A stretch of 45,566 nucleotides of DNA from Escherichia phage vB_EcoS_XY1. A program made the translations under genes and the position numbers. The stretch lies in sequence record NC_073325.1; one strand, 5' to 3'. This document shows positions 1-45,566 of this stretch, one piece after another (the first letter of the stretch is position 1; every line of letters starts with the position of its first letter). The notes under the pieces were generated by a model. That model was not told the DNA's origin. It worked only from the letters and a program-made list of their open reading frames with translations, and made no database searches.

Positions 1-127
1 GGGTCAGTCTGCGGCTTCCAGTTAGCGTTACCAACCGGGTTAAACGATGCGGGGACAACAACCGGCAGAGTCCCGGTATACGAGTACCACGTCTTGCTTA
101 CAGGGTCATACACCACTTTGTCTCGGT
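1..127. repeat. Direct terminal repeat; identical copy at 45440-45566 (circular closure overlap or terminal redundancy)
   Basis: Bases 1-127 match 45440-45566 exactly when read from the sequence. Confidence 0.9.
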
Positions 128-371
128 CATTAACTGTTAATGTCCCGCCTGTAGAAAAGTCCCACGACACGGGAGAAAATCCCGCGCCACGCAACACGGC
201 GGGTAACGTTTTTTGTGTCTGTCCTGTAACCTGATTTGTTGCGTAATCAATATCAGCACCAGTAGCAACACCGCCGGATTTACCAGTAATAACCTCGGCT
301 TCGAAAATCTGGTGTTTCTTGGCGGTCTGTAAATCCGCCAGGCTTAAAACGTCACCGCATCCGCTTGACAT
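1..371 (-). CDS. Tailspike, N-terminal segment (5' end of the gene; continues across the window junction into 42883-45566)
   Basis: ATG at 371 preceded by AAGAGGA; translation MSSGCGDVLSLADLQTAKKHQIFEAEVITGK...DRDKVVYDPVSK runs in frame into the ORF that starts the 42883-45555 track entry. Confidence 0.8.
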   Translation of the reverse strand, partial: MSSGCGDVLSLADLQTAKKHQIFEAEVITGKSGGVATGADIDYATNQVTGQTQKTLPAVLRGAGFSPVSWDFSTGGTLTVNDRDKVVYDPVSKTWYSYTGTLPVVVPASFNPVGNANWKPQTD

Positions 372-383
372 ATAGAGTCCTCT

Positions 384-2939
384 TTAATTAAAACCATTGC
401 TGAATCCGTCGGAGAAACCGCTGCCGTATGGCGCGACGCCGTCGTATTTATAGAATCCGTCGTCATAGTTGTAGCCTGTAATCTTGACCGTGCGGTCGTC
501 GCCGGGTTCGATTGAAGAAACAACTATCTTCTGAGCATTATGCCTTGCTTCGTTGCCGAATGAAAACTCAGTTTTTAGTGCGCTATTCCCCGTGTAGATT
601 GCTTCTTCCGGCGCGGAGAGCATAATCACTTCGCGGTCGTGGCTTCCTTTGATAACGGAGATACTCTGTACAGAGCCATCGCGCTTCTTGAGGATGATGG
701 AGTGGTCATCACCCGGAGTAAACGCAACCGGCTGTGACAGTGTCAGCGTAAGCCCATTAACGGCAGCAACATAGCCGTCCTGTGGCGCAATACGCGAGCC
801 TTTAACTACGCTGATTACACCGCCTGGGGTAGCGAGCGCACCTTCTTCGGTAGCTTCAAACTCTACGACAACTTTACTTAACGCATTGCGCTGGTAGCGA
901 CGCCACGCCAGCCAGTACGCTTGCTGATAGTTGCGCACGCCCTTCGATTCGTATTCCTCGGTGTTTGCCCCTAGTTCTTCCGGGATATAAATAGTTTCCT
1001 GTACGTTCGTATCCGGGTCGATGTATGAGAACGACAGGCTATCGTAGGTTGTCGAATCGTTGAACGTGCGGGTCCATTTCTCAGTACCGGTAGTTTTGCT
1101 GCGGTGGGTGAACACCATTTCAGGCCCCGCGACAGGACGGTCGAATCGCAGCATAATATCCGCACCTTTACGGTACGCAGTACAGAAAACGGCTTCCGCT
1201 ATGGTCTGGACGATGTCCTGCATGGTTGTGTCATAGTCGTCGAACGTGTAGCAGAATTGCCCTGCTAATTCACTTCCGAAATAGGACTCAATTTCTTCCT
1301 GCACAGCAAGTAACTTGTCCATGTTTGCCGTTGTCAGTTCCAGATTGCCTACTGCGGGGTCGCGCGCCAGTCGAATTAGAGATTGTACGGCTTGCGTGTT
1401 CGGTGTCATTACTGTATCGAATACCCCATTGCCGAGGTATTTGTAGCACATCTCGGTCGCAATCATGCGCAGTTCAGGGTTATCGATACTGGCGGCCCGC
1501 GGCGTCTGTTTACGGGCGCAATGTACGGTAGTTCGGTTGCCGTAGTGTGGAGTGGTGTCCAGAGACTGCCCATACAGGTTAATGAATGTTATCTCGTCGC
1601 TTACCGTTCCGTCATAGTCCTTATCAAAATTCGTTATACGGCGCATACGGGCGCGGAAACGAGACGCGGTCGGCAACTGCCCGTAGATAGACGTACCAAC
1701 GTAATCCGTGCTATTACCAGTAATCGTAGCCTGTACCGTGTAAATATCGCTCAACGGGTTACGCTGAGAGTCAATCATCTGGTACTGGAGTTCCACCGTT
1801 ACGCTGGTGCGGTTATAGCCGCCGTCGTATTTGTAGATGCCGTTCTGCCCGACAACGTTCGCAAGCACCCGGTCAACTTCTCCGCGCACCATGTAATACC
1901 AGTCTGTCAGGGATACGTCATAGGTGTCGCTCGGGCCGATAAACGTATCTGAACGCTCTGTTAGGGCGTACGTCTGCCCGCTGGTCAACGCCGCCCAGTT
2001 AGACGCACCGTTTACCGCTAATCTTACTTCGAAGTCATCAACGTATAAAACCTCAAACGAGCCGTTCAGGTTAGTGACATCAGCAACGTCAAAGTTGCTC
2101 AGCACCGCGACATCACCGACGCTAAGAAACTCAGAAAAAGCAGAGTCGCCCGACGGGTCATAGATGTAGCCGGTGGTCGAAGTACGTTTGGCGGTTCCAC
2201 CGGAGCTTGGGTTAGCCCCAATGTCGTTTGGCGCTTTGAGCACAATACCGTCAACGTCGTCATTGGAGTACGTCACATAGAGCTTCTGATCAATGACGTC
2301 GCCGATTTGTACCTGCGGCGATGTGGTGTTGTTCGGTGACGTATACGGCGCGTACACGGCAACAGAGGAACCTGTGATGTCGCTTATCAGGGTGTCGCCT
2401 TCCGTGACGCCATCGGCCTCAATATACAGATGTCCGCGCCCGGCGTCGTAGTACGAATACTCCAGCAAAGCACCAGTGGAGTTGAACGCTTTATACGTCT
2501 GCATAAGGTCGTTAGGGATTGTCTGCACAGTCCCGCAGATGTCATAAGAGCGCTCGTAAGGGCGTGGTTTGTTTGAGCGGTCCGTGAGGCTGTTATTTGG
2601 CGATGTTGTCTGGTTGTTAGTCGCCGTATAGTTGGCGTTTGCGGACATGTTCAGGCCAAACAACTTAGCGATTGGCTTAAGGATAAAACCAAATACCTTA
2701 CTAACTGCACCAAGCGCCCCGCTACCCGCACCCTCAATAATATGGTACACGGCGTCTTCGTCTTTAAGCGCTTCGAAGTCGTCTGTAACATCAGTATCAT
2801 CGCCAATCTCGCCGAGGTAGACGCGCACAGGCACACCGTCCGGAATACGGCTAACAACAAACTCCATCGGCATCCCGACGTGTTTTGTACGGTCGAAAGC
2901 GCCATCAGCGTTTCGCGAGTAGTGCAGGATTATCGCCAA
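384..2939 (-). CDS. Central tail fibre / tail tip protein (host-specificity J-like)
   Basis: 851-aa ORF directly downstream of the tail assembly genes and upstream of the tailspike; call rests on size and position. Confidence 0.5.
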   Translation of the reverse strand: MAIILHYSRNADGAFDRTKHVGMPMEFVVSRIPDGVPVRVYLGEIGDDTDVTDDFEALKDEDAVYHIIEGAGSGALGAVSKVFGFILKPIAKLFGLNMSANANYTATNNQTTSPNNSLTDRSNKPRPYERSYDICGTVQTIPNDLMQTYKAFNSTGALLEYSYYDAGRGHLYIEADGVTEGDTLISDITGSSVAVYAPYTSPNNTTSPQVQIGDVIDQKLYVTYSNDDVDGIVLKAPNDIGANPSSGGTAKRTSTTGYIYDPSGDSAFSEFLSVGDVAVLSNFDVADVTNLNGSFEVLYVDDFEVRLAVNGASNWAALTSGQTYALTERSDTFIGPSDTYDVSLTDWYYMVRGEVDRVLANVVGQNGIYKYDGGYNRTSVTVELQYQMIDSQRNPLSDIYTVQATITGNSTDYVGTSIYGQLPTASRFRARMRRITNFDKDYDGTVSDEITFINLYGQSLDTTPHYGNRTTVHCARKQTPRAASIDNPELRMIATEMCYKYLGNGVFDTVMTPNTQAVQSLIRLARDPAVGNLELTTANMDKLLAVQEEIESYFGSELAGQFCYTFDDYDTTMQDIVQTIAEAVFCTAYRKGADIMLRFDRPVAGPEMVFTHRSKTTGTEKWTRTFNDSTTYDSLSFSYIDPDTNVQETIYIPEELGANTEEYESKGVRNYQQAYWLAWRRYQRNALSKVVVEFEATEEGALATPGGVISVVKGSRIAPQDGYVAAVNGLTLTLSQPVAFTPGDDHSIILKKRDGSVQSISVIKGSHDREVIMLSAPEEAIYTGNSALKTEFSFGNEARHNAQKIVVSSIEPGDDRTVKITGYNYDDGFYKYDGVAPYGSGFSDGFSNGFN

Positions 2940-3295
2940 AATTCAATCTCCGTGTACGTGTCTCTGAGGTCCGCCAGCCTGTCAAGCCGTACCTGGCGGG
3001 ATGCAAGCTCGCAATGACTCACCATCCCGTCGAAGTAAACTCCCGCATGCCACACGATACGACCCCCGCGGCGATAACCCATAAGCACCGCGCAGAAGTT
3101 TTCAGGCTTATCAATTTTTGTAAGCCCCTTCGTGTCACGGCGGCCTTCGTCAAACGCTTCGTTAATTGCCGTTGGGCTTGTAACGTCGAACGCAGGGGTT
3201 TCTAACCCGGCATCCGCGCGGACAATGCGCACGTGATGCCAGCAATTGCGTTTGCGAAAGTCGTAAGGTATGCCCGTGTAGTCGTTAATATTCAT
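2930..3295 (-). CDS. Tail assembly protein with NlpC/P60-like motifs (gpK-like)
   Basis: 121 aa; candidate catalytic Cys in NCWHH and His in VWHAGVY; sits in the distal tail gene block. Confidence 0.45.
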   Translation of the reverse strand: MNINDYTGIPYDFRKRNCWHHVRIVRADAGLETPAFDVTSPTAINEAFDEGRRDTKGLTKIDKPENFCAVLMGYRRGGRIVWHAGVYFDGMVSHCELASRQVRLDRLADLRDTYTEIEFWR

Positions 3296-3807
3296 GTGGT
3301 CAACAGGCCGCGTAATAACGGTATCTCTTTAGGTGTCATCAGTATACCAGTGCTTCGTTGGTTCAGCATAGGTGTACCGACATCTGCGGAAAACTCGCCT
3401 TTCTCCTGATTGATGGCCTGTAACTCGTACACGACAGGGCCGTCCGCAGGATAAGACAGGTCGGTGCCGACGTAACGGCGGAATACAAACTTCGGCAACT
3501 CGGTGTTACTCATCGGGATTTTATCCATCTCATCATCAAGTTGATTGAGAATATCCGGTAGTGTAAACGTCGTCGTCTGGTCCATATCGCTGTTGTTAGC
3601 GGCCCCGGACGCCTCCATCGGGGTGGGTTCGAATGTGATAGTTTCGCCGGTTTCCAGTGTCGCCGTAAGTTCCTGTAGCCCACGAACAAGATAGTACGTC
3701 TTTGACAACAACGGGTGGCTGATTTGCAACGTGATGTAGTCTATCTCGCCGTCGGGATTTGATGCCAACTTACGGCGATAGGCAGCTTCTACTGATTCCT
3801 GACTCAT
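3292..3807 (-). CDS. Minor tail protein
   Basis: 171-aa ORF with start/stop overlap to its neighbours in the tail block; no motif recognised. Confidence 0.4.
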   Translation of the reverse strand: MSQESVEAAYRRKLASNPDGEIDYITLQISHPLLSKTYYLVRGLQELTATLETGETITFEPTPMEASGAANNSDMDQTTTFTLPDILNQLDDEMDKIPMSNTELPKFVFRRYVGTDLSYPADGPVVYELQAINQEKGEFSADVGTPMLNQRSTGILMTPKEIPLLRGLLTT

Positions 3808-3810
3808 AAG

Positions 3811-5211
3811 TTAGCCGTCCACATTAAAATCAATACGAGTGATATATTTACTACCCCACGCAGAATCGGCCTGAGGGATAGTCGCGTAATCATCTACAGC
3901 CTGAACGTTTATCACGGAGCCGTCGGAATAGGTGATGTCGATACTTGTCGCGCCGTTCATTACTACTTTTGCCGATGGCGCTGGGCGTGTTACAGGAGAC
4001 GCCGACGTAATTATTGGTGATGTTGTATTTTGGTTTACCTCTACAGTAGCCGCGGATAATTTAATCCCTGAAACGCCATCCCCCGTAAAGGATCCGGTAA
4101 CTCCGTCTGAATATATCCATGCGTCCATCCGTATGCTCATTGTTTTATCTTCTGTCGCGGTGATCGTCTCCGATATTCGGAACCACCCTCCGCCTACGTC
4201 GGTTACATCTGTACCGCCTGGGCCGGAATAAATGCTACCATCCCGCAAATCAACAACTGCCGAGCCTAATACTGTAGGAAGTTCTCGCACGTACATCCGT
4301 ATGAAATTGTATCCGTTTGCTTTTGCGAAGAAACTAAAAGTAACCATGTCGCCAACACCAACGCTAACATCTACAGTCTGGTTTATTAGGTGGTTACCGC
4401 TTGCGGCGGTAGCAGTTACGTCGTACGTGCCAGCGGCTGTTAAAACACCTGTTTCAGATACTGATACACTCACCAAACCTTTGTTCCAGTTTGACGAAGA
4501 GAAATTGCTTGAATATAGGAATCTGTTAGTTACTGATACCTCTGGTGGCACGCGCCCGGCGGCAACCCCGTCAATAAACGTAAGAGGCCATTCATTGGCG
4601 GCGGACTGTACAAGATTACCATTGCGGTTGATGTAATAAACCTGCGGCCCCTCATACACAATGCGGCTATCAAGAGTCGACGCCAGAAGGTTAATCGGCG
4701 GATACCCGGCGGGGCCTTCATTGCTCCAGATGCGAGGGAACGTCGTCTCATAGTTCGCGTATATTTTCAGGAAACTACCCAGACAATCCCCGTAACAACC
4801 GTACAAATCTGGAAGATTGTTAATCAGGCACTGGTTCTCAAGGTCCTGGAACGGAGATTTCTCCGCGGTTGCCGTGAAAGTAATCGTCCAGTTAATCCCG
4901 TCTTCTGTGGATTCCGCGATGGTTGACGTAATGGTTACCTGATAATCCTCGATACCCATGCCGAAGTCGTGCGCCATCCAGAAACTTGACGCACCGCCAT
5001 CGACTTTCTCAAGGAACGACAGGAACGCCTGCCGCCCTAGTGCTGAGGTAATCAGGGTTACGCTTATTGGGAACACGTCGTAATACGTGTCGCGCCCCTG
5101 GCGCACTCCGCCGCCAGCTAAATCAACGCTCCAGACGTTGTTACGTCGGGTCATTGAGTAGCCTTTCGACACCACCGGCTTTAAACTTGCTGGAAATTTC
5201 AAAGAAGACAT
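3811..5211 (-). CDS. Minor tail / distal tail protein
   Basis: 466 aa, first gene after the tape measure on this strand; AGGAG SD; Ser/Thr/Gly-rich beta-type composition. Confidence 0.45.
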   Translation of the reverse strand: MSSLKFPASLKPVVSKGYSMTRRNNVWSVDLAGGGVRQGRDTYYDVFPISVTLITSALGRQAFLSFLEKVDGGASSFWMAHDFGMGIEDYQVTITSTIAESTEDGINWTITFTATAEKSPFQDLENQCLINNLPDLYGCYGDCLGSFLKIYANYETTFPRIWSNEGPAGYPPINLLASTLDSRIVYEGPQVYYINRNGNLVQSAANEWPLTFIDGVAAGRVPPEVSVTNRFLYSSNFSSSNWNKGLVSVSVSETGVLTAAGTYDVTATAASGNHLINQTVDVSVGVGDMVTFSFFAKANGYNFIRMYVRELPTVLGSAVVDLRDGSIYSGPGGTDVTDVGGGWFRISETITATEDKTMSIRMDAWIYSDGVTGSFTGDGVSGIKLSAATVEVNQNTTSPIITSASPVTRPAPSAKVVMNGATSIDITYSDGSVINVQAVDDYATIPQADSAWGSKYITRIDFNVDG

Positions 5212-5246
5212 GGCAAGATACTCCTATTAGTTTAGGAGATACTAAC

Positions 5247-5897
5247 ATGATGCCAACCGAAAAAGTAGCCAAGAGCATGTGGCTGCGTGCGAATTATCCT
5301 GCGAACAAAAGCAGCAAAACTAAGCGTGCAACTATATGCGATTTTGGCATAAATGACGCCGATTATGTGGTTAGCCCCAAGATAAACGGCAACCGTGAGA
5401 CGTGTCTGGCGTACGCTACATGGCGAGGGATGATCCAACGTTGCGTGGACGCCGAGTATAAAAACAAAAGGCCTGCGTACAGGGATGTAACTGTGTGGCA
5501 TGGGTGGCAAAGGTTTATGTCCTTCCGTAGATGGTGGCTTTGTAATTATGTGGAGGGATGGGAGCTAGATAAGGATATATTCTCTGGTATTAATAAGGTA
5601 TACAGCCCTACCACTTGCATCTTCATCCCTAAATGGCTGAATGTTTTCCTAAAGGAAAAGAAAAATAGGGGAACACCTACGGGTGTTTTTTATGAAGAAT
5701 CTAGAGGTAAATTTAAAGCCTCAGTGAGCTATGATAAAAAAACTATTAATCTAGGACGTTTTGAAACTCAGGAAGAAGCGCTAGATGCTTACATTGCTGA
5801 AAAGATAAGGGTGGCGGAATCAAGAAGATGTGAGATAGAGGCGATAAGGGAAGGTATGTTCGACCGCGTTATCGCCTTGATAAAAGAGGGTCGTTAG
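5247..5897 (+). CDS. Homing-endonuclease-like protein (HNH-associated family with AP2-type DNA-binding domain)
   Basis: AGGAGA SD 7 nt before ATG; motifs YATWRGMIQRC, WELDKDIFSGINKVYSPTTCIFIP and AP2-like INLGRFETQEEALDAYIAE; opposite strand to the flanking tail genes. Confidence 0.45.
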   Translation: MMPTEKVAKSMWLRANYPANKSSKTKRATICDFGINDADYVVSPKINGNRETCLAYATWRGMIQRCVDAEYKNKRPAYRDVTVWHGWQRFMSFRRWWLCNYVEGWELDKDIFSGINKVYSPTTCIFIPKWLNVFLKEKKNRGTPTGVFYEESRGKFKASVSYDKKTINLGRFETQEEALDAYIAEKIRVAESRRCEIEAIREGMFDRVIALIKEGR

Positions 5898-5913
5898 CCC
5901 AGAGGCTGGAGAA

Positions 5914-5933
5914 ATAAGGCCCTTTCGGGCCTT
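5914..5933. terminator. Stem-loop terminator between the endonuclease-like gene and the tape measure gene
   Basis: AAGGCCC-TTTC-GGGCCTT hairpin followed by TTATGTTA. Confidence 0.5.
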
Positions 5934-5940
5934 TATGTTA

Positions 5941-8280
5941 TTACTTAAAGCCAGGTGCGTTTCTTGTAGCCTTCCTCGCTTTCGATATTTTGCTGTTGCT
6001 GTTCTGTAGCGAAGCAGCCACCTGCTCTTCTATGATGATGCGCAAACGGCCTTCGTCATCCTGCTCGGTAGATACGTTGCCAATCTGACTCGATGTGTTA
6101 TTTACAATGGTAACATTAGATGGGCCAGAAGAAGACCCATTTTGCCCCATAATTTCTTTCATCTGCTGCGCAGTTCGTACGCGCGATGCACCAGCAGGCA
6201 TGATAACTTCTGGTTTACCGCGTTCGGCGATGGTGGAAGCCTGCCCTGCGGATAACTGTCCGCCCTGCTCACGAGCGGACCTGATAGCGGAAATCTGCGC
6301 CATACCCGCCCCGACGGCAGCGGCAGCGGCTACAGGGGCCAGGAACGGGCCGACTACAGGGATAGCCGCCGTTGATTTATACGCCTCAATAGCTGCGGTG
6401 TACGTGGCAATAGTGGCCTGTACGATAGCGAATGCCTTATACGCGCCAGAAGCCTCACCCAACGCAGACCCGATGTTTGAGGCCATGTTGCCAAAGGCCG
6501 TTGCCGTTGCGTCGGCGCGCTTCGTAGCATACTGCTCATTGATAGCGTTAAGCGCCGCCTGATACTGTTTCTCGCTAATCAAACCCTGCTCGCGGTACTT
6601 ATCCGCTACCGCCAGTTTCTGCTGTTCCTGGATGTCGAGAAGCTCAAGCTCGGTGGCATTCTGACCCATAATCTGGGCCATGAAGTCTTCACCTTTCTGG
6701 TTCTTTTCCTGCCGTTCTTTCTCTCGCTTGGCGAGTTCTTCCTGTCGTGCGGTGTCAGCTTCCAGCATAATTTGAGTTTTGGCGTTCTCGTATTGCTGGT
6801 CGCTAAGAAGCTGGTTGCCGTAAAACTCTTGTAGCTTGGTTAACTGTTGCTCCTGATTAGCTTCTATTTTCTGGAATACATCATCATTGAGATGAATAGA
6901 CTGGTAGTAGAAATCCTCAGCGGCTTTCTTCTGGCGCTCGAACGCATCCGCGGCTTTCTTAGCGGCTTTTGCCCCCGCGCTATCATCCTCGGACCCGCCA
7001 CCAGTACCGGTTACCTTAAATTTACTAAGCCCTTCTGCCTTAGCGGCTTCTTTGTCGATGTCATATGCCGCGCGTTTAAGCGCGACGATATTTTGCTGAG
7101 CCTCCACCTGTTCGCGGAAACTTTTACGGGTCAGGTCCGCAACATCACGCTGAGTATCCAGTGCCATACCCAGCTGGAAGTTAATGTTTTTTGCTACGTC
7201 TACCGATTCACCTGGTGTGAAGGCTGCTTTCACCAACCGGCCAGCATCCTGCGCCCCTTTAACCATATCTTCAAAGAAACGCTCCATCGCGGTAAATTCT
7301 TCCGCGATGAAATCTAGCGCATCGGCGGCTGATTCTGCGATGGTTGTCGCCGTTTGTTCACCGCTATCGGTGATACTTTTACTGCTAAAATCCCAGAGTT
7401 CATTCAGCCCGTTTATCGCGTCGCCTACGAAACCAAATGCCGCGTCGAACGACATCTCTATCGCGCTTCCTACTTCCGACGCGATGTCACCCCACATACG
7501 CATCTCTGCGGCAAGTTCACCGGATGCAACCTGTGCGTTAAGTTCCTGGATTAAATCATCGATGTACCGGATAGGTTCCGCAAGAGCACCAACATCAAGG
7601 CTGGTAGCCAGTGTCATTTTTAACTGCGACCAGGAATCGCTGGCACTGGCGATAGCCCCATTAAGCGTGTTAGCCTGGTCCGCCATAGCCCCAGCGAAGT
7701 TTACGTTACCAATGTTGAGCAGGTATTGCTCGATATCGGCAGCGCTCTTCTTAACCACCGTAGTAGTGCCCTGGAATGTAAATTCAACATCGTCTTTGTT
7801 CTGCTTAGCCTTGATGCCGAATTCTTTAAGGCGCTCAAATTCAAACGTACTGGCGTCCGCAACGGCCTCAATCATCTGATTTAGGTCTTTACCCATAGCA
7901 GCGGCGGTGTTGCCATAGGAGCGCAACGCTTCTTCTGATGGTGTAAGACCAAGCGCCACAAGTTTACGGAATCCCTCTACTGCCTGTTCAAGACCATACG
8001 GAGTGTCGCGCGCGAAGTCTTGCAGGATGCTTAATGCCTGTCTTGCCCCCTGCGTGCTTCCGGTTAGTGTTTTCAGGCTGGCGGACATCTTATCCAGTTG
8101 CCGTTGGGAGTCTACTAGTTCCTGTGCGGCCTTGTACGCGGTAGCAGCGACGATGGAAGCGAGGCCCGCTACCGCGGCCCCGGCTACCTTTGCGGACTTG
8201 GAAAGGTTATCAAGACGGTCTGAGGTAGCTTTCGCGCCTTGCTCTGATACTTTTACAACTAAACTAGCTACATCAGCCAT
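5941..8280 (-). CDS. Tail tape measure protein
   Basis: 779 aa, Ala/Gln/Glu-rich coiled-coil composition, immediately after the G/GT chaperone pair. Confidence 0.85.
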   Translation of the reverse strand: MADVASLVVKVSEQGAKATSDRLDNLSKSAKVAGAAVAGLASIVAATAYKAAQELVDSQRQLDKMSASLKTLTGSTQGARQALSILQDFARDTPYGLEQAVEGFRKLVALGLTPSEEALRSYGNTAAAMGKDLNQMIEAVADASTFEFERLKEFGIKAKQNKDDVEFTFQGTTTVVKKSAADIEQYLLNIGNVNFAGAMADQANTLNGAIASASDSWSQLKMTLATSLDVGALAEPIRYIDDLIQELNAQVASGELAAEMRMWGDIASEVGSAIEMSFDAAFGFVGDAINGLNELWDFSSKSITDSGEQTATTIAESAADALDFIAEEFTAMERFFEDMVKGAQDAGRLVKAAFTPGESVDVAKNINFQLGMALDTQRDVADLTRKSFREQVEAQQNIVALKRAAYDIDKEAAKAEGLSKFKVTGTGGGSEDDSAGAKAAKKAADAFERQKKAAEDFYYQSIHLNDDVFQKIEANQEQQLTKLQEFYGNQLLSDQQYENAKTQIMLEADTARQEELAKREKERQEKNQKGEDFMAQIMGQNATELELLDIQEQQKLAVADKYREQGLISEKQYQAALNAINEQYATKRADATATAFGNMASNIGSALGEASGAYKAFAIVQATIATYTAAIEAYKSTAAIPVVGPFLAPVAAAAAVGAGMAQISAIRSAREQGGQLSAGQASTIAERGKPEVIMPAGASRVRTAQQMKEIMGQNGSSSGPSNVTIVNNTSSQIGNVSTEQDDEGRLRIIIEEQVAASLQNSNSKISKARKATRNAPGFK

Positions 8281-8632
8281 CGTTTCTGCCCTCGAAAATA
8301 GCGTCTAAGCTCATGATGATGTCAGATTCAAACATGTCTATATTCTGGCCCGAAACGGTGCTGTATGCCACTAAATCCGACCATCTTAACTGTTCGCGCG
8401 GGTACATCTTGATGCCGTCGTCATCCACTCGGCGGGTAAATTTGATTTCCCGGTACTTCTCGAAGGTGGTTAATAGCTCAGGGGGGCATTCTGGCCCGGT
8501 ATCCTGCGTTGCTTCCGGCGCGTCTTGCATAACCCCCATAGCAATTAGCGCGGCTTTATGTCCGTCGGCAATGCTGTCAAACTCCCGCCGTTTGTGGCGG
8601 GTTATGAAGTTCCAACGGGCAAACTGGAGCAA
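8273..8632 (-). CDS. Tail assembly chaperone frameshift extension (T segment of a G-T fusion)
   Basis: ORF in the -1 frame relative to the upstream chaperone, open across its stop codon; typical G/GT arrangement before a tape measure gene. Confidence 0.5.
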   Translation of the reverse strand: MLQFARWNFITRHKRREFDSIADGHKAALIAMGVMQDAPEATQDTGPECPPELLTTFEKYREIKFTRRVDDDGIKMYPREQLRWSDLVAYSTVSGQNIDMFESDIIMSLDAIFEGRNDG

Positions 8633-8637
8633 CGCGT

Positions 8638-9054
8638 CTACTTTTCCTGCAATTGGTGAAGCTGTTCGTTGTGGAAAACAACAACGTGTTCAGCGAGGCG
8701 TTTATATTGTGAGAAAAGAGTGTTCAGGTTCTCTTTATTAAATTCATCGTCGAGACTCCAACCGTTAACCAGTTCAAGTGCTAACTGGCGGTTAAGGTCC
8801 GTCGCGGCGTCTTCCATCTTAATATTGTATTCCGAGAAATCTTTCAGTTCCTCACATTTATCACGAAGCGGTTTCAATTTACCTAATGCCGCGCGGTACG
8901 CAAGTGTAAACGCCCTCATAGCTTTAACGGCAACGTCTGCCTCCGGTGAAACAACGTTCAGCCACTCCCCTGAATCGGTGCCGTCTTTCAGTGGTATTGG
9001 CATACGGGCGCCTTTTTCTGCCTCAGCTTCGTAATAAAAATCAGAAAGTTTCAT
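8638..9054 (-). CDS. Tail assembly chaperone (G-like)
   Basis: 138 aa, acidic, directly upstream of the -1 frame ORF and the tape measure; AAAGGA SD. Confidence 0.55.
   Translation of the reverse strand: MKLSDFYYEAEAEKGARMPIPLKDGTDSGEWLNVVSPEADVAVKAMRAFTLAYRAALGKLKPLRDKCEELKDFSEYNIKMEDAATDLNRQLALELVNGWSLDDEFNKENLNTLFSQYKRLAEHVVVFHNEQLHQLQEK
8641..8647 (-). other. Putative -1 programmed ribosomal frameshift site (GAAAAG followed by the TAG stop)
   Basis: A-rich slippery run at the last codons of 8638-9054; the -1 frame continues without a stop into 8273-8632. Confidence 0.4.
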
Positions 9055-9160
9055 TCTTTAATCCTTTGGTTAAGAGGTTACTGGTTAAGGTTAATGCGCC
9101 AGACGGGAACCACCCGCTTTTCGTGTGCGACACTAGGCGCAAAATAATTCTAACACATTA

Positions 9161-9197
9161 CTTGCACACCCCAACATAATAGGATACTATTCACTTA
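9161..9197. promoter_or_regulatory. 37-bp bidirectional promoter/operator element (inverted copy of 30192-30228)
   Basis: Plus orientation TTGCAC-N17-TACTAT; minus orientation TTGGTG-N16-TATTAT; contains the palindrome AATAG-N4-CTATT; 36 of 37 nt identical to the reverse complement of 30192-30228. Confidence 0.5.
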
Positions 9198-9231
9198 CAC
9201 CAACAATGTTAACTCAAACAGGAGCTACCCC

Positions 9232-9423
9232 ATGACAGGTATTACTATGTTCTTCTTAATCATTATCGTTTTAGTTTATTTTATCCCATTTCTCGTGGCG
9301 CATATGCGCAACCATAAAGCTAAATTAGCGATATTCATGGCTAATCTGTTTCTCGGTTGGGTTCTGCTGCCGTGGGTATTTATTTTAATCTGGGCGTGCA
9401 ACTCGAATGTCAAAGAGAAGTGA
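9232..9423 (+). CDS. Small membrane protein, superinfection-immunity (Imm) -like
   Basis: 63 aa with two hydrophobic helices; NLFLGW..W...IWA-type motif as in the Imm_superinfect family; AGGAG SD. Confidence 0.45.
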   Translation: MTGITMFFLIIIVLVYFIPFLVAHMRNHKAKLAIFMANLFLGWVLLPWVFILIWACNSNVKEK

Positions 9424-9461
9424 GCTAGTATAGGACAAATCCTAAACACGAGGAAGTAAGC

Positions 9462-10616
9462 ATGGCCCAGAAGAAAATAACCGACGAACAGTTACAGGAA
9501 GAATTGAACGCCGGGATGAAGATTATTGATATCGCCCGTAAATACGGCATCTCAGACCGCGTTATTCGTATCCGTAAAGCGAAGCTGGCTAAGAAAGGTG
9601 TAGGCCACGGGCGTGACGTTAGTCACCTTGTACCGGACGGCTACAAGATTAAAGGAACGTCGTCTCTGGTTGATGAGTTAGGCAACACTAAACTGCAATG
9701 GGTTAAGACCGACACCGATGCGGAACGTCAGGTCGAGTTAATGAAAGCCGTTGTGGACGAGATGAAAAAAGATTTACCCAAGTATAAGCCAGTCACTTTG
9801 GCCAAAAATGGGACAGATGACGACTTATTAAATCTTTACACAATAACAGACCATCACATAGGGATGTTGGCGTGTCAAGAAGAAGGCGGGGATGATTACG
9901 ACACCACAATCGCGGAATCTCTCGCGGTTGACTGGTTCAACAGTGCGGTTTGTATGAGTCCACAGAGTGGTGAATGTATCATTAACTTCTTAGGGGACCA
10001 AATGCACTACGACGGCATGAAGGCAATGACCCCTATGAGCGGTCATATTCTTTCAGCGGATAGTCGCCTGTTTAAAATGATACGCACGGCCATTAAGGTT
10101 ATCAAGCTGGCTGTCTCACTGTGCTTGCGAAAACACAAGAAGGTTAAACTTCTTATCTGTGAAGGTAACCACGACCTTAGTTCTTCTCTGTGGCTCCGGG
10201 AGATGTTCTACGAGGTATACACAAATGAGCCTCGCGTCGAGGTTAACCGGGAGGTGTCACCGTATTATGCGTACAAGTTCGGGGATTGTATGATTTCAGC
10301 ACATCACGGGCATTGTTCTAACTTTGCTAAGGTAGAGCAGGCTATAATCGGTAAGTACCGGGAGATGTACGGGCGGTGTAAGTTCACATATGTCCATACG
10401 GGGCACCTCCATCACAGGGCGGTTAAAGAGACTAATCTGCTAATTGTTGAGCAACACCAGACATTAGCGGCTAAAGATGAGTATTCTAGTAAGGGCGGCT
10501 ATTATTCAGGTAGAAGCGCAAATGTGATTACATACCACAAACGTTACGGGGAGGTGTCCCGCATAAGTATACCTGTCGAAATGCTGCGAGACATAAACCC
10601 AAAATCGACATACTAA
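9462..10616 (+). CDS. HTH domain fused to a calcineurin-like metallophosphoesterase
   Basis: N-terminal HTH (IIDIARKYGISDRVIR); metallophosphoesterase-like motifs TDHHIG, LGDQMHYDG, EGNHD, HHGH, TGHLHH. Confidence 0.45.
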   Translation: MAQKKITDEQLQEELNAGMKIIDIARKYGISDRVIRIRKAKLAKKGVGHGRDVSHLVPDGYKIKGTSSLVDELGNTKLQWVKTDTDAERQVELMKAVVDEMKKDLPKYKPVTLAKNGTDDDLLNLYTITDHHIGMLACQEEGGDDYDTTIAESLAVDWFNSAVCMSPQSGECIINFLGDQMHYDGMKAMTPMSGHILSADSRLFKMIRTAIKVIKLAVSLCLRKHKKVKLLICEGNHDLSSSLWLREMFYEVYTNEPRVEVNREVSPYYAYKFGDCMISAHHGHCSNFAKVEQAIIGKYREMYGRCKFTYVHTGHLHHRAVKETNLLIVEQHQTLAAKDEYSSKGGYYSGRSANVITYHKRYGEVSRISIPVEMLRDINPKSTY

Positions 10617-10631
10617 AATATAGGTGAAAGT

Positions 10632-11195
10632 ATGGATTGGAGTGAGGTTTTTAGCTACAAAAATGGCGTCCTATACTGGAAAGTCAAATCATGTCGCCGT
10701 AACGATGTGAATACAGGTGATGTGGCCGGGAGTTTGTGTAAAAACGGCTATTGGTATGTCATGTTTGGTAACCGTAAGTTTAAAAGGTCGAGGGTGGTGT
10801 ATGAGATGTTCAGTACGCTGTATGACAATGAGCCGCGTGTGTTCGTCGATACGTCACCGGATGTTTACAAGATGGTGCAACACGGCAAAACGACGCTGTT
10901 CTTCCATCACGGGCATAAAGCACGATTCGACGCTATCGAACCGGTTATGATTGCCAAGTTTCGTAAAGCGTTCGGCGAGAGTGTTTACAGCTACGCCCAC
11001 GTAGGCCACCTGCACCATCAGAAGATTGTAGAAAGCCGTAACATGATTGTTGAGCAACACCGCACCTTAGCGGCTAAAGATGCCTACGCCTCCCGCGGCG
11101 GTTGGATGTCGGGCCGTAGTGCAAATGTAATTACTTATAGCGCCGAATATGGCGAGGTCGCACGTTTAACTATTTCACCGGAGATGCTTGGATGA
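10632..11195 (+). CDS. Chimeric paralog: homing-endonuclease-type N-terminal DNA-binding region fused to a duplicate of the C-terminal ~100 aa of 9462-10616
   Basis: N-terminus NGVLYWKV...GDVAGS...NGYWYV...RSRVVY follows the pattern that precedes the catalytic motif in phage HNH endonucleases; C-terminus HHGH...HVGHLHH...IVEQHRTLAAKD...GRSANVITY is clearly homologous to the end of the upstream gene. Confidence 0.4.
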   Translation: MDWSEVFSYKNGVLYWKVKSCRRNDVNTGDVAGSLCKNGYWYVMFGNRKFKRSRVVYEMFSTLYDNEPRVFVDTSPDVYKMVQHGKTTLFFHHGHKARFDAIEPVMIAKFRKAFGESVYSYAHVGHLHHQKIVESRNMIVEQHRTLAAKDAYASRGGWMSGRSANVITYSAEYGEVARLTISPEMLG

Positions 11196-11680
11196 AAGAT
11201 ATTGTGATTTTCGATTTAGACGGGACATTGGCCGATGGTACTCATCGTTTACATCTGCTGCCGAAAGATAACTACGGCGAAACCTGGGCGTGGAAGCCTT
11301 TTAACATGGCCTGTAAAGATGATGCGCCGATATATGACAACATTCACTTGTGCAACACACTGTGGCATACCGGGATGACCATAATCATCCTTACCGGGCG
11401 CAGTGATGATGCTGAGGATGAGACCCGTAAATGGTTGCGAGAAAATAACGTTAAGTTTGACACGCTGATAATGCGCAGCAAACACGACAACAGAAAAGAC
11501 ATCGCAATTAAAGAAGAGGTGTTGCGTGCTATCGGGCTGGAGAGAATCTTGTGTGCGTTCGACGACTCTCCAGCGGTAATAAAGCATTTCCGTAACCTCG
11601 GCATAACCACTCACGCAGTTACCGAATACGACTGTAACGGGAACTCTACACACTTAAAATCACACGGGAGTGATAAATAA
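11192..11680 (+). CDS. HAD-superfamily phosphatase (nucleotidase or polynucleotide 3'-phosphatase-like)
   Basis: Motif I FDLDGTL, motif II ILTGR, downstream Lys and FDD motifs; ATGA start/stop overlap with upstream gene. Confidence 0.6.
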   Translation: MKDIVIFDLDGTLADGTHRLHLLPKDNYGETWAWKPFNMACKDDAPIYDNIHLCNTLWHTGMTIIILTGRSDDAEDETRKWLRENNVKFDTLIMRSKHDNRKDIAIKEEVLRAIGLERILCAFDDSPAVIKHFRNLGITTHAVTEYDCNGNSTHLKSHGSDK

Positions 11681-12249
11681 TGGCTAAGGTAATTATTCTT
11701 AATGGTCCTGCTGGTTGCGGGAAAGACACACTTGCTATGGCGCTGGTAGAAATGGGCTTTGCAAAAGGGACTACCAGTTTCAAGAATCCAATGTTCAATA
11801 TTGCGCTGGCGGCGTTAGGCCAGGATGCCTACCACGAGTTTCTCGACGGCTACGACGACCGTGCCCGGAAAGAAAAGCCAGAGGGTTTCCTTAATGGGTT
11901 GTCTCGGCGTCAGTTCATGATCGCCATTTCTGAGCAATTCATTAAACCAGTACTTGGTAGTGATTATTTCGGTAAGTATCTCGCTGAAAACTTGCCTGAC
12001 GGCGACGAAGTTTTTGTAGTGTCCGACGGTGGATTCGCCAGTGAAGTTGCCCCTATCGTCGCCGCAGGGCATGACGTGCGAATCGTCCGCCTCCATCGTG
12101 ACGGCTATACGTTCATCGGCGATAGCCGTGGCTATCTGTATGATATCGATGGTGCGGTATGTCATGACGTCGACGTCATTCCGGGCGAGATTACATTAAC
12201 AGCGGCCGCGATTGCTAATAGAATCCTGGGGATTTACCCAAATGCGTGA
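11680..12249 (+). CDS. P-loop kinase (dNMP kinase or polynucleotide kinase-like)
   Basis: Walker A GPAGCGKDT near the N-terminus, resembling phage dNMP kinase; start immediately after the HAD gene stop. Confidence 0.5.
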   Translation: MAKVIILNGPAGCGKDTLAMALVEMGFAKGTTSFKNPMFNIALAALGQDAYHEFLDGYDDRARKEKPEGFLNGLSRRQFMIAISEQFIKPVLGSDYFGKYLAENLPDGDEVFVVSDGGFASEVAPIVAAGHDVRIVRLHRDGYTFIGDSRGYLYDIDGAVCHDVDVIPGEITLTAAAIANRILGIYPNA

Positions 12250-12418
12250 ATGCACAACGGGGACAATATACGTTATCCGTGTATACGACGAAGAATGGGA
12301 CGAGTGGGTTGATATTTATGCCGTCGGTAGTAAGGAAGAGGCCTCTAAAGAAATGACAGAACGAAGTGACCGAGGCCAGTTAACTAACTTCTACGAAATG
12401 CCATTCAAAAGTGAGTAA
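12242..12418 (+). CDS. Hypothetical small acidic protein
   Basis: ATG at 12242 overlapping the upstream stop (track ORF 12212-12418 trimmed to the ATG). Confidence 0.3.
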   Translation: MRECTTGTIYVIRVYDEEWDEWVDIYAVGSKEEASKEMTERSDRGQLTNFYEMPFKSE

Positions 12419-12419
12419 G

Positions 12420-12448
12420 AAAAGGCCCCGAAAGGGGCCTTAGTTTTA
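12420..12448. terminator. Bidirectional rho-independent terminator (identical copy at 42857-42885)
   Basis: AAAAGGCCCCGAAAGGGGCCTTAGTTTTA: GC stem with A/T runs on both sides, between convergent gene ends. Confidence 0.7.
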
Positions 12449-13618
12449 TGCGTAACTAATACGTTGAATTACGATAGACGACTGGTACTGGTTGCCTGTG
12501 GACTGTCCTTCTATACTTTGGGTAATTGATTCCGGGCCAGATATTTCTGGTGTAACAGCCGTAAGTTCTGCACGTTTCAAACTGAAAGACATAGCCCCGT
12601 TTACCCCCGCCAGAATAGAGTTAATCTCTACCTGCTGTTCATTGATGAACTTCTGAATCATCGCCATGTCGTACAGCTTACCGGAGATGGAGAAGGTGTT
12701 AGCGGCGCGGCTACGTTCCACAAACGCTACGTTAGTGTTGCCAAGTTCGAACTGTGCGGATGCGCTGTTATCGTTGGTGATTGTCAGGCTATCACAACGC
12801 AACGGCATAGAACCATCGAACACAGAAACGTCAACCGAAGAGAACGGCTCGTCACCAAACGTGACAGAGGAGAAATCAGAACCCGTCGGCGGCGTGGTGA
12901 GAATCTCCTGGCTGCGCCCGATGAACGGGAAACTGCCAGTTACCATCGCATTAACGGCCTGCTCGACAGTGAAACCGGAAACTTCCACACCTTTAGTCAG
13001 CGTGTACGCGTCAGCCCCGCCACACTGCCCTTTGTACCACGTGAGAATAGAGAACGTCTTGCACTGGCTTCCTGTTTCCAGTTTGTCGCCAGTCTTAGCG
13101 GCGGTAGTTACGGTCTCAGTGGTCAGAGTATGTTGGATACCAGCACCTGTAACAACAGATGCGCTTACCTCGGTTACGATAAACGGTTTGGCGTTATCAC
13201 CTGTTAAGTCGGTAAACGCAATCAGGTCGCCCACTTCAACGCCGTCGGTAATAAAGCTGCCATCAGCACGGGTGAACGTCTTGCCCGCCGGTGCGACGGT
13301 AATCGACAGCCCGGACAGAGAAACACCGGATTGCCACGTAGAACCTAAAGCCCCAGCCAGCCAGTCGTCCTGGCTTTTCGAACTAAGCTCAATAGCGTAT
13401 TCCCCGCTAACCTGCTTGTTACCGGTGCGGATGGACGTAGTTTCACGACTGCCGTCCAGTTCGTTGGATGTCAGTGTGTCACGGGTAATGGCGGGAACAC
13501 CGCCCGTGTTACGTAATGGTGACCATACCGGGTTAGTCGGTGTTACGCCCGGGGTCACTTCCGCCACATAGAATTGCGCGGTATTCGCGCCCTTAAAAGG
13601 AGTTGTAGCCATATTCAC
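12446..13618 (-). CDS. Major tail protein (tail tube), putative
   Basis: 390 aa, Thr/Ser/Gly-rich; last structural gene before the chaperones (separated by the plus-strand cassette); ends in a strong terminator. Confidence 0.45.
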   Translation of the reverse strand: MNMATTPFKGANTAQFYVAEVTPGVTPTNPVWSPLRNTGGVPAITRDTLTSNELDGSRETTSIRTGNKQVSGEYAIELSSKSQDDWLAGALGSTWQSGVSLSGLSITVAPAGKTFTRADGSFITDGVEVGDLIAFTDLTGDNAKPFIVTEVSASVVTGAGIQHTLTTETVTTAAKTGDKLETGSQCKTFSILTWYKGQCGGADAYTLTKGVEVSGFTVEQAVNAMVTGSFPFIGRSQEILTTPPTGSDFSSVTFGDEPFSSVDVSVFDGSMPLRCDSLTITNDNSASAQFELGNTNVAFVERSRAANTFSISGKLYDMAMIQKFINEQQVEINSILAGVNGAMSFSLKRAELTAVTPEISGPESITQSIEGQSTGNQYQSSIVIQRISYA

Positions 13619-14028
13619 AGCCTCTTGGTGAATGCAATAAAGTTAATTGACAATGGTCGTTTGGCCCATCCGTTTTCTACAATCAGCGGCCCCAGGCTAA
13701 CCGATTGAACCTCGGCGCAGATGTCGTTACGCGAAAATGACTTACCTGCTTTAAACGCCGTGTTAAGTAAGTCTGCCATTTTATTGATTGGCGCGCTACC
13801 TTTCACCGATGCGTAGTTAATGTTGACCTGATAAACACCTGAGCGTTGTTCCGTGAAGAACAAATCTGCTTGCTCCGTATCCACCAGCAACATGTAACTT
13901 GCCAGATACGGCGTATCGGTTGACGTCGGCGCGTCTATGTTTTCAAGCGCGACCTTGATGCCGTTTGTGGTTCCGAAGGCTACCAGCGGCACGTCAAACG
14001 CTTTTGTTAAGTCCTCAAAGTAGCCCAT
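13615..14028 (-). CDS. Tail completion / tail terminator protein, putative
   Basis: 137 aa immediately upstream of the major tail gene with overlapping stop/start. Confidence 0.4.
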   Translation of the reverse strand: MGYFEDLTKAFDVPLVAFGTTNGIKVALENIDAPTSTDTPYLASYMLLVDTEQADLFFTEQRSGVYQVNINYASVKGSAPINKMADLLNTAFKAGKSFSRNDICAEVQSVSLGPLIVENGWAKRPLSINFIAFTKRL

Positions 14029-14423
14029 TATTTCACCTTGTTGGCTTCTTCGTTAATGAGTCGCTGGAAGCGAGACACGTTAGTCCTGACCATACCTTGT
14101 GGCGCCTGTTGCGACCAACCGTACTCCAGCCGTTGGGCATACGGCAGATTATTAGTAAGCGTAAACTCGTGCCAGTCTGCGGCTTTCAGTACGAAACTTG
14201 TAGCGTTTCCGATTGCTATGTTTCCTGATTTATCTGTAGCATCCGCAACCCCTGAAGCAGGAGTACCGCCAGACGCCATCCAGTTCATACGAAAGCGACC
14301 AGTATCTACCGGACTCTCCTTTATGATAGCGGAAAACAGCTTAATAGACACCTGGCGCATCACCTTCTCAGGGTTCTTCTTCGCCTTTTCCACGAACTTA
14401 GAGACGTCAAGCGCGAAACTCAT
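14028..14423 (-). CDS. Head-tail joining protein, HK97 gp10-like
   Basis: PVDTGRFRMNW motif characteristic of the gp10-like neck protein family. Confidence 0.5.
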   Translation of the reverse strand: MSFALDVSKFVEKAKKNPEKVMRQVSIKLFSAIIKESPVDTGRFRMNWMASGGTPASGVADATDKSGNIAIGNATSFVLKAADWHEFTLTNNLPYAQRLEYGWSQQAPQGMVRTNVSRFQRLINEEANKVK

Positions 14424-14779
14424 TTTCTCACCTGAATAAAGTAGGCCACGACATCATCGTTAACCATCTTCTTCTCGATAGCTACGACCGACCATTGCTC
14501 GCCGCCGAATTGCACCTTGTCTTCCATCTTCGGAACGACGCTGCAATCCGCTTTAACAATCATGTCGCCAGCCTGAATCGTCGTACCGTTCACCAGTCCG
14601 GCATTAACCGGAACAGGAACGGCCTTCAATGGCCGCACTTCATCCGCAGACCAGACGTACTCACCGAGAACTTCATCCCACACTTTCGAGCCAGCGCGAA
14701 TCAGAGATACCGTGCTACCGAATTTGGTTAGAAGGCGTGTACCAACGCCTTGCATACGTTTACTGAAAGCGGTGCTCAT
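14420..14779 (-). CDS. Head closure / head-tail adaptor protein, putative
   Basis: Track ORF 14420-14833 trimmed to the internal Met that gives an ATGA overlap with the upstream gene. Confidence 0.4.
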   Translation of the reverse strand: MSTAFSKRMQGVGTRLLTKFGSTVSLIRAGSKVWDEVLGEYVWSADEVRPLKAVPVPVNAGLVNGTTIQAGDMIVKADCSVVPKMEDKVQFGGEQWSVVAIEKKMVNDDVVAYFIQVRK

Positions 14780-15393
14780 TACGCTGCCTCCAGTCTCGAG
14801 ATAACCAGTAATGCGGATGGTGCTGTACCCCATGCGGTTACAGTAGCCTGTTGCGGGTATACGCCACCGTAGTTGCTCCCGGCGCTATCTCGCATAATCT
14901 GAACAGCAAACGTCTGGCCTGCGGCGGGGTTAATAACGACGCGAGATTCAATCGGGATTGTGGTGTCTGCGCTTACCAGTTTCGTGGCGGCGGGCGAGCC
15001 GTACTGAGCGCCGTTTACTAAAATACGTGATAGAAGGATGGATGTCCCACTAGCGCCAGTACGCCCCGCCTGTAACTTGATGCGAACGGCGTAGTTACCC
15101 GCGGTGTTGAATGTAACAAGCCCCGCGGCATTAATCATTACCGGGTTAGACGCGCTTCCCTGGGCAGCACCGAAAGTTATTTGCAATGCTGTACCCACTG
15201 CGGATGGTGCTTGTGCTACTGTCGACGCGGCACGGAGAACTTCAACCTCTTTAACCCCCGGAGTGGCATAGATAGGCGAGTCGGCCATCTGTGTCATTAC
15301 CTCGCGCAACGCTGCGGGGGTAATAAGCCCAGTGGTATTATCGGGGAGATTTGCGCCGATAAGAGTAAACATCTCTGATTTAGTCTTAGCCAT
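14779..15393 (-). CDS. Virion structural protein, unknown role
   Basis: 204 aa, Ala/Thr/Gly-rich, within the head-tail gene series. Confidence 0.35.
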   Translation of the reverse strand: MAKTKSEMFTLIGANLPDNTTGLITPAALREVMTQMADSPIYATPGVKEVEVLRAASTVAQAPSAVGTALQITFGAAQGSASNPVMINAAGLVTFNTAGNYAVRIKLQAGRTGASGTSILLSRILVNGAQYGSPAATKLVSADTTIPIESRVVINPAAGQTFAVQIMRDSAGSNYGGVYPQQATVTAWGTAPSALLVISRLEAA

Positions 15394-15395
15394 TT

Positions 15396-15908
15396 TTAAC
15401 CCCGGTACACATTAAATGAGAAGCCGTTGTTAAGACCGCCGCACAGTAACGGACGTAGGGCGTCGTCCGCAGCTGTTATCGCGGTTGTAGCGCCACTGCT
15501 GCCGTTGTTGAAGTAGGTCACTGTCACCGCGCCCTCGACACGCTCTGTCTGCACGGAGCGACCATCTGAGTTAGCCCGCACTTCCGTACCTGCGCCATAT
15601 GTAACCGCAGCGATTACCTGCGCAAGAATCACCTGTTTCGGGATGGCATTGTTCGATACAGGGAACCCGTTCAATGTTACGCCGGTGCGTGGGTACGCAA
15701 GAGACTGTTCAGCGGATACGCGACGACCGCACATCTGCGGCTCTGCAAGCCCGACATAAGTAGCGCCGTTGCGCAAGGCCACCTCTGCGGCGGTGTCGTC
15801 TTCTGGCAACTCCAGACCATAATTAGCCGCTAACGCGCGGGCGTCAGCCAGACTAATGTAGCTATCGGCATTCGGGACGACTTCACCCGTTTCCACGATT
15901 AGCGGCAT
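15396..15908 (-). CDS. Head-tail connector protein (gp6-like), putative
   Basis: 170 aa; N-terminal YISLADARALAANYG resembles gp6-like connector proteins; position after the capsid genes. Confidence 0.4.
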   Translation of the reverse strand: MPLIVETGEVVPNADSYISLADARALAANYGLELPEDDTAAEVALRNGATYVGLAEPQMCGRRVSAEQSLAYPRTGVTLNGFPVSNNAIPKQVILAQVIAAVTYGAGTEVRANSDGRSVQTERVEGAVTVTYFNNGSSGATTAITAADDALRPLLCGGLNNGFSFNVYRG

Positions 15909-15911
15909 AAA

Positions 15912-16091
15912 TTATTCCTCTGACTTACGGCGACGACGCTTAGCACCACCGCCGTTGTTGTGCGCTTCTTCGTTGTCCGGTTGGGTTGCAACCAGTTCAT
16001 CCGCTTCTACAACACCGCGAACGGGCATCACCTGACCGTCAACAATATCAACGTGGGTATATTTTTCGCGGATTACATAATTATCTGCCAT
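15912..16091 (-). CDS. Small protein with basic C-terminus (unannotated in the ORF track)
   Basis: 60-codon ORF MADNYVIREKYTHVDIVDG...AKRRRRKSEE with AAGGAAAGG SD; stop 3 nt before the next start. Confidence 0.3.
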   Translation of the reverse strand: MADNYVIREKYTHVDIVDGQVMPVRGVVEADELVATQPDNEEAHNNGGGAKRRRRKSEE

Positions 16092-16127
16092 GACCTTTCC
16101 TTATTACGGCCCCGAAGGGCCGTTGTA

Positions 16128-16469
16128 TTAAGACACAGTTGCTACAGTGCTGCTGGAGATAATATTACCATACACATCGTGAACAACCACTTTATACGTA
16201 CCAGAATCAGCGGTAGTGGTTGACGCTTTAGCGTAGGTAGCCGCGTTAGCCCCGGCGATAGCGTTGTTATTCTTATACCACTGGTAAGAATACGGCTCCA
16301 GACCGCCAGCTACGGTTACGGTCAGCGTCATAGTTTCACCTGTGGTCACTGCGGTAGTAGCCGCCAGCGCGGAAGAGAAAGACGCAGGAGAAATAGTCGC
16401 CATGTCAATCTTAGCGCCCGGGGCGTCAGCGGAGACGCCGGTGATGCGTCGTTTCAATACGTCTGCCAT
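16128..16469 (-). CDS. Ig-like domain protein (probable capsid decoration protein)
   Basis: 113 aa immediately downstream of the major capsid gene; beta-rich with YQWYKNN and TYKVVVHDVYGN motifs typical of Ig-like domains. Confidence 0.5.
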   Translation of the reverse strand: MADVLKRRITGVSADAPGAKIDMATISPASFSSALAATTAVTTGETMTLTVTVAGGLEPYSYQWYKNNNAIAGANAATYAKASTTTADSGTYKVVVHDVYGNIISSSTVATVS

Positions 16470-16487
16470 TGAGGAATCCTCTTAGTA

Positions 16488-16513
16488 AATGAAAAGAGGG
16501 ACCGAAGTCCCTC
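16488..16513 (-). terminator. Attenuating terminator just downstream of the major capsid gene
   Basis: GAGGGAC-loop-GTCCCTC hairpin followed by a T-run on the minus strand. Confidence 0.55.
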
Positions 16514-16530
16514 TCGATTATAGCTTAACC

Positions 16531-17580
16531 TTAAGCCCCGACACCAGTTACCAGGAAGGCAATCGGTACATGCTTACGGTCAACCACACGGTTCCAGTTG
16601 GAGGCGTTCGCCAGGTCCTGCCATGAAGCAGAGCGGGCGATAGTCTCGGTGCCGTTGCCAGTGATTACCGCGCTGGTGAAGCTGTAACCCAGCGGGTGCA
16701 TCAACCAGGTCTTACGGGTCCACAGGGTTTCTACGCCGCCGCCGTTACCACGAGACGCTTCATACTCGTAGTGCAGTGGTTTGACCGGATTGCCTTCACC
16801 GTAACCGATAGCGCCGTTGCCGAAGATGATGGAGATGAACTTACGGGTCGGGCCAGTACCAACTACAGTCATGCTGTCGTCAACAATCACGCGGTAGCCC
16901 TGGTAGGTGGCAAACATGGTGTCGTTGTCAGCGTCTTTGATGAAGTCAATAAGCTGCTGCTTACGGGCCTGCGCATATACGAAGCTGTGCATCGCGATAG
17001 CACCCAGCACGTCACCGCCGTTACCCATCAGCGCATCACCCATAGTCTGGGTAGCGTCGATGAACGCGCCCGCGTCGAAGCCCAGAGTAGAGGACACGTC
17101 GATTACCATGTCGTTCTGCTTGTGGTATGCGTCGGTAGCGGCTACGTTGTCATTGTACAGACCGAGCGCGGTAGCAATAAGACGGCGTTGTGCCTGGCGC
17201 TGCCAGAAGTTATCCAGGCGAGAAGCCACAGATTGCAGCGGGTTCTGGCTGGTCAGTTCGACAGTCAGGTCCGCCTGACCGAAACCTTCGTTCAGGTATG
17301 CAACGCGGGCCATCATCTCACCGGTCTGCACGTTACGCGGGGTGGCGATGTCCTGGTATACGTCGTTCGAGTAGTTAGGCTCGATAGAGGTATCAATCGC
17401 TTTCCAGAAAGGAATGTTAGCGACGTTGGACGGGCCGCGAGCAATCTCGGCAGCGTACGGAGTCGGGGTCAAAATACCTGACTGAAAGAACGCGGTTTTT
17501 TCTACCGGGTCCTCGGTCATATAAGACGCCAGGACCGGGATGTTGCCAGTTACGATATCGCCGATAGTGGTAATTGCCAT
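16531..17580 (-). CDS. Major capsid protein (HK97 type)
   Basis: 349 aa downstream of the scaffold gene, followed by a terminator; composition and length typical of HK97-type capsid proteins. Confidence 0.8.
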   Translation of the reverse strand: MAITTIGDIVTGNIPVLASYMTEDPVEKTAFFQSGILTPTPYAAEIARGPSNVANIPFWKAIDTSIEPNYSNDVYQDIATPRNVQTGEMMARVAYLNEGFGQADLTVELTSQNPLQSVASRLDNFWQRQAQRRLIATALGLYNDNVAATDAYHKQNDMVIDVSSTLGFDAGAFIDATQTMGDALMGNGGDVLGAIAMHSFVYAQARKQQLIDFIKDADNDTMFATYQGYRVIVDDSMTVVGTGPTRKFISIIFGNGAIGYGEGNPVKPLHYEYEASRGNGGGVETLWTRKTWLMHPLGYSFTSAVITGNGTETIARSASWQDLANASNWNRVVDRKHVPIAFLVTGVGA

Positions 17581-17582
17581 TA

Positions 17583-18338
17583 TTATTTCCTCAGGGCTTT
17601 AAGTTGCCGTTCAAATTCGGCAGGGTTCGATTTATACAGAGCTAAACGCTCCGCTTCACTCATGTCTTTAAACGCTGGTGCGGCCCCGCCGCCTTTGCTA
17701 CCGGAAGCCCCGCCGCCGGAAGCTGCATTTGCTTTAATCAAATGCGAAAATGCTTTGTGTTCACGCAGGTATTTGCGGAACTGTTCCGGGTCAGTCGTGA
17801 TTACGTTGCCATCCGCACCAACAAACTTAGTAACCACGTCATCGCCTTCGAACTCAGTCTTAACGAACGGAGCAAGAATGTCTACTGCTTCCGGGGTAAT
17901 AAAGTCGCCCGCGAAAGAGCCTAACACCGCTTTACGTTCACTGCCGAGGATACGCTCTGCCATTTTGGAGATGCGACCATCTTTCTCGGCTAACACCGGG
18001 TCATACTGGCTACGAATCGTCTTTTCGAACTCGTCCATCTTACCAGCGGCTTTTAACGCCTCCTGGTGCGCGCGCTGCCGTTCTTCTTCGGCCTCTTTTG
18101 CTTTACGAGCGGCTTCTTTCTTCTCCGCCAGCAATGCTTCCTGATTGGCCTTAAGCCCGGCAACTTCTTTCTCAATCAGCGCCTGAACTTCTTCAGCGGT
18201 GAACATTTTCGGCGCGTCACCGCCACCAGCTTTATCTTCTGCCCCAGCTTCTTCCTGGAACGGATAACGTAAAAAACGATTCATAGTCAGTATGTCCCCT
18301 GGACGTTGGAACCCGGGCCACCCGGATTTACATGTCAA
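17583..18338 (-). CDS. Scaffolding protein
   Basis: Ala/Glu/Lys-rich coiled-coil protein immediately upstream of the capsid gene; true start may be the internal Met near 18284. Confidence 0.6.
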   Translation of the reverse strand: MTCKSGWPGFQRPGDILTMNRFLRYPFQEEAGAEDKAGGGDAPKMFTAEEVQALIEKEVAGLKANQEALLAEKKEAARKAKEAEEERQRAHQEALKAAGKMDEFEKTIRSQYDPVLAEKDGRISKMAERILGSERKAVLGSFAGDFITPEAVDILAPFVKTEFEGDDVVTKFVGADGNVITTDPEQFRKYLREHKAFSHLIKANAASGGGASGSKGGGAAPAFKDMSEAERLALYKSNPAEFERQLKALRK

Positions 18339-18366
18339 GAATAAATTATTCCAACATGCAAGGCAA

Positions 18367-18630
18367 CTATTCCAGAATATTCCTCACGTAATCCTGCAAC
18401 ATGAACACTTTCATACGCAGTTGCCGTACACATTCTGTGTTCTGAACGTCAATGGCTAAATCCTCATCGGCATCGCTACTTGGCGCGGCCAGTTTGCATG
18501 GCGGCTGCATCATCGTCGTATCCGGGGATGGAATTGGCGTTTGCGACGGCGCGGGACTTGAGCAGGACGCGAGCATCGTCGAAAGTGCACACGCTGCGGC
18601 CAGGCGTTTTAATGTACTTAACGACTTCAC
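18367..18630 (-). CDS. o-spanin (Rz1-like outer-membrane lipoprotein)
   Basis: Signal peptide with lipobox LASC, Pro-rich mature region; ORF overlaps the i-spanin gene in another frame. Confidence 0.5.
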   Translation of the reverse strand: MKSLSTLKRLAAACALSTMLASCSSPAPSQTPIPSPDTTMMQPPCKLAAPSSDADEDLAIDVQNTECVRQLRMKVFMLQDYVRNILE

Positions 18631-18862
18631 GGGTAATCACCTCTGATTTCGTCTTGCCTTCGTTGTCAGCGGCGGCGGCCTTTGATTCGTCCTGCTGCTG
18701 CCGTTGTGTTTTCTTCGCTAACTCAGCCTGTGCTTTCTGCTGTTGCTGCGAAACTAGATTAGCCCTGCCTCCGTTCCAGCCGCTGCGGTATTGAAAGTAG
18801 CCGTGGGCATATAACAGGACGATGAAACACGCTCCCGCCACGACAGTTGCTTTAAGATTCAT
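18476..18862 (-). CDS. i-spanin (Rz-like)
   Basis: N-terminal transmembrane helix followed by a Gln/Ala/Lys-rich coiled-coil periplasmic region; contains the overlapping lipoprotein ORF. Confidence 0.55.
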   Translation of the reverse strand: MNLKATVVAGACFIVLLYAHGYFQYRSGWNGGRANLVSQQQQKAQAELAKKTQRQQQDESKAAAADNEGKTKSEVITREVVKYIKTPGRSVCTFDDARVLLKSRAVANANSIPGYDDDAAAMQTGRAK

Positions 18863-18886
18863 GTTTCTCCTTTCTCGATAAGTAAA

Positions 18887-18906
18887 GCCCCGCCTTAAAG
18901 CGGGGC
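18887..18906 (-). terminator. Stem-loop in the leader upstream of the spanin genes
   Basis: GCCCCGC-CTTAAA-GCGGGGC hairpin followed by TTTACTT on the minus strand. Confidence 0.4.
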
Positions 18907-19086
18907 GCTAGTCCTTATCATTTAAACATAGAAACGGCGTAATCTCAGTAAACCCGTTACTTTTTACACGAGCAATAGAGTATGGCCCTTCCGAACGCGT
19001 CAGCGTAACTACACTCATGACTTACGTCCCGCTCCGTTACCTGCCCGCGCCGCGGTCGCTTGTTCATACTTCACAAGCTCAGGTGG

Positions 19087-19129
19087 AGCTTAGCACATTT
19101 TTAGTGAAAAGTCAACTATTCGAATAGTT
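19087..19129 (-). promoter_or_regulatory. Promoter-like site with adjacent 16-bp perfect palindrome
   Basis: Minus orientation TTGACT-N17-TAAGCT; palindrome AACTATTCGAATAGTT at 19114-19129 abuts the -35. Confidence 0.35.
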
Positions 19130-19176
19130 TATTCCTACATTTACAATTTGGTGGAATAACTGGAATAATCACAGGC

Positions 19177-19200
19177 ATTAAAAAGCCCCTTTCGGGGCCT
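19177..19200 (-). terminator. Rho-independent terminator after gene 19205-19666
   Basis: GGCCCCGAAAGGGGC hairpin followed by TTTTT on the minus strand. Confidence 0.6.
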
Positions 19201-19204
19201 AAGT

Positions 19205-19666
19205 TTATTCGGGCTTAGTGACCTTCGCCGCTTTGCTGACAGCCTCTACACCATCGGCATCAGTAACTTTAACGAAGTATTCCCCAACAGAATTAACCGT
19301 CAGAGACAAAGCCTCTTCCGGGGCGTTAACCACTTCCTTCCCGTCTTTGTACCAGGTCAGCGCATATGGTGCTTTGCCCGCCTTAACTTCGACAGCGATA
19401 TTTGCGCTGCCGTCTGCCAGTTCAGCGTCCTGCGGTTGTACGGAGAAATACACATCACCAGCATCCGCCAGGTACTGAATCTCATAAAGCATGCCCGCCG
19501 CCGGTAGCGCAATACCGGTTTTATCTGCAAACGGCATATCGTCTACGGGCGCACCCAGTACACTTTCATCTTCAATAAATACCACGTTCTCGCCGGAGCC
19601 AGGCACACGGGCGTACTGGACTACGCGACGCGACGGTACATCAGTTACTTTGAAAAATCCCATCAT
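19205..19666 (-). CDS. Hypothetical protein with Ig-like C-terminal region
   Basis: 153 aa; C-terminal YALTWYKDGKEV...EYFVKVTDADG resembles Ig-like folds. Confidence 0.35.
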   Translation of the reverse strand: MMGFFKVTDVPSRRVVQYARVPGSGENVVFIEDESVLGAPVDDMPFADKTGIALPAAGMLYEIQYLADAGDVYFSVQPQDAELADGSANIAVEVKAGKAPYALTWYKDGKEVVNAPEEALSLTVNSVGEYFVKVTDADGVEAVSKAAKVTKPE

Positions 19667-20742
19667 TAATCCCCTTTCAGATAATCAGCAACACGTTTAT
19701 CGAGTTCCGCCATCTGCTTAAGCGTGAGCGGATTCCCGAAACCATCTACAGATATTACGCGAAACTCTTCCGGCGATATACCGCTGTTGCGGAAAATCTT
19801 ACCGCGAACCGGGCCGAGTGCTTCATCCTGAAACCATGCCGGTTGCTGTTCCAGGAACTCGTAATAGGTGGTGTCCGTGCTTACCTGAGTACCGCCGTCC
19901 GCTCCTTTAGCCGCTCGTTTTGCGCCCTTATCCAGGAAGTCGAACTCGGAACTGATTACCGGAGCCGTGCACGACCGGCAGTTCGGATGGGCTGGGGGCA
20001 TCGGCCCTTTACCAATTTCCCACGTCATCCCGTCTCTGGCTCTGCAAATCGTACTGGTACGGCTGTCCAGCGTTGACACCCACTCGTACTTCTCGATGAT
20101 GTCGTCGTTCTGACGGTACGTCTCGTTACGTGCTTCGTTGGACACGTGCGACAGCGCGGTGCGGATTACCGTAGCTGCGTTACGCTCGGAGATGTCCGCC
20201 AGCCCACCAGCGCCAACAACATTCTTAACAATCTGCCGTGTTGTCTGGCCTTGTACAAAGCCCATCTTAACGCCCGTTACCAGGCGCGCAACCTCCGTTT
20301 CACCCCAGCCAGACATCAGCTTAGTGAAATCAACAGGCTTGTCGCTCAATGATAGTGGCTGAAACTCAGCAGCGGTCCACACCTGTTCGGCGGTAGGTGT
20401 GACAAATTCCGCGTTAACGTTAGCTGTCAGTGTCTTTACGTTCCACTCAGCTTCATACGCCGCCAGCTCCTTAAGGTCTTCTGTCAGCTTTGTCTGCCAG
20501 TCACCCGTAAGCCCAGTCAATGCTTCTTCGAGGTCGCGTAACAGTTTATTCAGTCGCGCAGTGCTACGCCCGTCGTCACCGAATAACAGCACCTGTCGTT
20601 TTATTTCGTCCCGCATCTCCCGGACGAACGGCGCGAGGTCTTTCACTTCACCGGATGCGGTGCGTTGCAGCCATATCTGGTGGCTAATTAGGGATGTAAG
20701 TAAGCTCATAGATAAACCCTGTGGCGCTAAAGTTAATAGCAT
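19666..20742 (-). CDS. Head morphogenesis protein (minor capsid, SPP1 gp7 / Mu F-like), putative
   Basis: 358 aa immediately after the portal gene; call rests on size and position. Confidence 0.55.
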   Translation of the reverse strand: MLLTLAPQGLSMSLLTSLISHQIWLQRTASGEVKDLAPFVREMRDEIKRQVLLFGDDGRSTARLNKLLRDLEEALTGLTGDWQTKLTEDLKELAAYEAEWNVKTLTANVNAEFVTPTAEQVWTAAEFQPLSLSDKPVDFTKLMSGWGETEVARLVTGVKMGFVQGQTTRQIVKNVVGAGGLADISERNAATVIRTALSHVSNEARNETYRQNDDIIEKYEWVSTLDSRTSTICRARDGMTWEIGKGPMPPAHPNCRSCTAPVISSEFDFLDKGAKRAAKGADGGTQVSTDTTYYEFLEQQPAWFQDEALGPVRGKIFRNSGISPEEFRVISVDGFGNPLTLKQMAELDKRVADYLKGD

Positions 20743-20778
20743 ACTATAAGAAAGCCCCTTTCGGGGCTATATGTGAGC

Positions 20779-22260
20779 TTACTGCTGAGCGGTGTCTTGT
20801 TGCTGAGCCGACTGCGGAATCTCCCCCGTCACCTGAGTAACGGCCCCCAACGGCAATGGTGCATCCTCGATAGCGTTCTGAATGTCTTCATCCTTCCAGT
20901 CAGTTACACCCGCCTTGCGCAACGCAGCATAGTAAGCGGTGGCGGGCAGCAAGCCAGCGTTAATGTCTGCCATCCACTGGGCGCGGTCCTGAGCTGTCAT
21001 CGGTTGTAGGAAGAACTCCATGTTCAGCTTGAATTCAATCTCTGTGTCTTCGCGCAACCCTAGCATCGCCGCTACCCAGCGCAATGCATCGGTATACGCC
21101 ATGCTTACGTTACGCGCGATTGTTGCCATGACTGACGTATCGGCGCCGCGTTGCAGGCGGGCGGATTCGGCGGTGATTTGCTGCGTCGGGGTGATAAGCT
21201 GCGCGCCAATCTGAATGGCCTGATTCTCTTTATCCAGCATATTCTGTTTGGCGAGGTTGTTCTCTCCTGCCTGAACCAGAAACGCATTGCCGCCGTACCC
21301 GATGTTATGGCCCGAACGCGACCCCATACGCACGCCGTGGGGGTTGGCTTCTTTCCACTGTTCCATGCTCATGTTCTCACCGGGGGCAATAAACAGCGTT
21401 GGCTGGCCTACAACGAAGCTGGATTCCTCATTGTCCGCGCTGTTACGGAAATGCCCGATATTAAGTTCAGCCAACGGCAGCAAAGGGGCATCGTCGATGG
21501 TTGCGTCGTTGTTGCTTGCGCCAATAAACGTGAATGGGATTTTGCCGCGTAACTGTTCGCCGAGTTCCGGGAATATTTCGATTACTTCACCCTGAGCGCC
21601 ACCTTCTGCATCGAAGCGGTAAATGCGCTGGCGGTAGCGACCATCAATCAGGTCAAGAACACGATACTGCTCACCGAACTTGGTTTCGAACTCTGCGCCC
21701 TGTTCCGAGTATTCCCACACCTCTCGCAACACGACCATCGTCACTCGGTTAACTGAACCGATGCGGGTAAGTCGCCAGTTGATGATGTTCTCTGCGGTGT
21801 AAAATGCGATGACCGGGTTTAATAACCCCGCGTTCTGTTCTGCTGCCGTTGCCGCAGCTGTCTCAGGGGCATCCACCAGCAACCCACCACGGCCCACCGA
21901 GTCAATCTCCATCAGCGTGTCCTGTGCGTGCTGCCACAGCCCGACACCGGAACCGTCGGCATTACGTAACAGGTACTCAAGTTCCGGCGGGATAATCTGT
22001 TCAGGGTCTTTGCGCATGACACTGCCGACCATCCCCGCCAGGGTGCGTTTAGTGAAGTTGTAACAGATAGCGCCGTTCTCGTATTCTTCCTGGCGCTGTG
22101 CTGCGTAGGTCGGTTCAGGCTCGTTCTTCCCGACGTTGCGCAGGTAACGGATAAGGCCGCCTTCCAGCGCGTGGCGTACCTTCTGCCATTTATTGAAGTG
22201 ATGCAGCCATTCCCGGTGTTTAGTCTTAACACCCTGATTCTGACCGTTCATAGTTAACAT
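20779..22260 (-). CDS. Portal protein
   Basis: 493 aa directly downstream of the large terminase gene. Confidence 0.8.
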   Translation of the reverse strand: MLTMNGQNQGVKTKHREWLHHFNKWQKVRHALEGGLIRYLRNVGKNEPEPTYAAQRQEEYENGAICYNFTKRTLAGMVGSVMRKDPEQIIPPELEYLLRNADGSGVGLWQHAQDTLMEIDSVGRGGLLVDAPETAAATAAEQNAGLLNPVIAFYTAENIINWRLTRIGSVNRVTMVVLREVWEYSEQGAEFETKFGEQYRVLDLIDGRYRQRIYRFDAEGGAQGEVIEIFPELGEQLRGKIPFTFIGASNNDATIDDAPLLPLAELNIGHFRNSADNEESSFVVGQPTLFIAPGENMSMEQWKEANPHGVRMGSRSGHNIGYGGNAFLVQAGENNLAKQNMLDKENQAIQIGAQLITPTQQITAESARLQRGADTSVMATIARNVSMAYTDALRWVAAMLGLREDTEIEFKLNMEFFLQPMTAQDRAQWMADINAGLLPATAYYAALRKAGVTDWKDEDIQNAIEDAPLPLGAVTQVTGEIPQSAQQQDTAQQ

Positions 22261-22272
22261 TGAATAATCCTC

Positions 22273-23544
22273 TTAAAGTGCGAAAGTCACCGGGACGTTA
22301 ATAACTGGTTTGCGAATCGGCATTTCATACGCGATAGGGTATGTGGTTCCATCATTCTGGTGGTCCACACCACCTGATTTATCCGGTTCGCCGTTCTTGT
22401 CGTAGGCTTGCTGCTCCAGGCATCGAGCAGTAACCGGGCAAGCCTGTTCGTTAATCATGACCATACCAGATTCAAGCGCCTTATTCATCGCAGATACGCG
22501 GTCTTTAACCGGTGGGTTTGTCGATTTAGCGCGTACTTCGAAACCGGCCTGCTGTAGCTGGACGATGTCGGAGGTGCTGGCGTTGTTGCTTTTACGGTTC
22601 TTGCCGCTGGCGTCCGGGTACATAACGATATAATGGCCCTTACTTTTCCAGCGCTCCGTTATGGCTCGCACTACATCCGGCGTATCGAACATATCAACCA
22701 ACTCGGCGACAGCGTGCCACACCTTTCCGCGTTGCACGTAGACTGTGCTCGCCATATGGCCTACGTTAAAATCCTGCCCAATATACAGAGTCTCACCAGG
22801 CTTGATTGTTTCGCGACTGCTGTTTTTCCTGCGGTCGTAAGCGTAGTAGACCGTCCCAGCCGTGAGGTTTACGAACTCGCCGTTGATGTAGGCATCAATC
22901 AACTGCCCGGGGTAGGTATCTCGTAAGGACTGCACATAATCTTCTGGCAGGAACGGGTTAGACAGGGTGGACGCCTGAATCATCTCGTAACCAGGATTCT
23001 TTTTAACAACCCAGCGGTCATGCACGAAACGGAATCCTTCCGGCGTAGTGAACACGGAAACGGTATTAGCAGGTTTTGGCGTAATAGGTTTATACGTCCT
23101 CGGCAACTGACGGTTACGGGCGATGACTTTGTTCCATGCGTGCTCCGCGTGTTCCATGTTCAGGGTATCCAACTCGTCGATTTTTGCACGAAATGACTCG
23201 TAACCAACGATTCGTGCTGGATTATCTAATGTACGCAGGACAAAATCCCCAAATTGACCGGATGACGTATAGATTATGTTGTCGGACTTATTGTATTTGT
23301 ACCGGATACCCCAGTCCGTCAGCTTCTCTTCCATACGGGGCGCAAGGATAAGGCGTACCAGGTCATAAGTAGGCTCATACATGGCGATGATAGAATCGCT
23401 GCCACCCTCCATGCTGTCCAGTAGCGCGGAGTTACACATAACCTCTGATTTCCCGGTGCCGAAGCCAGCCACGAACGCAGGGAACTTGCAATGCATCCCA
23501 AGAAATGCGCCTTGAGGTTCCGTTGCCGTGATATTAACGTTCAC
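22273..23544 (-). CDS. Terminase large subunit
   Basis: Walker A-like AGFGTGKS; 423 aa; followed by the portal gene. Confidence 0.85.
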   Translation of the reverse strand: MNVNITATEPQGAFLGMHCKFPAFVAGFGTGKSEVMCNSALLDSMEGGSDSIIAMYEPTYDLVRLILAPRMEEKLTDWGIRYKYNKSDNIIYTSSGQFGDFVLRTLDNPARIVGYESFRAKIDELDTLNMEHAEHAWNKVIARNRQLPRTYKPITPKPANTVSVFTTPEGFRFVHDRWVVKKNPGYEMIQASTLSNPFLPEDYVQSLRDTYPGQLIDAYINGEFVNLTAGTVYYAYDRRKNSSRETIKPGETLYIGQDFNVGHMASTVYVQRGKVWHAVAELVDMFDTPDVVRAITERWKSKGHYIVMYPDASGKNRKSNNASTSDIVQLQQAGFEVRAKSTNPPVKDRVSAMNKALESGMVMINEQACPVTARCLEQQAYDKNGEPDKSGGVDHQNDGTTYPIAYEMPIRKPVINVPVTFAL

Positions 23545-24046
23545 CGGACACCACCTTAATTGTTACTTCACTGATTGGCTCGTCGCGTACTTCTTCGGCG
23601 ACAACTGTTTTATTCAGCCCCAGCTTAGCGGCGGCGAACGTAGCAGAGATACCGGCGGCCCCATTCTCAGTGAAATACGCCTCTTCCAGCGCCTGTGCCG
23701 TTTCATAGGCTTCTGCAAATGAGGGAATCTCGCGCAGCCACAGCTTAATAATCGGGATAGTGACACCGATGTGTAAGGCGAAGCGAGCCAGTGATGGCGG
23801 TTTATCCGCAATGACTGCTTTGTAGTCTCCGTGCGCACCGGTCGGCATAGCCTCCCACGACGTGCGGTCGAAGAAACGAATCAATTCGTCACAATAGTCC
23901 GGGTCCCACAACGCGGCGGAATTACGGGATGATTGATAAAGGCTCTGTTTACCGCGCGGTCGTTTACGGCGACGGTTTGCGCTAACAGCTTCTTCATGTG
24001 CAGCTTGCACCACCTCTGGTGATGGCTGCTTGAGTTTCAGCTTCAT
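23534..24046 (-). CDS. Terminase small subunit, putative
   Basis: Overlaps the large terminase start; basic N-terminal region; start placed at MKLKLKQ with AAGGGGA SD (track ORF extends to 24085). Confidence 0.5.
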   Translation of the reverse strand: MKLKLKQPSPEVVQAAHEEAVSANRRRKRPRGKQSLYQSSRNSAALWDPDYCDELIRFFDRTSWEAMPTGAHGDYKAVIADKPPSLARFALHIGVTIPIIKLWLREIPSFAEAYETAQALEEAYFTENGAAGISATFAAAKLGLNKTVVAEEVRDEPISEVTIKVVSGER

Positions 24047-24140
24047 AGAATCCCCTTGCATATGCGTCTGACCATCAGAGCGCACCAGACGCGCCCTACG
24101 CGTCTAAATGGATTATATAAGGGGATTGGGCGGGATGTAC

Positions 24141-24162
24141 AGAAAAGCCCTCGGTAGAGGGC
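24141..24162 (-). terminator. Terminator-like hairpin between the small-gene cluster and the packaging genes
   Basis: GCCCTC-loop-GAGGGC followed by TTTTCT on the minus strand. Confidence 0.45.
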
Positions 24163-24265
24163 TTGTATCAGTTGTATAGGCCGTGGCGTGGTGCTCTTTT
24201 ACCGTCGCCGCCGTAATGGTCGTTAGCTACGGGAATGGCCCGGGCGTTAGGGATGATTAGTAGTC

Positions 24266-24526
24266 TCATTCCCCGCTCTCCTCTCGTGCGATACGTTGCT
24301 CAGTTTTAGTGATACCCCGGCGCGTGAATAACACCGGGCTTGTTTTAACGTGCGTCATCAGACGGTTGTTATAAATTACGTGGCGCTCGCAGTCCACGTC
24401 TTTGCTGTACTTCGCAATCGTCATTTCGTTGATGCCGGTTTGTCGGCACGTCTCGGCCATCGTGCCAAATTCTTTAATCAGGTTAGGAATGCTGGTAATC
24501 ATCCTAAGAAATTCCTCGTTGTCCAC
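24266..24526 (-). CDS. Hypothetical protein, possible DNA-binding
   Basis: 86-aa ORF, last gene before the packaging module; central RQTGINEMTIAKYSK could be an HTH. Confidence 0.35.
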   Translation of the reverse strand: MDNEEFLRMITSIPNLIKEFGTMAETCRQTGINEMTIAKYSKDVDCERHVIYNNRLMTHVKTSPVLFTRRGITKTEQRIAREESGE

Positions 24527-24669
24527 ATCGCATTCGGATATTTGTTATCGCGGTCCTGCACTACAGCAATCATGTTTCCACGTTGCACCAGGCAGAAGTG
24601 CCGTTGTTGCTCGCCGTTGTAGCGACGCCAGATTGCCTCTTCGATTGCTGCGTTGATGTCACTGAACAT
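24499..24669 (-). CDS. Hypothetical small protein (unannotated in the ORF track)
   Basis: 56-aa ORF MFSDINAAIEEAIWRRYNGEQQRH... filling the gap between listed ORFs; coordinates approximate. Confidence 0.25.
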   Translation of the reverse strand: MFSDINAAIEEAIWRRYNGEQQRHFCLVQRGNMIAVVQDRDNKYPNAMWTTRNFLG

Positions 24670-24671
24670 AT

Positions 24672-24863
24672 CTACCCCACTATTTCATCACCGAGCCACG
24701 CCGTCTCTCGTATATCATCGACCACACACGCGGCGTGCTCACGGCTAATTGCAAAAATGTAGAAGCTAAACTTCTTCCCGTCGGCGTCGATATGGTTAAC
24801 AGAGTATGGTTTCCACAGGACGCCATCAATCACTACCGGTTCAGGCGCTTTCATGCCCATCAC
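24672..24863 (-). CDS. Hypothetical small protein
   Basis: 63-aa ORF in a same-strand series of tightly packed small genes. Confidence 0.3.
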   Translation of the reverse strand: MMGMKAPEPVVIDGVLWKPYSVNHIDADGKKFSFYIFAISREHAACVVDDIRETAWLGDEIVG

Positions 24864-25038
24864 CGGATGCTTTGTTCAGGTTGAAGCGGTTAATCAGTTC
24901 ACGACGTGTCTCGTAAAGTGACTCAACCATTTGCTCGGCTACAGCGATTTTAGTATTCAGGACGTGCATCACGTGACTGATGTCTACGCCGCCGTTAACA
25001 GCCTCCACCATCATCTTTTCATATTCACGGTCAGTCAT
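24841..25038 (-). CDS. Hypothetical small protein
   Basis: 65-aa ORF, tightly packed same-strand array. Confidence 0.3.
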   Translation of the reverse strand: MTDREYEKMMVEAVNGGVDISHVMHVLNTKIAVAEQMVESLYETRRELINRFNLNKASGDGHESA

Positions 25039-25189
25039 TCTTTACGCTCTCCCCACATGCGATTTAGATACTTGTTCTTGTCCGGCCCCGGGAAACTGTT
25101 ACGTTTCATAAGCTCCTCTCGTGTCGGGAACGAGGTGTGACTGACTTTACGGCCTACTCGTAATGGTTGGCTTACTTGACCTTGTTCGC

Positions 25190-25387
25190 TCATTCTACAA
25201 TCTCCCATTTAACGCCGTGGAAGCCATCACCTTCATCGTTACCAAAGTCTATGAAAATATAGCAGTCGTCGTCGGAGTCTATATAACCGAAACCAGTAGC
25301 TGTCGGGTTGTACACATCGTACACTTTACCCTCTGTCACATAGTCAAGGGCGGCTAACCAGAGAATTTTAGCGGCTTTAACTTTCAT
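25190..25387 (-). CDS. Hypothetical small acidic protein
   Basis: 65 aa, Asp/Glu-rich C-terminal half. Confidence 0.3.
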   Translation of the reverse strand: MKVKAAKILWLAALDYVTEGKVYDVYNPTATGFGYIDSDDDCYIFIDFGNDEGDGFHGVKWEIVE

Positions 25388-25593
25388 TTCTTCTCTCCTG
25401 CAAACTTAAATTTAGCCTCGAACTCCTTTCTACCAACACAATATTCTGAATAGGATTCATTGAATTTCATCAATGGGTAGTCGGCGATAAGTACGTGGTC
25501 CAACCCAACCGCAGTTACAATGAAACTAACTTCACCTACATCACCCCACGAGTAATTACTCTTATAGATGCCACCAACGATAACGTCGATCAT
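25384..25593 (-). CDS. Hypothetical small protein
   Basis: 69-aa ORF with ATGA overlap to its neighbour. Confidence 0.3.
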   Translation of the reverse strand: MIDVIVGGIYKSNYSWGDVGEVSFIVTAVGLDHVLIADYPLMKFNESYSEYCVGRKEFEAKFKFAGEKK

Positions 25594-25738
25594 TTCTTCT
25601 CTCCTGCATAAGCTGCTTTCAGTGTCTGCATCGCGGAGAACCAGAATGCAGCCGCTGGGATGCTGTTGCTCAGGTTGCTAACGGCGATGCGTGCCATCAG
25701 TTGTGCGTCTTTGAATGCTTCGATATCTGTAATTTTCA

Positions 25739-25936
25739 TTAGTTATTCTCCAGTATTTCTAACGCTTTCACGAGGTAACGTTTACGTAAAACATCAGTCT
25801 GCGCGCTATTAGCCCTGCGTATGTAGCCCGCAGCAGCCCTCATCTGTAGTTTTTCCACCGAACCATTCCCTATAACTGATGCGATACATTTAACTTCGAG
25901 TTCTTCGGTTATTTCTATCGTCGATACGTTGCCCAT
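25739..25936 (-). CDS. Hypothetical small protein
   Basis: 65 aa; GAGAG SD; first gene after a promoter-like TTGACT-N17-TATATT near 25955-25985. Confidence 0.3.
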   Translation of the reverse strand: MGNVSTIEITEELEVKCIASVIGNGSVEKLQMRAAAGYIRRANSAQTDVLRKRYLVKALEILENN

Positions 25937-26021
25937 TTCTCTCTACTCCGTTCTCGTTGTCGATGAAGTAAATATAATAGGGTCTACGGTAATAGTCAAC
26001 TAGTCATTACAGAAAATAGAT

Positions 26022-26052
26022 AAAAAAAATCCCGGCTGGGTCAGGGCCGGGA
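26022..26052 (-). terminator. Rho-independent terminator (3' end of a candidate small RNA)
   Basis: TCCCGGC-loop-GCCGGGA hairpin followed by T8 on the minus strand. Confidence 0.7.
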
Positions 26053-26092
26053 TAAAACTGGAGAGCAGAGGGATGGAACAGGAGGTGATTTA

Positions 26093-26121
26093 AGTATCGT
26101 CGGATTAGTCTCAGGTGTCAA
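26093..26121 (-). promoter_or_regulatory. Sigma70-like promoter between two terminators
   Basis: Minus orientation TTGACA-N17-GATACT, about 60 nt upstream of the 26022-26052 terminator. Confidence 0.4.
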
Positions 26122-26124
26122 TTG

Positions 26125-26156
26125 GTAAAATAAAACCCGGATTAGCGGTCCGGGTT
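26125..26156 (-). terminator. Rho-independent terminator after the lysis cassette
   Basis: AACCCGGA-loop-TCCGGGTT hairpin followed by TTTTATTTT on the minus strand. Confidence 0.65.
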
Positions 26157-26284
26157 TCGGTCATAAGCCCCTGAACCCTACGCAGTCTCCACCGCTTGGG
26201 CTGCTGCTTCGGGTTTACCAGGGCTTAGTATGCAAGCACAAGCAGCGTGGAAGTAATTTTACTAAATGCCTTCGTATTCGTCCA

Positions 26285-26770
26285 TCATTTAACAGCCCTC
26301 CCGATAGCCTCAGCCTCTTGCCACGGTTTACCGTCGAACAGCGCCAGACGTCCGGCTGTACGGCGACGCAGGCCGAGTAACGGTTTGCCGTTCTGGTTGA
26401 TGAACAGCGCCAGCTTAGCCCGCAGCGTCGGAATATCACCGTAACGCAGAGCCTTACCCGTGCCCGTAGTAGACGCAATCACGCCAGCGCCCGCGTTATA
26501 GACCAGGTCGCAAACAGCATCAAACTGCGCCTGCGTCAGTGAATGGTGTGCCGCTGCATCAACCGCAGCTACAGCCTTAGCCATATCGCGATTCAGTAAC
26601 AGCAAGCCCTGTCCTGGTGTGATGGTCTTACCTGGTGTTACGTCCGGCCCGTAGTGGCCGTAGCCTATGGTAAGGTACTTCTCATTCGGCGTAGCGCGAT
26701 ACGCAGTTCCACGGAACCCCTCGAATGCGGCGGTAAAATGCAATCCATTATCTGAAATATTTCGAGACAC
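26285..26770 (-). CDS. Endolysin, phage lysozyme-like (GH24-type)
   Basis: N-terminal FEGFRGTAYR...YLTIGYGH lysozyme motif; directly downstream of two holin-like genes. Confidence 0.75.
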   Translation of the reverse strand: MSRNISDNGLHFTAAFEGFRGTAYRATPNEKYLTIGYGHYGPDVTPGKTITPGQGLLLLNRDMAKAVAAVDAAAHHSLTQAQFDAVCDLVYNAGAGVIASTTGTGKALRYGDIPTLRAKLALFINQNGKPLLGLRRRTAGRLALFDGKPWQEAEAIGRAVK

Positions 26771-27020
26771 GCTTATGCCCTCCGTATGACAGCCACGCCT
26801 GACGAATCTGGCGCAGCGCGACTAATGTGATTAATGTCTCAGGCAGCGTTGGCGACATGCTGCCATGTAACAGGTGGATGCATCCGGCAGCGCAGACGAT
26901 AGCAGTCAGGATATAGAGCACCCGACCAAATAATCCGTCGTCCACGCAGGGGTGATACACATTAAACAGCGATGCGCCCCCGATTGCCAGCATACCGCCG
27001 AACCAGAATAGCTCATTCAT
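26748..27020 (-). CDS. Holin or antiholin (second small membrane protein of the lysis cassette)
   Basis: 90 aa with two hydrophobic helices; overlaps both neighbours. Confidence 0.45.
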   Translation of the reverse strand: MNELFWFGGMLAIGGASLFNVYHPCVDDGLFGRVLYILTAIVCAAGCIHLLHGSMSPTLPETLITLVALRQIRQAWLSYGGHKRVSKYFR

Positions 27021-27321
27021 CCGGGCCTCCTCGACGTGAGATGTATTCCCCGGCGACGATACCGGATAGACGGGAATAAATAGGCATCCAGAGAATTGCG
27101 ATGATGAATCCCAGGCCAGCTATCTCTCGCTCGCCGGTGATACCGAACCATTGCGCTGCAAGAGGCGCACCGAATACGGCGCAGGTGAAGCCGGTAGCGA
27201 TAAAGCAGAAGCCATCAATAGGGCCAGAAATAACGGACTTATGTTGCCGTAGGCCGATTACCCCTCCGGCTAGTGCGGCAGCGAGAAGCCACCCCGTCAC
27301 TGTTTCAGTAAATTTATCCAA
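27013..27321 (-). CDS. Holin
   Basis: 102 aa with multiple hydrophobic helices and a charged C-terminus; first gene of the lysis cassette. Confidence 0.55.
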   Translation of the reverse strand: MDKFTETVTGWLLAAALAGGVIGLRQHKSVISGPIDGFCFIATGFTCAVFGAPLAAQWFGITGEREIAGLGFIIAILWMPIYSRLSGIVAGEYISRRGGPDE

Positions 27322-27396
27322 GATGAATCCTCCAGGTGCGTATTAAGTATGCAGTAACTGGAGGATACCACGGGTAGGAATTATCCTAATAGCGGT

Positions 27397-27690
27397 TTAT
27401 TTATGTCTCCAGATGTATTGTCGTCTCTGTGGTTTCGTCGGGATATCATCGTATCCCAGCGATTTCCAGTAATTAAATAACCGATTAGAGATTGCAGCGC
27501 GTTCCTGTGTTTTAAACTCACCGAGGTTTACGGCCTTCCCGTTCTGGAATCCACAGGCGCGGACAGCTTTACGCCGCTCTTGTATCTCAGGGAACAGTGC
27601 GTTACGGCGACGCTTGTGTATACGTGTCTTCGCTCTCGGTGACAGCGGCGCAAGGCCGCTTCGTTTCAGGATGTCAGTTGCGAGGCTCAT
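27397..27690 (-). CDS. Small basic protein with AP2-like DNA-binding motif
   Basis: NGKAVNLGEFKTQERAAISNRL resembles the AP2 motif also present in the 5247-5897 protein. Confidence 0.35.
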   Translation of the reverse strand: MSLATDILKRSGLAPLSPRAKTRIHKRRRNALFPEIQERRKAVRACGFQNGKAVNLGEFKTQERAAISNRLFNYWKSLGYDDIPTKPQRRQYIWRHK

Positions 27691-27938
27691 AGCAGAATGC
27701 CAAGTTCGTATATGGTTTGCTGGTCTACAAACTCAGGCGCTATAACGTCACTATAGTCGCTATACACCTTACCAGCTTCTCGCACAAGACAACGGGCTGC
27801 CGCTTTTATTTCCAGAAGTTTGGCTTCCAGTTCCTTGTAGTCTTCGTAGCTTACATAACGCCCTTCATGCGAGTCCGGGACAGGCGTTATATCTACTGCG
27901 CCCGCAAAATCTTCTGTTAAATCATATCTCTGTACCAT
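27687..27938 (-). CDS. Hypothetical protein, tandem paralog of 27938-28207
   Basis: Shares MVQRY...YEDY.ELE.K with the upstream gene; TGATG stop/start overlap (track ORF trimmed to the internal Met). Confidence 0.4.
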   Translation of the reverse strand: MVQRYDLTEDFAGAVDITPVPDSHEGRYVSYEDYKELEAKLLEIKAAARCLVREAGKVYSDYSDVIAPEFVDQQTIYELGILL

Positions 27939-28207
27939 CACTCCACCCCCTCCACATGTGTAACTGACCCACAGTTCGCGCACTCGACGTAATCAGGGAA
28001 CTGGTCTTTGTATTTCTGTAACTCGGCTTCCGCTTTTTCTGCCCACGCTAAAAAGTCGAAAGCGGCATTGAGCATCTGCGTACGCCATGTCCTGAGTTCA
28101 TTGAACTTACGCTCAAGTTCCGCGTAGTCTTCGTAACCAACCCAGTCACCATCGTCGTGCGGCCCTATTAAACCGCCTTGTAATAAATATCTCTGTACCA
28201 TAATCAC
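27938..28207 (-). CDS. Hypothetical protein, tandem paralog of 27687-27938; C-terminal CxxC
   Basis: MIMVQRYLL...GYEDYAELERKFNEL...CANCGS. Confidence 0.4.
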   Translation of the reverse strand: MIMVQRYLLQGGLIGPHDDGDWVGYEDYAELERKFNELRTWRTQMLNAAFDFLAWAEKAEAELQKYKDQFPDYVECANCGSVTHVEGVE

Positions 28208-28422
28208 TTCTCCTGTTTACCAAGTCGCTTAGGTGAGCAGATAGCGCGTACCTCTGAATCGTTAGGCTTGTCGCCCTGAAACAAGAAGTGCGCGTTCTCT
28301 GCAGCGCGTGCCGCTGACTGGCACGCCTCCATCGAGTAAAACGTTTCTGTTGCCGCCAGGTGCATCTGACCCGCAGATAACACCCAGATAAATAAGATGC
28401 TGGTCATTTCTTTAACCCACAT
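28204..28422 (-). CDS. Hypothetical small protein with N-terminal hydrophobic segment (possibly exported)
   Basis: MTSILFIWVLSAGQMHLAA signal-like segment. Confidence 0.3.
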   Translation of the reverse strand: MWVKEMTSILFIWVLSAGQMHLAATETFYSMEACQSAARAAENAHFLFQGDKPNDSEVRAICSPKRLGKQEK

Positions 28423-28679
28423 TTAATGCACATACATGGAAACCCGACTCCGTAAAATTGCCATTCGTGTTCACGCTGTTTCTCCTTCCACCGTACCCAC
28501 ATCCGCTGAACCTCTGGTTCAGCGTAGCCATTGTCTTTCCGGGCCGGGGTGAACCCAAACCGGCTCCGGAACCATATTTCAAACTGCTGCAAAGTGAGTC
28601 TCACTTCCTGGTAACTTGAAGCCGTTGTCGGTCCGCGCCACGTTCCACTCAATCCCACCGTGGTACACAACCATGTCAT
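28404..28679 (-). CDS. Hypothetical protein (start uncertain; overlaps 28579-28764)
   Basis: 91-aa ORF; overlap suggests a shorter true product. Confidence 0.2.
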   Translation of the reverse strand: MTWLCTTVGLSGTWRGPTTASSYQEVRLTLQQFEIWFRSRFGFTPARKDNGYAEPEVQRMWVRWKEKQREHEWQFYGVGFPCMCIKCGLKK

Positions 28680-28764
28680 CTAAATCCAGGTCTATAACGG
28701 TTCCTACTTTGAAGATGCCTTTAGTCAGTTCACTGTCTCTTTTTGTAACTTTAACTTCTAACAT
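28579..28764 (-). CDS. Hypothetical small protein
   Basis: 61-aa ORF in the same-strand early cluster. Confidence 0.3.
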   Translation of the reverse strand: MLEVKVTKRDSELTKGIFKVGTVIDLDLDDMVVYHGGIEWNVARTDNGFKLPGSETHFAAV

Positions 28765-29137
28765 TTCGTTTTCCTCTGTCTCGTCTGTGTAAATGAATAG
28801 TAGCCTATTCTATCTTAGTGTGCAAGTAAATTTTATTGGTGTTTTAAAGATAATCGTTCGCCACGAATCCAGTAGTACCTCGGGCGTCTGGCCCACTGGC
28901 ACCAGCGCATAACACGGTACTTGTTGCCGTCTGACGCAACAATAAGCCCGAATCGCTTTTCTCCGTTTCTACCGGTCCAGGTTACGATGTCATTCAGTTT
29001 CATTGTTGCGTCTCCTGCAATAGTCGCTTCGATTGTTGCGTTTGGTGAAAGTGTCGCCTTTTGACGACACTAAGTTAAAGTTGTACGCTGCTGTGTAGCA
29101 GCGTAAGTCACTCAGTAAAATCCCAAACTATTGAACA

Positions 29138-29338
29138 TCACACTTCCGGCGGCTCAGGTAACGGCATCCAGTGAGTCACGTACTTATCGTAGTGATTCCA
29201 GAAAGGCTTTCTCCCGCCATCAGGAACGATGTAATAATCGTGTTGAACTGCGTTATTTAACGTTTCATACACCAGGAATTCTTTATCTGTACTACCGTTG
29301 CCCGGCAGCATCTCACTACACTTAATCCACTCACCCAT
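29138..29338 (-). CDS. Hypothetical protein, DUF551-like
   Basis: MGEWIKCSEMLPGNG N-terminus and ...HWMPLPEPPEV C-terminus; GAGGTGA SD. Confidence 0.35.
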   Translation of the reverse strand: MGEWIKCSEMLPGNGSTDKEFLVYETLNNAVQHDYYIVPDGGRKPFWNHYDKYVTHWMPLPEPPEV

Positions 29339-29481
29339 ATCTCACCTCGTATTCATCGCAGTTTGAACACCAGCTTTCCACGCCCGCCACGCGAGACGTG
29401 TCTTAACGTTCAGGTACTCTTTCTTTGAACCCTTGTTAACCGGCAGACCCTCGACGATGGCCCACCGTTCGAATGCTTCTC

Positions 29482-29688
29482 TCATAACTCAACCCCGTGG
29501 TGCTTAAGAAAACTGTTTAACTTGTACTCACGGTACTGTGCTACCTCCTTAGCATGAGCCAAATGCCACGACTTCAACGGGGTGTACTTCGCCTTTTCCC
29601 AGCATTCAACACCAAACTCGGCGGCGCGCAGACCGCCAATCAGACGGCGTAAGCGGAATTCGTTATACGGACTCATACCAACCTCCAC
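29482..29688 (-). CDS. Hypothetical small protein
   Basis: 68-aa ORF; a 47-codon ORF with ATGA overlap follows at about 29342-29485. Confidence 0.3.
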   Translation of the reverse strand: MEVGMSPYNEFRLRRLIGGLRAAEFGVECWEKAKYTPLKSWHLAHAKEVAQYREYKLNSFLKHHGVEL

Positions 29689-29730
29689 AACGCGTGCACC
29701 ACATAAACGGCGCTGATGATTAAAACAAAC

Positions 29731-29982
29731 TTATTCACGGCAACCTCCCTCAGAGTCGTCGGCACGAGCATCATGATTCGATGCCGTTTTGATTATATTT
29801 TTCAGGCAACTTTTGCACGGCATAATTCTCCCTCCCTGCTCCATAACTAACAGGGCGTGCTGTGCGTCCTGAAACAACCAATCACTAAATTGAGGCTTAC
29901 AGCCGCACCATGTTTCTATATCATGTTTGGCGAGTTTAACCCCATCGCGATAGTCGTATTTAATTATATGATTAAACATCAC
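29731..29982 (-). CDS. Hypothetical Cys-rich protein (possible zinc binding)
   Basis: WCGCK...PCKSC cysteine pairs. Confidence 0.3.
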   Translation of the reverse strand: MMFNHIIKYDYRDGVKLAKHDIETWCGCKPQFSDWLFQDAQHALLVMEQGGRIMPCKSCLKNIIKTASNHDARADDSEGGCRE

Positions 29983-30164
29983 TTCGCCCCTTTGAATTTA
30001 AAATTGTTGCCGATGAGTTTTAAATTATCGCGGAAGGCGTAACCATGTTTCTTTCGTATAAGACCCCATACATCTACAGCGATACTGTATTCATTTTCGT
30101 CCTGGGTAACTATTACGTACTGTCCGCCGCGTTTCGTTTTAGCCAACTGACCCTTCTTAAACAT
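29979..30164 (-). CDS. Hypothetical small basic protein, first gene of the leftward early operon
   Basis: Start trimmed to the Met preceded by AGAGGAG; lies just downstream of the 30192-30228 promoter element. Confidence 0.3.
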   Translation of the reverse strand: MFKKGQLAKTKRGGQYVIVTQDENEYSIAVDVWGLIRKKHGYAFRDNLKLIGNNFKFKGAK

Positions 30165-30191
30165 AACCCTAACTCCTCTGTCTAGTTTCAA

Positions 30192-30228
30192 TAAGTGAAT
30201 AGTAACCTATTATGTTGGGGTGTGCAAG
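30192..30228. promoter_or_regulatory. 37-bp bidirectional promoter/operator element (inverted copy of 9161-9197)
   Basis: TAAGTGAATAGTAACCTATTATGTTGGGGTGTGCAAG; minus orientation TTGCAC-N17-TACTAT; plus orientation TATTAT -10; palindrome AATAG-N4-CTATT. Confidence 0.5.
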
Positions 30229-30610
30229 AGATTCATTGAAAATGGTTACGTTGCCGTTGTGATTCTTCAGGTAGGGTTGTGCCTTTATTCTTATTACTTG
30301 GTAACTAAAGGGCAGGCCCTAAGCCTGCCCAATAATCGTTACATTTTTACGGTTGCGAATCTACGGCACTTTAAGAAAATCAGATACTTAAGATATATTC
30401 CGCCGATGGGAATAGAGCTTGCCCAGGGCAACCGGAGATACTTAGGAAGGAAAGTTACGATAATTCGAATGTTCAGTAAACTGCCGCCTAACACTTCGCG
30501 TTGGGCGCTCGTTTTCGGCGGGTTTTACAAGGTGAACAGGAATCAAAGTAACTAAGATATAGAAGCACCTTAAACGAAGATTTTCTTAATGTCAATAGGT
30601 GCGATTATGT

Positions 30611-30639
30611 TTGATTTCCCATTATTCGCAATGTATACT
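30611..30639 (+). promoter_or_regulatory. Sigma70-like promoter for the rightward early operon
   Basis: TTGATT-N17-TATACT about 33 nt upstream of the 30672 ATG. Confidence 0.45.
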
Positions 30640-30671
30640 TGGTTTCGTTAACTGATAATGGGGGTTTGAGA

Positions 30672-30842
30672 ATGACACAGAATGAAGTAGCCGAGCGTAT
30701 TGGGGTTACCCGTCGCACGCTGAATAACTGGTTAAAGAGTGGGAAGTTCCCGGATTGTTGTATCCGTATTATGGGCCGCCGGCAGCCGGGTACTTTCGAC
30801 CCGGAGAAAGTGGAAGCGTGGATTAAGGAGAATGTAAAATGA
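30672..30842 (+). CDS. Small HTH DNA-binding protein (AlpA/excisionase-like fold)
   Basis: MTQNEVAERIGVTRRTLNNWLKSGKFP; GGGGG SD; start trimmed from track ORF 30639. Confidence 0.45.
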   Translation: MTQNEVAERIGVTRRTLNNWLKSGKFPDCCIRIMGRRQPGTFDPEKVEAWIKENVK

Positions 30843-31072
30843 CCGAGTTCCAGTCCCGCGTATTTACGGCAGTCGTTTCATTAACCTGTAAAAAAGGGTC
30901 GTGCAGCGTTATGGACTTGCGCCGTAGTTATTTTAGGTACTATAGTTCCGCCATTATTGAAGGGTCGTTGAAGGTACTGGTTAAATCTGGTGTCGTGAAA
31001 AATGTTGGCGGGAAATATAGTGCTGTTGCCGAAGTTCGCGGAATGACCGCTACTTTAGAAGACCTGGAATAA
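30839..31072 (+). CDS. Hypothetical protein
   Basis: 77-aa ORF with ATGA overlap between the HTH gene and the primase-helicase. Confidence 0.3.
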   Translation: MTEFQSRVFTAVVSLTCKKGSCSVMDLRRSYFRYYSSAIIEGSLKVLVKSGVVKNVGGKYSAVAEVRGMTATLEDLE

Positions 31073-31130
31073 AAGAAAGCCCCGACGCGGTGAACGCCGA
31101 GGCTAAATTACTTGCTGAAGGAAATATAAC

Positions 31131-33389
31131 ATGTCCGATGTAATTTTATCCTACTCGTGGTCTCGTCGCAACGCGCGGGCCGAGAAAAAGGATATAAACG
31201 TCAGAACCACACACACGGCAACGCTGGGCGACCTGAAAGATTTAATCCAGCCGCTTGATGCTGTCCGTGACGGAATTAACCCGAAGACCGCACCCGGTTA
31301 TATCACCGCCGCGTGCGACTCCACACACAGCACCGTAAAAGACCCGGAAACCGGTGACTTTAAGCAAGCGCGTAAAGGCTTCTTCTATCGCTGTGATGCG
31401 TCTGTAAGCAAATCGTCGCTGGCGTATCTTGACTTCGATAGCGCAACACCGGAAGAGTATCGGGAAGCGGTGCGCCTGGTTAAGCGCAGCCGCCAGGCGA
31501 TGTGTCTCTACACCACGGCATCACATACCGACGAGTCGCCGCGCTTTCGCGTCGTCATGCCGCTGGCCCGCCCGGTTGAAGGTGGCGACATCATCCGTGT
31601 TCGCCATGGATTACTGGAGCACTTCTTCAAAGGCATGGGCGCGGACCGCAGCGGGTTCACTCTGTCGCAGCCGATGTACCTGCCGCCAGTTGGCTCTACT
31701 GTTATCTGGTCGCGCCGCAACGACCTGATTGACCCTGATGAGTTACTGGAAGGCGTCCCAGCCGTTGACATCAGCAGCGCATCTGATTACCAGATACCGG
31801 AAGAACTGCGCACCGCGTTTACAGATGCGTTTGAAGCACTGGCATTCGAGTACGGCGGCATCATGACGCCGCGTGGCCTTAAGATGCCAGCTACGCCAGA
31901 ACACGCAGAAAACTACAGCGACCCGACCCCGCGCCCGGACGACTTCCTGCTGTGCTTCCCGCGCGAGGGATATGAAGCGCCGAACGTAACGATGATTCAC
32001 GACACCGACATCACGGCAACCGAAGGCATGTCGCCGAAAGAGGTGTGGAAATACGCGTGTGATGCGACCGGGCTGCCGTTCAGTGAAGTCGCCGAGGCTA
32101 TCGGATGGGGTGCGCGTGAATCTGTTTCATGCAGCCTCGACGACCTGGAAGACGATGATGACTCAGAAGAGGACGAGCTACCGGAACCGGTAAAGGCTGA
32201 TTTCGTCGTTGAGGGGTACATGCCGTCAGATTGTATCTGGGATATTGTTGGGGAATCCGGCACGTACAAATCGTTCTATACGCTGGGGATGATGTACCTG
32301 AGCGCCGCCGGATACCGGTTTGCCGGGGCGGATACCCAGCGTTGCCACCATTTCTATATCGACGGTGAGGGAGGCGCAGCTACACGCACACGTATTGACG
32401 CGCTCGCGGCTAAATACGGCGAGGAAGGTAAAGATTACGTACATGTCATTGATATGGGTGAGGTGCTCGCCGCGCATGGTGATAAAAAAATCCCCGCGCT
32501 AATCCGCAGGATGCGTGAAGCTGCAGGGGACGAGCCTATTGGTATGGTCGCGTTCGATACCCTCAACCAGACGCTGGCCCTGACAATTGACAAGTTCGAC
32601 GAGAACAGTTCATCAACTGCAATTGGCATGGGTAAAGTTATCGCCATCCTTAAAAAAGTACGCGACGCAACTAAAGCCGCTGTGGGTGTCGTCCACCATA
32701 CGCCTAAGGGTGGAAAGAAAGCCCGTGGTAGCGGGGCGCTGTATGCCGGTGTTGATGTGGAGCTGACAATTGAGCGCGCTACCGACCGCCAGATAAACGT
32801 ATACCACTCGAAATTTAAGCATGGGCCTCAACAGAAAACGGTTGGCATGGTTCTGGAGTCGGTACAGTTCCGTGAAGCCCCGCCTCCGAAAGAATACCGT
32901 GCGGTTGAGTTCCTCGGTAGCACAGAGGAATACGGCACAATCGTAAACCTCGATCTGCCTGAGCCGCACAAGGCGCTTGTGCTGATGCCGTGGGGCTTCG
33001 AGCCGTTCAAAACTGACGAGGAGAAAGAGCGGGAAGAAGGGTTGACGAAAGAAGGTAAGCAAAAAGTAAAGGAAGAAGTTAAACGCGGCAGGGATGAAGT
33101 AAGGAAGGAGTCAATACTTTCGGCACTGGAAGACCTGCAACAGTCAGATGACACAGGTCGCGGTTTTACTCAGCAGCAGATAGTGGCTCGTTCCGGTGAC
33201 TTCTCTGTGACTAACACCCATCTTGATAAAATGTTGAAAGATGGAGAACTAATGCTTGGTTGCGATGCTAACGGCGAAGTAGTACCGAGAACATATCGTA
33301 TACCCGAAAGAATAGGTGATAGATTAAGGCCGAAGACACTATACGAACCAAATGAGATGCTGGTGGTGACAGAGGAGGATTTGGAATAG
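31131..33389 (+). CDS. Primase-helicase: primase-like N-terminal domain fused to a RecA-fold ATPase
   Basis: 752 aa; N-terminal LAYLDFD and SHTDESPRFRVVMPL motifs; Walker A GESGTYKS; Walker B-like MVAFDTL; VVHHTPKGG. Confidence 0.55.
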   Translation: MSDVILSYSWSRRNARAEKKDINVRTTHTATLGDLKDLIQPLDAVRDGINPKTAPGYITAACDSTHSTVKDPETGDFKQARKGFFYRCDASVSKSSLAYLDFDSATPEEYREAVRLVKRSRQAMCLYTTASHTDESPRFRVVMPLARPVEGGDIIRVRHGLLEHFFKGMGADRSGFTLSQPMYLPPVGSTVIWSRRNDLIDPDELLEGVPAVDISSASDYQIPEELRTAFTDAFEALAFEYGGIMTPRGLKMPATPEHAENYSDPTPRPDDFLLCFPREGYEAPNVTMIHDTDITATEGMSPKEVWKYACDATGLPFSEVAEAIGWGARESVSCSLDDLEDDDDSEEDELPEPVKADFVVEGYMPSDCIWDIVGESGTYKSFYTLGMMYLSAAGYRFAGADTQRCHHFYIDGEGGAATRTRIDALAAKYGEEGKDYVHVIDMGEVLAAHGDKKIPALIRRMREAAGDEPIGMVAFDTLNQTLALTIDKFDENSSSTAIGMGKVIAILKKVRDATKAAVGVVHHTPKGGKKARGSGALYAGVDVELTIERATDRQINVYHSKFKHGPQQKTVGMVLESVQFREAPPPKEYRAVEFLGSTEEYGTIVNLDLPEPHKALVLMPWGFEPFKTDEEKEREEGLTKEGKQKVKEEVKRGRDEVRKESILSALEDLQQSDDTGRGFTQQQIVARSGDFSVTNTHLDKMLKDGELMLGCDANGEVVPRTYRIPERIGDRLRPKTLYEPNEMLVVTEEDLE

Positions 33390-33406
33390 GTAAAAAGAAA
33401 GGGGCG

Positions 33407-33622
33407 TTACGCCCCTTCACCTAGCGCCAGCCACTTGGCGTCTACTTCCAGCACTTCCGCCAGTTTAAACAGCGTTGCCGGGCGTACGTCCTGAGTTACC
33501 CCGAGTGCAAGCTGGTTAATCGCGCCCTGGGAAACGCCGGCCAGAACAGCCAGACGGCGCTGGGAGATACCGAGTTCTTTACGGCGTTGCTCTACACGGA
33601 TGCCTAGTTCAGATGGTTGCAT
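33407..33622 (-). CDS. Cro/XRE-family HTH transcriptional regulator
   Basis: 71 aa; LGISQRRLAVLAGVSQGAINQLALG HTH; AAGGAG SD; divergent from the rightward early promoters. Confidence 0.65.
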   Translation of the reverse strand: MQPSELGIRVEQRRKELGISQRRLAVLAGVSQGAINQLALGVTQDVRPATLFKLAEVLEVDAKWLALGEGA

Positions 33623-33642
33623 GTCAGTTACTCCTTAGTCAG

Positions 33643-33671
33643 TTGATATGTGAATAGTACCATATTAATTA
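33643..33671 (+). promoter_or_regulatory. Upstream operator/promoter copy (TTGATA-TGTGAATAGTACCATAT-TAATTA)
   Basis: Imperfect copy of the operator core 44 bp upstream of the main copy. Confidence 0.4.
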
Positions 33672-33686
33672 TTTTAGAAAAGCCCA

Positions 33687-33715
33687 TTGACATGTGAATA
33701 GTTCGCTATTATAGT
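33687..33715 (+). promoter_or_regulatory. Near-consensus sigma70 promoter with embedded operator palindrome
   Basis: TTGACA-N17-TATAGT; spacer contains AATAG-TTCG-CTATT; 29 bp upstream of the 33744 ATG. Confidence 0.6.
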
Positions 33716-33743
33716 TAGCCCATACCAAACGAGAGGGGCAGAT

Positions 33744-33971
33744 ATGAACACAATCACTGGGGCCATAGCTAAAGGTTTTCGAGCAATTTTCGGCGCTCCG
33801 CAAGAAGTGTGCACAAAACATAAATTTGTACTTTCTTGCGTAGTAGGGGATGAGTTTGATGGGTTCGATAAACTTGTTGTCTGTGACCATTGCGGGCAAG
33901 AAGCTATTCAACACTCAAACGGTAAATTTGAACTAATAGACGATAGCCTTACTGAAGGCGACGGTGAGTAA
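33744..33971 (+). CDS. Hypothetical protein, zinc-ribbon-like
   Basis: CTKHK...C...CDHC cysteine spacing; GAGAGGGG SD. Confidence 0.3.
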   Translation: MNTITGAIAKGFRAIFGAPQEVCTKHKFVLSCVVGDEFDGFDKLVVCDHCGQEAIQHSNGKFELIDDSLTEGDGE

Positions 33972-33995
33972 CTTACACAAACAGGAGAGAAACAA

Positions 33996-34496
33996 ATGTT
34001 AGAGAAATTCTTAGTATTGCTGGAACGTTTCGTAGTTGCACATGAACTGATTGCCGCGAACAGTGCGAAACAAGTTGTTCAGGTTGCCACGCCGCTGGAA
34101 GTAGAGACGGTATCGTACACCAAAGAAGCGGTAGCTGAGTGCGCTGAAGAAGCAACAAAAGAAATCCCGGTTGAAGGTGAAGACGTAGTTGACACTAAAC
34201 CGGCGGAGGAAGAGAAGCCAAAACGCAAGCCGCGTAAAGCTAAAGTAGAGGAACCTGCGCCAGAACCGGAAGAAGAGAAAGAAGAAGTCGATTACAAGTC
34301 TCTGCGTGACCAGATTCAGGCCATCGACGATGCAATTAATGAAGGTCCTAGCGATGCCGCGTGCGACGATTCTGATGAACTGCTGGAAGAGTTCACTGGT
34401 AAGAAAATGAAGATTGCAGCGATTAAAGACGAAGACCTGGCTGAATACCTGGAACGCTTGACAGCAATCAAGAACAAGTATTTCGAAGAAGAATAA
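33996..34496 (+). CDS. Highly acidic protein with central Lys/Pro-rich linker
   Basis: 166 aa; long Glu/Asp-rich stretches (EPEEEKEEVD, DDSDELLEEF). Confidence 0.4.
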   Translation: MLEKFLVLLERFVVAHELIAANSAKQVVQVATPLEVETVSYTKEAVAECAEEATKEIPVEGEDVVDTKPAEEEKPKRKPRKAKVEEPAPEPEEEKEEVDYKSLRDQIQAIDDAINEGPSDAACDDSDELLEEFTGKKMKIAAIKDEDLAEYLERLTAIKNKYFEEE

Positions 34497-34539
34497 TTAT
34501 CTGGCGGCCTTCGGGCCGCTTTAACTGAGGGTCGTAATA

Positions 34540-34755
34540 ATGAGTAACGTATACAAAGTAATAAACGAACAAATAGTTGTAGAAATAAGTGACTCATATG
34601 TGGGTTGTCAGCAATTCTTTGTTTTGAATGGTGCGTGGCGCGGGACTCTTGACTATGCCGCTGGCGAATATTGGGCGGACATGTACCCAACCGATAAAAC
34701 GGCGGTACATACAATTCGTCCCGCCGTTAAAGGTGAATTTGCGCCGTACTACTGA
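34540..34755 (+). CDS. Hypothetical small protein
   Basis: 71-aa ORF in the tightly packed rightward early array. Confidence 0.3.
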   Translation: MSNVYKVINEQIVVEISDSYVGCQQFFVLNGAWRGTLDYAAGEYWADMYPTDKTAVHTIRPAVKGEFAPYY

Positions 34756-34766
34756 GGGTCGGAATT

Positions 34767-34970
34767 ATGGCTATTTTAGCTAAGAAAAGTGGTCTTATGA
34801 TTTCTGGCAGCGTTGTCGCTGAAAATGATTTGGTTTACGTATTTCAGGCGGTAGACAACAAACACCCTACGACGGTCAAGAAGGCCAGCAAAGTTGAGAA
34901 GGTTTTCGACGGCGATTTTTCTATTGACGATGTTTTCACGTGGATTAATTCTGCGAGGGTAAGGAAATGA
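34767..34970 (+). CDS. Hypothetical small protein
   Basis: 67-aa ORF. Confidence 0.3.
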   Translation: MAILAKKSGLMISGSVVAENDLVYVFQAVDNKHPTTVKKASKVEKVFDGDFSIDDVFTWINSARVRK

Positions 34971-35239
34971 TTTACCAACTCTACCGCGCCGTCGACAGGC
35001 GGGACAACACAGAGGCACTATGGCTGTTGCGTGCGCCGTCCGGAGCGCACCAGATGGAAGAGATGGCTTACTTAGGCAAAGTACCGCGGCCTAAAGATAT
35101 AGGCCGTCACGTGTCACAGATTAAGCGCACGACATTCGCCAAGCCAGACTTTTATGTCTTTGAGTCGATGTATGGGTGGGCTATGCACTGCGAACATAAG
35201 ACGCGACATTTAATCGACCAGTGGGAGAGCAGGGTATGA
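34967..35239 (+). CDS. Hypothetical protein
   Basis: 90-aa ORF with ATGA overlap to the upstream gene. Confidence 0.3.
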   Translation: MIYQLYRAVDRRDNTEALWLLRAPSGAHQMEEMAYLGKVPRPKDIGRHVSQIKRTTFAKPDFYVFESMYGWAMHCEHKTRHLIDQWESRV

Positions 35240-35515
35240 CAAGGTACGCGATAATTGTAGAAATAGACGGTAAAGACCAGGAACACAGCCGCTACGCACG
35301 TTTGGACGAAGCCCAGTACATCTTCTACACATTCGGCTTCGCACGCAGTTTCACTAATGCGCGTATTGTGGAGATTGCAGAATGACGAACCGTAAAGCGC
35401 GACTTCTCTTTATTAAATGTCACCAGCCTTTTCGAGTAAGCAACTCGACTTGGCTGATTATATTCAACCGTAGCGGTGACACGTGCGCCTACAAGCGCAA
35501 AACGCGTAAAGTTAA

Positions 35516-36778
35516 ATGGGGTGGGAGTTTAAGAGCATGAAACTAAAAGAACGAGGCGGCAATAATGATGTACACGCCTTACTGTCACCGTCAGGCGCTA
35601 AAAAGTGGCTGTCATGCGCTGCGTCGCTGGCGTGTGAAAAAGATATCCCTAACACGTCGGGTAAAGCCGCTGTATCAGGAACCGCCATGCACACCATAGC
35701 TGAGGTCCATCTCAACGCCTATATACGCGGCACTGCGTTGCCGTTGGAGCGTGAAGTCGGCGCTTACGTGCTGGACGAGGGTAAAGGCCAGATTAAGGCG
35801 CTAATTAGCCAGATGAAAGGCGCGGTACTGATTACGGCTGACATGATTGAGCAGGTGCGCAAGTACACCGACTACTGCAAAGCGATTATCGACGTAGCGA
35901 CTTACGCCAAGCTGGAAATGCGGGTAAATCTTACTGAGGTATTGCATCCGGGTTACGAAGGCGTTGAGACGTTCGGAACCGCTGACCTTGTTGCCGTTCA
36001 GGAACTGGCGAACACTGACGAGCATATGCTCATTATCGGCGACCTGAAAACAGGACGGCATCATGTCGAAGCGAAAGAAAACAAGCAGCTTATGCTCTAC
36101 GCTCTCGGTGTTTACCGCCGACTCAAGAGACGTTATAACATATCAGTAGTGCGCCTGGTCATCTTCCAGCCGTACGCCGGGGGCGCGTCGGAGTGGGACA
36201 TCTCGGTTGAAGGTCTGGAACTGTTCGCTAAGTTCGCACAGAAACGCGCACTGTTAGCCCTTGATGCGTATTTCCGAGGCAAGAAGAACCTGAAAGCGTC
36301 GGACTTTAAGCCGTCTGTCGACGGTTGTCAGTGGTGTCGGTTCTCTGAACAGTGCGCAGCGCGTACAAAGACGGTTAATTCTGTACTTGCCGAAGAACTG
36401 GAGGACGACTTTGCGCTGGAACTTACGCCGGAGCAACTCGTAGCTGAATATGAGAAGTTGCCGTTGTTGCGCCAGCACATCGATAAGGTCGAAAAAGCTA
36501 TGGCTGCTGCGTTGCATTCCGGTAAGAAAGTGCCAGGGTACAAGCTGGTGGAAGGTCGCCCAGGTAATCGTGCGTGGAAAGACGCAGAGAAAGTGGCAGA
36601 ACTCTACGGCGACAAGCTGGCTAAAGAAGTGCTCCTGACGCCGACCGAAGCGGTTAAAGTAATACCAGAAGAAGAACTGAAAGACTTCATCACACGTAAG
36701 CCGGGGGCGCCATGCGTCACAACGGCGGACGACAAACGTCCTGAGTGGAATAAGGTTAGTGAAGAAGATTTAGAATAA
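35516..36778 (+). CDS. PD-(D/E)XK exonuclease, Cas4/RecB-like with C-terminal Cys cluster
   Basis: GDLKTGRHH...KENKQLMLYALGV nuclease core; CQWCRFSEQC C-terminal cysteines; start may be the Met at 35537. Confidence 0.55.
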   Translation: MGWEFKSMKLKERGGNNDVHALLSPSGAKKWLSCAASLACEKDIPNTSGKAAVSGTAMHTIAEVHLNAYIRGTALPLEREVGAYVLDEGKGQIKALISQMKGAVLITADMIEQVRKYTDYCKAIIDVATYAKLEMRVNLTEVLHPGYEGVETFGTADLVAVQELANTDEHMLIIGDLKTGRHHVEAKENKQLMLYALGVYRRLKRRYNISVVRLVIFQPYAGGASEWDISVEGLELFAKFAQKRALLALDAYFRGKKNLKASDFKPSVDGCQWCRFSEQCAARTKTVNSVLAEELEDDFALELTPEQLVAEYEKLPLLRQHIDKVEKAMAAALHSGKKVPGYKLVEGRPGNRAWKDAEKVAELYGDKLAKEVLLTPTEAVKVIPEEELKDFITRKPGAPCVTTADDKRPEWNKVSEEDLE

Positions 36779-36782
36779 AGTG

Positions 36783-36811
36783 TTGACATCTGAATAGTTA
36801 GCTATTATAGT
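36783..36811 (+). promoter_or_regulatory. Sigma70 promoter with operator palindrome upstream of the SSB/polymerase operon
   Basis: TTGACA-N17-TATAGT with AATAG-TTAG-CTATT in the spacer; nearly identical to 33687-33715. Confidence 0.6.
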
Positions 36812-36865
36812 TCTAATCACTGGCCGGGCAGCTTCCCGGAGTAATCTTAAAAGCGAGAAATCAAG

Positions 36866-37492
36866 ATGGGCATTAAACTGAATCTGCGTAAAGTAAACAC
36901 TGCATGGGTTAACGTATTCGAACGCGAAAAAGACCGTGAAAACGACGACGGCTCAATCACTAAAGGCCAGTACAGCGCAACTATCATCCTGCCGACTGAC
37001 CATGCTCAAATCGATGCGCTGTACGACACTGTTTACGCTGTAGTTGAAGAAGCATTAGGTGCAGCTGCTGCCGAGAAGTGGATGAAGTCAAACTACGGCG
37101 AAGGCAAGCATATGGATAAATGCGCTATTAAAGACATTGCTGAGCGCGACAATCCGTTTGAAGACTTCCCGGAAGGCTTCTACTTCAAAGCGAAAGCACA
37201 GAAACAGCCGCTGATTGTAACCTCTAAAAAAGGTGAGACTCAGGTGGAGCAGGACTTCAACGTAGACGGTGAACAGATTGAAGGTGAACAGGTTTACAGC
37301 GGCTGCGTCGCTAACGTAAGCGTCGAAATCTGGTTCAGCCAGAAATATAAAGTACTCGGCGTTAACCTGCTGGCGATTAAATACGTCGGAGAAGGTAAAG
37401 CGTTTGGAGGCTCTAAAGTTGCTGCAAGCGTCGACGACCTGGAAGACGACGAAGAAGATGAAGCACCGCGCCGCGAACGTCGCCGCCGTTAA
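36866..37492 (+). CDS. Single-stranded DNA-binding protein (T7 gp2.5-like)
   Basis: 208 aa with an acidic C-terminal tail DDLEDDEEDE; sits between nuclease and polymerase genes. Confidence 0.5.
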   Translation: MGIKLNLRKVNTAWVNVFEREKDRENDDGSITKGQYSATIILPTDHAQIDALYDTVYAVVEEALGAAAAEKWMKSNYGEGKHMDKCAIKDIAERDNPFEDFPEGFYFKAKAQKQPLIVTSKKGETQVEQDFNVDGEQIEGEQVYSGCVANVSVEIWFSQKYKVLGVNLLAIKYVGEGKAFGGSKVAASVDDLEDDEEDEAPRRERRRR

Positions 37493-37551
37493 TATCTGAA
37501 TCAATTTAACTAAGGCCCTTCATTGGGCCTTTTTACTAAGGGTCGAAAATA

Positions 37552-39723
37552 ATGAGTTACCTGTTCTTAGACTTTGAAACATTCTCCGAAGCCGATTTGA
37601 AGAAAGTCGGTTCCTACGCTTACGCCGAACATCCAACTACCGAAGTGCTAATCTGTACATATGCTTTTAACGACCAGCCTGTACAGGTATGGGATTGCAC
37701 CGACGGCAGCGATATGCCGGGCGATTTGTATCGCGCGTTACGCCGCCTGGTTAAGCCGAACAGCCGCGTTAAGATGGTGTGGCACAACGGCTCAATGTTC
37801 GATAGGCTCGTCATGAAACACTGCTGGGGTTTTGACATTCCGGTAAGCAACACCATTGATACGATGATTTGGGCGTTTCGTCACGCGCTGCCGGGTTCGC
37901 TCGATGCGCTGTGCGAAGTGCTGGGCGTGTCCGCCGACAACGCGAAAGACAAACGCGGCAAGGCGCTGATTCAGCGTTTCTCTAAACCGACGCCGAAGAA
38001 CTACAAAATCCGCCGCTACACCGCTGAAACACATCCCGATGAGTGGGCGCTGTTCATCAAGTATGCCGTTAGCGACATTACTGCGATGCGTGAAGTCTTC
38101 CATAAGCTGCCGCGATGGGGTAACTCGGAGTTCGAAGACCGTGTACTGGAACTTGACCAGTTAATCAACGACCGCGGATTTAAGGTTGACGTCGCACTGG
38201 CGGAAGCCGCGATTGAAGCCGTAGAGAAGCACAAGGCACAGTTACAGGAAGAAGCTCAACGTAAATACGGCGGCTCGCTTACCGGTAAAGACTTCCTTCC
38301 GATTCTGCGTGAACTTGCGCCCGCGCACCACATACACAATGCACAGAAGTCGACGCTTAACGACCTGTTGGCAGATGATGATTTACCGGACGACGCCCGG
38401 ATGATTATCGAAATGCGCCTCGGGGCCGCGTCAACAGCGTCCACGAAATATAACCCGCTGCTGTTAGGCCGCTCGTCGGACGACCGACGCCGCGGTTGTA
38501 TCCAGTACGGTGGGGCAAAGCGTACTCTGCGATGGGCCGGTAAAGGCTTCCAGCCGCAGAACCTGGCACGCGGTTACTATCACGATGATGAGCTGGATAA
38601 AGGCATTTCGGCGTTACTTAAGGGTCGCGCCCATCGCCGTTTCGATGTGGCCAAGCTAACGGCATCGACCGTTCGTAGCTGCATCATACCGGAAGCAGGG
38701 CATAAGTTTGTCGTTGCCGATTACTCTAACGTCGAAGGCCGCGGTCTTGCGTGGCTGGCGGGTGAAGACGATTTAATCGAAGTATTTGTAAACGGGGTTG
38801 ATGTGTATAAGAAACTCGCATCAACGGTGTTCAATGTTGCATATGAAGCCGTAACAAAGGACCAAAGACAAATAGCCAAAGCAATGGTTCTGGGACTCGG
38901 CTACGCGGGGGGCGTCGGTGCTTTCGTCACGTTTGCTAAAAACTTAGGTCTTGATTTGAATGACATGACTAACACTTTAGACGGTACATTCCCGGACCAT
39001 ATTTGGGCCGCTACCGCACGCGGATACGAATGGGCGCGTATTCAGGAAGCCAAGCGACCACCACGTCCTGGTGAAAAAGATGACCGACCCTCATATATCC
39101 TTGATAAGAAAGTTTGGCGCACCTGTGACGCTTTAAAGCGCATGTACCGGGAAGCTAATCCTGCAATAGTCCAATTCTGGCGCGATATTGAAGACGCAGC
39201 TATGGCAGCAATCCGTAATCCGGGGAAAGAGTTCACCGCTGGCCCTCGCGGGGTTAAGTTTTCTCGCAACGTAGAAACAGACAACAACGGCAACAAAGTC
39301 GCCGGTTGGTGGTTGTGCATGACGTTGCCGTCGGGTCGCGTTATGTCATACCCTGGCGTCGGGTTAAGTGTATCGAAAGAGACAGATGAAGACGGAAAGG
39401 TGTCTACTAACGTGCGCATCAAGTACCAGGGGGAGAACCAGTTAACCAGGCAGTGGGGATTCCAGTACACATATTCCGGTAAACTCGTGGAAAACTGCAC
39501 TCAGGCGCTGTGCCGTGATTTGCTGGCTAATGCACTGCTGAACGTAGAGGCAAACGGCTACCCAATTGTACTTCATGTTCACGATGAGATTATCTGCGAA
39601 ACTCCAGATTTACCGGAATACAATGTCGCAGAGCTTGAGCGATTGATGTGCGAATTACCAGAATGGGCAGAGGGGTTCCCTCTTGTAGCAGAAGGTCAGG
39701 AGTTAAAACGTTATGCTAAGTAA
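37552..39723 (+). CDS. DNA polymerase, family A, with 3'-5' exonuclease domain
   Basis: Exo I LFLDFETFS near the N-terminus; polymerase motif C VLHVHDEIICE near the C-terminus; 723 aa. Confidence 0.8.
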   Translation: MSYLFLDFETFSEADLKKVGSYAYAEHPTTEVLICTYAFNDQPVQVWDCTDGSDMPGDLYRALRRLVKPNSRVKMVWHNGSMFDRLVMKHCWGFDIPVSNTIDTMIWAFRHALPGSLDALCEVLGVSADNAKDKRGKALIQRFSKPTPKNYKIRRYTAETHPDEWALFIKYAVSDITAMREVFHKLPRWGNSEFEDRVLELDQLINDRGFKVDVALAEAAIEAVEKHKAQLQEEAQRKYGGSLTGKDFLPILRELAPAHHIHNAQKSTLNDLLADDDLPDDARMIIEMRLGAASTASTKYNPLLLGRSSDDRRRGCIQYGGAKRTLRWAGKGFQPQNLARGYYHDDELDKGISALLKGRAHRRFDVAKLTASTVRSCIIPEAGHKFVVADYSNVEGRGLAWLAGEDDLIEVFVNGVDVYKKLASTVFNVAYEAVTKDQRQIAKAMVLGLGYAGGVGAFVTFAKNLGLDLNDMTNTLDGTFPDHIWAATARGYEWARIQEAKRPPRPGEKDDRPSYILDKKVWRTCDALKRMYREANPAIVQFWRDIEDAAMAAIRNPGKEFTAGPRGVKFSRNVETDNNGNKVAGWWLCMTLPSGRVMSYPGVGLSVSKETDEDGKVSTNVRIKYQGENQLTRQWGFQYTYSGKLVENCTQALCRDLLANALLNVEANGYPIVLHVHDEIICETPDLPEYNVAELERLMCELPEWAEGFPLVAEGQELKRYAK

Positions 39724-39844
39724 ACTGATTATCGCGGTACTGGCGGGATTCGCCGCCGGTGTCTACTGTCACGAGGGTCAATACGGCATGATGGTTGCCA
39801 TATTGGGCATGTTCATCGCAATTTATCTGTGGGTGCTGGAATGA
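39713..39844 (+). CDS. Tiny hydrophobic peptide (unannotated in the ORF track)
   Basis: 43-aa ORF MLSKLIIAVLAGFAAGVY...IAIYLWVLE overlapping the polymerase stop; coordinates approximate. Confidence 0.25.
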   Translation: MLSKLIIAVLAGFAAGVYCHEGQYGMMVAILGMFIAIYLWVLE

Positions 39845-39926
39845 AAATTTACTGGTTTTATGAAGAAGACTGCCGAATCTGTCCGCGCTGTGGAATTGAG
39901 CATACGAAACGCGAGGGGTGCATATT

Positions 39927-40079
39927 ATGACAATGTTTGTATTTTGGACGATAGTAACCATGATCGCACTGTTACTCGGTGCGGGAATAGCCGCGATGTT
40001 CTGCTATGGCCTGTTCTTTAAGTTTGCGGGCGTTGCCGTTCTCGGCGGGGCTTTCCTTACTTGGGTCCTGCGCTCATGA
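39927..40079 (+). CDS. Tiny hydrophobic peptide (unannotated in the ORF track)
   Basis: 50-aa ORF MTMFVFWTIVTMIALLLGAGIAAMFCYGLFF...; ATGA overlaps on both sides; coordinates approximate. Confidence 0.25.
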   Translation: MTMFVFWTIVTMIALLLGAGIAAMFCYGLFFKFAGVAVLGGAFLTWVLRS

Positions 40080-40378
40080 CCCCGGAAGGCAAGATTCAGA
40101 AATACGCAAAAGAGCGATTCGAGGCCATCGGTGGCCTCGTTCGTAAGCTGTCTTATGAGGGTAGAAACGGAGCGCCTGACCTGCTGGTAGTCCTACCGGG
40201 AGGGGTGATATGGTTCGTCGAGGTGAAGAAAGACGAAAACACGGAACCGGAGGCCCATCAGTTGCGGGAACACAAACGGCTTCGTAAACGTGACGCAAAT
40301 GTTTTTGTAGTAGGAACAAAAGAAGAGGTTGACGACCTAATAGCGAACTATTATAGTAGTCATACACCAACAATATAA
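40076..40378 (+). CDS. VRR-NUC domain nuclease
   Basis: NGAPDLLVVLPGGVIWFVEVKKDEN motif; start trimmed to the ATG at 40076. Confidence 0.55.
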   Translation: MTPEGKIQKYAKERFEAIGGLVRKLSYEGRNGAPDLLVVLPGGVIWFVEVKKDENTEPEAHQLREHKRLRKRDANVFVVGTKEEVDDLIANYYSSHTPTI

Positions 40379-40389
40379 GGAATTGAGAA

Positions 40390-40593
40390 ATGAGAAAGTT
40401 AGACCCGCACATCGTTAAGTACATGTACGAAAAATATGATGGCGACATTGTAACCGCATTGGAGGGATTAGTTGGCGCTGAATCTGTTTTAGATGATCTT
40501 GAATTTGACCGACTGTGCATATGTATAGACGAGGCAAAACGTAACGCACTGAATTATGTACTAGAAAACTACTGCACAGAGGAAGACGAATAA
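40390..40593 (+). CDS. Hypothetical small protein
   Basis: 67-aa ORF between the nuclease and helicase genes. Confidence 0.3.
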   Translation: MRKLDPHIVKYMYEKYDGDIVTALEGLVGAESVLDDLEFDRLCICIDEAKRNALNYVLENYCTEEDE

Positions 40594-40787
40594 TGAATAA
40601 ACACGAATACGACCGCAAACCAGCACGTGACATCGTACCGGGCGACATGATTTTCAACGTTAAGACCCGTCGGCCTGTTGCCGTGGATACGGTGTTCGTC
40701 GAGTCGAACGGTAAACTGGTTATCGAAGACGTAACTGGCAACGTTACCGCGTTCGGGCGTAAAGAGCTTGTTCTGGTGGCAAAATGA
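40593..40787 (+). CDS. Hypothetical small protein
   Basis: 64-aa ORF with overlapping stop/start. Confidence 0.3.
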   Translation: MNKHEYDRKPARDIVPGDMIFNVKTRRPVAVDTVFVESNGKLVIEDVTGNVTAFGRKELVLVAK

Positions 40788-42208
40788 GTAAGTTTCAAAG
40801 GCGCGAATATCAGAAGCTCATGACTTCGTTCATGCTACAGCATCCGCGCTGTAATATCTGGTGCGGCATGGGAGGGGGCAAAACCTCCTCAACTATGTGG
40901 GTGCTTAATCGCCTGTTTCGCAACGGGCAGCTTACAGAAGAGGACCGCGTGTTAATCCTCGCCCCGTTGCGTGTTGCGTCGGGTACGTGGCCTGCAGAAC
41001 AAGAGAAATGGAACTTCCCTTGTCTGCGTGTCGTCGATGCGACCGGTTCGGAGAAGCGCCGCATCGCGGCGCTGGAGTCAGACGCTAACGTGGTGTGCAC
41101 TAACTACGAAGTTATCGAGTGGCTAATTGACTACTACGGCAAAGACGACTGGCCTTTTACGGTTATCGTTGCCGATGAAAGCACGAAGCTTAAATCGTTC
41201 CGCCGCCGTTCGGGTGGTAGCAAGCGGGCAAAGGCGCTCAGCAAGGTTGCGTTCGGAAAGGTTAAGCGTTTCATCAACCTTACTGGTACACCGTCGCCAA
41301 ACGGCCTCAAGGACTTGTGGGGCCAGAACTGGTTTATCGACGCTGGCGAGCGCCTGGGGTCATCGTACACGGCATTCACCGACCGCTGGTTTAACTCGGT
41401 ACAGAAGGGTAAATCGGCGATGGCACGCGAGTACCACGCGCGACCAGGTGCCGATAATGAGATTCATCAGAAGATGAAAGACATCAGCCTTACCATCGAC
41501 CCCGCAGAGTGGTTTGGATGTGAAGCGCCGATTATTGTACCGGTTGAAATAGACCTACCGAAGAAGGCGCGTCAGGCGTACATCGATATGGAGGAGAAAT
41601 TATTCGCAGAACTGGAGAGCGGGGAAGTTGAAGCGGCTAACGCTGCGGCGAAGACCTCAAAGTGCTTGCAGATTGCATCTGGTGCCGTGTATGTGTCAGG
41701 GCCGGATGGCGAAGCGACCAAAGACTGGGAGAAAGTGCACGACACGAAACTGGATGCGCTCGAGTCGATTGTTGAGGAGTTGCAGGGTGCGCCGTTGCTG
41801 GTAGCCTATCAGTTTAAACACGAACTGGAGCGTATCCTTAAGCGATTCCCACAGGCACAGGCGTTCGCCAAAGGCGCTAGGGGGAACAAGCAGATGGAAG
41901 CGTGGAACCGTGGGGAAATCGAGATTTTATGCGTGCATCCTGCGTCAGCCGGGCATGGTTTGAATTTACAGGACGGGGGTCATCATCTGGCGTTCATCTC
42001 GCAAGGCTGGAACCTTGAGCACTATTTGCAGGTTGTTGAGCGCATAGGCCCAGTCCGCCAGAAACAGGCGGGTCACGAGCGCCCGGTGTTCCTTTATCAC
42101 ATCGTTGCTAAAGACACTCTGGACGGGGTTGTCGCCGCGCGTACCGACGAGAAGAAATCGGTACAGGAAGAGTTGCTTAATTACATGAAGAGACGAGGTA
42201 AGAAATGA
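40784..42208 (+). CDS. Superfamily-2 helicase (SNF2/DEAD-like)
   Basis: Walker A GMGGGKT; DExx box VIVADEST; 474 aa; adjacent to the VRR-NUC gene. Confidence 0.75.
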   Translation: MSKFQRREYQKLMTSFMLQHPRCNIWCGMGGGKTSSTMWVLNRLFRNGQLTEEDRVLILAPLRVASGTWPAEQEKWNFPCLRVVDATGSEKRRIAALESDANVVCTNYEVIEWLIDYYGKDDWPFTVIVADESTKLKSFRRRSGGSKRAKALSKVAFGKVKRFINLTGTPSPNGLKDLWGQNWFIDAGERLGSSYTAFTDRWFNSVQKGKSAMAREYHARPGADNEIHQKMKDISLTIDPAEWFGCEAPIIVPVEIDLPKKARQAYIDMEEKLFAELESGEVEAANAAAKTSKCLQIASGAVYVSGPDGEATKDWEKVHDTKLDALESIVEELQGAPLLVAYQFKHELERILKRFPQAQAFAKGARGNKQMEAWNRGEIEILCVHPASAGHGLNLQDGGHHLAFISQGWNLEHYLQVVERIGPVRQKQAGHERPVFLYHIVAKDTLDGVVAARTDEKKSVQEELLNYMKRRGKK

Positions 42209-42720
42209 TGGATTTCGAAGAGTTTCTACTTAAAGCTCATCTGCTGGCGCGTGGGTTTGACGCTGACCGTCTCCAGGTAGTCTTAGCCCCTGGAGTAGCT
42301 ACGTTTTACCTGTGGGGGTTTGACGGTAGGCTTCGCGGATACCAGCATTACAAACCACATGCCGAAAAGAACTGTAAAAACCCTAAAGACGCGCGGTACT
42401 TTACCAGAACAACAAGGCCGTGTTTATGGGGGCTTGAGTATTTGCCGGAAAGCGGGGTGGTATTTGTTACCGAAAGCATATTCAAAGCCGTAGCCTTGAT
42501 GAATTGCGGGTTCAATGCTGTAAGCGCACTGGGGTCAAATATATCAACAGACCTACGGCAGCAAATGTCACTTTTGCCGTATGACTGGGTGTGCGCTGGC
42601 GACAATGATAAAGCTGGATTAAAGTTCAGCAAAACATTCACCAGAGGATTTGTATCTAACGACCTTGATGAACTTTGTGAAGAAGAAATAACGTATCTTG
42701 CGAGGAAATTTACCAGATGA
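42205..42720 (+). CDS. TOPRIM-domain protein (DnaG-type primase catalytic core-like)
   Basis: VFVTESIFKA (Glu) and VCAGDNDKAG (DxD) motifs. Confidence 0.45.
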   Translation: MMDFEEFLLKAHLLARGFDADRLQVVLAPGVATFYLWGFDGRLRGYQHYKPHAEKNCKNPKDARYFTRTTRPCLWGLEYLPESGVVFVTESIFKAVALMNCGFNAVSALGSNISTDLRQQMSLLPYDWVCAGDNDKAGLKFSKTFTRGFVSNDLDELCEEEITYLARKFTR

Positions 42721-42854
42721 ACATCATAGCTCCGATTCCAGCATTGCAAAAACGTATCAAGGAACTCGAAGATGAGGTTCTGCGACTACGGCAACAGAGA
42801 GACGCCGCTAATGCGCAACTGGCGTTTGTACTGGAGAAGTTATCGGAAGAGTAG
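42717..42854 (+). CDS. Small coiled-coil peptide (unannotated in the ORF track)
   Basis: 45-aa ORF MNIIAPIPALQKRIKELEDEVLRLRQQRD... with ATGA overlap to the upstream gene. Confidence 0.25.
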   Translation: MNIIAPIPALQKRIKELEDEVLRLRQQRDAANAQLAFVLEKLSEE

Positions 42855-42856
42855 AG

Positions 42857-42885
42857 AAAAGGCCCCGAAAGGGGCCTTAGTTTTA
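42857..42885. terminator. Bidirectional rho-independent terminator (identical copy at 12420-12448)
   Basis: AAAAGGCCCCGAAAGGGGCCTTAGTTTTA between convergent gene ends. Confidence 0.7.
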
Positions 42886-45566
42886 TTTATCTTCTAGTGC
42901 TGCCAGCCTCTTCTCGAACTCGCGCATCTTCTTACGCTGATACGCAATCTCTATGAAGAACATCTGGTCCGCCCTAACCCCCCATCTGCCGCCGGGAGGG
43001 GATACTTGTACAGTCCGTCCATCTTCATCAATATCATACGCAGCTTCAATTGAGTCGTAGCACAAGAAAGCATATTTACAATCGGTAGAATCTTTCTCCA
43101 TAAGCCCATGTTTGACCAAGATGTCTCGCACATCTTGAGCTATCACGCCGAAGTGTATCCTTGCAGTGTCACCCTTGATTGCTAGGCTTTCAAGCCACTT
43201 AAAAGATATTACATGTATATCTTCCCATGCGGTAAGGAGTTGTTCCTCAATTTCCTCTTTGTTCGTCTTAAGTGTACCGTCAGACGTGTTTATCGTACCG
43301 GTGGTCGCGTACACCGTAGTCCACCTATTACCTGCCGAACCTAAAGACACTTGCGAGTCTAAGTAAGGAAGGAAATTGTTGTATGAGTAGAAGCCTCCTG
43401 ACGCATACATAATAGCCCTGTTAGGCGTTGCATGGTTCGACCCGTACAGTTGCAGCAATGCACCGTCGGAACTGGATGCGCCATCACCGCCACTAACAAT
43501 CAGTCGTTGACCCGATGGAGTTTTAGTCGGGACTGTTTTTGAAATCAGCCCGTAATCACCATCAAACCGTGCACGCACGGCAGACTGTTGTGTGCCATCG
43601 TATTCCAACCCCGTTACACGCAGGGAGTACACGCTTATATCATTGTCAAACGTCAAAGGTGCTTCTACATGACGGACACCATCTACACCCATTGCGACAG
43701 GTAGTGTACGGTTAGGAGTTGCTCCGTATTTGAAATCACGTGACACATACGGGTGGCCTTCAATCTTTATCCGGTAGCTATATAAGTCAGCCGGATGCCC
43801 ATCATGCTTGTACCATAACTTCGCACTGTTATCCCCGATGCTCCAGGGAGAGAAGAAGTCTTCCCCACCAAAGATATAGTACAACCAGCCATCTTTAACA
43901 CAGACAGAGCCGACGCCGACAGCAGAGTTAACAATATGGCCCTGGTATATTTGGTCGGTAATATTAAACCACTGAACATCATCTAAAGATGAAGGCCATG
44001 ACGACACATTAACTTTGCACATAAAGGTCCGTGGATACGAACCTTCATAGCGGCTGTCCGGCTCGCCTCCTTCCCACTCGCCAAAGGCACGTTCTGTACC
44101 AAAGATGTAGAGATAGTCACCTACTTTAGCGAACGGAAGATTGGAGTGATGTACATTGTTCGGAAATCGCAAGTAGCTCCAGTTTTGCCCAGAATCGGTG
44201 CTCATCGCCAGTGTAGAGCCAGGGGAAGTAGGTAATGTGCCGCGTGTGGTAAGGTAGAGCACACCCCCATAACTTTTCACGCACGGTTCAGAAGCGTTAT
44301 CAGCGTATGCCTGAGCGACAGTGCGACGAACGAATACGCCTGGGTTGTCATAAACGTTACTAAAATACAAGACGCCAAGACGACGAGGGGACACATCGCC
44401 GTTGTGGTAGCCGACAGCGATAGTGTAGTTAGTATCATCTATAACCGCAAAACTATGTGTCTCCGTGACACACAAATCAGCGTTAGTGGAGTATGCTACC
44501 CCCGGCAATTCGGTAATTTCCCACGGGCTGTCCCAGAATCGCGTTGCGAAGTTCCAGGTAACACCCGCATTGTTTATGGTGGAACTCGCAGGGCTTGAGA
44601 GCGTAACAGTGAACGTATTTCGGTTAATTATAGACGCAACCGTCATATTACCCGATACGCCAGTTGCCGATGTATTAGAGAAGTTAACCGCATCTCCTGC
44701 TTTTAGGCCATGATTTTCTATAACAATGGTAGCAGTAGTGGAGCCAGAACTAATAGTTATTCCGCCGGTTGGGTGTCTAAAATACGGCATTGGGCGTGAC
44801 CAAAGTTCTGCCTTCTTCATCCGCATATTAGATAAGTAGCGGGTTTCTATAACTGCATATAATCGGTTGCCGCACGTACCCATGCTCATGCAGTGGTAGT
44901 TAACTCTGTCCGCAGAAACACTGGCATTATAGTCAGCATGGATTGGAGTCAACCACTCAGGCATTGACCAAGTCTGCCCGTCGTCACCAGAGCGAACCCA
45001 AGCTACATGTAAGTTTTGAACGCCATGTCGTTCGCCCGCCATAAACGGGGCGTAAATAACATGGTCGTAGACGAAAGTTTTATCCTGCGTCCATGCGTTG
45101 TAGAACGGGGTATCCGTCACCTTAGTTAGTGAGCTGTTAAAGAAGCCATCAGCTACATAAGTAAGCGGTTGCCCGGCTACACGCTCGTAAACGAATGCAG
45201 CATTCTTAAATTTACTAATGTCAGGTAATTGGGAAACTTTATAAGTCAAACCCCTGCCGTCTATAATCCAATTGTTGGGAGAAGCTGCTAATACATTAAA
45301 AATAGATTGAGTATCATCAGTTACACCGTCGCCCACGGCGCCCCATGCGCGTGGGTCGTATTCGTCCTTCCATCGCGCCATATGTAAATCTGGGTACAGA
45401 ATTGCACCGTTTACATCAGATATTTGCTGCCTGAGATTTGGGTCAGTCTGCGGCTTCCAGTTAGCGTTACCAACCGGGTTAAACGATGCGGGGACAACAA
45501 CCGGCAGAGTCCCGGTATACGAGTACCACGTCTTGCTTACAGGGTCATACACCACTTTGTCTCGGT
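42883..45566 (-). CDS. Tailspike: sialidase-like beta-propeller with C-terminal intramolecular chaperone domain (endosialidase-type); main body of the gene that starts at 371
   Basis: Asp-box motifs SGDDGQTW and STDSGQNW; C-terminal ...DIHVISFKWLESLAIKGDTARIHFGVIAQDV... chaperone-like region; ORF stays open to the window end and continues in frame from 1-371. Confidence 0.75.
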   Translation of the reverse strand, partial: RDKVVYDPVSKTWYSYTGTLPVVVPASFNPVGNANWKPQTDPNLRQQISDVNGAILYPDLHMARWKDEYDPRAWGAVGDGVTDDTQSIFNVLAASPNNWIIDGRGLTYKVSQLPDISKFKNAAFVYERVAGQPLTYVADGFFNSSLTKVTDTPFYNAWTQDKTFVYDHVIYAPFMAGERHGVQNLHVAWVRSGDDGQTWSMPEWLTPIHADYNASVSADRVNYHCMSMGTCGNRLYAVIETRYLSNMRMKKAELWSRPMPYFRHPTGGITISSGSTTATIVIENHGLKAGDAVNFSNTSATGVSGNMTVASIINRNTFTVTLSSPASSTINNAGVTWNFATRFWDSPWEITELPGVAYSTNADLCVTETHSFAVIDDTNYTIAVGYHNGDVSPRRLGVLYFSNVYDNPGVFVRRTVAQAYADNASEPCVKSYGGVLYLTTRGTLPTSPGSTLAMSTDSGQNWSYLRFPNNVHHSNLPFAKVGDYLYIFGTERAFGEWEGGEPDSRYEGSYPRTFMCKVNVSSWPSSLDDVQWFNITDQIYQGHIVNSAVGVGSVCVKDGWLYYIFGGEDFFSPWSIGDNSAKLWYKHDGHPADLYSYRIKIEGHPYVSRDFKYGATPNRTLPVAMGVDGVRHVEAPLTFDNDISVYSLRVTGLEYDGTQQSAVRARFDGDYGLISKTVPTKTPSGQRLIVSGGDGASSSDGALLQLYGSNHATPNRAIMYASGGFYSYNNFLPYLDSQVSLGSAGNRWTTVYATTGTINTSDGTLKTNKEEIEEQLLTAWEDIHVISFKWLESLAIKGDTARIHFGVIAQDVRDILVKHGLMEKDSTDCKYAFLCYDSIEAAYDIDEDGRTVQVSPPGGRWGVRADQMFFIEIAYQRKKMREFEKRLAALEDK
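45440..45566. repeat. Second copy of the 127-bp terminal repeat
   Basis: Identical to bases 1-127. Confidence 0.9.

What the first reader, a model, noticed from the sequence alone, without database searches (positions are those of the whole stretch)
18367..18862. Overlapping Rz/Rz1-type spanin pair sits in the head module, about 7.4 kb from the holin-endolysin cassette
Seen: 18476-18862 encodes a protein with an N-terminal transmembrane helix and a Gln/Lys/Ala-rich coiled coil. The overlapping ORF in another frame (18367-18630) encodes a signal peptide with lipobox LASC followed by a Pro-rich region. Established knowledge: this overlapped architecture is the hallmark of i-spanin/o-spanin pairs. 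It is unusual that the pair lies between the head morphogenesis and scaffold genes while the holins and endolysin are at 26285-27321 behind separate terminators. The spanins would then be expressed with capsid genes rather than with the rest of the lysis cassette.
Basis: partly seen in the sequence, partly recalled or inferred. Interest (0 to 1): 0.45.

Follow-up and report, generated by a model that had tools for sequence, protein, structure and literature searches.

The report
Known spanin pair in head module
This is a real pair of overlapping outer-membrane-lysis (spanin) genes lying among the capsid genes of a Kagunavirus-type coliphage, but the pair and its odd location are already catalogued and are the rule for this whole phage group, so the finding is ordinary.

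Summary
On the minus strand, 18476-18862 encodes a 128-aa protein with an N-terminal membrane helix. 18367-18630 encodes, in the +1 frame, an 87-aa lipoprotein with lipobox LASC (Cys23). The two genes overlap by 155 nt.

Both match "Rz-like spanin" PHROGs. Both frames are intact in about 50 relatives, and codon-position diversity switches frame exactly where the i-spanin ends. No other lipoprotein-signal ORF exists in this circular 45.4-kb genome.

The window is a Kagunavirus (Guernseyvirinae). The pair belongs to the "Jersey" overlapped spanin family of Kongari et al. 2018, with the same 155-nt overlap and the same Cys45/Cys67.

Every relative examined has the order portal, head morphogenesis, Hoc-like, spanins, scaffold, major capsid, with holin-holin-endolysin several kb upstream. 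Dhillonvirus shares the plan. Published genome notes already state that the spanins are separate from the holin/endolysin genes. The finding is therefore already known.

Co-expression with capsid genes is plausible but unproven.

The more interesting by-product is an unannotated feature directly upstream of the spanins. It is a highly conserved promoter-like site followed by a roughly 190-nt structured leader that ends in a hairpin.

The parts
18476..18862 (-). i-spanin gene (128 aa): N-terminal transmembrane helix at about residues 5-23, Gln/Ala/Lys-rich helical periplasmic domain, invariant periplasmic Cys92
   Evidence: phrog_2536, E 6.8e-55; hydropathy 1.74; AF2 helices 3-64, 69-84, 94-107; low confidence; Cys92 in 46/46 unique homologues
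18367..18630 (-). o-spanin gene (87 aa, GTG start, +1 frame): lipoprotein signal with lipobox LASC (Cys23), Ser at +2, Pro-rich linker, conserved Cys45 and Cys67, conserved C-terminal helix region
   Evidence: phrog_5672 E 1.2e-29; phrog_1267 E 7.3e-18; the only credible lipobox ORF in the genome
18476..18630 (-). 155-nt dual-coding overlap of the two spanin genes
   Evidence: Same overlap length in 44 colinear relatives and in the Jersey family description (PMC6139136). Codon-position diversity is flattened in the part encoding mature o-spanin.
18887..18906 (-). GC-rich hairpin (GCCCCGC-TTTAAG-GCGGGGC, then TTTACTTATC) ending 24 nt before the i-spanin ATG. It is terminator-like, but the U-tract is weak.
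   Evidence: Conserved with compensatory changes in relatives.
18968..19087 (-). Core of a conserved structured leader RNA between the predicted promoter and the spanin genes. No Rfam family matches it.
19087..19115 (-). Conserved sigma-70-like promoter candidate TTGACT-17 nt-TGcTAAGCT pointing towards the spanins
   Evidence: Conserved in Kagunavirus and, as T(T/A)GACT-17-TGtTACGCT, in Jerseyvirus. Predicted only.
19180..19199 (-). Intrinsic terminator (GCCCC-GAAA-GGGGC + TTTTT) directly after the Hoc-like gene. In many relatives an opposite-strand accessory gene occupies this spot.
   Evidence: read from sequence
18285..18366 (-). Conserved 82-nt spacer between the o-spanin stop and the scaffold ATG: GGAATAATTTATTC, TTGACA, and hairpin CCGGGTGGCCCGG (18325-18313). 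No T-rich terminator.
17583..18284 (-). Head scaffolding protein gene (downstream neighbour)
   Evidence: phrog_206, E 1.8e-55; start fixed
19205..19666 (-). Hoc-like head decoration gene (upstream neighbour)
   Evidence: phrog_3945, E 5.4e-84
19666..20742 (-). Head morphogenesis (Mu F-like / SPP1 gp7-like) gene
   Evidence: (PF04233, E 3.9e-13)
26285..27321 (-). Rest of the lysis system: holin 27013-27321, holin 26748-27020, endolysin 26285-26770
   Evidence: phrog_2359, phrog_2508, phrog_7 / phrog_33703
26022..26157 (-). Two strong intrinsic terminators downstream of the endolysin (26157-26127 and 26052-26022), with sigma-70-like promoters at 26121-26093 and 25999-25971
   Evidence: read from sequence; 9-nt loops, so the scan missed them; promoter-like sites

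Best explanation
The two ORFs are the two-component spanin of a Kagunavirus (Guernseyvirinae) coliphage and belong to the already described 'Jersey' overlapped spanin family.

Mechanism, taken from established spanin biology and not shown here:
- The i-spanin is anchored in the inner membrane by its N-terminal helix and extends a helical domain into the periplasm.
- The o-spanin is exported, lipidated on Cys23 by the Lgt/LspA/Lnt pathway and sorted to the outer membrane. Ser at +2 means there is no Lol-avoidance signal.
- The C-terminal parts bind each other, and disulfide-linked complexes (i-spanin Cys92; o-spanin Cys45 and Cys67) span the periplasm.
- These complexes accumulate harmlessly, held apart by the peptidoglycan mesh.
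- The holins (27013-27321, 26748-27020) trigger and the endolysin (26285-26770) removes the wall. The spanins then fuse or disrupt the outer membrane as the last step of lysis.
- Holin triggering sets the timing. The spanins therefore only need to be made some time before lysis, and a position in the late structural region is functionally neutral.

Expression (inferred): the pair is the first coding unit downstream of a conserved promoter-like site, a structured leader and a hairpin. No strong terminator lies before the scaffold and capsid genes, so it is probably transcribed with them.
For: Anatomy:
- Transmembrane helix, lipobox, +2 Ser, Pro-rich linker and a 155-nt +1 overlap.

Family:
- PHROG Rz-like spanin hits.
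- 62-65% amino-acid identity to the phage Jersey pair.
- Same overlap length and the same conserved Cys45/Cys67 as described for the Jersey family, which lists K1G, K1H and K1ind1-3 (PMC6139136).

Both frames are coding:
- The o-spanin frame and a lipobox are intact in all relatives.
- Per-site diversity by codon position is 0.109/0.085/0.236 in the i-spanin-only part and 0.088/0.033/0.250 (o-spanin frame) in the o-spanin-only part. It is flattened to 0.115/0.077/0.138 where both mature proteins are encoded.
- i-spanin Cys92 is invariant in 46/46 unique sequences.

Only candidate:
- The window is a closed circular genome; bases 1-127 repeat at 45440-45566.
- A whole-genome scan finds no other credible lipoprotein signal. 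Nothing spanin-like lies next to the endolysin.

Conserved placement:
-.

Literature:
- PMC6763661, PMC7203180, PMC9825357, PMC9409062.
Against: - No member of this family has, to my knowledge, been tested experimentally. Function rests on anatomy and family assignment.
- There is no sequence match to the lambda Rz (PF03245) or Rz1 (PF06085) Pfam families. The best hit is a sub-threshold match to DUF2514 (E 0.0086). NCBIfam gives nothing meaningful.
- SignalP, LipoP and TMHMM were not available. Signal and helix calls rest on hydropathy, motif and conservation.
- The AF2 single-sequence model is low confidence (mean pLDDT 61).
- Co-transcription with capsid genes is not shown. The hairpin 24 nt upstream of the ATG could terminate part of the transcripts.
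Confidence: 0.93

Rival explanations
1. The 87-aa +1-frame ORF is a chance open frame inside and after a single real gene. Only the 128-aa membrane protein is made.
For: Overlapping ORFs of this size occur by chance. Many gene callers omit or truncate it; VIPECOTH07 and Golestan annotate only a 47-48-aa C-terminal piece.
Against: The full frame with a lipobox at the same position is kept in every relative, although the signal-peptide sequence diverges (LASC, LSAC, LNGC, ITGC). Third-position diversity switches to this frame after the i-spanin stop. A strong GAGGTG ribosome-binding site precedes the GTG. PHROG hits reach E 1e-29.
Confidence: 0.01
2. The pair is not a lysis function. It is a membrane protein plus lipoprotein accessory cassette, for example superinfection exclusion or receptor masking like T5 Llp or the Cor lipoproteins (the comparison is from my own knowledge). 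It would be carried as a moron in the head region.
For: It lies at a spot that is a hot-spot for accessory genes in relatives. It is flanked by conserved non-coding segments. It is physically separate from holin and endolysin.
Against: It is a core feature, present at the same place in all Guernseyvirinae loci examined and in Dhillonvirus, unlike the variable morons next to it. It has the full spanin signature: type II membrane partner, overlapped +1 lipoprotein and conserved periplasmic cysteines on both partners. The genome has no other outer-membrane-disruption candidate. A separate Imm-like superinfection immunity gene is annotated in close relatives.
Confidence: 0.04
3. The spanins are not co-expressed with the capsid genes. 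The promoter, leader and hairpin upstream would make a short terminated RNA. The spanins would then be transcribed at a low level only by read-through, while scaffold and capsid use a separate promoter in the 82-nt spacer (TTGACA at 18338-18333).
For: A hairpin lies 24 nt before the ATG. TTGACA and a shared GGAATAANNTATTC motif occur in the spacer before the scaffold gene. Spanins are needed in far smaller amounts than scaffold or capsid protein (established knowledge).
Against: The U-tract after the hairpin is weak (UUUACUUAUC; CUUAGCGUAU in Jerseyvirus). No acceptable -10 element follows the spacer TTGACA, and that hexamer is TTGTTA in Jerseyvirus. All of this is sequence-based prediction only.
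Confidence: 0.25

Closest known systems
'Jersey' overlapped two-component spanin family (Kongari et al. 2018, PMC6139136). Members include Jersey, SETP3, SE2, K1G, K1H, K1ind1-3, HK578, JL1 and SO-1. Corresponds to PHROGs 2536 and 5672/1267.
   Same: Same proteins. Identity is 88-98% to Kagunavirus i-spanins and 62-65% to phage Jersey. The 155-nt overlap, the conserved Cys45/Cys67 in the o-spanin and the genomic position between the head-morphogenesis/Hoc-like genes and the scaffold gene are all the same.
   Different: Nothing of substance. This is one more allele; its lipobox is LASC, where others have LSAC, LNGC or LSGC.
Phage lambda Rz/Rz1 (embedded two-component spanin)
   Same: Same functional class and topology: a type II inner-membrane subunit plus an outer-membrane lipoprotein encoded in the +1 frame, with periplasmic cysteines.
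   Different: No detectable sequence homology; there is no Pfam PF03245 or PF06085 hit. The architecture is overlapped rather than fully embedded. The genes are not adjacent to holin and endolysin.
T4 pseT.3/pseT.2 and T7 gp18.5/gp18.7 spanins
   Same: Precedents for spanin genes placed away from the other lysis genes. T4: PMC6139136 Fig. 8 legend. T7: the pair lies between the terminase genes, with the lysozyme gene 3.5 far away (my own knowledge).
   Different: Unrelated sequences. The T4 pair has the separated architecture and the T7 pair the embedded one. Neither lies between the head-morphogenesis and scaffold genes.
Dhillonvirus (HK578-like) spanins, e.g. JL1 gp58 and SO-1 gp05/gp06
   Same: Distant homologues (39-54% over the C-terminal part). 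The genome plan is the same: holin-holin-endolysin, then terminase, portal and head morphogenesis, then spanins, scaffold and capsid.
   Different: There the i-spanin start overlaps the stop of the head-morphogenesis gene, with no Hoc-like gene and no leader element. Accessory genes are inserted after the spanins, not before them.

Membership tests
Two-component spanin (i-spanin/o-spanin), overlapped architecture | The i-spanin is a small type II inner-membrane protein with a single N-terminal transmembrane domain. | tested here: met
   Residues ~5-23 (ATVVAGACFIVLLYAHGYF) give a Kyte-Doolittle 19-residue maximum of 1.74. The AF2 helix starts at residue 3 and has its highest pLDDT there. TMHMM was not available.
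Two-component spanin (i-spanin/o-spanin), overlapped architecture | The periplasmic domain of the i-spanin is largely alpha-helical or coiled-coil. | tested here: inconclusive
   The AF2 single-sequence model gives helices 3-64, 69-84 and 94-107, but mean pLDDT is 61 and the C-terminal half is below 50. The composition is Q/A/K/E-rich. No coiled-coil predictor was run.
Two-component spanin (i-spanin/o-spanin), overlapped architecture | The o-spanin has a signal peptidase II signal with a lipobox Cys and is sorted to the outer membrane (no Asp at +2). | tested here: met
   The n-region has K2, K8 and R9, the h-region is LAAACALSTML and the lipobox is LASC with Cys23. The +2 residue is Ser. The lipobox Cys aligns across all relatives. 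LipoP and SignalP were not available.
Two-component spanin (i-spanin/o-spanin), overlapped architecture | The o-spanin gene starts inside the i-spanin gene in another frame and ends beyond it. | tested here: met
   155-nt overlap in the +1 frame. The frame switch in codon-position diversity confirms that both frames are coding.
Two-component spanin (i-spanin/o-spanin), overlapped architecture | Periplasmic cysteines are available for intermolecular disulfides. | tested here: met
   i-spanin Cys92 is invariant in 46/46 unique sequences. o-spanin Cys45 and Cys67 are conserved, as PMC6139136 reports for the family.
Two-component spanin (i-spanin/o-spanin), overlapped architecture | The subunits form a periplasm-spanning complex that is required for outer-membrane disruption (lysis defect without it; complements lambda Rz/Rz1). 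| not testable with these tools
   Needs genetics and biochemistry. I found no experimental report for this family.
'Jersey' spanin family (Kongari 2018) / PHROG 2536 + 5672 | Significant sequence similarity of both subunits to family members. | tested here: met
   phrog_2536 E 6.8e-55; phrog_5672 E 1.2e-29; phrog_1267 E 7.3e-18. tblastn shows 64% identity to Jersey and 90.6% to K1ind2.
Lambda Rz (Pfam PF03245) / Rz1 (PF06085) sequence families | Match to the Pfam models above the gathering threshold. | tested here: not met
   No hit at E <= 0.1. 'Rz/Rz1-type' is valid only as a functional and architectural label.
Unimolecular spanin (T1 gp11 type) | [quoted passage not shown] | tested here: not met
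   The o-spanin has no C-terminal hydrophobic segment; windows with KD > 1.0 start only at residues 3-10. No other lipobox ORF exists in the genome.

The most novel reading that the evidence does not exclude
The spanin pair is not merely parked in the head module. It would be the promoter-proximal cistron of the scaffold/capsid late unit, and that unit would be governed by an undescribed cis-acting RNA.

The element consists of a conserved promoter, a roughly 120-nt structured core and then a hairpin 24 nt before the i-spanin ATG. The layout recalls lambda pR'-6S RNA-tR' followed by the lysis genes, or an HK022 put-like RNA that makes polymerase terminator-resistant. Both comparisons are from my own memory.

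In phage Golestan a diverged second copy of the promoter and core heads the unit that ends in holin-holin-endolysin. One RNA element could therefore coordinate the two halves of a split lysis system.
Probability: 0.15. Interest if true: 0.5.

Novelty: already known. Interest (0 to 1): 0.1.

Why it matters
For the spanin pair itself, very little. It confirms a correct annotation and shows that a 'lysis cassette' is not a reliable guide to where spanins lie in Guernseyvirinae and Dhillonvirus genomes. Many deposited records still omit or truncate the o-spanin (for example 47-48-aa calls in VIPECOTH07 and Golestan, and 'hypothetical protein' in many Salmonella phage records), so the full 87-aa GTG-start model is useful for re-annotating therapeutic phage genomes. 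The conserved leader element upstream may be worth a separate look as a candidate regulatory RNA of late gene expression in a phage group widely used for Salmonella and E. coli biocontrol.

Tried and rejected
- **Second spanin next to the endolysin.** ORFs of 35 aa or more between 24000 and 27700 were listed, and every start codon in the genome was scanned for lipoprotein signals. Apart from the o-spanin, the only hit was a 44-aa TTG ORF at 3019-3153 with Cys at position 34, which is not credible. The 87-aa ORF at 26215-26478 inside the endolysin gene has no signal peptide.
- **Cys14 as the lipidated residue.** AAAC or VAAC precedes Cys14 in Kagunavirus. This was rejected because the h-region would be only about 4 residues long and Jerseyvirus homologues lack this Cys, whereas Cys22/23 aligns in all.
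- **Pfam and NCBIfam.** No spanin family hit.
- **Small ORF 18908-19018 in the leader as a gene.** Its ATG is CTG in most relatives, so it was rejected.
- **Rfam on the intergenic region.** Only chance-level hits.
- **Leader in Dhillonvirus.** Neither nhmmer nor the covariance model found it in JL1 or SO-1, and neither found a second copy in the window.
- **Consensus promoter/terminator scan.** It missed the conserved promoter (its -10 element is TAAGCT) and the two terminators after the endolysin (9-nt loops). These were read by eye.
- **Literature.** Searches found no paper with transcript data or an experimental test for this spanin family.

Full report
**What the window is.**
A 3.3-kb stretch around the finding is 92-96% identical to many Escherichia phages of the genus Kagunavirus (Guernseyvirinae), such as hz69, BUCT825 and K1ind1. 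480 phage records match it. Bases 1-127 repeat at 45440-45566, so the window is one closed circular assembly of about 45,439 bp. Statements about 'the genome' therefore cover everything.

**The observation.**
Both ORFs are present at exactly the stated coordinates, on the minus strand.

- i-spanin, 18476-18862. It has an ATG start 5 nt after AAGGAG and encodes 128 aa. Residues ~5-23 form a hydrophobic stretch (Kyte-Doolittle 19-residue maximum 1.74), followed by a Q/A/K/E-rich region.
- o-spanin, 18367-18630. It starts at GTG, 7 nt after GAGGTG. An in-frame TGA lies three codons upstream, so this is the only start that includes the signal peptide. It encodes 87 aa with n-region MKSLSTLKR, h-region LAAACALSTML, lipobox LASC (Cys23), Ser at +2 and 8 prolines in residues 24-52.
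- The overlap is 155 nt and the o-spanin is in the +1 frame.
- A single-sequence AlphaFold model of the i-spanin gives helices 3-64, 69-84 and 94-107. Confidence is low (mean pLDDT 61), so it only weakly supports the 'coiled coil'.

**Is it more than chance?**
Yes.

- Family hits. The i-spanin matches phrog_2536 'Rz-like spanin' (E 6.8e-55). The o-spanin matches phrog_5672 (1.2e-29) and phrog_1267 (7.3e-18).
- Conserved frame. 47 related IMG/VR loci were fetched. In these and the reference phages the +1 frame is always open and always carries a lipobox at the aligned position, although the signal peptide diverges: LASC, LSAC, MSAC or LTSC in Kagunavirus, LNGC or LSGC in Jerseyvirus, and ITGC in one variant that overlaps by only 14 nt.
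- Codon-position diversity over 41 unique colinear sequences:

| Segment | Frame used | Position 1 | Position 2 | Position 3 |
|---|---|---|---|---|
| i-spanin only | i-spanin | 0.109 | 0.085 | 0.236 |
| o-spanin only | o-spanin | 0.088 | 0.033 | 0.250 |
| overlap encoding both mature proteins | i-spanin | 0.115 | 0.077 | 0.138 |

  The most variable codon position switches frame where the i-spanin ends, and diversity is nearly flat where both mature proteins are encoded. This is the expected signature of two real genes.
- Conserved cysteines. i-spanin Cys92 is invariant in 46/46 unique sequences. o-spanin Cys45 and Cys67 are conserved.

**Is there another spanin?**
No. The holin (27013-27321), second holin (26748-27020) and endolysin (26285-26770) are confirmed by PHROGs. 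Nothing downstream of the endolysin resembles a spanin. A scan of every start codon in the genome for a lipoprotein signal returns only the o-spanin, plus one non-credible 44-aa TTG ORF. This also excludes a unimolecular spanin.

**What it is.**
It is the two-component spanin of this phage and a member of the 'Jersey' family, the largest overlapped family in the spanin census of Kongari et al. 2018.

- That family lists Jersey, SETP3, SE2, K1G, K1H, K1ind1-3, HK578, JL1 and SO-1.
- The paper reports a 155-nt overlap in Jersey and constant cysteines at positions 45 and 67 of the o-spanin (PMC6139136). Both match here.
- It is not a sequence relative of lambda Rz or Rz1. There is no Pfam hit, only a sub-threshold DUF2514 match, and NCBIfam gives nothing. 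'Rz/Rz1-type' is therefore a functional and architectural label only.

**How it works.**
The mechanism below comes from established spanin biology and is inferred here.

- The i-spanin sits in the inner membrane and the lipidated o-spanin in the outer membrane.
- Their periplasmic parts bind and form disulfide-linked complexes that are held inactive by the murein mesh.
- After the holins trigger and the endolysin degrades the wall, the complexes disrupt or fuse the outer membrane.
- Because the holin sets the timing, spanins only have to be present beforehand. A position among late structural genes has no obvious functional cost.

**The location.**
The order is portal (20779-22260), head morphogenesis (19666-20742), Hoc-like decoration (19205-19666), a 342-nt gap, i-/o-spanin, an 82-nt spacer, scaffold (17583-18284) and major capsid (16531-17580). 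All are on the minus strand.

- The same order is found in all 47 IMG/VR loci and in Jersey, K1ind1, VIPECOTH07 and Golestan. Wherever the locus reaches far enough, holin-holin-endolysin lies about 7.5-9.5 kb upstream.
- Dhillonvirus JL1 and SO-1 share the plan. There the i-spanin start overlaps the stop of the head-morphogenesis gene, and holin and endolysin are again distant.
- 624 phage records encode an i-spanin homologue.
- The separation is in print. [quoted passage not shown] The gene numbering shows the same in Golestan (ORF7/8 versus ORF66-68; PMC7203180), fBC-Eco01 (gp11/12 versus gp68-70; PMC9825357) and SeF1 (PMC9409062).
- T4 is a published precedent for unlinked spanins. T7 gp18.5/18.7 between the terminase genes is another, from my own knowledge.

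**Expression.**
Everything here is read from sequence and inferred.

Two strong intrinsic terminators follow the endolysin, at 26157-26127 and 26052-26022. Each is followed by a sigma-70-like promoter.
- Another terminator follows the Hoc-like gene (19199-19180).
- Between it and the spanins lies a conserved promoter-like site: TTGACT at 19115-19110, a 17-nt spacer, then TGcTAAGCT ending at 19087.
- This is followed by a roughly 190-nt leader that ends in a GC-rich hairpin (18906-18887) with a weak U-tract, 24 nt before the ATG.
- No T-rich terminator separates the o-spanin from the scaffold gene. The 82-nt spacer is conserved and contains GGAATAATTTATTC, TTGACA and a small hairpin.
- The simplest reading is that spanins, scaffold and capsid genes share a transcript from this promoter. 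A rival reading is low-level spanin expression by read-through, with a second promoter for the scaffold gene. Only transcript mapping can decide.

**By-product: the leader.**

- The 258 nt from the promoter to the i-spanin ATG are 95-99% identical in 177 of 179 matching phage records.
- That is more conserved than the neighbouring genes. Phage dunkel has a 98.1% identical leader but a 74% identical i-spanin.
- No Rfam family matches, and most records annotate nothing there.
- An RNAalifold structure has 97.5% of cells paired, against 29-48% when partners are slid. Seven pairs show compensatory changes, against 0-3 when slid. The sequences fall into only two or three clades, so independent events are few.
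- A covariance model of the core finds one copy in the window (18968-19087, minus strand). It finds a diverged second copy in Golestan at 37630-37750, at the head of the unit that ends in holin-holin-endolysin. It finds none in Dhillonvirus.
- This could be a cis-regulatory leader or an antitermination element, but that is speculation.

**Verdict.**
The spanin interpretation is supported, and the 'unusual placement' is already documented and typical of the group. Novelty: already known. Interest: low.

Noticed in passing
window 18863-19120 (minus strand): An unannotated conserved promoter-like site (TTGACT-17-TGcTAAGCT) is followed by a roughly 190-nt leader with covariation-supported structure (core 18968-19087), ending in the hairpin at 18906-18887. 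It is 95-99% identical in 177 of 179 phage records, which is more conserved than the adjacent genes. No Rfam family matches. It may be a regulatory RNA or attenuator for the spanin-scaffold-capsid unit.
   Followed up: partly
L054 (phage Golestan, NC_042084.1) 37597-37760: A diverged second copy (78% identity, covariance model 87.6 bits) of the same promoter and leader core sits in the divergent early-promoter region. It points into the gene array that ends with holin-holin-endolysin. The window itself has only one copy.
   Followed up: partly
window 19176-19204, and the equivalent gap in L005-L051: The gap between the Hoc-like gene and the leader is an insertion hot-spot, ranging from 317 to 1117 nt in relatives. 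Many relatives carry an opposite-strand accessory gene there: a 242-246-aa DNA methyltransferase-like protein, a 173-aa protein, small proteins, and in L020 a small lipoprotein. The window has the short, empty version, but keeps a divergent promoter-like site (plus strand 19140-19169, TTTACA-18-AATAAT with an upstream TG).
   Followed up: partly
window 19122-19167 and 18339-18352 (minus strand): The motif GGAATAANNTATTC occurs only twice in the genome, on either side of the spanin genes. Further GGAATA/TATTCC half-sites cluster around it (TATTCCAGTTATTCC at 19153-19167). Both sites are conserved in Kagunavirus and Jerseyvirus. They may bind a phage regulator.
   Followed up: partly
window 25971-26157 (minus strand): Downstream of the endolysin the order is terminator, sigma-70-like promoter, about 40-70 nt, a second strong terminator and then another promoter. 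This may be a short transcript or an insulator between the lysis unit and the small genes that precede the terminase.
   Followed up: no
window 1-127 and 45440-45566: The ends of the window are identical over 127 nt. This is a circular-assembly overlap, so the true genome length is about 45,439 bp.
   Followed up: yes
L040 (IMGVR_UViG_3300045988_013393) 10001-10586: One Kagunavirus-like contig carries a variant spanin pair: a 118-aa i-spanin and an 81-aa o-spanin with lipobox ITGC, overlapping by only 14 nt. It lies at the same position and behind the same leader. This shows cassette exchange of spanin alleles between the conserved flanks.
   Followed up: partly
Public records PQ417132.1 and NC_042084.1: The o-spanin is annotated as a 47-48-aa fragment that lacks the signal peptide, and many Salmonella phage records call the pair 'hypothetical protein'. 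The full model is the 87-aa GTG-start ORF.
   Followed up: yes

What the first reader, a model, noticed from the sequence alone, without database searches (positions are those of the whole stretch)
18863..19204. ORF-free 340-bp island inside the head gene cluster: perfect 16-bp palindrome, promoter-like site and two hairpins
Seen: between the terminator of gene 19205-19666 (19177-19200) and the Rz start (18862) there is no ORF of 60 codons or more. The island contains the perfect palindrome AACTATTCGAATAGTT (19114-19129) abutting a TTGACT-N17-TAAGCT promoter-like site on the minus strand, then about 190 nt ending in the hairpin GCCCCGC-CTTAAA-GCGGGGC (18887-18906). Inference: either an independently regulated promoter and structured leader for the spanin genes, or a small non-coding RNA of roughly 190 nt. 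A 36-codon ORF (MSVVTLTRSEGPYSIARVKSNGF...) also lies inside and cannot be excluded.
Basis: partly seen in the sequence, partly recalled or inferred. Interest (0 to 1): 0.5.

Follow-up and report, generated by a model that had tools for sequence, protein, structure and literature searches.

The report
Conserved promoter and structured spanin leader RNA
The gap between the head-decoration gene and the spanin genes of this Kagunavirus-type phage holds a conserved promoter followed by a non-coding, strongly folded ~215-nt RNA leader. It belongs to an apparently undescribed RNA family, and a second copy sits in the early region of many related phages. It most likely controls how much transcription and translation reaches the spanin genes.

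Summary
The 16-bp palindrome is not statistically unusual and is specific to the Kagunavirus type.

What is real is a transcription-control cassette, read on the minus strand. It consists of the Hoc-like gene terminator, an array of GGAATA/TATTCC half-sites, a sigma-70 promoter with an extended -10 (TTGACT-N17-TGcTAAGCT), and a ~215-nt non-coding leader.

The island core is 95-98% identical in about 45 relatives, while the flanking genes are 84-94% identical. Neither small ORF is conserved.

Compensatory base changes between Kagunavirus, Jerseyvirus and paralogous copies support:
- a 5' domain of hairpin P1 plus a 65-nt irregular hairpin P2;
- a 95-nt 3' hairpin whose tip is the "terminator" hairpin and whose base pairs with the Rz Shine-Dalgarno/AUG region.

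At least 41 related phages carry a second copy of the promoter plus P1-P2 in their early region, again followed by a terminator-like hairpin.

No Rfam family, E. coli chromosomal homologue or publication on the RNA was found.

Best reading: a cis-acting regulatory leader (attenuation plus ribosome-site occlusion) for the spanin genes. A trans-acting sRNA or a put-like antiterminator remains possible.

The parts
19172..19200 (-). Intrinsic terminator of the Hoc-like Ig-domain gene (GGCCCCGAAAGGGGC + UUUUU). It forms the left boundary of the cassette. Relatives carry insertions immediately after it, at 19167/19168.
   Evidence: Sequence. RNAfold gives -12.7 kcal/mol. Annotated as a terminator in Sciku, phi135 and PVP-SE2. 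The insertion breakpoint is seen.
19116..19167 (-). Array of GGAATA/TATTCC half-sites: TATTCC-AG-TTATTCC, then 17 nt, then GGAATAA-AC-TATTC-GAATAG. It includes the 16-bp palindrome at 19114-19129. It is a probable regulator-binding region, and a related array precedes the scaffold gene.
   Evidence: Conserved between the Kagunavirus and Jerseyvirus types. GAATA-N3-TATTC occurs only here and at 18339-18351 in the whole window. The array is absent from the early-region paralogue.
19087..19115 (-). Sigma-70-type promoter: TTGACT (19115-19110), 17-nt spacer, TGc-TAAGCT (extended -10, hexamer 19092-19087). The predicted start is near 19080/19079.
   Evidence: Sequence. Conserved as TAGACT-N17-TGtTACGCT in Jerseyvirus, and as TTGACT-N17-TG(c/g)TAAGCT in the paralogous copy. 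Predicted in silico as a host promoter in phage fBC-Eco01 (PMC9825357, Table S2) and annotated in phi135 and PVP-SE2. No experimental start site is known.
19058..19078 (-). P1, the 5'-terminal hairpin of the leader (GCUUGU-GAAGUAUGA-ACAAGC).
   Evidence: Fold. The pairs are kept through changes on both sides in Jerseyvirus and in variants.
18984..19055 (-). P2, a 65-nt irregular hairpin (19055-18991) with a conserved asymmetric internal loop and a variable apical hairpin. It is followed by the invariant unpaired GGAAGGGCC.
   Evidence: 91-94% of cells are paired, against 28-43% when the partners are slid. 14-16 pairs show changes on both sides. At the basal-helix pair C:G, relatives have U:A or A:U. 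G:U pairs make the structure specific to this strand.
18852..18947 (-). 3' domain: a long imperfect hairpin. Its tip is the GC-rich terminator-like hairpin (18887-18906, followed by UUUACUUAU). Its lower helices pair with the spacer between the Shine-Dalgarno sequence and the start codon, with the AUG (18862-18860), and with the first Rz codons.
   Evidence: RNAfold of all variants. Covariance model R1 finds the Jerseyvirus leaders full length at E of about 6e-5. 90.7% of cells are paired, against 35-52% when slid, and 8 pairs show changes on both sides, including one in the SD-AUG spacer helix.
18957..19067 (-). 36-codon ORF-A (MNKRPRRGQ...), annotated as a hypothetical protein in some GenBank records. 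Probably not a gene.
   Evidence: It is truncated, frameshifted or lacks a start codon in 8 of 41 Kagunavirus-type variants (window included), and its stop is shifted downstream in 2 more. Variable columns by codon position are 13/13/10.
18908..19018 (-). Not a gene.
   Evidence: The ATG is present only in this window. Nine relatives have earlier stops. Variable columns by codon position are 12/8/10.
18338..18383 (-). Related second site before the scaffold gene: GGAATATTCTGGAATAG, then TTGCCT (18366-18361), a 17-nt spacer containing GGAATAATT, and TATTCT (18343-18338).
   Evidence: Invariant between the Kagunavirus and Jerseyvirus types.

Best explanation
The island is a self-contained transcription-control cassette of the late region of Guernseyvirinae phages. 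All parts are read on the minus strand.

1. After the terminator of the Hoc-like gene, a host sigma-70 promoter with an extended -10 restarts transcription near 19080. The promoter is shown by sequence and conservation. Its activity is inferred.

2. The promoter is preceded by a conserved array of GGAATA/TATTCC half-sites. This array is shared with the promoter-like site in front of the scaffold gene and is missing from the early-region paralogue. It is therefore probably the binding site of a factor that times late expression (inferred).

3. The transcript starts with a non-coding leader of about 215 nt.
   - The 5' domain is a terminal hairpin P1, an irregular 65-nt hairpin P2, and an invariant GGAAGGGCC...CUAUUG. 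It is an autonomous RNA module. Many relatives have a second copy, with the same promoter, in their early control region.
   - The 3' domain is one long imperfect hairpin. Its GC-rich tip followed by UUUACUUAU can stop part of the polymerases, which would release a short RNA of about 190 nt. Its base pairs with the Shine-Dalgarno/AUG region of Rz, so read-through transcripts translate Rz poorly until the stem is opened or cleaved.

The structures are shown by covariation. Attenuation and translational occlusion are inferred.

The net effect proposed is cis-regulation of how much, and when, spanin (Rz/Rz1) is made from a promoter that also feeds the downstream capsid genes.
For: - Identity and synteny: the window is a Kagunavirus-type phage with the order portal, MuF, Hoc-like, island, Rz/Rz1, scaffold, capsid.
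- Conservation: the island is more conserved than the flanking genes.
- Promoter: conserved in three lineages and in the paralogue, and predicted independently in published genome papers and GenBank records.
- Coding: there is no coding signature, and both ORFs are broken in relatives.
- Folding: energies are below shuffles, z = -2.6 for the Kagunavirus type and -2.5 for the Jerseyvirus type.
- Covariation: 91% paired against 30-43% slid on a MAFFT alignment. On model-fitted alignments, 94% with 14 double-sided pairs, 91% with 16, and 91% with 8 for the 3' domain that contains the Rz start region.
- Strand: the structure is strand-specific. G:U pairs are present, and reverse-strand model scores are 16-33 bits against 104-116 bits.
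- Promoter supply for Rz: only 24 nt separate the distal hairpin from the Rz ATG, and no consensus promoter was found on the coding strand in that stretch, so Rz must be transcribed through the leader.
- Distal hairpin: its U-tract is weak and not conserved (K: UUUACUUA; J: UUAGCGUA). This fits an attenuator or structural stem better than a full stop.
- Paralogue: in the second copy, promoter plus P1-P2 is followed by another terminator-like hairpin, in at least 41 phage records.
Against: - No transcript data were available, so the start site, the 3' end and the read-through fraction are all predictions.
- The lower helices that cover the AUG and the first codons consist mostly of invariant positions, which say nothing either way.
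- The structure-fitted alignments lean towards the model, and Kagunavirus versus Jerseyvirus is essentially one deep split.
- The scaffold and capsid genes seem to have a promoter-like site of their own, so the rationale of one strong promoter shared with capsid genes is not needed.
- The paralogous copy sits upstream of an operon that appears to have its own promoter. This fits a stand-alone RNA gene as well as it fits a leader.
- The function of the highly conserved 5' domain is not explained by attenuation or occlusion alone.
- The island travels with the Hoc side in mosaics that carry a Jerseyvirus-like Rz (L040, L041, L043, L054), although the first Rz codons stay the Kagunavirus type, shown for L040, L041 and L054.
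Confidence: 0.5

Rival explanations
1. A stand-alone gene for a trans-acting small RNA of about 190 nt, with its own promoter and terminator. It would act on host or phage mRNAs or proteins, and Rz would be expressed only by incidental read-through.
For: - The promoter plus P1-P2 module is duplicated in a different genomic context. There it ends in a terminator-like hairpin upstream of genes that appear to have their own promoter.
- In that slot the cassette is exchangeable with a non-homologous cassette of the same layout.
- Conservation exceeds that of the coding flanks.
- The AU-rich stretch GAGAUUACGCCGUUUCUAUGUUUAAAUGAUAAGG is almost invariant in the Kagunavirus type.
Against: - The U-tracts after the hairpins are short and are not conserved in Jerseyvirus.
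- Rz has no promoter of its own downstream of the hairpin.
- The near-invariant AU-rich stretch is predicted to be paired with the Rz start region rather than free.
- No significant complementarity to other parts of the phage was found, and there is no E. coli homologue.
- No Rfam family matches.
Confidence: 0.25
2. An ordinary internal promoter with a passive, stabilising 5' untranslated region. The high conservation would reflect recent recombination spread of the module rather than a specific regulatory role.
For: - A hairpin at the very 5' end is a classical protection against RNase E (established knowledge from ompA-type leaders).
- The region is a mosaic joint and an insertion hot spot.
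- Long structured leaders also avoid Rho loading.
Against: - Compensatory changes in several helices across four sequence types show selection on the fold.
- Invariant unpaired motifs (GGAAGGGCC, CUAUUG, the internal loop of P2) are kept across paralogues that otherwise differ.
- About 40 distinct variants still share 95-98% identity while both flanks diverge.
Confidence: 0.12
3. The transcribed part acts as DNA rather than RNA, for example as a replication origin or primer-forming region, a packaging site, or a protein-binding site.
For: The paralogous copy lies next to the helicase-primase operon. Promoter-driven origins are known in T7 and T4 (own knowledge).
Against: - G:U pairs and much lower reverse-strand model scores indicate a strand-specific RNA fold.
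- The island copy lies in the late region.
- There are no iterons or AT-rich unwinding element in the conserved GC-rich part.
Confidence: 0.05
4. The island encodes a small protein: the annotated 36-codon ORF at 18957-19067, or the reader's ORF at 18908-19018.
For: ORF-A is intact in most Kagunavirus-type variants and is annotated in Sciku, fKuEco01 and others. A 39-codon ORF in the same frame over the block TTCGGAAGGGCC exists in Jerseyvirus.
Against: - Frameshifts or truncations to 9-17 residues, or a lost start codon, occur in 8 of 41 variants (window included) without loss of nucleotide conservation.
- Third codon positions are not enriched for variation.
- The N-terminal halves of the Kagunavirus and Jerseyvirus ORFs are unrelated.
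- ORF-B has a start codon only in this window.
- No credible Shine-Dalgarno sequence precedes either ORF.
Confidence: 0.03

Closest known systems
Phage lambda late control region (PR' promoter, 194-nt 6S RNA, tR' terminator, then the lysis genes S, R, Rz/Rz1)
   Same: A promoter is followed by an untranslated transcript of about 190 nt that ends in a terminator-like hairpin placed directly in front of lysis genes. A short RNA is expected as a by-product.
   Different: No Q-like antiterminator gene is annotated in the closest relative. Here the leader is strongly structured, with covariation. Only the spanin genes follow; holin and endolysin lie elsewhere. The hairpin also occludes the ribosome-binding site.
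HK022 put RNAs (putL/putR), RNA-only processive antiterminators (PMC9378689)
   Same: Two stem-loops with bulges start within a few nucleotides of the transcript 5' end. There are two related copies per genome behind two different promoters (in many relatives). Terminator-like hairpins lie downstream.
   Different: There is no detectable sequence or structure homology: model R2 scores 7 bits or less on the HK022 segment 25,500-36,000. P1 plus P2 is about 95 nt, against about 70 nt for put. Antitermination is untested, and this window has only one copy.
Lambda N leader and T7 early mRNA RNase III sites (own knowledge)
   Same: A long imperfect hairpin in a 5' leader contains the ribosome-binding site of the downstream gene. 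Cleavage or opening of the stem would activate translation.
   Different: No evidence for RNase III cleavage here. The stem also carries a GC-rich terminator-like tip.
ompA-type 5' stabiliser leaders (own knowledge)
   Same: A hairpin lies at the extreme 5' end of a long untranslated leader.
   Different: Conservation extends over 200 nt, with invariant loops and a paralogue, which is more than a stabiliser needs.

Membership tests
Sigma-70 promoter (extended -10 class) | A -35 hexamer close to TTGACA, with a 16-18 nt spacer | tested here: met
   TTGACT (5 of 6 matches) with a 17-nt spacer. The spacing is kept in Jerseyvirus and in the paralogue.
Sigma-70 promoter (extended -10 class) | A -10 hexamer close to TATAAT, or TGn plus TAnnnT | tested here: inconclusive
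   TAAGCT matches only 3 of 6 positions and fails the scan threshold. TGc precedes it, however, and T-12, A-11 and T-7 are present and conserved.
Sigma-70 promoter (extended -10 class) | A mapped transcription start site | not testable with these tools
   Only in-silico predictions exist (PMC9825357 Table S2; GenBank features).
Intrinsic (Rho-independent) terminator, for the hairpin at 18887-18906 | A GC-rich stem-loop | tested here: met
   8 bp with 7 G-C pairs, -17.2 kcal/mol. It is kept by compensatory changes: C:G becomes G:C, A:U or U:A.
Intrinsic (Rho-independent) terminator, for the hairpin at 18887-18906 | A U-rich tract immediately after the stem | tested here: inconclusive
   UUUACUUA (5 of 8 U) in the Kagunavirus type, but UUAGCGUA (3 of 8) in Jerseyvirus and none in Cornellvirus-type leaders.
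HK022 put RNA | Sequence or structure homology to putL/putR | tested here: not met
   Covariance model R2, run with filters off, on HK022 positions 25,500-36,000. The best score was 7 bits at E = 2.3. The put sites are not annotated in the record, and their presence in that segment is assumed.
HK022 put RNA | Two stem-loops directly downstream of a promoter, with two copies per genome | tested here: met
   P1 plus P2 start at about +2. A second copy is present in at least 41 relatives, though not in this window.
HK022 put RNA | Terminator read-through in cis, and binding to the RNA polymerase beta' zinc-binding domain | not testable with these tools
   Needs in vitro transcription or genetics.
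Any described RNA family (Rfam 15) | A match at or near a family's gathering score | tested here: not met
   The best hits scored 14-25 bits against thresholds of 35-65 bits, at E of 0.45 or more.
Protein-coding small gene | An open frame kept in relatives, with variation concentrated at third codon positions | tested here: not met
Lambda-type Q-dependent late promoter | A Q-like antiterminator gene in the genome | not tested
   None is annotated in the close relative vB_VIPECOTH07. No dedicated profile search was run.

The most novel reading that the evidence does not exclude
P1-P2 is a new family of RNA-only, put-like processive antiterminators in virulent enterobacterial siphophages. Polymerases that start at the TTGACT-N17-TAAGCT promoters would carry the nascent P1-P2 RNA. 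They would then read through the cassette's own hairpin and the later terminators of the operon, such as the one after the capsid gene at 16494-16515. Polymerases starting at other promoters would stop there. The early-region paralogue would do the same for the leftward operon that leads to the holin and endolysin genes.
Probability: 0.15. Interest if true: 0.8.

Novelty: new member of a known kind. Interest (0 to 1): 0.5.

Why it matters
Guernseyvirinae (Kagunavirus, Jerseyvirus) are among the phages most often isolated for therapy and biocontrol of E. coli and Salmonella, yet their gene regulation is essentially unstudied.

This work defines:
- a conserved late promoter;
- a candidate regulator-binding array;
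- a structured RNA family, with a paralogue, that is absent from Rfam and from the literature searched.

It corrects "hypothetical protein" annotations that lie inside the RNA. It also gives concrete, testable hypotheses for how spanin expression is set and, possibly, for a second example of RNA-mediated control of elongation in phages.

Tried and rejected
- **Rfam scans** of the window region and of Jerseyvirus and Cornellvirus loci found nothing near threshold.
- **tRNA/tmRNA search** found none. The "tRNA-Ser" annotated in phage celemicas lies on the opposite strand over the 3' end of the Hoc-like gene and its terminator, not in the island core.
- **Homology to E. coli chromosomes**: none. 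The single plasmid hit is a 44-kb Kagunavirus-like record.
- **Self-similarity or complementarity** of the island to the rest of the window gave only terminator-like words at chance level.
- **Loose pattern scans** of viral and genome collections returned mostly chance matches. Filtering with model R2 left only Guernseyvirinae-type contigs: L162, L164 and L254.
- **Cornellvirus-type leaders** (Shemara, SE1, TS6) have the same layout but were not detected by R1 or R2, so homology is unproven.
- **The type-B early leader** of this window is not homologous to the island.
- **A canonical K-turn or loop E** in the P2 internal loop was considered by eye and not matched.
- **A DnaA box or CRP site** in the GGAATA array was considered by eye and rejected.
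- **Literature**: no transcription start mapping or non-coding RNA description for this subfamily was found. One time-course RNA-seq paper does not discuss this region.

Full report
**Identity and setting.** The window is a Kagunavirus-type phage of the subfamily Guernseyvirinae. A 1.5-kb segment around the finding is 92-98% identical to many Escherichia phages of that genus, and about 69% identical to Salmonella Jerseyvirus phages. The genes lie on the minus strand:
- portal, 20779-22260
- MuF-like head morphogenesis protein, 19666-20742
- Hoc-like Ig-domain decoration protein, 19205-19666
- the island, 18863-19204
- i-spanin Rz, 18476-18862
- o-spanin Rz1, 18367-18630
- scaffold, 17583-18284
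- major capsid protein, 16531-17580

**Checking the observation.** Three points need qualification.
- A perfect 16-bp palindrome is not unusual. The window has two, 0.79 are expected, and 55% of shuffles have at least one. In Jerseyvirus the same position is not palindromic.
- The -10 hexamer TAAGCT matches the consensus at only three positions, so the promoter scan did not report the site. It is preceded by TG at the extended -10 position and keeps the critical T, A and final T.
Relatives have CTG or CCG there.

**Conservation.** I collected 47 loci from viral contigs with the Rz protein, plus annotated GenBank records.
- From 19167 to the Rz start, the island is 95-98% identical to the window in about 45 Kagunavirus-type loci.
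- In the same loci the Hoc-like gene is 84-92% identical and Rz 90-94%.
- Four loci with a Jerseyvirus-like Rz (76-82%) still have the Kagunavirus-type island at 95-97%.
- Jerseyvirus phages have a diverged island of the same length and layout. Cornellvirus-type phages have a longer one.
- Homology breaks sharply at 19167/19168. Many relatives carry 300-800 bp of extra DNA there, directly after the Hoc terminator.

**Not coding.**
- The other 36-codon ORF (18957-19067) is annotated as a hypothetical protein in Sciku and fKuEco01. In 8 of 41 distinct Kagunavirus-type variants it is cut to 9-17 residues, frameshifted or without a start codon; in 2 more its stop is shifted downstream. Nucleotide conservation downstream is not lost in these variants.

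**The DNA part.**
- The promoter TTGACT-N17-TGcTAAGCT (19115-19087) is conserved as TAGACT-N17-TGtTACGCT in Jerseyvirus. It has been predicted in silico before: HP1 of phage fBC-Eco01 (PMC9825357, Table S2) and promoter features in phi135 and PVP-SE2.
- Upstream lies a conserved array: TATTCC-AG-TTATTCC, 17 nt, then GGAATAA-AC-TATTC-GAATAG.
- The pattern GAATA-N3-TATTC occurs only twice in 45.6 kb: here and at 18339-18351. At the second site, GGAATATTCTGGAATAG abuts TTGCCT-N17-TATTCT just before the scaffold gene. That block is invariant between Kagunavirus and Jerseyvirus.
- The half-site GAATAG also belongs to the palindromic motif TGAATAGTAnCCTATTAT. It occurs six times at early or middle promoters of the window, against zero expected, and was reported as a repeated "phage promoter" motif in PMC9825357.
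- I infer that the array binds a phage or host factor that times the two late promoters flanking the spanin cassette. This is not shown.

**The RNA part.** From the predicted start (about 19080) to the Rz ATG, the transcript folds more stably than shuffles, with z = -2.6 here and -2.5 for Jerseyvirus.

*Helix support on a plain MAFFT alignment.* For 45 sequences, the helices P1, P2 and the distal hairpin are 91% paired, against 30-43% when partners are slid. The covariation score is 0.144, against 0.064 for shuffles (0 of 500 reach it).

*Covariance models.* Two models were built from Kagunavirus-type sequences only.
- R2 (5' domain) finds the Jerseyvirus leaders full length at E = 1e-5 to 2e-7.
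- R1 (3' domain) finds them at E of about 6e-5.

*Pairing on the model-fitted alignments.*
- The 5' domain is 94% paired, with 14 pairs changed on both sides.
- The 3' domain is 91% paired, with 8 such pairs.
- These alignments lean towards the model, and the Kagunavirus/Jerseyvirus split is one deep event. However, independent events exist within the Kagunavirus type. In L010 and L033 the apical helix changes from GGGAC/GUCC to GGUGC/GCAC. In L033 the middle helix changes from U:A to G:C. The distal hairpin pair C:G appears as A:U (Sciku) and U:A (L030).

*Strand.* G:U pairs, and reverse-strand scores of 16-33 bits against 104-116 bits, show that the fold belongs to the late-gene strand.

**Anatomy of the leader.**
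- P1 (19078-19058) starts one or two nucleotides from the predicted 5' end.
- P2 (19055-18991) has an invariant basal helix (ACCGCGG.GCG / CGC.UUCGG), a conserved asymmetric internal loop and a variable apical hairpin.
- An invariant GGAAGGGCC and CUAUUG follow.
- The 3' domain (18947-18852) is one long imperfect hairpin. The stem below it (UGAUAAG/CUUAUCG) changes to AUAUACG/CGUAUA in Jerseyvirus through two compensatory pairs.
- The next helix pairs GUUUC with the GAAAC that lies between the Shine-Dalgarno sequence and the AUG. In Jerseyvirus this becomes GUAU/AUAC, another compensatory change. The lowest helix pairs GAGAUU.AC with the AUG and the first Rz codons.
- The U-tract after the tip is UUUACUUA here but UUAGCGUA in Jerseyvirus. 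The hairpin is therefore conserved for more than termination.

**A second copy.** Model R2 also hit L164 at 80.8 bits. The same promoter (TTGACTTTTACTTAAAAATATGCTAAGCT) and a P1-P2 domain with further compensatory changes lie in the early control region. That copy is back to back with the gene of an HTH regulator and the helicase-primase operon. It is followed by about 100 nt, a terminator-like hairpin and then the leftward early genes.
- At least 41 phage records have this copy over 80% or more of a 551-nt query. Two sequence subtypes exist.
- With these sequences included, the basal-helix pair that is C:G in the window appears as U:A and A:U, and 16 pairs show double changes.
- The window itself and its closest relative lack the copy. 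In the same slot (30300-30595) they have a non-homologous cassette of the same layout, which is also found in Jerseyvirus phi135.
- The GGAATA array is absent from the early copy.
- The early genes downstream seem to have their own promoter-like site, TTGCAC-N17-TACTAT.

**Interpretation.** The island is a promoter plus a non-coding structured leader.
- *Cis role.* For Rz there is no other promoter, and the start region of Rz is built into the leader's 3' hairpin. I therefore favour a cis role: partial stopping at the hairpin, and occlusion of the ribosome-binding site (confidence about 0.5).
- *5' domain.* This module is kept in two genomic contexts, each time behind the same promoter and ahead of a terminator-like hairpin, so it must have a function of its own. 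Two readings fit: a trans-acting small RNA (about 0.25), or an RNA that changes the elongating polymerase as HK022 put does (about 0.15; this overlaps the cis reading and is not additional to it).
- *Relation to put.* The put comparison is by architecture only. Model R2 finds nothing in HK022 positions 25,500-36,000, the segment between erf and the replication genes where I assumed the immunity region lies; put is not annotated in the record. The properties of put are taken from PMC9378689.
- *Rejected readings.* A passive stabilising leader, a DNA-level element and a small protein are less likely, for the reasons given under the rival explanations.

**Distribution and novelty.**
- No Rfam family matches, there is no E. 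coli chromosomal homologue, and no paper describing the RNA was found.
- All true model hits are Guernseyvirinae-type phage contigs. One of them is binned in a "Bacillota" MAG.
- The promoter and terminator had been predicted before. The RNA family, its fold, its paralogue and the link to the Rz start region appear to be new. The kind of element, a phage promoter-proximal regulatory leader, is known.

Noticed in passing
L164:720-826 (-), L179:1640-2016 (+), L181:400-765 (+); absent from the window: A paralogous copy of the island promoter plus the P1-P2 RNA lies in the early control region of at least 41 Kagunavirus records. It sits back to back with the HTH-regulator/helicase-primase operon and is followed by its own terminator-like hairpin. 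Two sequence subtypes exist.
   Followed up: yes
window 30300-30595 (- strand); L186:5500-5830: A non-homologous "type B" cassette in the early-left control region: TTGACA-N17-TAAGGT promoter, a structured leader of about 260 nt, and the hairpin GGGCAGGC-UUAG-GGCCUGCCC followed by UUUAGUU. It is conserved between this phage and Jerseyvirus phi135, and occupies the slot where other Kagunaviruses carry the island paralogue. It may be a second undescribed leader or small RNA.
   Followed up: partly
window 9174-9193 (-), 28794-28813, 30196-30215, 33651-33670, 33695-33714, 36791-36810 (+): An operator-like palindromic motif, TGAATAGTAnCCTATTATnT, occurs six times against zero expected. Two copies sit between TTGACA and TATAGT. 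Three copies carry TTGCAC-N17-TACTAT on the opposite strand just before a gene, so the direction assigned to this "phage promoter" in PMC9825357 may be wrong for those copies.
   Followed up: partly
window 18338-18383 (- strand): A promoter-like site before the scaffold gene, TTGCCT-N17-TATTCT, is embedded in GGAATA motifs that overlap the Rz1 stop codon. The block is invariant between Kagunavirus and Jerseyvirus. The nearby TTGACA (18338-18333) is not conserved.
   Followed up: partly
window 19167/19168: An insertion hot spot lies directly after the Hoc-like gene terminator. Relatives carry 300-800 bp here, often with ORFs on the opposite strand (hz69, AV104). Other records annotate an HNH endonuclease (fPoEco01) or a methyltransferase (S120, ER23) within the wider matched span.
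   Followed up: partly
window 18966-18990 (- strand) and the equivalent positions in all leader types: The invariant Shine-Dalgarno-like GGAAGGG is followed 10 nt later by a conserved UUG that opens a mini-ORF of 1-10 codons (UUG CUC GUG UAA in this window; UUG UAA in one paralogue subtype). This could be a ribosome-loading or start-stop element.
   Followed up: no
L040, L041, L043, L054: These are mosaic phages. They combine a Kagunavirus-type Hoc-like gene and island (95-97% identical) with a Jerseyvirus-like Rz (76-82%). In L040, L041 and L054 the leader and the first Rz codons stay the Kagunavirus type, which places the junction inside Rz.
   Followed up: partly
L005:868-945 (phage celemicas): The annotated "tRNA-Ser" lies on the opposite strand across the 3' end of the Hoc-like gene and its terminator. 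ARAGORN finds no tRNA in the window. The annotation is probably a false positive.
   Followed up: partly
L254 (JAEWLW010000073.1, "Bacillota bacterium" MAG): A 6.2-kb contig binned into a Bacillota MAG carries the early-region paralogue of the leader and flanking early-region sequence matching Kagunavirus. It is probably a mis-binned phage contig.
   Followed up: partly
window 19177-19200: The consensus terminator scan did not list the Hoc-like gene terminator, although it is a 7-bp stem containing six G-C pairs followed by five U residues.
   Followed up: partly

What the first reader, a model, noticed from the sequence alone, without database searches (positions are those of the whole stretch)
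24064..24105. Cluster of GCGTCT inverted repeats in the terminase small subunit leader
Seen: GCGTCTG (24064-24070), CAGACGC (24086-24092) and the hairpin AGACGCG-CCCTA-CGCGTCT (24087-24105) lie just upstream of the small terminase ATG (24046) and downstream of a weak TATAAT-type promoter-like site. Inference: an RNA structure or a binding site for a late-gene regulator; the adjacent gene 24266-24526 is a candidate regulator.
Basis: partly seen in the sequence, partly recalled or inferred. Interest (0 to 1): 0.25.

Follow-up and report, generated by a model that had tools for sequence, protein, structure and literature searches.

The report
Conserved two-hairpin leader RNA before terminase
The GCGTCT repeats belong to two adjacent RNA hairpins at the predicted start of this phage's packaging and structural-gene transcript; they are conserved with compensatory changes in three groups of enterobacterial phages, match no curated RNA family, and have no known function.

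Summary
The repeats are at the stated coordinates. In this one sequence they are not above chance. Comparison with relatives gives them meaning and changes the pairing.

The window is a Kagunavirus genome with the relevant genes on the minus strand. The order is: terminator hairpin, TGTACA-18-TATAAT promoter, hairpin HP1 (24106..24086), hairpin HP2 (24085..24062), ribosome-binding site, terS ATG (24046).

- **HP1** has a 9-bp stem and an AGG triloop.
- **HP2** has 5 bp, a 1-nt bulge, 5 bp and a UGG triloop.

The same module occurs in Jerseyvirus, other Guernseyvirinae, Dhillonvirus and Eiauvirus, where TerS is only 27-34% identical.
- 17 of 19 pairs change on both sides, and 96% of cells stay paired.
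- There are 44 G-U pairs on the terS-sense strand, against 3 if the antisense strand is read.
- The (A/U)GG triloops do not vary across lineages.

So this is an RNA element.

It has no Rfam match. It is not a terminator, not the mapped pac end, and not a recognisable HK022 put relative.

Function is inferred: 5'-end protection plus a docking site for a conserved factor, possibly RNA polymerase.

The parts
24137..24164 (-). Intrinsic-terminator-like hairpin that ends the upstream (ninH-like) transcription unit: AAGCCCUC-UACC-GAGGGCUU followed by UUCUGU. Its tail overlaps the -35 of the next promoter.
   Evidence: Inverted repeat I6 and the sequence. The stem is kept by compensatory changes in relatives, for example AAGCCCGC...GCGGGCTT. 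The strict T-run rule of the scan does not list it.
24112..24141 (-). Sigma-70-type promoter-like site: -35 TGTACA (24141..24136), 18-nt spacer, -10 TATAAT (24117..24112).
   Evidence: 10 of 12 matches; top hit of the 20-kb scan. The -10 is kept as TATAAT or TACAAT in every lineage examined. It has not been mapped experimentally.
24105..24105 (-). Predicted transcription start: an A, the 7th nucleotide after the -10. It falls at the base of HP1.
   Evidence: Inference from promoter geometry. The stem of HP1 begins 4-9 nt after the -10 in all lineages (sequences).
24086..24106 (-). HP1: 5' arm UAGACGCGU (24106..24098), triloop AGG (24097..24095), 3' arm GCGCGUCUG (24094..24086).
   Evidence: Fold; covariance-model hit of 81.7 bits. 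Eight of nine pairs change on both sides. The triloop is (A/U)GG in all lineages; one Kagunavirus variant has GGG.
24062..24085 (-). HP2: outer 5' arm GUGCG (24085..24081), bulge C (24080), inner 5' arm UCUGA (24079..24075), triloop UGG (24074..24072), inner 3' arm UCAGA (24071..24067), outer 3' arm CGCAU (24066..24062).
   Evidence: (9 of 10 pairs change on both sides; the closing A-U pair is invariant). The UGG loop is kept in 19 of 20 distinct sequences.
24044..24057 (-). terS ribosome-binding site: SD AAGGGGA (24057..24051) and ATG (24046..24044).
   Evidence: Sequence. The N-terminus MKLKLK is conserved with relatives. The RBS is predicted to be mostly unpaired in a transcript that starts at HP1.
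24114..24127 (-). Possible anti-SD segment AAUCCCCUUAUAUA. It overlaps the -10 and lies upstream of the predicted start. It is complementary to 24062..24049 (UAUGCAAGGGGAUU, the terS SD). It would occlude the RBS only in RNA that reads through from upstream.
   Evidence: Inverted repeat I2. RBS accessibility falls from 0.66 to 0.36. The duplex is -15.1 kcal/mol, in the top 0.5% of genome windows. It is strong only in the Kagunavirus and Klebsiella 37P2 lineages, so it is suggestive, not established.
23534..24046 (-). terS (small terminase subunit, 170 aa), the first gene of the packaging and morphogenesis operon. terL follows at 23544..22273.
   Evidence: PHROG 3064 'terminase', E = 1.2e-71. 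terL has Pfam Terminase_6N and 6C domains. Annotated as such in relatives.

Best explanation
**Shown.** The repeats are the DNA copy of a structured RNA leader. Two coaxially adjacent hairpins are encoded on the terS-sense strand, directly after a conserved TATAAT promoter. The spacing between them is 0 nt in the window and 0-1 nt in relatives. HP1 is 7-9 bp capped by an (A/U)GG triloop. HP2 is 4-5 bp, a 1-2-nt bulge or internal loop, 5 bp and a UGG triloop closed by A-U. The window holds one copy.

**Inferred: what it does.** The element forms the extreme 5' end of the late (terS-terL-portal-head-tail) transcript and acts in cis on that transcript.
1. A stem that begins at +1 leaves no single-stranded 5' end for RppH or for the 5' sensor of RNase E. 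It would therefore stabilise the long late mRNA. This is the established behaviour of 5'-terminal stem-loops in E. coli.
2. The two invariant GG triloops, kept while the stems are almost completely rewritten and TerS falls to 27-34% identity, mark a docking site for a highly conserved partner.

**My leading candidate for the partner** is the host transcription complex itself. In that case the element works like HK022 put or lambda nut: a promoter-proximal nascent RNA that makes RNA polymerase read through the terminator-like hairpins inside the 12-kb operon.

**How likely.**

| Claim | Probability |
|---|---|
| It is a functional RNA-level element | about 0.9 |
| 5' protection contributes | about 0.5 |
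| It modifies RNA polymerase read-through | about 0.25 |
For: **Structure.**
- The MFE fold gives both hairpins in the window and, folded separately, in six of the seven other lineages; in Tsm2 the MFE keeps only HP2.
- RNAalifold on a naive MAFFT alignment recovers 15 pairs, 7 of them compensatory.
- A hand-made structural alignment of 20 distinct leaders from 8 lineages gives 96.3% of cells paired, against 69.9 +/- 1.5 in shuffles (0 of 500 reach it). Seventeen of 19 pairs change on both sides. Slid controls give 21-57%.

**Strand.** The sense strand has 319 Watson-Crick, 44 G-U and 14 mismatched cells. Read as antisense, it has 319, 3 and 55.

**Distribution.** The element is found in:
- Kagunavirus and Jerseyvirus (50 loci);
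- PSDA-2-like phages, Serratia Tsm2 and Klebsiella 37P2;
- Dhillonvirus (two stem variants);
- Edwardsiella eiAU-183;
- two further stem variants.

**It is anchored to the promoter, not to the RBS.** The stem begins 4-9 nt after the -10. HP1-HP2 spacing is 0-1 nt. The distance from HP2 to the ATG varies from 12 to 21 nt or more.

**One copy per genome**.

**Terminator-like hairpins inside the operon.**
- In the window they lie at 20768-20753, about 19200-19180, 18906-18887 and 16515-16494, with the operon's end at 12441-12422. Promoter-like hits are no more frequent than chance.
- Dhillonvirus and eiAU have similar hairpins after the capsid and tail-tube genes.

**No phage regulator stands out.**
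- No Q- or N-like gene is among the nine small upstream ORFs.
- No conserved regulator is among the genes shared by the three taxa.

**Resemblance to putL.** HK022 putL also starts at +1 to +3 and opens with an AGACG/CGUCU helix (PMC9378689).
Against: - No transcription start, RNA structure or phenotype has been measured for any of these phages. A literature search found no transcriptome.
- The structural alignment was fitted by hand to the structure, which inflates the pair counts.
- A 5' stabiliser needs neither conserved loops nor a second hairpin.
- A put-like role has no direct support. The element is about 45 nt against about 72 nt for put. It lacks put's conserved bulges and triplex. 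The covariance model scores putL at only 5 bits.
- Terminators after abundant structural genes are common in siphoviruses without any antitermination system, and they may simply be leaky.
- The stem starts 9 nt after the -10 in 37P2, which would leave 2-3 unpaired 5' nucleotides.
Confidence: 0.45

Rival explanations
1. Translational or timing operator. The two GG-triloop hairpins bind a protein, either phage-encoded or a host RNA-binding protein, that sets when and how much TerS and TerL are translated. This would resemble the MS2 coat-protein operator, T4 RegA sites or the Mu Com-mom hairpin.
For: - Hairpins with an invariant loop and a bulge at a fixed position are typical protein-binding sites.
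- The element sits 12-21 nt from the RBS.
- terL overlaps the end of terS, so control of terS could propagate.
- In the Kagunavirus and 37P2 lineages, an anti-SD segment embedded in the promoter could close the RBS in read-through RNA. That suggests translation of terS is under selection.
Against: - The element keeps a fixed distance to the promoter, not to the RBS.
- The SD is predicted to be open in all lineages, and the hairpins do not sequester it.
- No conserved small regulator gene accompanies the element across taxa.
- The loops do not change while every phage protein diverges strongly.
- The loops lack the GGA that CsrA requires.
Confidence: 0.17
2. DNA-level site: a pac or terminase recognition site, or a palindromic operator for a late-gene regulator placed over the transcription start.
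For: - The location is next to terS, as for SPP1 pacL/pacR and lambda cosB.
- HP1 is a perfect palindrome in the window.
- These phages package by the headful mechanism from a pac site that has not been characterised (PMC6776780, PMC10783031).
Against: - Non-Watson-Crick cells are overwhelmingly G-U on one strand, 44 against 3. That is not expected for duplex-DNA recognition.
- In Kagunavirus fEg-Eco19 the record was opened at the packaging end found by PhageTerm and checked by restriction mapping (PMC9038960). An identical element lies at 5144-5194, 5.1 kb from that end. The end maps to about 29048 in the window.
- Records that begin at the base of HP2 (SETP3 type) start at an in-frame upstream ATG. 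That is an ORF-calling convention.
Confidence: 0.07
3. The hairpins have no specific function. They would be GC-rich secondary structure carried along with a conserved promoter region.
For: - In the single sequence the repeats are not above chance.
- The fold z-score is only -2.57.
Against: - Stems are rewritten with pairing kept in eight or more lineages, while the loops stay fixed.
- Pairing collapses when partners are slid by one to three columns.
Confidence: 0.03

Closest known systems
HK022 put RNAs (putL, putR): cis-acting antiterminator RNAs that bind the RNA polymerase beta' zinc-binding domain
   Same: - It is a promoter-proximal RNA made of two adjacent stem-loops and needs no phage protein.
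- putL pairs from nucleotide 3 of the transcript, and its first helix is AGACG/CGUCU, as in the Kagunavirus and Jerseyvirus HP1 (PMC9378689).
- It sits at the head of a long operon that contains terminators.
   Different: - put is about 72 nt, with bulged loops, non-canonical pairs and a triplex. This element is about 45 nt, two plain hairpins with triloops.
- The covariance model of this element gives putL 5 bits, E = 3.6.
- Sequences conserved between putL and putR (CGAACGG, GUCGGG, AGGAUGA) are absent here.
- The AGACG helix is not kept in Dhillonvirus, Tsm2, 37P2 or eiAU.
- The function of this element has not been tested.
5'-terminal stabilising stem-loops of E. coli mRNAs (ompA 5' UTR type; from my own knowledge of Emory, Bouvet and Belasco 1992 and later RppH/RNase E work)
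   Same: - A hairpin starts at or within a few nucleotides of the 5' end.
- A second hairpin and an open RBS follow.
- The expected effect is protection from 5'-end-dependent decay.
   Different: - Such stabilisers work independently of loop sequence. Here the loops are invariant across distant phages.
- HP2 has a conserved bulge position.
- No half-life data exist.
Lambda-type nut sites (boxA plus boxB) and promoter-proximal Q/qut systems
   Same: These are cis signals placed just after a promoter that license read-through of downstream terminators in a phage operon.
   Different: - There is no boxB-like GNRA-type pentaloop.
- A boxA-like CGCUCUGA occurs only in the Kagunavirus HP2 arm and is not conserved (sequences).
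- No N- or Q-like gene was found among the nine small ORFs upstream of terS.
Packaging sites next to terS (SPP1 pacL/pacC/pacR, lambda cosB)
   Same: They have the same position at the 5' side of the small terminase gene and contain repeats or inverted repeats.
   Different: - The constraint here is on single-strand pairing of the sense strand.
- The mapped pac end of a Kagunavirus is 5.1 kb away.

Membership tests
HK022 put RNA | Two adjacent stem-loops encoded just downstream of a promoter | tested here: met
   Structure. Position relative to the -10. The start site itself is predicted only.
HK022 put RNA | Sequence and structure similarity to putL/putR (about 70 nt, conserved bulges, U28, the G35-A9 platform) | tested here: not met
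   The covariance model R1 scores putL at 5.0 bits, E = 3.6. The putL/putR alignment shares no conserved block with this element beyond the AGACG/CGUCU helix.
HK022 put RNA | Terminator read-through that depends on the beta' zinc-binding domain | not testable with these tools
   This needs in vitro transcription or rpoC mutants.
Any Rfam 15 family | Covariance-model match | tested here: not met
   No match at gathering scores over the whole window. No match at E <= 10 over 23980-24280. Rfam holds no put family: there is no hit on the HK022 put region.
Intrinsic terminator or attenuator | GC-rich hairpin followed directly by a U-run | tested here: not met
   HP1 is followed by GGUGCG and HP2 by AUAUGCAAGG. 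No terminator-like site was called in 23500-24800.
pac or cos packaging site | The first packaging cut or genome end lies at the site | tested here: not met
   The fEg-Eco19 record is opened at its PhageTerm and restriction-mapped end (PMC9038960). Its element lies at 5144-5194.
pac or cos packaging site | TerS binds the duplex DNA | not testable with these tools
   This needs EMSA or footprinting.
Palindromic DNA operator | Two-fold symmetry of the duplex, with deviations equally likely on either strand | tested here: not met
   44 G-U-type cells on the sense strand against 3 on the antisense strand.
5'-terminal stabiliser hairpin | The stem begins within about 0-2 nt of the transcript's 5' end | tested here: inconclusive
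   The stem begins 4-9 nt after the -10 in all lineages, which is consistent with +1. No start site has been mapped.
5'-terminal stabiliser hairpin | Lengthens mRNA half-life in an RppH- or RNase E-dependent way | not testable with these tools
   This needs a rifampicin chase in wild-type, rppH and rne strains.
CsrA/RsmA binding site | GGA motif presented in hairpin loops | tested here: not met
   The loops read (A/U)GG followed by G (HP1) or U (HP2). No GGA occurs in any lineage (alignment A7).
Lambda-type nut site | boxA plus a boxB hairpin with a GNRA-like pentaloop, and an N-type protein | tested here: not met
   The loops are triloops. The boxA-like string occurs only in Kagunavirus. No N-like family was found among the nine small ORFs upstream of terS.

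The most novel reading that the evidence does not exclude
The element is a minimal, protein-independent antiterminator. It would be a roughly 45-nt nascent RNA of two GG-triloop hairpins that binds host RNA polymerase as it emerges and makes it resistant to the terminator hairpins inside the late operon. That would be a second, structurally distinct class of put-like RNA, shared by Guernseyvirinae, Dhillonvirus and Eiauvirus, which lack known Q- or N-type regulators.
Probability: 0.22. Interest if true: 0.78.

Novelty: new variant of a known kind. Interest (0 to 1): 0.5.

Why it matters
**Gap it addresses.** Guernseyvirinae (Jersey-like Salmonella phages and K1G-like coliphages) and Dhillonvirus are among the siphoviruses most often isolated for biocontrol, therapy and synthetic-biology chassis work. 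How they switch on their packaging and structural genes is unknown.

**What it offers.** This is a short, sharply defined RNA element at the head of that operon, with strong covariation and invariant loops. It gives a concrete handle on late-gene control: few bases to mutate, and clear predictions for each outcome.
- If it turns out to modify RNA polymerase, it would be only the second kind of protein-free antiterminator RNA known in phages, and much smaller than put.
- If it is only a 5' stabiliser, it is still a compact, portable leader for expression design in Enterobacterales.

**Annotation.** It also argues against TerS start codons that are called inside HP2.

Tried and rejected
It is 8 kcal/mol worse, has probability about 0, and is not conserved.
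2. **pac or cos site.** Rejected from the strand asymmetry and the fEg-Eco19 end, which lies 5.1 kb away.
3. **'Genome ends' at the base of HP2 in SETP3-type records.** These are the start of an in-frame upstream ATG or GTG ORF (GTG 24085 here). This is an annotation convention.
4. **Rfam.** No match.
5. **Membership of the put family.** Not met.
6. **Other copies elsewhere in the genome, as with putL/putR or nutL/nutR.** None found.
7. **boxA-like CGCUCUGA.** Present only in Kagunavirus.
8. **CsrA site.** No GGA in the loops.
9. **Short upstream ORF from the AUG in the HP2 loop.**
   - It ends in an ATGA overlap with terS in the Kagunavirus and PSDA-2 types.
   - Frame, length and peptide differ in every lineage, and the A of that AUG is paired.
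10. **HP2 as coding sequence for an N-terminal extension of TerS.** No consistent frame across lineages, and the SD plus the conserved N-terminus point to ATG 24046.
11. **NinH-like neighbour as regulator.** The neighbouring gene is not conserved.
12. **Loose pattern scan of viral contigs.** It gave almost only chance hits. A tighter pattern added two new stem variants and three chance hits.
13. **Anti-SD segment embedded in the promoter.**
   - Real in the window and in 37P2.
   - Marginal in four lineages and absent in four.
   - Kept as a side observation, not as the core mechanism.

Full report
**Context.** The window is a Kagunavirus (Guernseyvirinae) genome. Bases 23900-24400 are 100% identical to Escherichia phage BUCT825 and 94-96% identical to K1G, K1H and K1ind. 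The first and last 127 nt of the window are identical, so it is a circular assembly.

The relevant genes are on the minus strand:
- a NinH-like gene, 24526..24266 (Pfam NinH 23.3 bits, below the cut-off of 29.8);
- terS, 24046..23534 (PHROG 3064 'terminase', E = 1e-71);
- terL, 23544..22273;
- the portal gene, 22260..20779;
- head and tail genes, down to 12446.

**Observation.** A promoter-like site lies upstream on the minus strand: TGTACA-18-TATAAT, with the -10 at 24117..24112.

Taken alone, the repeats are unremarkable.
- There are 76 perfect 7-nt inverted repeats with 3-20 nt between the arms in the window, against 54 +/- 10 simulated.
- Two within 45 nt occur 9 times, against 3.7 +/- 3.3.
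- The fold z-score is -2.57.

**What comparison shows.** Fifty related loci from IMG/VR fall into an E. coli type and a Salmonella (Jersey) type.

| Type | Leader sequence |
|---|---|
| E. coli | AGACGCG-TAGGG-CGCGTCT G GTGCG-C-TCTGA-TGG-TCAGA-CGCAT |
| Salmonella | AGACGC-TCAGGGG-G(C/T)GTCT G ATGCG-(C/T)-TATGA-TGG-TCATA-CGCAT |

The C-G to A-U switch in the second stem, and several G-U replacements, reveal two tandem hairpins.
- **HP1** (24106..24086): UAGACGCGU-AGG-GCGCGUCUG.
- **HP2** (24085..24062): GUGCG-C-UCUGA-UGG-UCAGA-CGCAU.

Its complementarity to the HP1 3' arm exists only in Kagunavirus, because Jersey phages have CATACGC. That pairing is energetically irrelevant: -14.8 against -23.1 kcal/mol, probability about 0.

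**Depth of conservation.** TerS relatives at only 27-34% identity carry the same module: terminator, TATAAT, HP1, HP2, SD, terS.

| Lineage | HP1 | HP2 or other detail |
|---|---|---|
| Salmonella PSDA-2 type | GAGGUGCGC-AGG-GCGCGUCUC, two G-U pairs | |
| Serratia Tsm2 | not detailed | not detailed |
| Klebsiella 37P2 | GUGGCCC-UGG-GGGCCAC | inner stem GCGUA-UGG-UACGC |
| Dhillonvirus, variant 1 | AGAUGGC-AGG-GCCGUCU | GCCGA-UGG-UCGGC |
| Dhillonvirus, variant 2 | AGGUGGU-UGG-GCCACCU | GCCGA-UGG-UCGGC |
| Edwardsiella eiAU-183 | GGGCGGGCC-AGG-GGUCCGCCU | |

A tighter pattern scan added two more stem variants, including an HP2 outer stem CCAG/CUGG in place of AUGCG/CGCAU.

Two groups of TerS relatives lack the element.
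- Vibrio phage NF has no hairpins there.
- A low-GC group has a promoter followed by a terminator-like hairpin plus a run of six T.

**Statistics.** A covariance model built from Kagunavirus and Jerseyvirus leaders (R1) gave these results.

| Target | Score (bits) |
|---|---|
| The window: exactly one hit, 24108..24058 | 81.7 |
| PSDA-2 types | 46-52 |
| Tsm2 | 21.6 |
| Dhillonvirus (L130 variant 12.2) | 19-22 |
| Klebsiella 37P2 | 17.2 |
| eiAU-183 | 12.9 |

RNAalifold on a naive MAFFT alignment still recovers both hairpins: 15 pairs, 7 with compensatory changes.

I then made a structural alignment by hand of 20 distinct leaders from 8 lineages (A7). It uses N as padding and artificial anchors at the ends.
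- 96.3% of cells pair, against 69.9 +/- 1.5 in shuffles; 0 of 500 shuffles reach the observed value.
- 17 of 19 pairs change on both sides.
- Sliding the partners by 1-3 columns gives 21-57% paired.

The alignment was fitted to the structure, so these numbers are upper bounds. The separate MFE folds give the same two triloop hairpins in six of the seven other lineages; in Tsm2 only HP2 is recovered.

**RNA, not DNA.** Of the non-Watson-Crick cells, 44 are G-U on the terS-sense strand. Only 3 would be G-U on the other strand. Read as antisense, mismatches rise from 14 to 55. At least a dozen of these G-U pairs arose independently in different lineages and positions. A duplex-DNA site, whether pac or a palindromic operator, does not predict this asymmetry.

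**Anatomy that constrains function.**
- The stem of HP1 starts 4-9 nt after the -10 in every lineage, which is at or next to the predicted +1 (24105 here).
- The spacing between HP1 and HP2 is 0-1 nt.
- The distance from HP2 to the ATG varies from 12 to more than 20 nt.
- The loops are (A/U)GG and A-UGG-U in every lineage, although the stems are almost completely rewritten.
- The HP2 bulge keeps its place but not its identity.
- The RBS is predicted to be open in a transcript that begins at HP1.

So the element is tied to the promoter and the 5' end, not to the RBS.

**What it is not.**
- **Not a terminator.** No U-run follows either hairpin.
- **Not in Rfam**. Rfam holds no put family either.
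- **Not the mapped pac end.** Kagunavirus fEg-Eco19 was opened at its PhageTerm and restriction-mapped end (PMC9038960). It carries an identical element 5.1 kb away, at 5144-5194. That end maps to about 29048 in the window. Other reports give headful packaging or no detectable termini for this group (PMC6776780, PMC9825357, PMC10783031).
- **Not a physical genome end.** SETP3-type records that start at the base of HP2 begin at an in-frame upstream ATG, which is an ORF-calling artefact.
- **Not a recognisable put relative.** HK022 putL begins AUAGACG...CGUCU and pairs from nucleotide 3, much like HP1 (PMC9378689). However, R1 gives it 5 bits, and the blocks shared by putL and putR are absent here.
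- **No link to the NinH-like neighbour.** The upstream gene differs between lineages that keep the element. No small regulator is shared by the window, Dhillonvirus bob and eiAU-183.

**Mechanism (inferred).** Two ideas explain different parts of the anatomy.

1. **5'-end protection.** A stem at the very 5' end denies RppH and the RNase E 5' sensor a single-stranded end. This is established for E. coli mRNAs (my own knowledge). It explains the fixed distance to the promoter, but not the invariant loops or HP2.
2. **Docking of a conserved partner.**
   - The invariant loops imply such a partner. The phage proteins have diverged to about 30% identity, no regulator gene travels with the element, and all carriers infect Enterobacterales. 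A host component is therefore the economical guess.
   - A promoter-proximal pair of hairpins at the head of a 12-kb operon recalls put and nut.
   - The operon contains terminator-like hairpins at 20768-20753, about 19200-19180, 18906-18887 and 16515-16494, before its end at 12441-12422. Promoter-like sites within it are no more frequent than chance.
   - Dhillonvirus and eiAU have equivalent hairpins after the capsid and tail-tube genes.
   - This support is circumstantial. Such hairpins are common in siphovirus late operons and may simply be leaky.

My estimates are as follows.

| Reading | Probability |
|---|---|
| Functional RNA element | about 0.9 |
| 5' protection contributes | about 0.5 |
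| RNA polymerase read-through (put-like) | about 0.22-0.25 |
| Translational or other protein operator | about 0.17 |
| DNA site | about 0.07 |

**Side observation.** In the window, the RNA copy of the promoter region, AAUCCCCUUAUAUA (24127..24114), lies upstream of the predicted start. It is complementary to the terS SD region (24062..24049; I2).
- In RNA reading through from upstream, it would close a three-way junction around HP1 and HP2. RBS accessibility would fall from 0.66 to 0.36.
- The duplex is in the top 0.5% of genome windows here and is the best of 480 windows in Klebsiella 37P2.
- It is marginal in four lineages and absent in four.
- It may make terS translation depend on initiation at the late promoter in some lineages.

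**Novelty.** I found no description of this element in the searchable literature or in Rfam. It is a new, well-supported RNA motif of a familiar general kind, a cis-acting leader hairpin element, and its function is unknown.

Noticed in passing
window 1-127 and 45440-45566: The first and last 127 nt are 100% identical. This is an assembly overlap of a circular or permuted genome, so the unique length is about 45,439 bp.
   Followed up: yes
window 24114-24127 with 24049-24062 (minus strand): A segment overlapping the -10 is complementary to the terS Shine-Dalgarno region. It would occlude the RBS only in read-through RNA. It is strong here and in Klebsiella phage 37P2, marginal in four lineages and absent in four others.
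   Followed up: partly
window about 29002-29048 (minus strand): The PhageTerm and restriction-mapped packaging end of Kagunavirus fEg-Eco19 maps here. It lies next to two direct ACGCAACAAT repeats (29041..29032 and 29011..29002). This is a candidate pac region.
   Followed up: partly
window 24047-24085 (minus strand): The terS ORF can be extended in frame to GTG 24085, through HP2. SETP3-type GenBank and IMG records start at the equivalent ATG. The SD and the conserved N-terminus point to ATG 24046, so longer TerS annotations are probably wrong.
   Followed up: yes
window 24137-24164 and the equivalent places in all related loci: A terminator hairpin whose U-tract runs into the -35 region of the late promoter is kept, with compensatory changes, in nearly every lineage. 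The terminator and promoter appear tightly coupled.
   Followed up: partly
window 18880-19200 (minus strand): A small cassette is bounded by two terminator hairpins. It has its own promoter-like site, TTGACT-17-TAAGCT, and a tiny ORF. fEg-Eco19 has an opposite-strand gene there that is annotated as a possible moron.
   Followed up: no
window 9462-10616 and 10632-11195 (+ strand): Two consecutive ORFs both match the calcineurin-like phosphoesterase of Dhillonvirus bob. The first is 48% identical over 377 aa, the second 92% identical over 129 aa. This may be a resident gene plus a recently acquired fragment. In bob that gene sits directly upstream of the terS leader.
   Followed up: no
loci L123-L136 (IMG/VR contigs with distant TerS relatives): Instead of the two hairpins, these have TGTTATAAT followed by GCGGATCGAAAGAGCCGC and a run of six T just before terS. 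This is a promoter-proximal terminator-like hairpin that may act as an attenuator.
   Followed up: no
window 24044-24074 (minus strand): The AUG in the HP2 loop opens a 10-codon ORF whose stop overlaps the terS start (ATGA). The PSDA-2 type has the same overlap. Frame and length differ in all other lineages, so it is probably not functional (sequences).
   Followed up: partly

Follow-up and report, generated by a model that had tools for sequence, protein, structure and literature searches.

Escherichia phage vB_EcoS_XY1 (NC_073325.1) is represented here by a stretch of 45,566 nt, the window of this analysis, which is a near-complete genome of a Kagunavirus of the subfamily Guernseyvirinae; in the region tested, Escherichia phage BUCT825 displays 96% identity to it. 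On the minus strand, which carries all the features of the locus described below, the lysis side comprises small ORFs, two holins and an endolysin (26770–26285). A 350-nt non-coding interval lies 3′ of the endolysin and is followed by ten small ORFs leading to the small and large terminase and then to the structural genes. The packaging and structural genes occupy ~25 kb downstream and contain several internal terminators.

The interval begins with an accessory 165-nt segment that runs from the endolysin stop codon to the promoter P1 (26122–26286) and holds a long conserved hairpin and the intrinsic terminator T1. This insert occurs in only ~40 records, all of them from Kagunavirus, and lies outside the conserved unit discussed below; its fold z-score is -2.2, and its long hairpin displays compensatory changes, with one deletion variant known. 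T1 (26127–26157) has a 9–10-bp stem (AAACCCGGA/TCCGGGTTT) enclosing the loop CCGCTAA and followed by UUUUAUUUU, with the tail TATTTT, and is the predicted end of the lysis operon in vB_EcoS_XY1. Thus, the lysis-cassette terminator that the original prediction placed at 26125–26156 is present on the minus strand with its coordinates corrected, and the view of the adjacent RNA as lying between two terminators is true of vB_EcoS_XY1 but does not extend to the family, as most relatives lack T1.

A BLAST search against phage genomes recovered 443 records that match the interval in part. The match starts at 26121, the first base of TTGACA, and ends at the start codon at 25936 in the majority of hits from Kagunavirus and in many from Jerseyvirus; other records of Jerseyvirus are matched only from a point further downstream, between ~26104 and 26029. 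The edge of the conserved block is fixed at the -35 hexamer, regardless of whether the T1 insert or one of several distinct endolysin 3′ ends precedes it. The endolysin stop codon touches or overlaps the TTGACA in the majority of relatives, and in fBC-Eco01 the endolysin TGA lies inside it.

The block opens with the TTGACA-N17-GATACT site at 26093–26121 on the minus strand, present just as first described: the P1 -35 hexamer TTGACA (26116–26121) is followed 17 nt further 3′ by the -10 hexamer GATACT (26093–26098), with a promoter score of 10/12. Next comes a predicted small RNA of ~58–65 nt (26022–26086), whose projected start is A26086, the 7th nucleotide past the -10, and whose projected end lies in the run of eight U of a second intrinsic terminator, T2 (26022–26053). 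In the same block, ~22–30 nt 3′ of the T2 U-run, stands a further promoter, P2 (TTGACT-17-TATATT; 25971–25999; score 10/12), which is predicted to drive the downstream operon of small ORFs, terminase and structural genes. The 5′ UTR of the P2 transcript (25937–25964) is conserved and purine-rich, reads AUCGACAACGAGAACGGAGUAGAGAGAA and runs up to the ATG at 25936; the first ORF past it varies between phages. The features of the block are significant because they are conserved among relatives; none of them exceeds chance in a single sequence, and promoter-like sites in the 3-kb region number 4 against 4.0 expected, a density at chance level.

For an unbiased test of P1, viral contigs were retrieved through the P2 motif, that is, independently of P1, and 45 distinct Kagunavirus/Jerseyvirus sequences were aligned; the conservation of P2 in this set holds by construction, since its motif served as the search pattern. 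The site TTGAC[A/G]-17-[G/C]ATACT is present in 45/45 of these sequences, a count that overstates the number of independent events, as the set is of modest diversity and comprises essentially three lineages. The -35 hexamer is TTGACA in 44/45 and TTGACG in 1/45, the -10 hexamer GATACT in 44/45 and CATACT in 1/45, and the spacing is 17 nt throughout; the same alignment displays 22 different spacers, 5 discriminators and 11 upstream 10-mers. Between Kagunavirus and Jerseyvirus the hexamers are ~99–100% identical and the spacer only ~53%, and one contig (L027) combines an unrelated spacer and the CATACT -10 with a spacing that is still 17 nt. The discriminator, i.e., the six bases after the -10, varies freely (TAAATC, AAACCT, GGTGTC, GGTTTC or AAACCC), and conservation restarts at the 7th base past the -10, the predicted +1, with ACCUCCUG in Kagunavirus and GCUCCUG in Jerseyvirus. 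Such near-invariant hexamers at constant spacing, with a restart at +1, are the signature that an active sigma-70 promoter and a transcript under constraint would leave. Loss of the promoter hexamers with retention of the two terminators had been named at the outset as the finding that would speak against a small RNA; in Kagunavirus and Jerseyvirus the hexamers are kept, and it is T1 that is unconserved.

These observations bear on the alternative that the block acts only as a terminator and insulator. On this account, T2 serves to end the lysis operon, P2 draws on the U-run and the AT-rich linker as its upstream DNA, the C/U-rich stretch amounts to an unstructured spacer in the 3′ UTR, the RNA from P1 is at most an inert by-product, and the block is conserved as a homologous flank for the exchange of variable genes. 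Its conservation could indeed stem largely from such other jobs as lysis-operon termination and the provision of AT-rich upstream DNA for P2. The flanking genes on both sides are highly variable, which fits a recombination linker, and the chance-level standing of the features in a single sequence is likewise in keeping with this account. However, conservation that is confined to the P1 hexamers at a fixed spacing, across all these spacers and 11 upstream contexts, is hard to explain without selection on promoter function, and neither the resumption of conservation at the predicted +1 nor the retention of P1, the RNA stretch and T2 intact in the T1-bearing phages would be anticipated from it. 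We therefore regard a plain terminator/insulator as less likely than a small-RNA gene.

T2 is formed by pairing of A26053–C26046 with G26036–U26029, giving an 8-bp GC-rich stem around a 9-nt loop (CCUGACCCA) with a predicted energy of -13.8 kcal/mol (ViennaRNA), and its U8 tail occupies 26029–26022; a simple terminator scan missed it, as the loop limit of that scan was 8. The hairpin and U8 originally described at 26022–26052 are thus present, with the amendment that the stem has 8 rather than 7 bp and begins at 26053. Compensatory changes in the hairpin, proposed in advance as a check, were found. Within Kagunavirus and Jerseyvirus the stem displays one compensatory change from C-G to U-A and one G-U pair, and in a model-fitted alignment 98.2% of the cells are paired and 3/8 pairs change on both sides, against 27–57% paired in slid controls. 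These changes span Kagunavirus, Jerseyvirus, Cornellvirus and Enterobacter phage phiEap-2, and all twelve T2 variants fold (-10.5 to -18.6 kcal/mol) and have tails of U7–U14. In most relatives T2 is the only terminator and hence is common to the lysis mRNA and the predicted RNA. The terminators of Hfq-binding sRNAs are Rho-independent and end in seven or more U (PMC5558911).

The stretch between P1 and T2 is C/U-rich and contains ...AAATCACCTCCTGTTCC...; the RNA from ~26086 to 26022 folds into a ~33–34-nt single strand followed by the terminator hairpin (z = -2.1; ViennaRNA for the hairpin). Two segments of the single strand stand out. Box 1, the 5′-terminal ACCUCCUG (26079–26086), has a CUCCUG that is kept in Kagunavirus and Jerseyvirus, even as the discriminator directly upstream varies; Box 2, CAUCCCUCU (26067–26075), is the best conserved single-stranded part. 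In Kagunavirus and Jerseyvirus, CUCCUG and Box 2 are both conserved and lack predicted pairing; all that the Cornellvirus group has in common with them is a UUCCAYCC-like core of Box 2. Within Kagunavirus, boxes 1 and 2 are more conserved (0.92) than the two promoter spacers (0.87 and 0.77), a further point against a mere spacer between promoter and terminator. Directly 5′ of the hairpin lies a U-rich stretch, UUUU followed by AU (UUUU at 26054–26057), which takes the form UUUUAU in Kagunavirus, UUUAU in Jerseyvirus and UUUG in the Cornellvirus group. Across the 12 variants, the 22–26 nt before the hairpin contain little G and are predicted to be mostly or entirely unpaired: in 10/12 the 5′ part has no predicted pairs, and in the other two it forms only a 2–3-bp helix.

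A covariance model (R1) built from Kagunavirus and Jerseyvirus RNAs only recovers exactly the interval 26022–26086 with 95.6 bits, and finds one copy per related genome, at 72–96 bits in Kagunavirus/Jerseyvirus and 17–28 bits in the Cornellvirus group. A weak match that suggested an extra copy at 31072–31134 is just another terminator. The stretch is devoid of any credible ORF, as originally held: the only one across it is a 26-codon ORF with a TTG start inside the -35 hexamer, and none begins with ATG. A small protein encoded by the TTG ORF was rejected, as its frame is not kept, and indels of 2–4 nt between Kagunavirus and Jerseyvirus break every frame. Spurious ORFs are called across the interval in several GenBank records. 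A search of the whole window against Rfam at gathering thresholds returned no family, and the window has no detected tRNA or tmRNA; the matches that E-value mode added were all below threshold and driven by the terminator. A broad motif scan of viral contigs (TTGAC-N19-ATACT...TCCCTCT) yielded mostly chance matches, with a following terminator only in Guernseyvirinae contigs. The RNA sequence is absent from 5,426 E. coli genomes, which sets aside a host origin or the mimicry of a host sRNA. The only matches in a scan of species-representative genomes were three contigs of a single Bacteroidota assembly; their sequence is of Jerseyvirus type and is taken to be contamination.

Cornellvirus (FSL SP-031, GRNsp27, Shemara and others) and phiEap-2 display the same arrangement 3′ of their lysozyme gene, in the order C-rich single strand, hairpin with a different stem sequence, at least 8 U, ATCT and P2; the P2 equivalent of Cornellvirus, TTGCAT-17-TATAGT, is in the same place. 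The single strand of this group has a different C-rich core, AUUCCACCCAGCCAGC, so that the single-stranded sequence is conserved only within Kagunavirus and Jerseyvirus and not subfamily-wide. A P1-like site, TGGACG-16-TATACT or TATATT, is seen at the lysozyme end in Cornellvirus SP-031 and phiEap-2; in SP-031 its -35 hexamer lies inside the lysozyme gene, and the ATACT of the P1 -10 is present as TATACT. In Cornellvirus-like contigs, an insert of 0, 32, ~75 or ~100 nt separates the -10 from the core, and in two of them (L158 and L162) the core and T2 are present with no detectable promoter; in these the RNA would have to be the 3′ end of the lysis mRNA or a product processed from it. Conservation that reaches across every lineage is deepest in the hairpin, the U-run, the ATCT linker and P2; this finding and the promoter-less contigs agree with termination and insulation as the sole functions of the block and keep that account a serious rival.

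The same lineages invite the proposal that the sequence is a cis-acting 3′ UTR element of the lysis mRNA, which would set the stability or translation of the holin and endolysin message, and with it lysis timing, either through back-pairing with purine-rich ribosome-binding sites on the same mRNA or through recruitment of Hfq or RNases. With the endolysin stop codon abutting the block in most relatives, the whole sequence would be the 3′ UTR of the lysis mRNA, and in Cornellvirus-like contigs the core directly precedes the terminator whatever lies upstream. Yet in vB_EcoS_XY1 and ~40 relatives T1 ends the lysis mRNA earlier and the element is still intact, and the conserved P1 is left unexplained. 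Pairing with the initiation regions of holin and endolysin is likewise predicted to be weak (-14 to -17 kcal/mol in Kagunavirus, -12 to -15 in Jerseyvirus and -5 to -14 in Cornellvirus), which also led us to reject the lysis genes as targets of the RNA. Hence, we consider a purely cis-acting role improbable.

The discrete short transcript of the original prediction gains comparative support from the conservation of P1 and the compensatory changes in T2; together with the restart of conservation at +1, a discrete RNA of ~65 nt is therefore the best reading of the locus. It is plausible that P1, the ~65-base stretch and T2 constitute a previously undescribed small regulatory RNA of these phages, judging from its sequence organization; we found no report of a Guernseyvirinae small RNA in the literature. 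More specifically, we tentatively favor a gene for a small non-coding RNA, placed where the Guernseyvirinae lysis operon ends, i.e., a possible 3′-UTR-type sRNA with its own promoter, as the best-supported explanation, ahead of a plain terminator/insulator. In this scenario, host sigma-70 RNA polymerase would start at P1, at about A26086, and stop at T2 to yield an RNA of ~60–65 nt. Its first ~33 nt would be unstructured, pyrimidine-rich and G-poor, with CUCCUG at the 5′ end and CAUCCCUCU further on, and its 3′ part, UUUUAU followed by the GC hairpin and U8, resembles the module used by Hfq-binding sRNAs and might likewise bind Hfq. The single-stranded boxes could then pair with purine-rich ribosome-binding or start-codon regions in host or phage mRNAs and thereby alter the translation or stability of these targets. 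In relatives without T1, the element would also be the 3′ end of the lysis mRNA, from which processing could release the RNA.

The closest parallels for such a gene are the type I 3′-UTR-derived, Hfq-dependent sRNAs with their own promoter, such as DapZ of Salmonella and MicL of E. coli. Like these, the phage element has, in most relatives, a promoter that overlaps or abuts the end of the upstream coding sequence and shares the Rho-independent terminator of the mRNA, and its short RNA would have a single-stranded seed and, further 3′, a U-rich stretch and a terminal run of at least 7 U. Unlike these, it is encoded by a virulent phage, its association with Hfq and its pairing with an mRNA are hypothetical, T1 separates it from the lysis mRNA in vB_EcoS_XY1, and its C/U-rich seed is not subfamily-wide.

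Phage lambda, too, encodes short RNAs that host RNA polymerase initiates at a constitutive-type promoter and terminates at an intrinsic terminator, namely 6S (pR′–tR′, the substrate of Q antitermination), OOP and PreS. The Hfq-dependent sRNA PreS acts on host mRNAs and provides a precedent for phage sRNAs (bioRxiv 10.1101/2024.10.31.621285). The likeness to 6S raises the alternative of a unit in which transcripts from P1 stop at T2 and are later rendered terminator-resistant by a phage or host factor, so that they extend into the terminase and structural operon, with the short RNA as a by-product, as lambda 6S RNA is. The layout of the locus would suit this well: a sigma-70 promoter that looks constitutive leads into a short predicted transcript closed by a strong terminator, with the lysis genes on one side and ~25 kb of packaging and structural genes downstream, much as the 6S unit of lambda adjoins the lysis genes and precedes the structural genes. 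In the minimum-free-energy fold of the read-through RNA the C/U boxes are predicted to pair with the Shine–Dalgarno sequence and AUG of the first downstream gene; that fold is, however, not better than shuffles (z = -1.0). Moreover, the stronger P2 just 3′ of T2 renders read-through from P1 unnecessary, and the initial 15 bases of the transcript, ACCTCCTGTTCCATC, are free of a -10-like pause element (TAnnnT-like). Among 20 flanking small proteins from this part of the genome, PHROGs profiles identified holins, terminase and unknowns instead of any antitermination family, and a Q-like or N-like antiterminator was accordingly rejected. A boxA/nut-like element (UGCUCU with the hairpin) was discarded too: several contigs have a G-to-A change that disrupts the boxA-like UGCUCU, and the hairpin is that of a terminator and not a boxB-type loop. 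The lambda 6S RNA further differs in being 194 nt rather than ~65 nt long, in lying before rather than after the lysis genes, in its associated Q gene and pause element, and in having no second promoter like the one that follows T2; there is also no sequence similarity to the lambda RNAs (no Rfam hit; the sar match has 13 bits, E = 9). We deem such a read-through unit improbable.

We return to the favored small-RNA gene and the question of what it might pair with. The original prediction had stressed a CACCUCC stretch matching the 3′ end of 16S rRNA and had conceived of a translational-control RNA on that basis. CACCTCC is present at 26087–26081 (minus strand), and its 5 occurrences in the window, against 3.84 expected, correspond to chance frequency. 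The 10-mer ATCACCTCCT (26089–26080), i.e., Box 1 with three upstream bases, occurs once in the window and is identical over its 10 nt to the 16S rRNA 3′ tail GAUCACCUCCUUA; with the +1 at A26086, the transcribed part of this 16S-like 10-mer is ACCUCCU only. CACCUCC is specific to Kagunavirus. Its equivalent in Jerseyvirus is CUGCUCCUG or UCGCUCCUG, with GCUCCUG as the corresponding motif, two contigs (L037 and L042) carry CACUCCUU, and it is absent in Cornellvirus and phiEap-2.

Targets were sought in phage genomes. A genome-wide duplex scan gave as the best site in the window a chance-level 11-mer inside a plus-strand gene, and a ranking of initiation regions in three genomes gave no target common to the genera. 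The initiation region of the first P2 gene ranks 5/87 in Kagunavirus and 7/76 in Jerseyvirus (-21.7 and -22.0 kcal/mol with the RNA, respectively) and 39/81 in Cornellvirus. Pairing with the nearest conserved ribosome-binding site is no better than that of composition-matched shuffled seeds (p = 0.19, 0.07, 0.65 and 0.84), and natural variants of the seed and of the P2 UTR display no matching changes; the conserved 5′ UTR and ribosome-binding site of P2 were dropped as a target on account of the shuffled-seed result and of the absence of this pairing in Cornellvirus and phiEap-2. The RNA would pair with ribosome-binding sites in general because it is C/U-rich, and its pyrimidine-rich seed (CUCCUG and CAUCCCUCU) may pair with purine-rich sites. 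Translational control through CACCUCC in particular is thus not specifically supported, the motif being restricted to Kagunavirus and at chance frequency, with pairing at the level of shuffled seeds and no phage target shared between genera. Seed pairing at the level of composition and a search that yielded no target are also what the terminator/insulator account would lead one to expect. A bolder variant is that the 5′ end of the Kagunavirus RNA (AUCACCUCCU) is a copy of the 16S tail which, made abundantly from replicating DNA, acts as a free-floating anti-Shine–Dalgarno sequence that competes with ribosomes for strong ribosome-binding sites and so globally re-programs translation, or that decoys a host factor or toxin recognizing the 16S tail; we hold this to be highly improbable.

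C/U-rich seeds have precedents in RsaE and RNAIII of S. aureus, sRNAs with UCCC motifs that mask Shine–Dalgarno sequences. The phage RNA would resemble these in its unpaired pyrimidine-rich motifs complementary to ribosome-binding sites of the GGAG/AGGAGG type; in RsaE and RNAIII, however, the motifs are in hairpin loops and the targets are proven, whereas here they lie in a linear 5′ tail whose pairing is at the level of composition. The best Rfam matches were RF02278, a toxic small RNA of Betaproteobacteria (25 bits, E = 0.0057), and RF02837, the anti-hemB RNA of Burkholderia (19.6 bits, E = 0.03), both below their gathering scores of 50 and 49.5. They share with the phage RNA a pyrimidine-rich single-stranded 5′ part, a GC hairpin and a long U tail, and differ in that the match is mostly to the terminator and that they belong to another host clade; they are analogues and not homologues. 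Four copies of RF02278, of 57–92 nt, are listed for Burkholderia (PMC4603805).

For virulent (non-lysogenic) phages the repertoire of regulatory RNAs is still little explored, and members of the Guernseyvirinae (Kagunavirus, Jerseyvirus and Cornellvirus) are widely used for therapy and biocontrol against E. coli and Salmonella. If the favored reading is true, hundreds of sequenced genomes would carry an unannotated, probably abundant regulator beside their lysis genes, which might influence host translation, lysis timing or the expression of variable early genes, and which would be a compact natural example of a 3′-UTR-type sRNA in a phage; if the block is only a terminator/insulator, the finding is an ordinary one. 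Public time-course RNA-seq data exist for the Kagunavirus vB_Eco_K1B4 (PRJNA939978/PRJCA028359); in the one RNA-seq study of a Kagunavirus, the libraries were of the standard bead-purified kind and intergenic RNA was left out of consideration. Either way, delineation of the block is of value for annotation in flagging the spurious ORF calls in GenBank, and one record, that of fBC-Eco01, already has a promoter, a terminator and a promoter annotated at exactly these sites, without comment.

We also uncovered a conserved arrangement immediately downstream of the predicted small RNA (26086-26022, minus strand), which is centered on P2, the minus-strand promoter of the small-ORF, terminase and structural operon. 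P2 and the 28-nt purine-rich 5′ UTR that follows it (window 25937-25999) show next to no variation in Kagunavirus and Jerseyvirus and occupy the same place in the relatives L002-L050, whereas the first ORF after this leader (start at 25936 in the window) differs from contig to contig in the same set and displays many unrelated N-termini. From these comparisons, P2 and its 5′ UTR look like a fixed expression cassette placed ahead of an early-gene slot that is hypervariable. In the Cornellvirus group the cassette-plus-slot logic is the same, but the UTR is different.

A part of P2, CTATTATA, recurs in twin near-consensus promoters of the plus strand (window 33687-33715 and 36783-36811), each with the configuration TTGACA-17-TATAGT and a score of 11/12. 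These are identical to each other at 27 of 29 positions, including the spacer (TTGACATNTGAATAGTTNGCTATTATAGT), with 0 such matches expected by chance. Because the spacer is conserved between the two, their sequences suggest a shared operator, or a shared class of promoter, serving the replication arm.

On the other side of the RNA, a 165-nt accessory insert (window 26122-26286, minus strand), restricted to about 40 Kagunaviruses, stretches from the endolysin stop to P1, the promoter past the endolysin gene. It carries both the terminator T1 and a long hairpin (about 26235-26165, minus strand), whose stem displays compensatory changes between phages (GCCCUGG/CAGGGGC versus GCCUUGG/CAGAGGC); in a deletion variant T1 alone is retained. 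In one relative (L050), the insert lies directly 3′ of a GGTTGA from another endolysin type, as if insertion had taken place at the TGA and re-created the -35 hexamer at the 3′ end of the insert. This element may represent another non-coding RNA or, alternatively, a small mobile insert.

Annotated genes also overlap this region: gp59 of the Salmonella phage Shelanagig (L005 475-678) spans the endolysin end, P1, the RNA and its terminator T2, and "hypothetical protein" features likewise lie under the match in several GenBank records. These coding calls are probably spurious, since indels between relatives break the frame. In phage Jersey, the annotated spanin (L156 7501-7996, genes 09/10) is encoded among head genes, remote from the holin and endolysin genes, which makes the lysis module ending at T2 incomplete.

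The top duplex predicted for the RNA across the whole genome falls at window 41608-41652 (plus strand), inside the gene at 40784-42208. Here, AACTGGAGAGC is an 11-nt perfect complement of the RNA segment GCUCUCCAGUU; since chance alone would yield about 0.6 such matches, it is probably meaningless.

Several deposited genomes start or end in the conserved block around the RNA (P1 through the P2 leader), namely LP31 (NC_073205.1), PSDA-2, vB_STM-ZS, vB_SenS_SE1, PSP2-22 and JSSK01, with record termini at the U-run, inside the P2 leader or directly past the endolysin stop. These may represent arbitrary linearisation, real ends or assembly breaks. Finally, Jerseyvirus-type copies of the whole block are present in a Bacteroidota assembly, that of Taishania pollutisoli strain CZZ-1 (scaffolds 22, 45 and 47; L163-L165), two of them on scaffolds of ~840 bp; phage contamination of the assembly is their most likely source.

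What the first reader, a model, noticed from the sequence alone, without database searches (positions are those of the whole stretch)
27687..28207. Tandem pair of paralogous small proteins in the leftward early cluster
Seen: 27938-28207 and 27687-27938 both begin M(I)MVQRY and share a YEDY-x-ELE-x-K core, joined by a TGATG stop/start overlap; the upstream copy ends in CANCGS. Inference: a recent tandem duplication followed by divergence. In phages, early-region small-gene duplications of this kind are typical of host-takeover or anti-defence proteins under diversifying selection.
Basis: partly seen in the sequence, partly recalled or inferred. Interest (0 to 1): 0.4.

Follow-up and report, generated by a model that had tools for sequence, protein, structure and literature searches.

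The report
Modular small phage proteins, likely anti-defence
Two neighbouring small genes of an E. coli phage share a swappable N-terminal module but carry unrelated tails, and one tail matches the part of a known phage protein (Oad2) that separates an active from an inactive blocker of the bacterial OLD defence nuclease, so the pair is best read as part of a mix-and-match anti-defence kit, not a recent gene duplication.

Summary
Genes A (27938-28201, minus strand) and B (27687-27938, minus strand) both start MVQRY, share about 45 N-terminal residues (19/46 identical, E 1e-7; profile comparison E 5e-16) and overlap by TGATG.

The reading "recent duplication plus diversifying selection" does not hold. 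The C-terminal halves are unrelated. The shared "head" is a portable module found at the N-terminus of 658 protein clusters. In Kagunavirus it occurs as at least 23 discrete classes, each under purifying selection (dN/dS 0.16). These classes are reassorted with several coiled-coil cassettes and at least 5 tails.

Relatives about 98% identical in the flanking DNA differ exactly here. One has a swapped B head, one lacks B, and one has a different second gene.

The anti-defence guess gains support.
- B's tail is homologous (hhalign 97%, E 1e-11) to the central cassette of HK446 Oad2, an experimentally shown inhibitor of P2 OLD.
- That cassette is one of only two regions that differ from the inactive HK75 homologue.
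- Among BASEL phages Bas70-76, the only genome segment that separates Old-tolerant from Old-sensitive phages is another tail (C) of a head-bearing gene at this locus (second position in two phages, the sole head gene in the third).

Function is untested. This is a new variant of a known kind.

The parts
27938..28201 (-). Gene A, 87 aa plus stop (ORF listed from GTG 28207; the likely start is ATG 28201). Layout: head, junction, coiled-coil cassette, Cys-x2-Cys tail.
   Evidence: PHROG 29624, E 2.6e-25. 466 homologous clusters. Relatives annotate the 87-aa form.
28136..28201 (-). A head, residues 1-22 (MVQRY LLQGGLIGPHDDGDWVG), class 'LLQGG'.
   Evidence: Head HMM E 3e-16. The same class occurs on tail B in P0135 and P0137. 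Class census. AF2 predicts a small beta-hairpin at low confidence.
28112..28135 (-). A junction, residues 23-30 (YEDYAELE). This is the conserved joint and the start of the long helix.
   Evidence: Y26 and L29 are invariant; Y23, E24 and D25 are >=90% conserved. DNA island 18/20 shared with B. Junction dN/dS 0.19.
28025..28111 (-). A middle coiled-coil cassette 'm1', residues 31-59 (RKFNELRTWRTQMLNAAFDFLAWAEKAEA). It is optional and exchangeable.
   Evidence: Relatives carry four alternative cassettes or none, each ending ..AEL. AF2 helix 23-67 with pLDDT above 90.
27941..28024 (-). Tail A, residues 60-87 (ELQKYKDQFPDYVECANCGSVTHVEGVE). Nearly invariant, with a single Cys-x2-Cys.
   Evidence: C74 invariant and C77 >=90% conserved. 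dN/dS 0.08 over 276 pairs. AF2 predicts a small hairpin, 71-73 and 80-82. No Pfam family; Lar_restr_allev only E 0.12.
27687..27938 (-). Gene B, 83 aa plus stop. Layout: head, junction, Oad2-like cassette. Start overlaps A's stop (TGATG); stop overlaps the next gene's start (ATGA).
   Evidence: 71 homologous clusters. Full-length matches among deposited phages only in Sciku and Shashou.
27849..27938 (-). B head, residues 1-30 (MVQRY DLTEDFAGAVDITPVPDSHEGRYVS), class 'DLTED..ITPVP'. This is the class also found outside Kagunavirus.
   Evidence: Head HMM E 5e-21. The same class occurs on tails A, C, D, E and others. It is also found in Wifcevirus, Phimunavirus and Klebsiella phage 37P2. DNA homology to JSSK01 breaks exactly at 27937..27857, which marks a head swap.
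27825..27848 (-). B junction, residues 31-38 (YEDYKELE).
27690..27836 (-). B residues 35-83: tail B, the Oad2-like cassette (KELEAKLLEIKAAARCLVREAGKVYSDYSDVIAPEFVDQQTIYELGILL).
   Evidence: hhalign of the tail-B family against HK446 Oad2 residues 65-117: probability 97.4%, E 1.2e-11. Pairwise BLASTP E 1e-6. Bridge protein P0151: 49% identical to B over its full length and 26/52 identical to Oad2, E 3e-18. AF2 predicts helix-loop-helix.

Best explanation
A and B are two translationally coupled members of a large mosaic family of small phage accessory proteins. They are not products of a recent local duplication.

**Architecture.** Each protein has three kinds of part:
1. A portable N-terminal 'head'. 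It consists of M-V-Q-R-Y, a 15-28-residue class-specific segment, and G-x-[WY]-V.
2. A conserved junction helix (YEDYxxLE), optionally extended by exchangeable coiled-coil cassettes.
3. One of several unrelated C-terminal tails.

**How the diversity arises.** Recombination at the conserved start, at the junction and at the '..AEL' joints reassorts old, individually conserved modules. This happens between the two tandem positions and between phages.

**Where the family fits.** It connects to the EaE/Oad2 proteins of lambdoid and P22-like phages.

**Most likely function (inferred).** These are defence inhibitors that act by direct binding.
- B carries the cassette that distinguishes the active OLD inhibitor Oad2 from its inactive HK75 homologue. 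B is therefore predicted to bind and block a P2-Old-type nuclease.
- The second gene position acts as a slot for alternative anti-Old or anti-defence tails.
- A carries a different, strongly conserved Cys-x2-Cys tail and has another, unknown partner.
- The head plus coiled coil most likely provides oligomerisation or scaffolding, or a second binding surface.
For: **Shown: architecture and evolution.**
- Homology between A and B is confined to the head.
- Up to 7 middle/tail combinations occur per head class.
- There are 23 discrete head classes among 152 non-redundant segments.
- Of the 24 related loci with a detectable head gene, 12 have two, 11 have one and 1 is an in-frame fusion. The same class appears at position 1 in one phage and position 2 in another.
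- Every module is under purifying selection.
- Relatives with near-identical flanks show clean swaps. JSSK01 has a different B head, with the break at 27937..27857. VIPECOTH07 lacks B exactly. BUCT825 has another second gene.
- The head profile finds 658 clusters at E<=1e-3 among 1.84 billion representative proteins, nearly always at residues 1-40.
- Longer members add the P22-EaE C-terminal domain.

**Shown: link to Oad2.**
- Tail-B family against Oad2 residues 65-117: hhalign 97.4%, E 1.2e-11.
- Bridge protein P0151.
- A reciprocal tblastn with the Oad2 cassette against the whole phage collection returns only HK446, Cyrano and the Kagunavirus tail-B genes; the tail-B hits have E 0.1 on their own.
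- Oad2 is an experimentally shown direct inhibitor of P2 OLD, and the HK75 homologue is inactive (bioRxiv 10.64898/2026.07.10.737580).
- Active and inactive proteins are 67/72 identical at the N-terminus. They differ in the central cassette and in the segment after AEVRAQ.

**Shown: association.**
- BASEL raw data give these P2 Old plating efficiencies: Bas70 0.58, Bas71 0.15, Bas72 0.70, against Bas73 no plaques, Bas74 0.019, Bas75 0.023, Bas76 0.0055 (geometric means of the replicates, my arithmetic).
- Only Bas70-72 carry a head gene with tail C.
- In a whole-genome window scan, this tail-C segment is the only DNA present in all three tolerant phages and absent from all four sensitive ones. 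No segment shows the reverse pattern.
Against: - No experiment on A or B exists.
- B shares only ~35% identity with Oad2 over 50 residues. It lacks Oad2's N-terminal 64 residues and the EaE C-terminal domain.
- Which part of Oad2 binds OLD is unknown. It could be the other variable segment.
- The inactivity of the HK75 homologue shows that specificity is narrow.
- The BASEL association concerns tail C, which is not homologous to Oad2 (E 0.14) and is not in this window.
- That association rests on 7 related phages assayed on two host backgrounds. With 106 variable segments per genome, about one perfect association is expected by chance. The weight rests on the locus having been chosen beforehand (1/35).
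- A shows no similarity to Oad2.
- The head models have low confidence, pLDDT 51-62.
- No Pfam, NCBIfam, PDB or fold match gives a function.
Confidence: 0.55

Rival explanations
1. B arose by a recent tandem duplication of A in this lineage and then diverged fast under diversifying selection.
For: The genes are adjacent and co-oriented, share MVQRY and YEDY..ELE, and are identical over their first 15 nt.
Against: - The tails are unrelated and the heads belong to different old classes.
- Both classes occur with other tails and at other positions elsewhere.
- dN/dS is 0.08-0.19 in all modules.
- Relatives with ~98% identical flanks differ by whole-cassette replacement or by absence of B.
Confidence: 0.05
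2. The family is real and modular, but B's Oad2-like cassette is not the OLD-binding part. On this view Oad2's determinant lies in its distinct C-terminal segment. B and A would then target other host or defence proteins, or act in phage development, for example in replication or lysis timing.
For: Oad2 and the HK75 homologue also differ after AEVRAQ. B lacks that segment. Tail C, the module associated with Old tolerance, is unrelated to Oad2. The genes lie directly upstream of the lysis cassette.
Against: In the whole phage collection the Oad2 central cassette is found only in HK446, Cyrano and the tail-B genes. Independent data tie this very locus to Old sensitivity.
Confidence: 0.3
3. Head plus junction is chiefly an oligomerisation module. 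On this view A and the second-position protein form mixed coiled-coil complexes that display two different tails, and the pair works as one unit.
For: Both proteins are predicted as a short N-terminal hairpin followed by one long helix that cannot be stable alone. The junction is conserved in both. The genes are translationally coupled. In all 17 two-copy genomes seen, the two heads differ.
Against: - A or the second gene can each be absent: VIPECOTH07 and Bas73-75 lack the second gene, and Bas70 lacks tail A.
- Unlike head classes in all 17 pairs is not significant (chance 0.14).
- No multimer prediction or experiment is available.
Confidence: 0.2
4. The ORFs are dispensable filler. On this view their mosaicism reflects relaxed constraint, and the similarity reflects recombination linker sequences acting at DNA level.
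For: The genes can be present or absent among close relatives. Conserved DNA islands lie at the start and at the junction.
Against: - Purifying selection is strong in every module.
- Hundreds of intact homologues exist.
- The head is conserved at protein level with different codons, for example MVVRY and MVIRK starts, and in distant phage genera.
Confidence: 0.03

Closest known systems
Oad2 (phage HK446 gp27), inhibitor of the P2 OLD defence nuclease (bioRxiv 10.64898/2026.07.10.737580)
   Same: B residues 35-83 are homologous to Oad2 residues 65-117. Both are small, helix-rich accessory proteins in highly mosaic gene clusters. Head-bearing proteins exist that share Oad2's coiled-coil segment (ELESKLETALRECRSAGITIDNLEAKC..AAEN) and, as Oad2 also does, carry an EaE-type C-terminal domain (P0365).
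   Different: B lacks Oad2's N-terminal 64 residues and the 'ETPATDAFLAEVRAQ...QLRKG' C-terminal domain, and has the head instead. Identity is only ~35%. B sits upstream of the lysis genes of a virulent siphophage, not in the recombination locus of a temperate phage. A has no similarity to Oad2. Activity is untested.
P22 EaE and 'Eae-like' proteins of lambdoid and P22-like phages
   Same: They have the same junction and coiled-coil style (..DYRELEAKCAAL..) and extreme mosaicism. Swiduovirus swi2 'Eae protein' has a clear head (E 4e-13) followed by the EaE C-terminal domain.
   Different: A and B have no EaE C-terminal domain. P22 EaE itself is not detected by the head profile. No Pfam or NCBIfam model covers either group.
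PHROG 29624 / PHROG 22955 (unknown function)
   Same: A matches phrog_29624 (E 2.6e-25). B's head matches both weakly (E about 1e-3).
   Different: These PHROGs carry no functional or structural description. They do not separate head, cassette and tail modules.
Oad1 of vibriophage ICP1 (inhibitor of a Vibrio Class 1 OLD nuclease; PMC12392090)
   Same: It would be a functional analogue if B inhibits OLD (title and abstract seen).
   Different: No sequence comparison was made here. There is no indication of homology.

Membership tests
EaE/Oad2-like phage proteins | C-terminal domain 'ETPATDAFLAEVRAQ ... (A)AQLRKG' | tested here: not met
   Absent from both A and B. Both proteins end before it (alignment A5).
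EaE/Oad2-like phage proteins | Oad2-type central cassette (..ELLSEACKVYEKFNATISSDSGDFIDGQTLHEF..) | tested here: met
   Met for B only: hhalign 97.4%, E 1.2e-11, with bridge protein P0151 at E 3e-18. Not met for A.
EaE/Oad2-like phage proteins | Direct binding and inhibition of P2 OLD | not testable with these tools
   Only indirect evidence. The cassette is one of two regions that differ between active Oad2 and the inactive HK75 homologue. The same locus is associated with Old tolerance in Bas70-76, through tail C.
EaE/Oad2-like phage proteins | Location in the early-left recombination locus next to erf/abc2/kil/cIII | tested here: not met
   Here the genes lie in a run of small ORFs immediately upstream of the holin and endolysin genes. 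The exonuclease and Gp2.5-like annealing protein lie on the other arm at 35.5-37.5 kb. Compare P22 and HK446.
Head-module family (defined here; no public model) | N-terminal M-V-Q-R-Y, class-specific 15-28 aa, G-x-[WY]-V-x-Y-E-D-Y-x-x-L-E at residues 1-45 | tested here: met
   Both A and B: head HMM E 3e-16 and 5e-21 (the model includes close relatives). Independent profile-profile comparison E 5e-16. 658 clusters found in the library of representative proteins.
PHROG 29624 | Significant match to the family profile | tested here: met
   A: E 2.6e-25, with an insertion relative to the 60-aa profile. B: only E 1.3e-3 on the head.
Lar restriction-alleviation / zinc-ribbon proteins (PF14354) | Score above the Pfam gathering threshold; two Cys-x2-Cys pairs | tested here: not met
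   A scores E 0.12, 13 bits against a cut-off of 28.6. It has only one Cys-x2-Cys (C74, C77).
Ead/Ea22-like proteins (a lead from memory) | Match to the Pfam Ead/Ea22 model | tested here: not met
   No such hit for A, B or 20 relatives, including the long head-bearing proteins.

The most novel reading that the evidence does not exclude
The locus is a mix-and-match anti-defence toolkit. A common head/coiled-coil scaffold, itself available in at least 23 conserved classes, carries interchangeable inhibitor tails. On this reading:
- tail B is a minimal version of the OLD-binding cassette of Oad2;
- tail C is a second, non-homologous anti-Old module;
- tail A and the other tails target further defences.

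If so, B pinpoints the functional core of Oad2. The undescribed head module would mark hundreds of uncharacterised candidate anti-defence proteins across enterobacterial phages.
Probability: 0.3. Interest if true: 0.75.

Novelty: new variant of a known kind. Interest (0 to 1): 0.58.

Why it matters
If the prediction holds, an 83-residue protein would define the minimal OLD-inhibiting cassette of Oad2. It would also explain why the HK75 homologue is inactive: the two differ by a module swap, not by scattered substitutions.

It would account for the variable Old sensitivity of Kagunavirus phages. These are candidates for therapy and synthetic biology.

The head module has no public domain model (Pfam, NCBIfam). 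It would become a search handle for a large, unannotated reservoir of candidate defence inhibitors in Kagunavirus, Wifcevirus, Phimunavirus, Swiduovirus and lambdoid phages.

The locus is also a clean natural example of protein evolution by reassortment of conserved cassettes at short conserved joints.

Tried and rejected
- **Family libraries.** Pfam, NCBIfam and PHROG scans of A, B, their neighbours and 20 relatives gave no informative family. The weak Lar_restr_allev hit is below threshold.
- **Ead/Ea22.** A remembered resemblance to Ead/Ea22 was not confirmed by Pfam. The real link is to P22 EaE and came from tblastn.
- **Structures.** PDB sequence searches and Foldseek against PDB and BFVD returned only sequence relatives or noise. 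The AF2 models are a hairpin plus a long helix, with low-confidence heads.
- **Negative comparisons.** A against Oad2 and tail C against Oad2 showed no homology. The Oad2 N-terminus is not detected by the head HMM.
- **Names.** The listing of cluster members gave no names.
- **Different heads within one genome.** The idea that the two heads in a genome are selected to differ was tested. All 17 pairs are unlike, but chance alone gives that result 14% of the time, so it was dropped.
- **Promoters and terminators.** Counts are not above shuffled controls, so the temporal class is left open.
- **Genome-wide association.** On its own it is not significant, since about 0.8 perfect hits are expected by chance. 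It counts only because the locus was specified beforehand.
- **First profile search.** It was rerun without that row.

Full report
**Setting.** The window is a Kagunavirus-like (Guernseyvirinae) E. coli siphophage. Across 27300-28700 it is 96.6-96.8% identical to JSSK01, BUCT825 and vB_VIPECOTH07 over the 82-89% of that stretch that aligns. On the minus strand a run of small ORFs descends from about 30.2 kb. It runs without a gap into two holin genes (27013-27321, 26748-27020) and the endolysin gene (26285-26770). The replication and recombination genes are on the plus strand from 31.1 kb: helicase-primase, exonuclease, Gp2.5-like annealing protein, polymerase.

**Observation.** The two ORFs are there.
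- A is listed as 27938..28207 from a GTG. The ATG at 28201 has an AGGAG 8 nt upstream, relatives annotate the 87-aa form, and nearly all homologues start MVQRY or a close variant.
- B is 27687..27938. A's stop and B's start overlap as TGATG, and B's stop overlaps the next gene's ATG.
- BLASTP gives 19/46 identities, E 1e-7, only in the first ~45 residues. Family profiles give E 5e-16 over 53 columns.
- In a six-frame search of the whole window each protein finds only the other.
- At DNA level only two short islands match: the first 15 nt and 18/20 nt at YEDY..EL.
- The C-terminal halves are unrelated.

**Anatomy of the family.** A has 466 homologous 90%-identity clusters and B has 71, mostly on contigs of ~44 kb where a long contig is available. 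Reading the sequences shows three kinds of part.
- *Head:* MVQRY, then a 15-28-residue segment, then G-x-[WY]-V.
- *Junction:* YEDYAKLEAEL.
- *Optional middle cassettes:* four coiled-coil types, each ending ..AEL.
- *Tails:* several unrelated types.
  - Tail A: QKYKDQFPDYVECANCGSVTHVEG.
  - Tail B: LEIKAAARCLVREASKVYSDYSDVIAPEFVDQQTIYELGILL.
  - Tail C: RKLRNFADQVLYAPCSKVTEEMACEILGI.
  - Tails D, E and others.

The same head class is found with up to seven middle/tail combinations. The A head of the window also occurs on tail B (P0135, P0137). The B head also occurs on tail A (P0144, P0155).

The variable segments fall into 23 classes at 60% single linkage among 152 non-redundant sequences. 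Median identity between classes is 15%.

**Copies per genome.** I built a head HMM and scanned 26 related loci.
- The window has exactly two head genes.
- Among the 24 related loci with a detectable head gene, 12 have two tandem head genes, 11 have one, and one (L026) is an in-frame fusion. In most two-copy loci the first gene carries tail A and the second another tail.
- The same head class sits at position 1 in one phage and position 2 in another.
- In all 17 two-copy genomes seen, the two heads belong to different classes. Chance alone gives this 14% of the time, so I draw nothing from it.

**Selection.** Every module is under purifying selection.

| Module | dN/dS | Basis |
|---|---|---|
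| Tail A | 0.08 | 276 pairs |
| Tail B | 0.10 | one pair |
| Tail C | 0.18 | 13 pairs |
| Junction | 0.19 | 249 pairs |
| Head variable segment, within class | 0.16 | 26 pairs |

The window B head and the L010 head are identical in amino acids at dS 0.70. The diversity is therefore a set of old, conserved alleles that are reassorted. It is not fast point-mutational divergence.

**Direct evidence for cassette exchange.**
- JSSK01 has the same A (97.4% DNA identity) and tail B. Homology breaks exactly at 27937..27857, where a different head class sits.
- vB_VIPECOTH07 is 98.8% identical up to 27936 and resumes at 27681, so B is precisely absent.
- BUCT825 has a different second gene.
- Sciku has another A head but the same B.

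This rules out a recent local duplication as the origin of B.

**Wider relatives.** A profile of 33 diverse heads found 658 clusters (E<=1e-3) among 1.84 billion representative proteins. The head lies at residues 1-40 in nearly all of them, in proteins of 39-264 aa. Some proteins carry two heads in one chain; these look like fused tandem genes.

Longer members add an AAENAALK-type coiled coil and the domain 'ETPATDAFLAEVRAQGV...AAQLRKG'. By tblastn this domain is the P22 EaE C-terminal domain. Swiduovirus swi2 'Eae protein' has head plus EaE domain.

The head also occurs in Wifcevirus FEC19, Phimunavirus Momine and Klebsiella phage 37P2. No Pfam or NCBIfam model covers any of this.

**Link to a known function.** A 2026 preprint (bioRxiv 10.64898/2026.07.10.737580) makes these points:
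- HK446 gp27, named Oad2, is 'related to P22 EaE'.
- It binds the P2 OLD nuclease and inhibits it in vivo and in vitro.
- The HK75 homologue, 54% identical, does not inhibit.

I fetched both proteins.
- B residues 35-83 align to Oad2 residues 65-117: pairwise E 1e-6, and hhalign with the tail-B family gives 97.4% probability, E 1.2e-11.
- P0151 bridges the two. It is 49% identical to B over its full length (E 1.8e-15 in a database of 5.8 billion sequences) and 26/52 identical to Oad2 (E 3e-18).
- The reverse search, with the Oad2 cassette against the whole phage collection, returns only HK446, phage Cyrano ('Eae-like') and the Kagunavirus tail-B genes (E 0.1 for the latter).
- Oad2 and the inactive HK75 protein are 67/72 identical at the N-terminus. 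They differ in two blocks: the central cassette, where HK75 has the P22-EaE type, and the stretch after AEVRAQ.

The activity difference must therefore lie in one or both of these blocks, and B carries one of them. A shows nothing comparable.

**A natural experiment.** After forming the anti-OLD hypothesis I took the P2 Old plating efficiencies of the seven BASEL Kagunavirus phages from the S1 Data of PMC11990801. The values below are geometric means of the replicates (my arithmetic).

| Phage | Old plating efficiency | Head genes at the locus |
|---|---|---|
| Bas70 | 0.58 | single head gene with tail C |
| Bas71 | 0.15 | tail-A gene plus tail-C gene |
| Bas72 | 0.70 | tail-A gene plus tail-C gene |
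| Bas73 | no plaques in any replicate | tail-A gene only |
| Bas74 | 0.019 | tail-A gene only |
| Bas75 | 0.023 | tail-A gene only |
| Bas76 | 0.0055 | tail-A gene plus two unrelated small genes |

The A proteins of Bas72 and Bas73 differ by one residue.

I then fetched all seven genomes and scanned them in 120-nt windows. At 70% or 80% identity, the tail-C-coding segment is the only DNA present in all three tolerant phages and absent from all four sensitive ones. No segment shows the reverse pattern.

Caveats:
- There are only seven related phages.
- Bas70-73 and Bas74-76 were assayed on different host backgrounds.
- About 0.8 perfect associations are expected by chance among 106 variable segments. 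Only the prior choice of the locus (1/35) gives the result weight.
- Tail C is not homologous to Oad2 and is not in this window.

**Structure.** AF2 predicts a short N-terminal hairpin for each protein, at low confidence (pLDDT 51-62). A long helix follows (pLDDT above 90).
- A then has a small hairpin that holds the single Cys-x2-Cys.
- B then has a loop and a second helix.

A lone 35-45-residue helix suggests an oligomeric coiled coil. This is an inference and was not tested. Two Cys-x2-Cys motifs from two chains could share a zinc ion; this is speculation.

**Conclusion.** The proposed duplication-and-divergence history is not supported, and neither is diversifying selection.

What is there is a pair of modular proteins from a large, unannotated, reassorting family linked to EaE/Oad2. 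The best-supported function is defence inhibition. B is a predicted OLD inhibitor (my estimate about 0.4-0.45). A's partner is unknown. I put the architectural and evolutionary part at about 0.85 confidence.

Noticed in passing
L026 3001-3333; L017 3001-3303 (IMG/VR relatives): These are in-frame fusions. In L026, tail A is cut at ..FPDYV and joined to the junction of the second gene (KLELKLRRLAK.., tail C). In L017 (and likewise in protein P0052), tail A reads through into a downstream Cys-rich small ORF (..CEHVWNRYIVHPHRKICLVCG). That adds a second Cys-x2-Cys, so the product looks like a complete zinc ribbon.
   Followed up: partly
window 28204-28422 (-): The gene just upstream of A (phrog_3766) starts with a hydrophobic, signal-peptide-like stretch (MTSILFIWVLSAGQMHLAA). 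It is conserved in Klebsiella phage 37P2, where it lies after the head gene instead of before it.
   Followed up: no
window 27322-27396; relatives BUCT825 (L038 1568-2008), Sciku (L039 1442-1879), Bas73: Several close relatives carry an HslV-family peptidase gene between the phrog_9632 gene and the holin gene. This window lacks it. A promoter-like site (27409..27380, minus strand) lies in that gap.
   Followed up: no
L027 2501-2926 (FEC19); proteins P0079, P0109, P0281, P0327: A further unannotated C-terminal domain (..AWTVW.GG.NPVPGK...DIIAYRVV) is attached either to head plus coiled coil or after tail A. Pfam has no match for it.
   Followed up: partly
proteins P0281, P0282, P0302, P0324, P0375: These proteins have two head modules in a single chain. 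They look like fused tandem head genes, so the tandem arrangement recurs outside Kagunavirus.
   Followed up: no
L032 5509-6036 (HK446) and L035 301-780 (HK75): The '54% identity' between active Oad2 and the inactive HK75 homologue is modular. The first 72 residues are 93% identical, followed by two replaced blocks. The preprint reads the difference as an evolving interface.
   Followed up: yes
window 28404-28679 and 28579-28764 (-): Two ORFs in different frames overlap by about 100 nt. The 91-aa one has no PHROG match. JSSK01 annotates a 108-aa 'langerin binding protein' here, so gene calls in this stretch are uncertain.
   Followed up: no
window 29138-29338 (-): A small DUF551-like protein (MGEWIKCSEMLP...). 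JSSK01 annotates its equivalent as 'valyl-tRNA synthetase', which is an evident annotation error carried between records.
   Followed up: no
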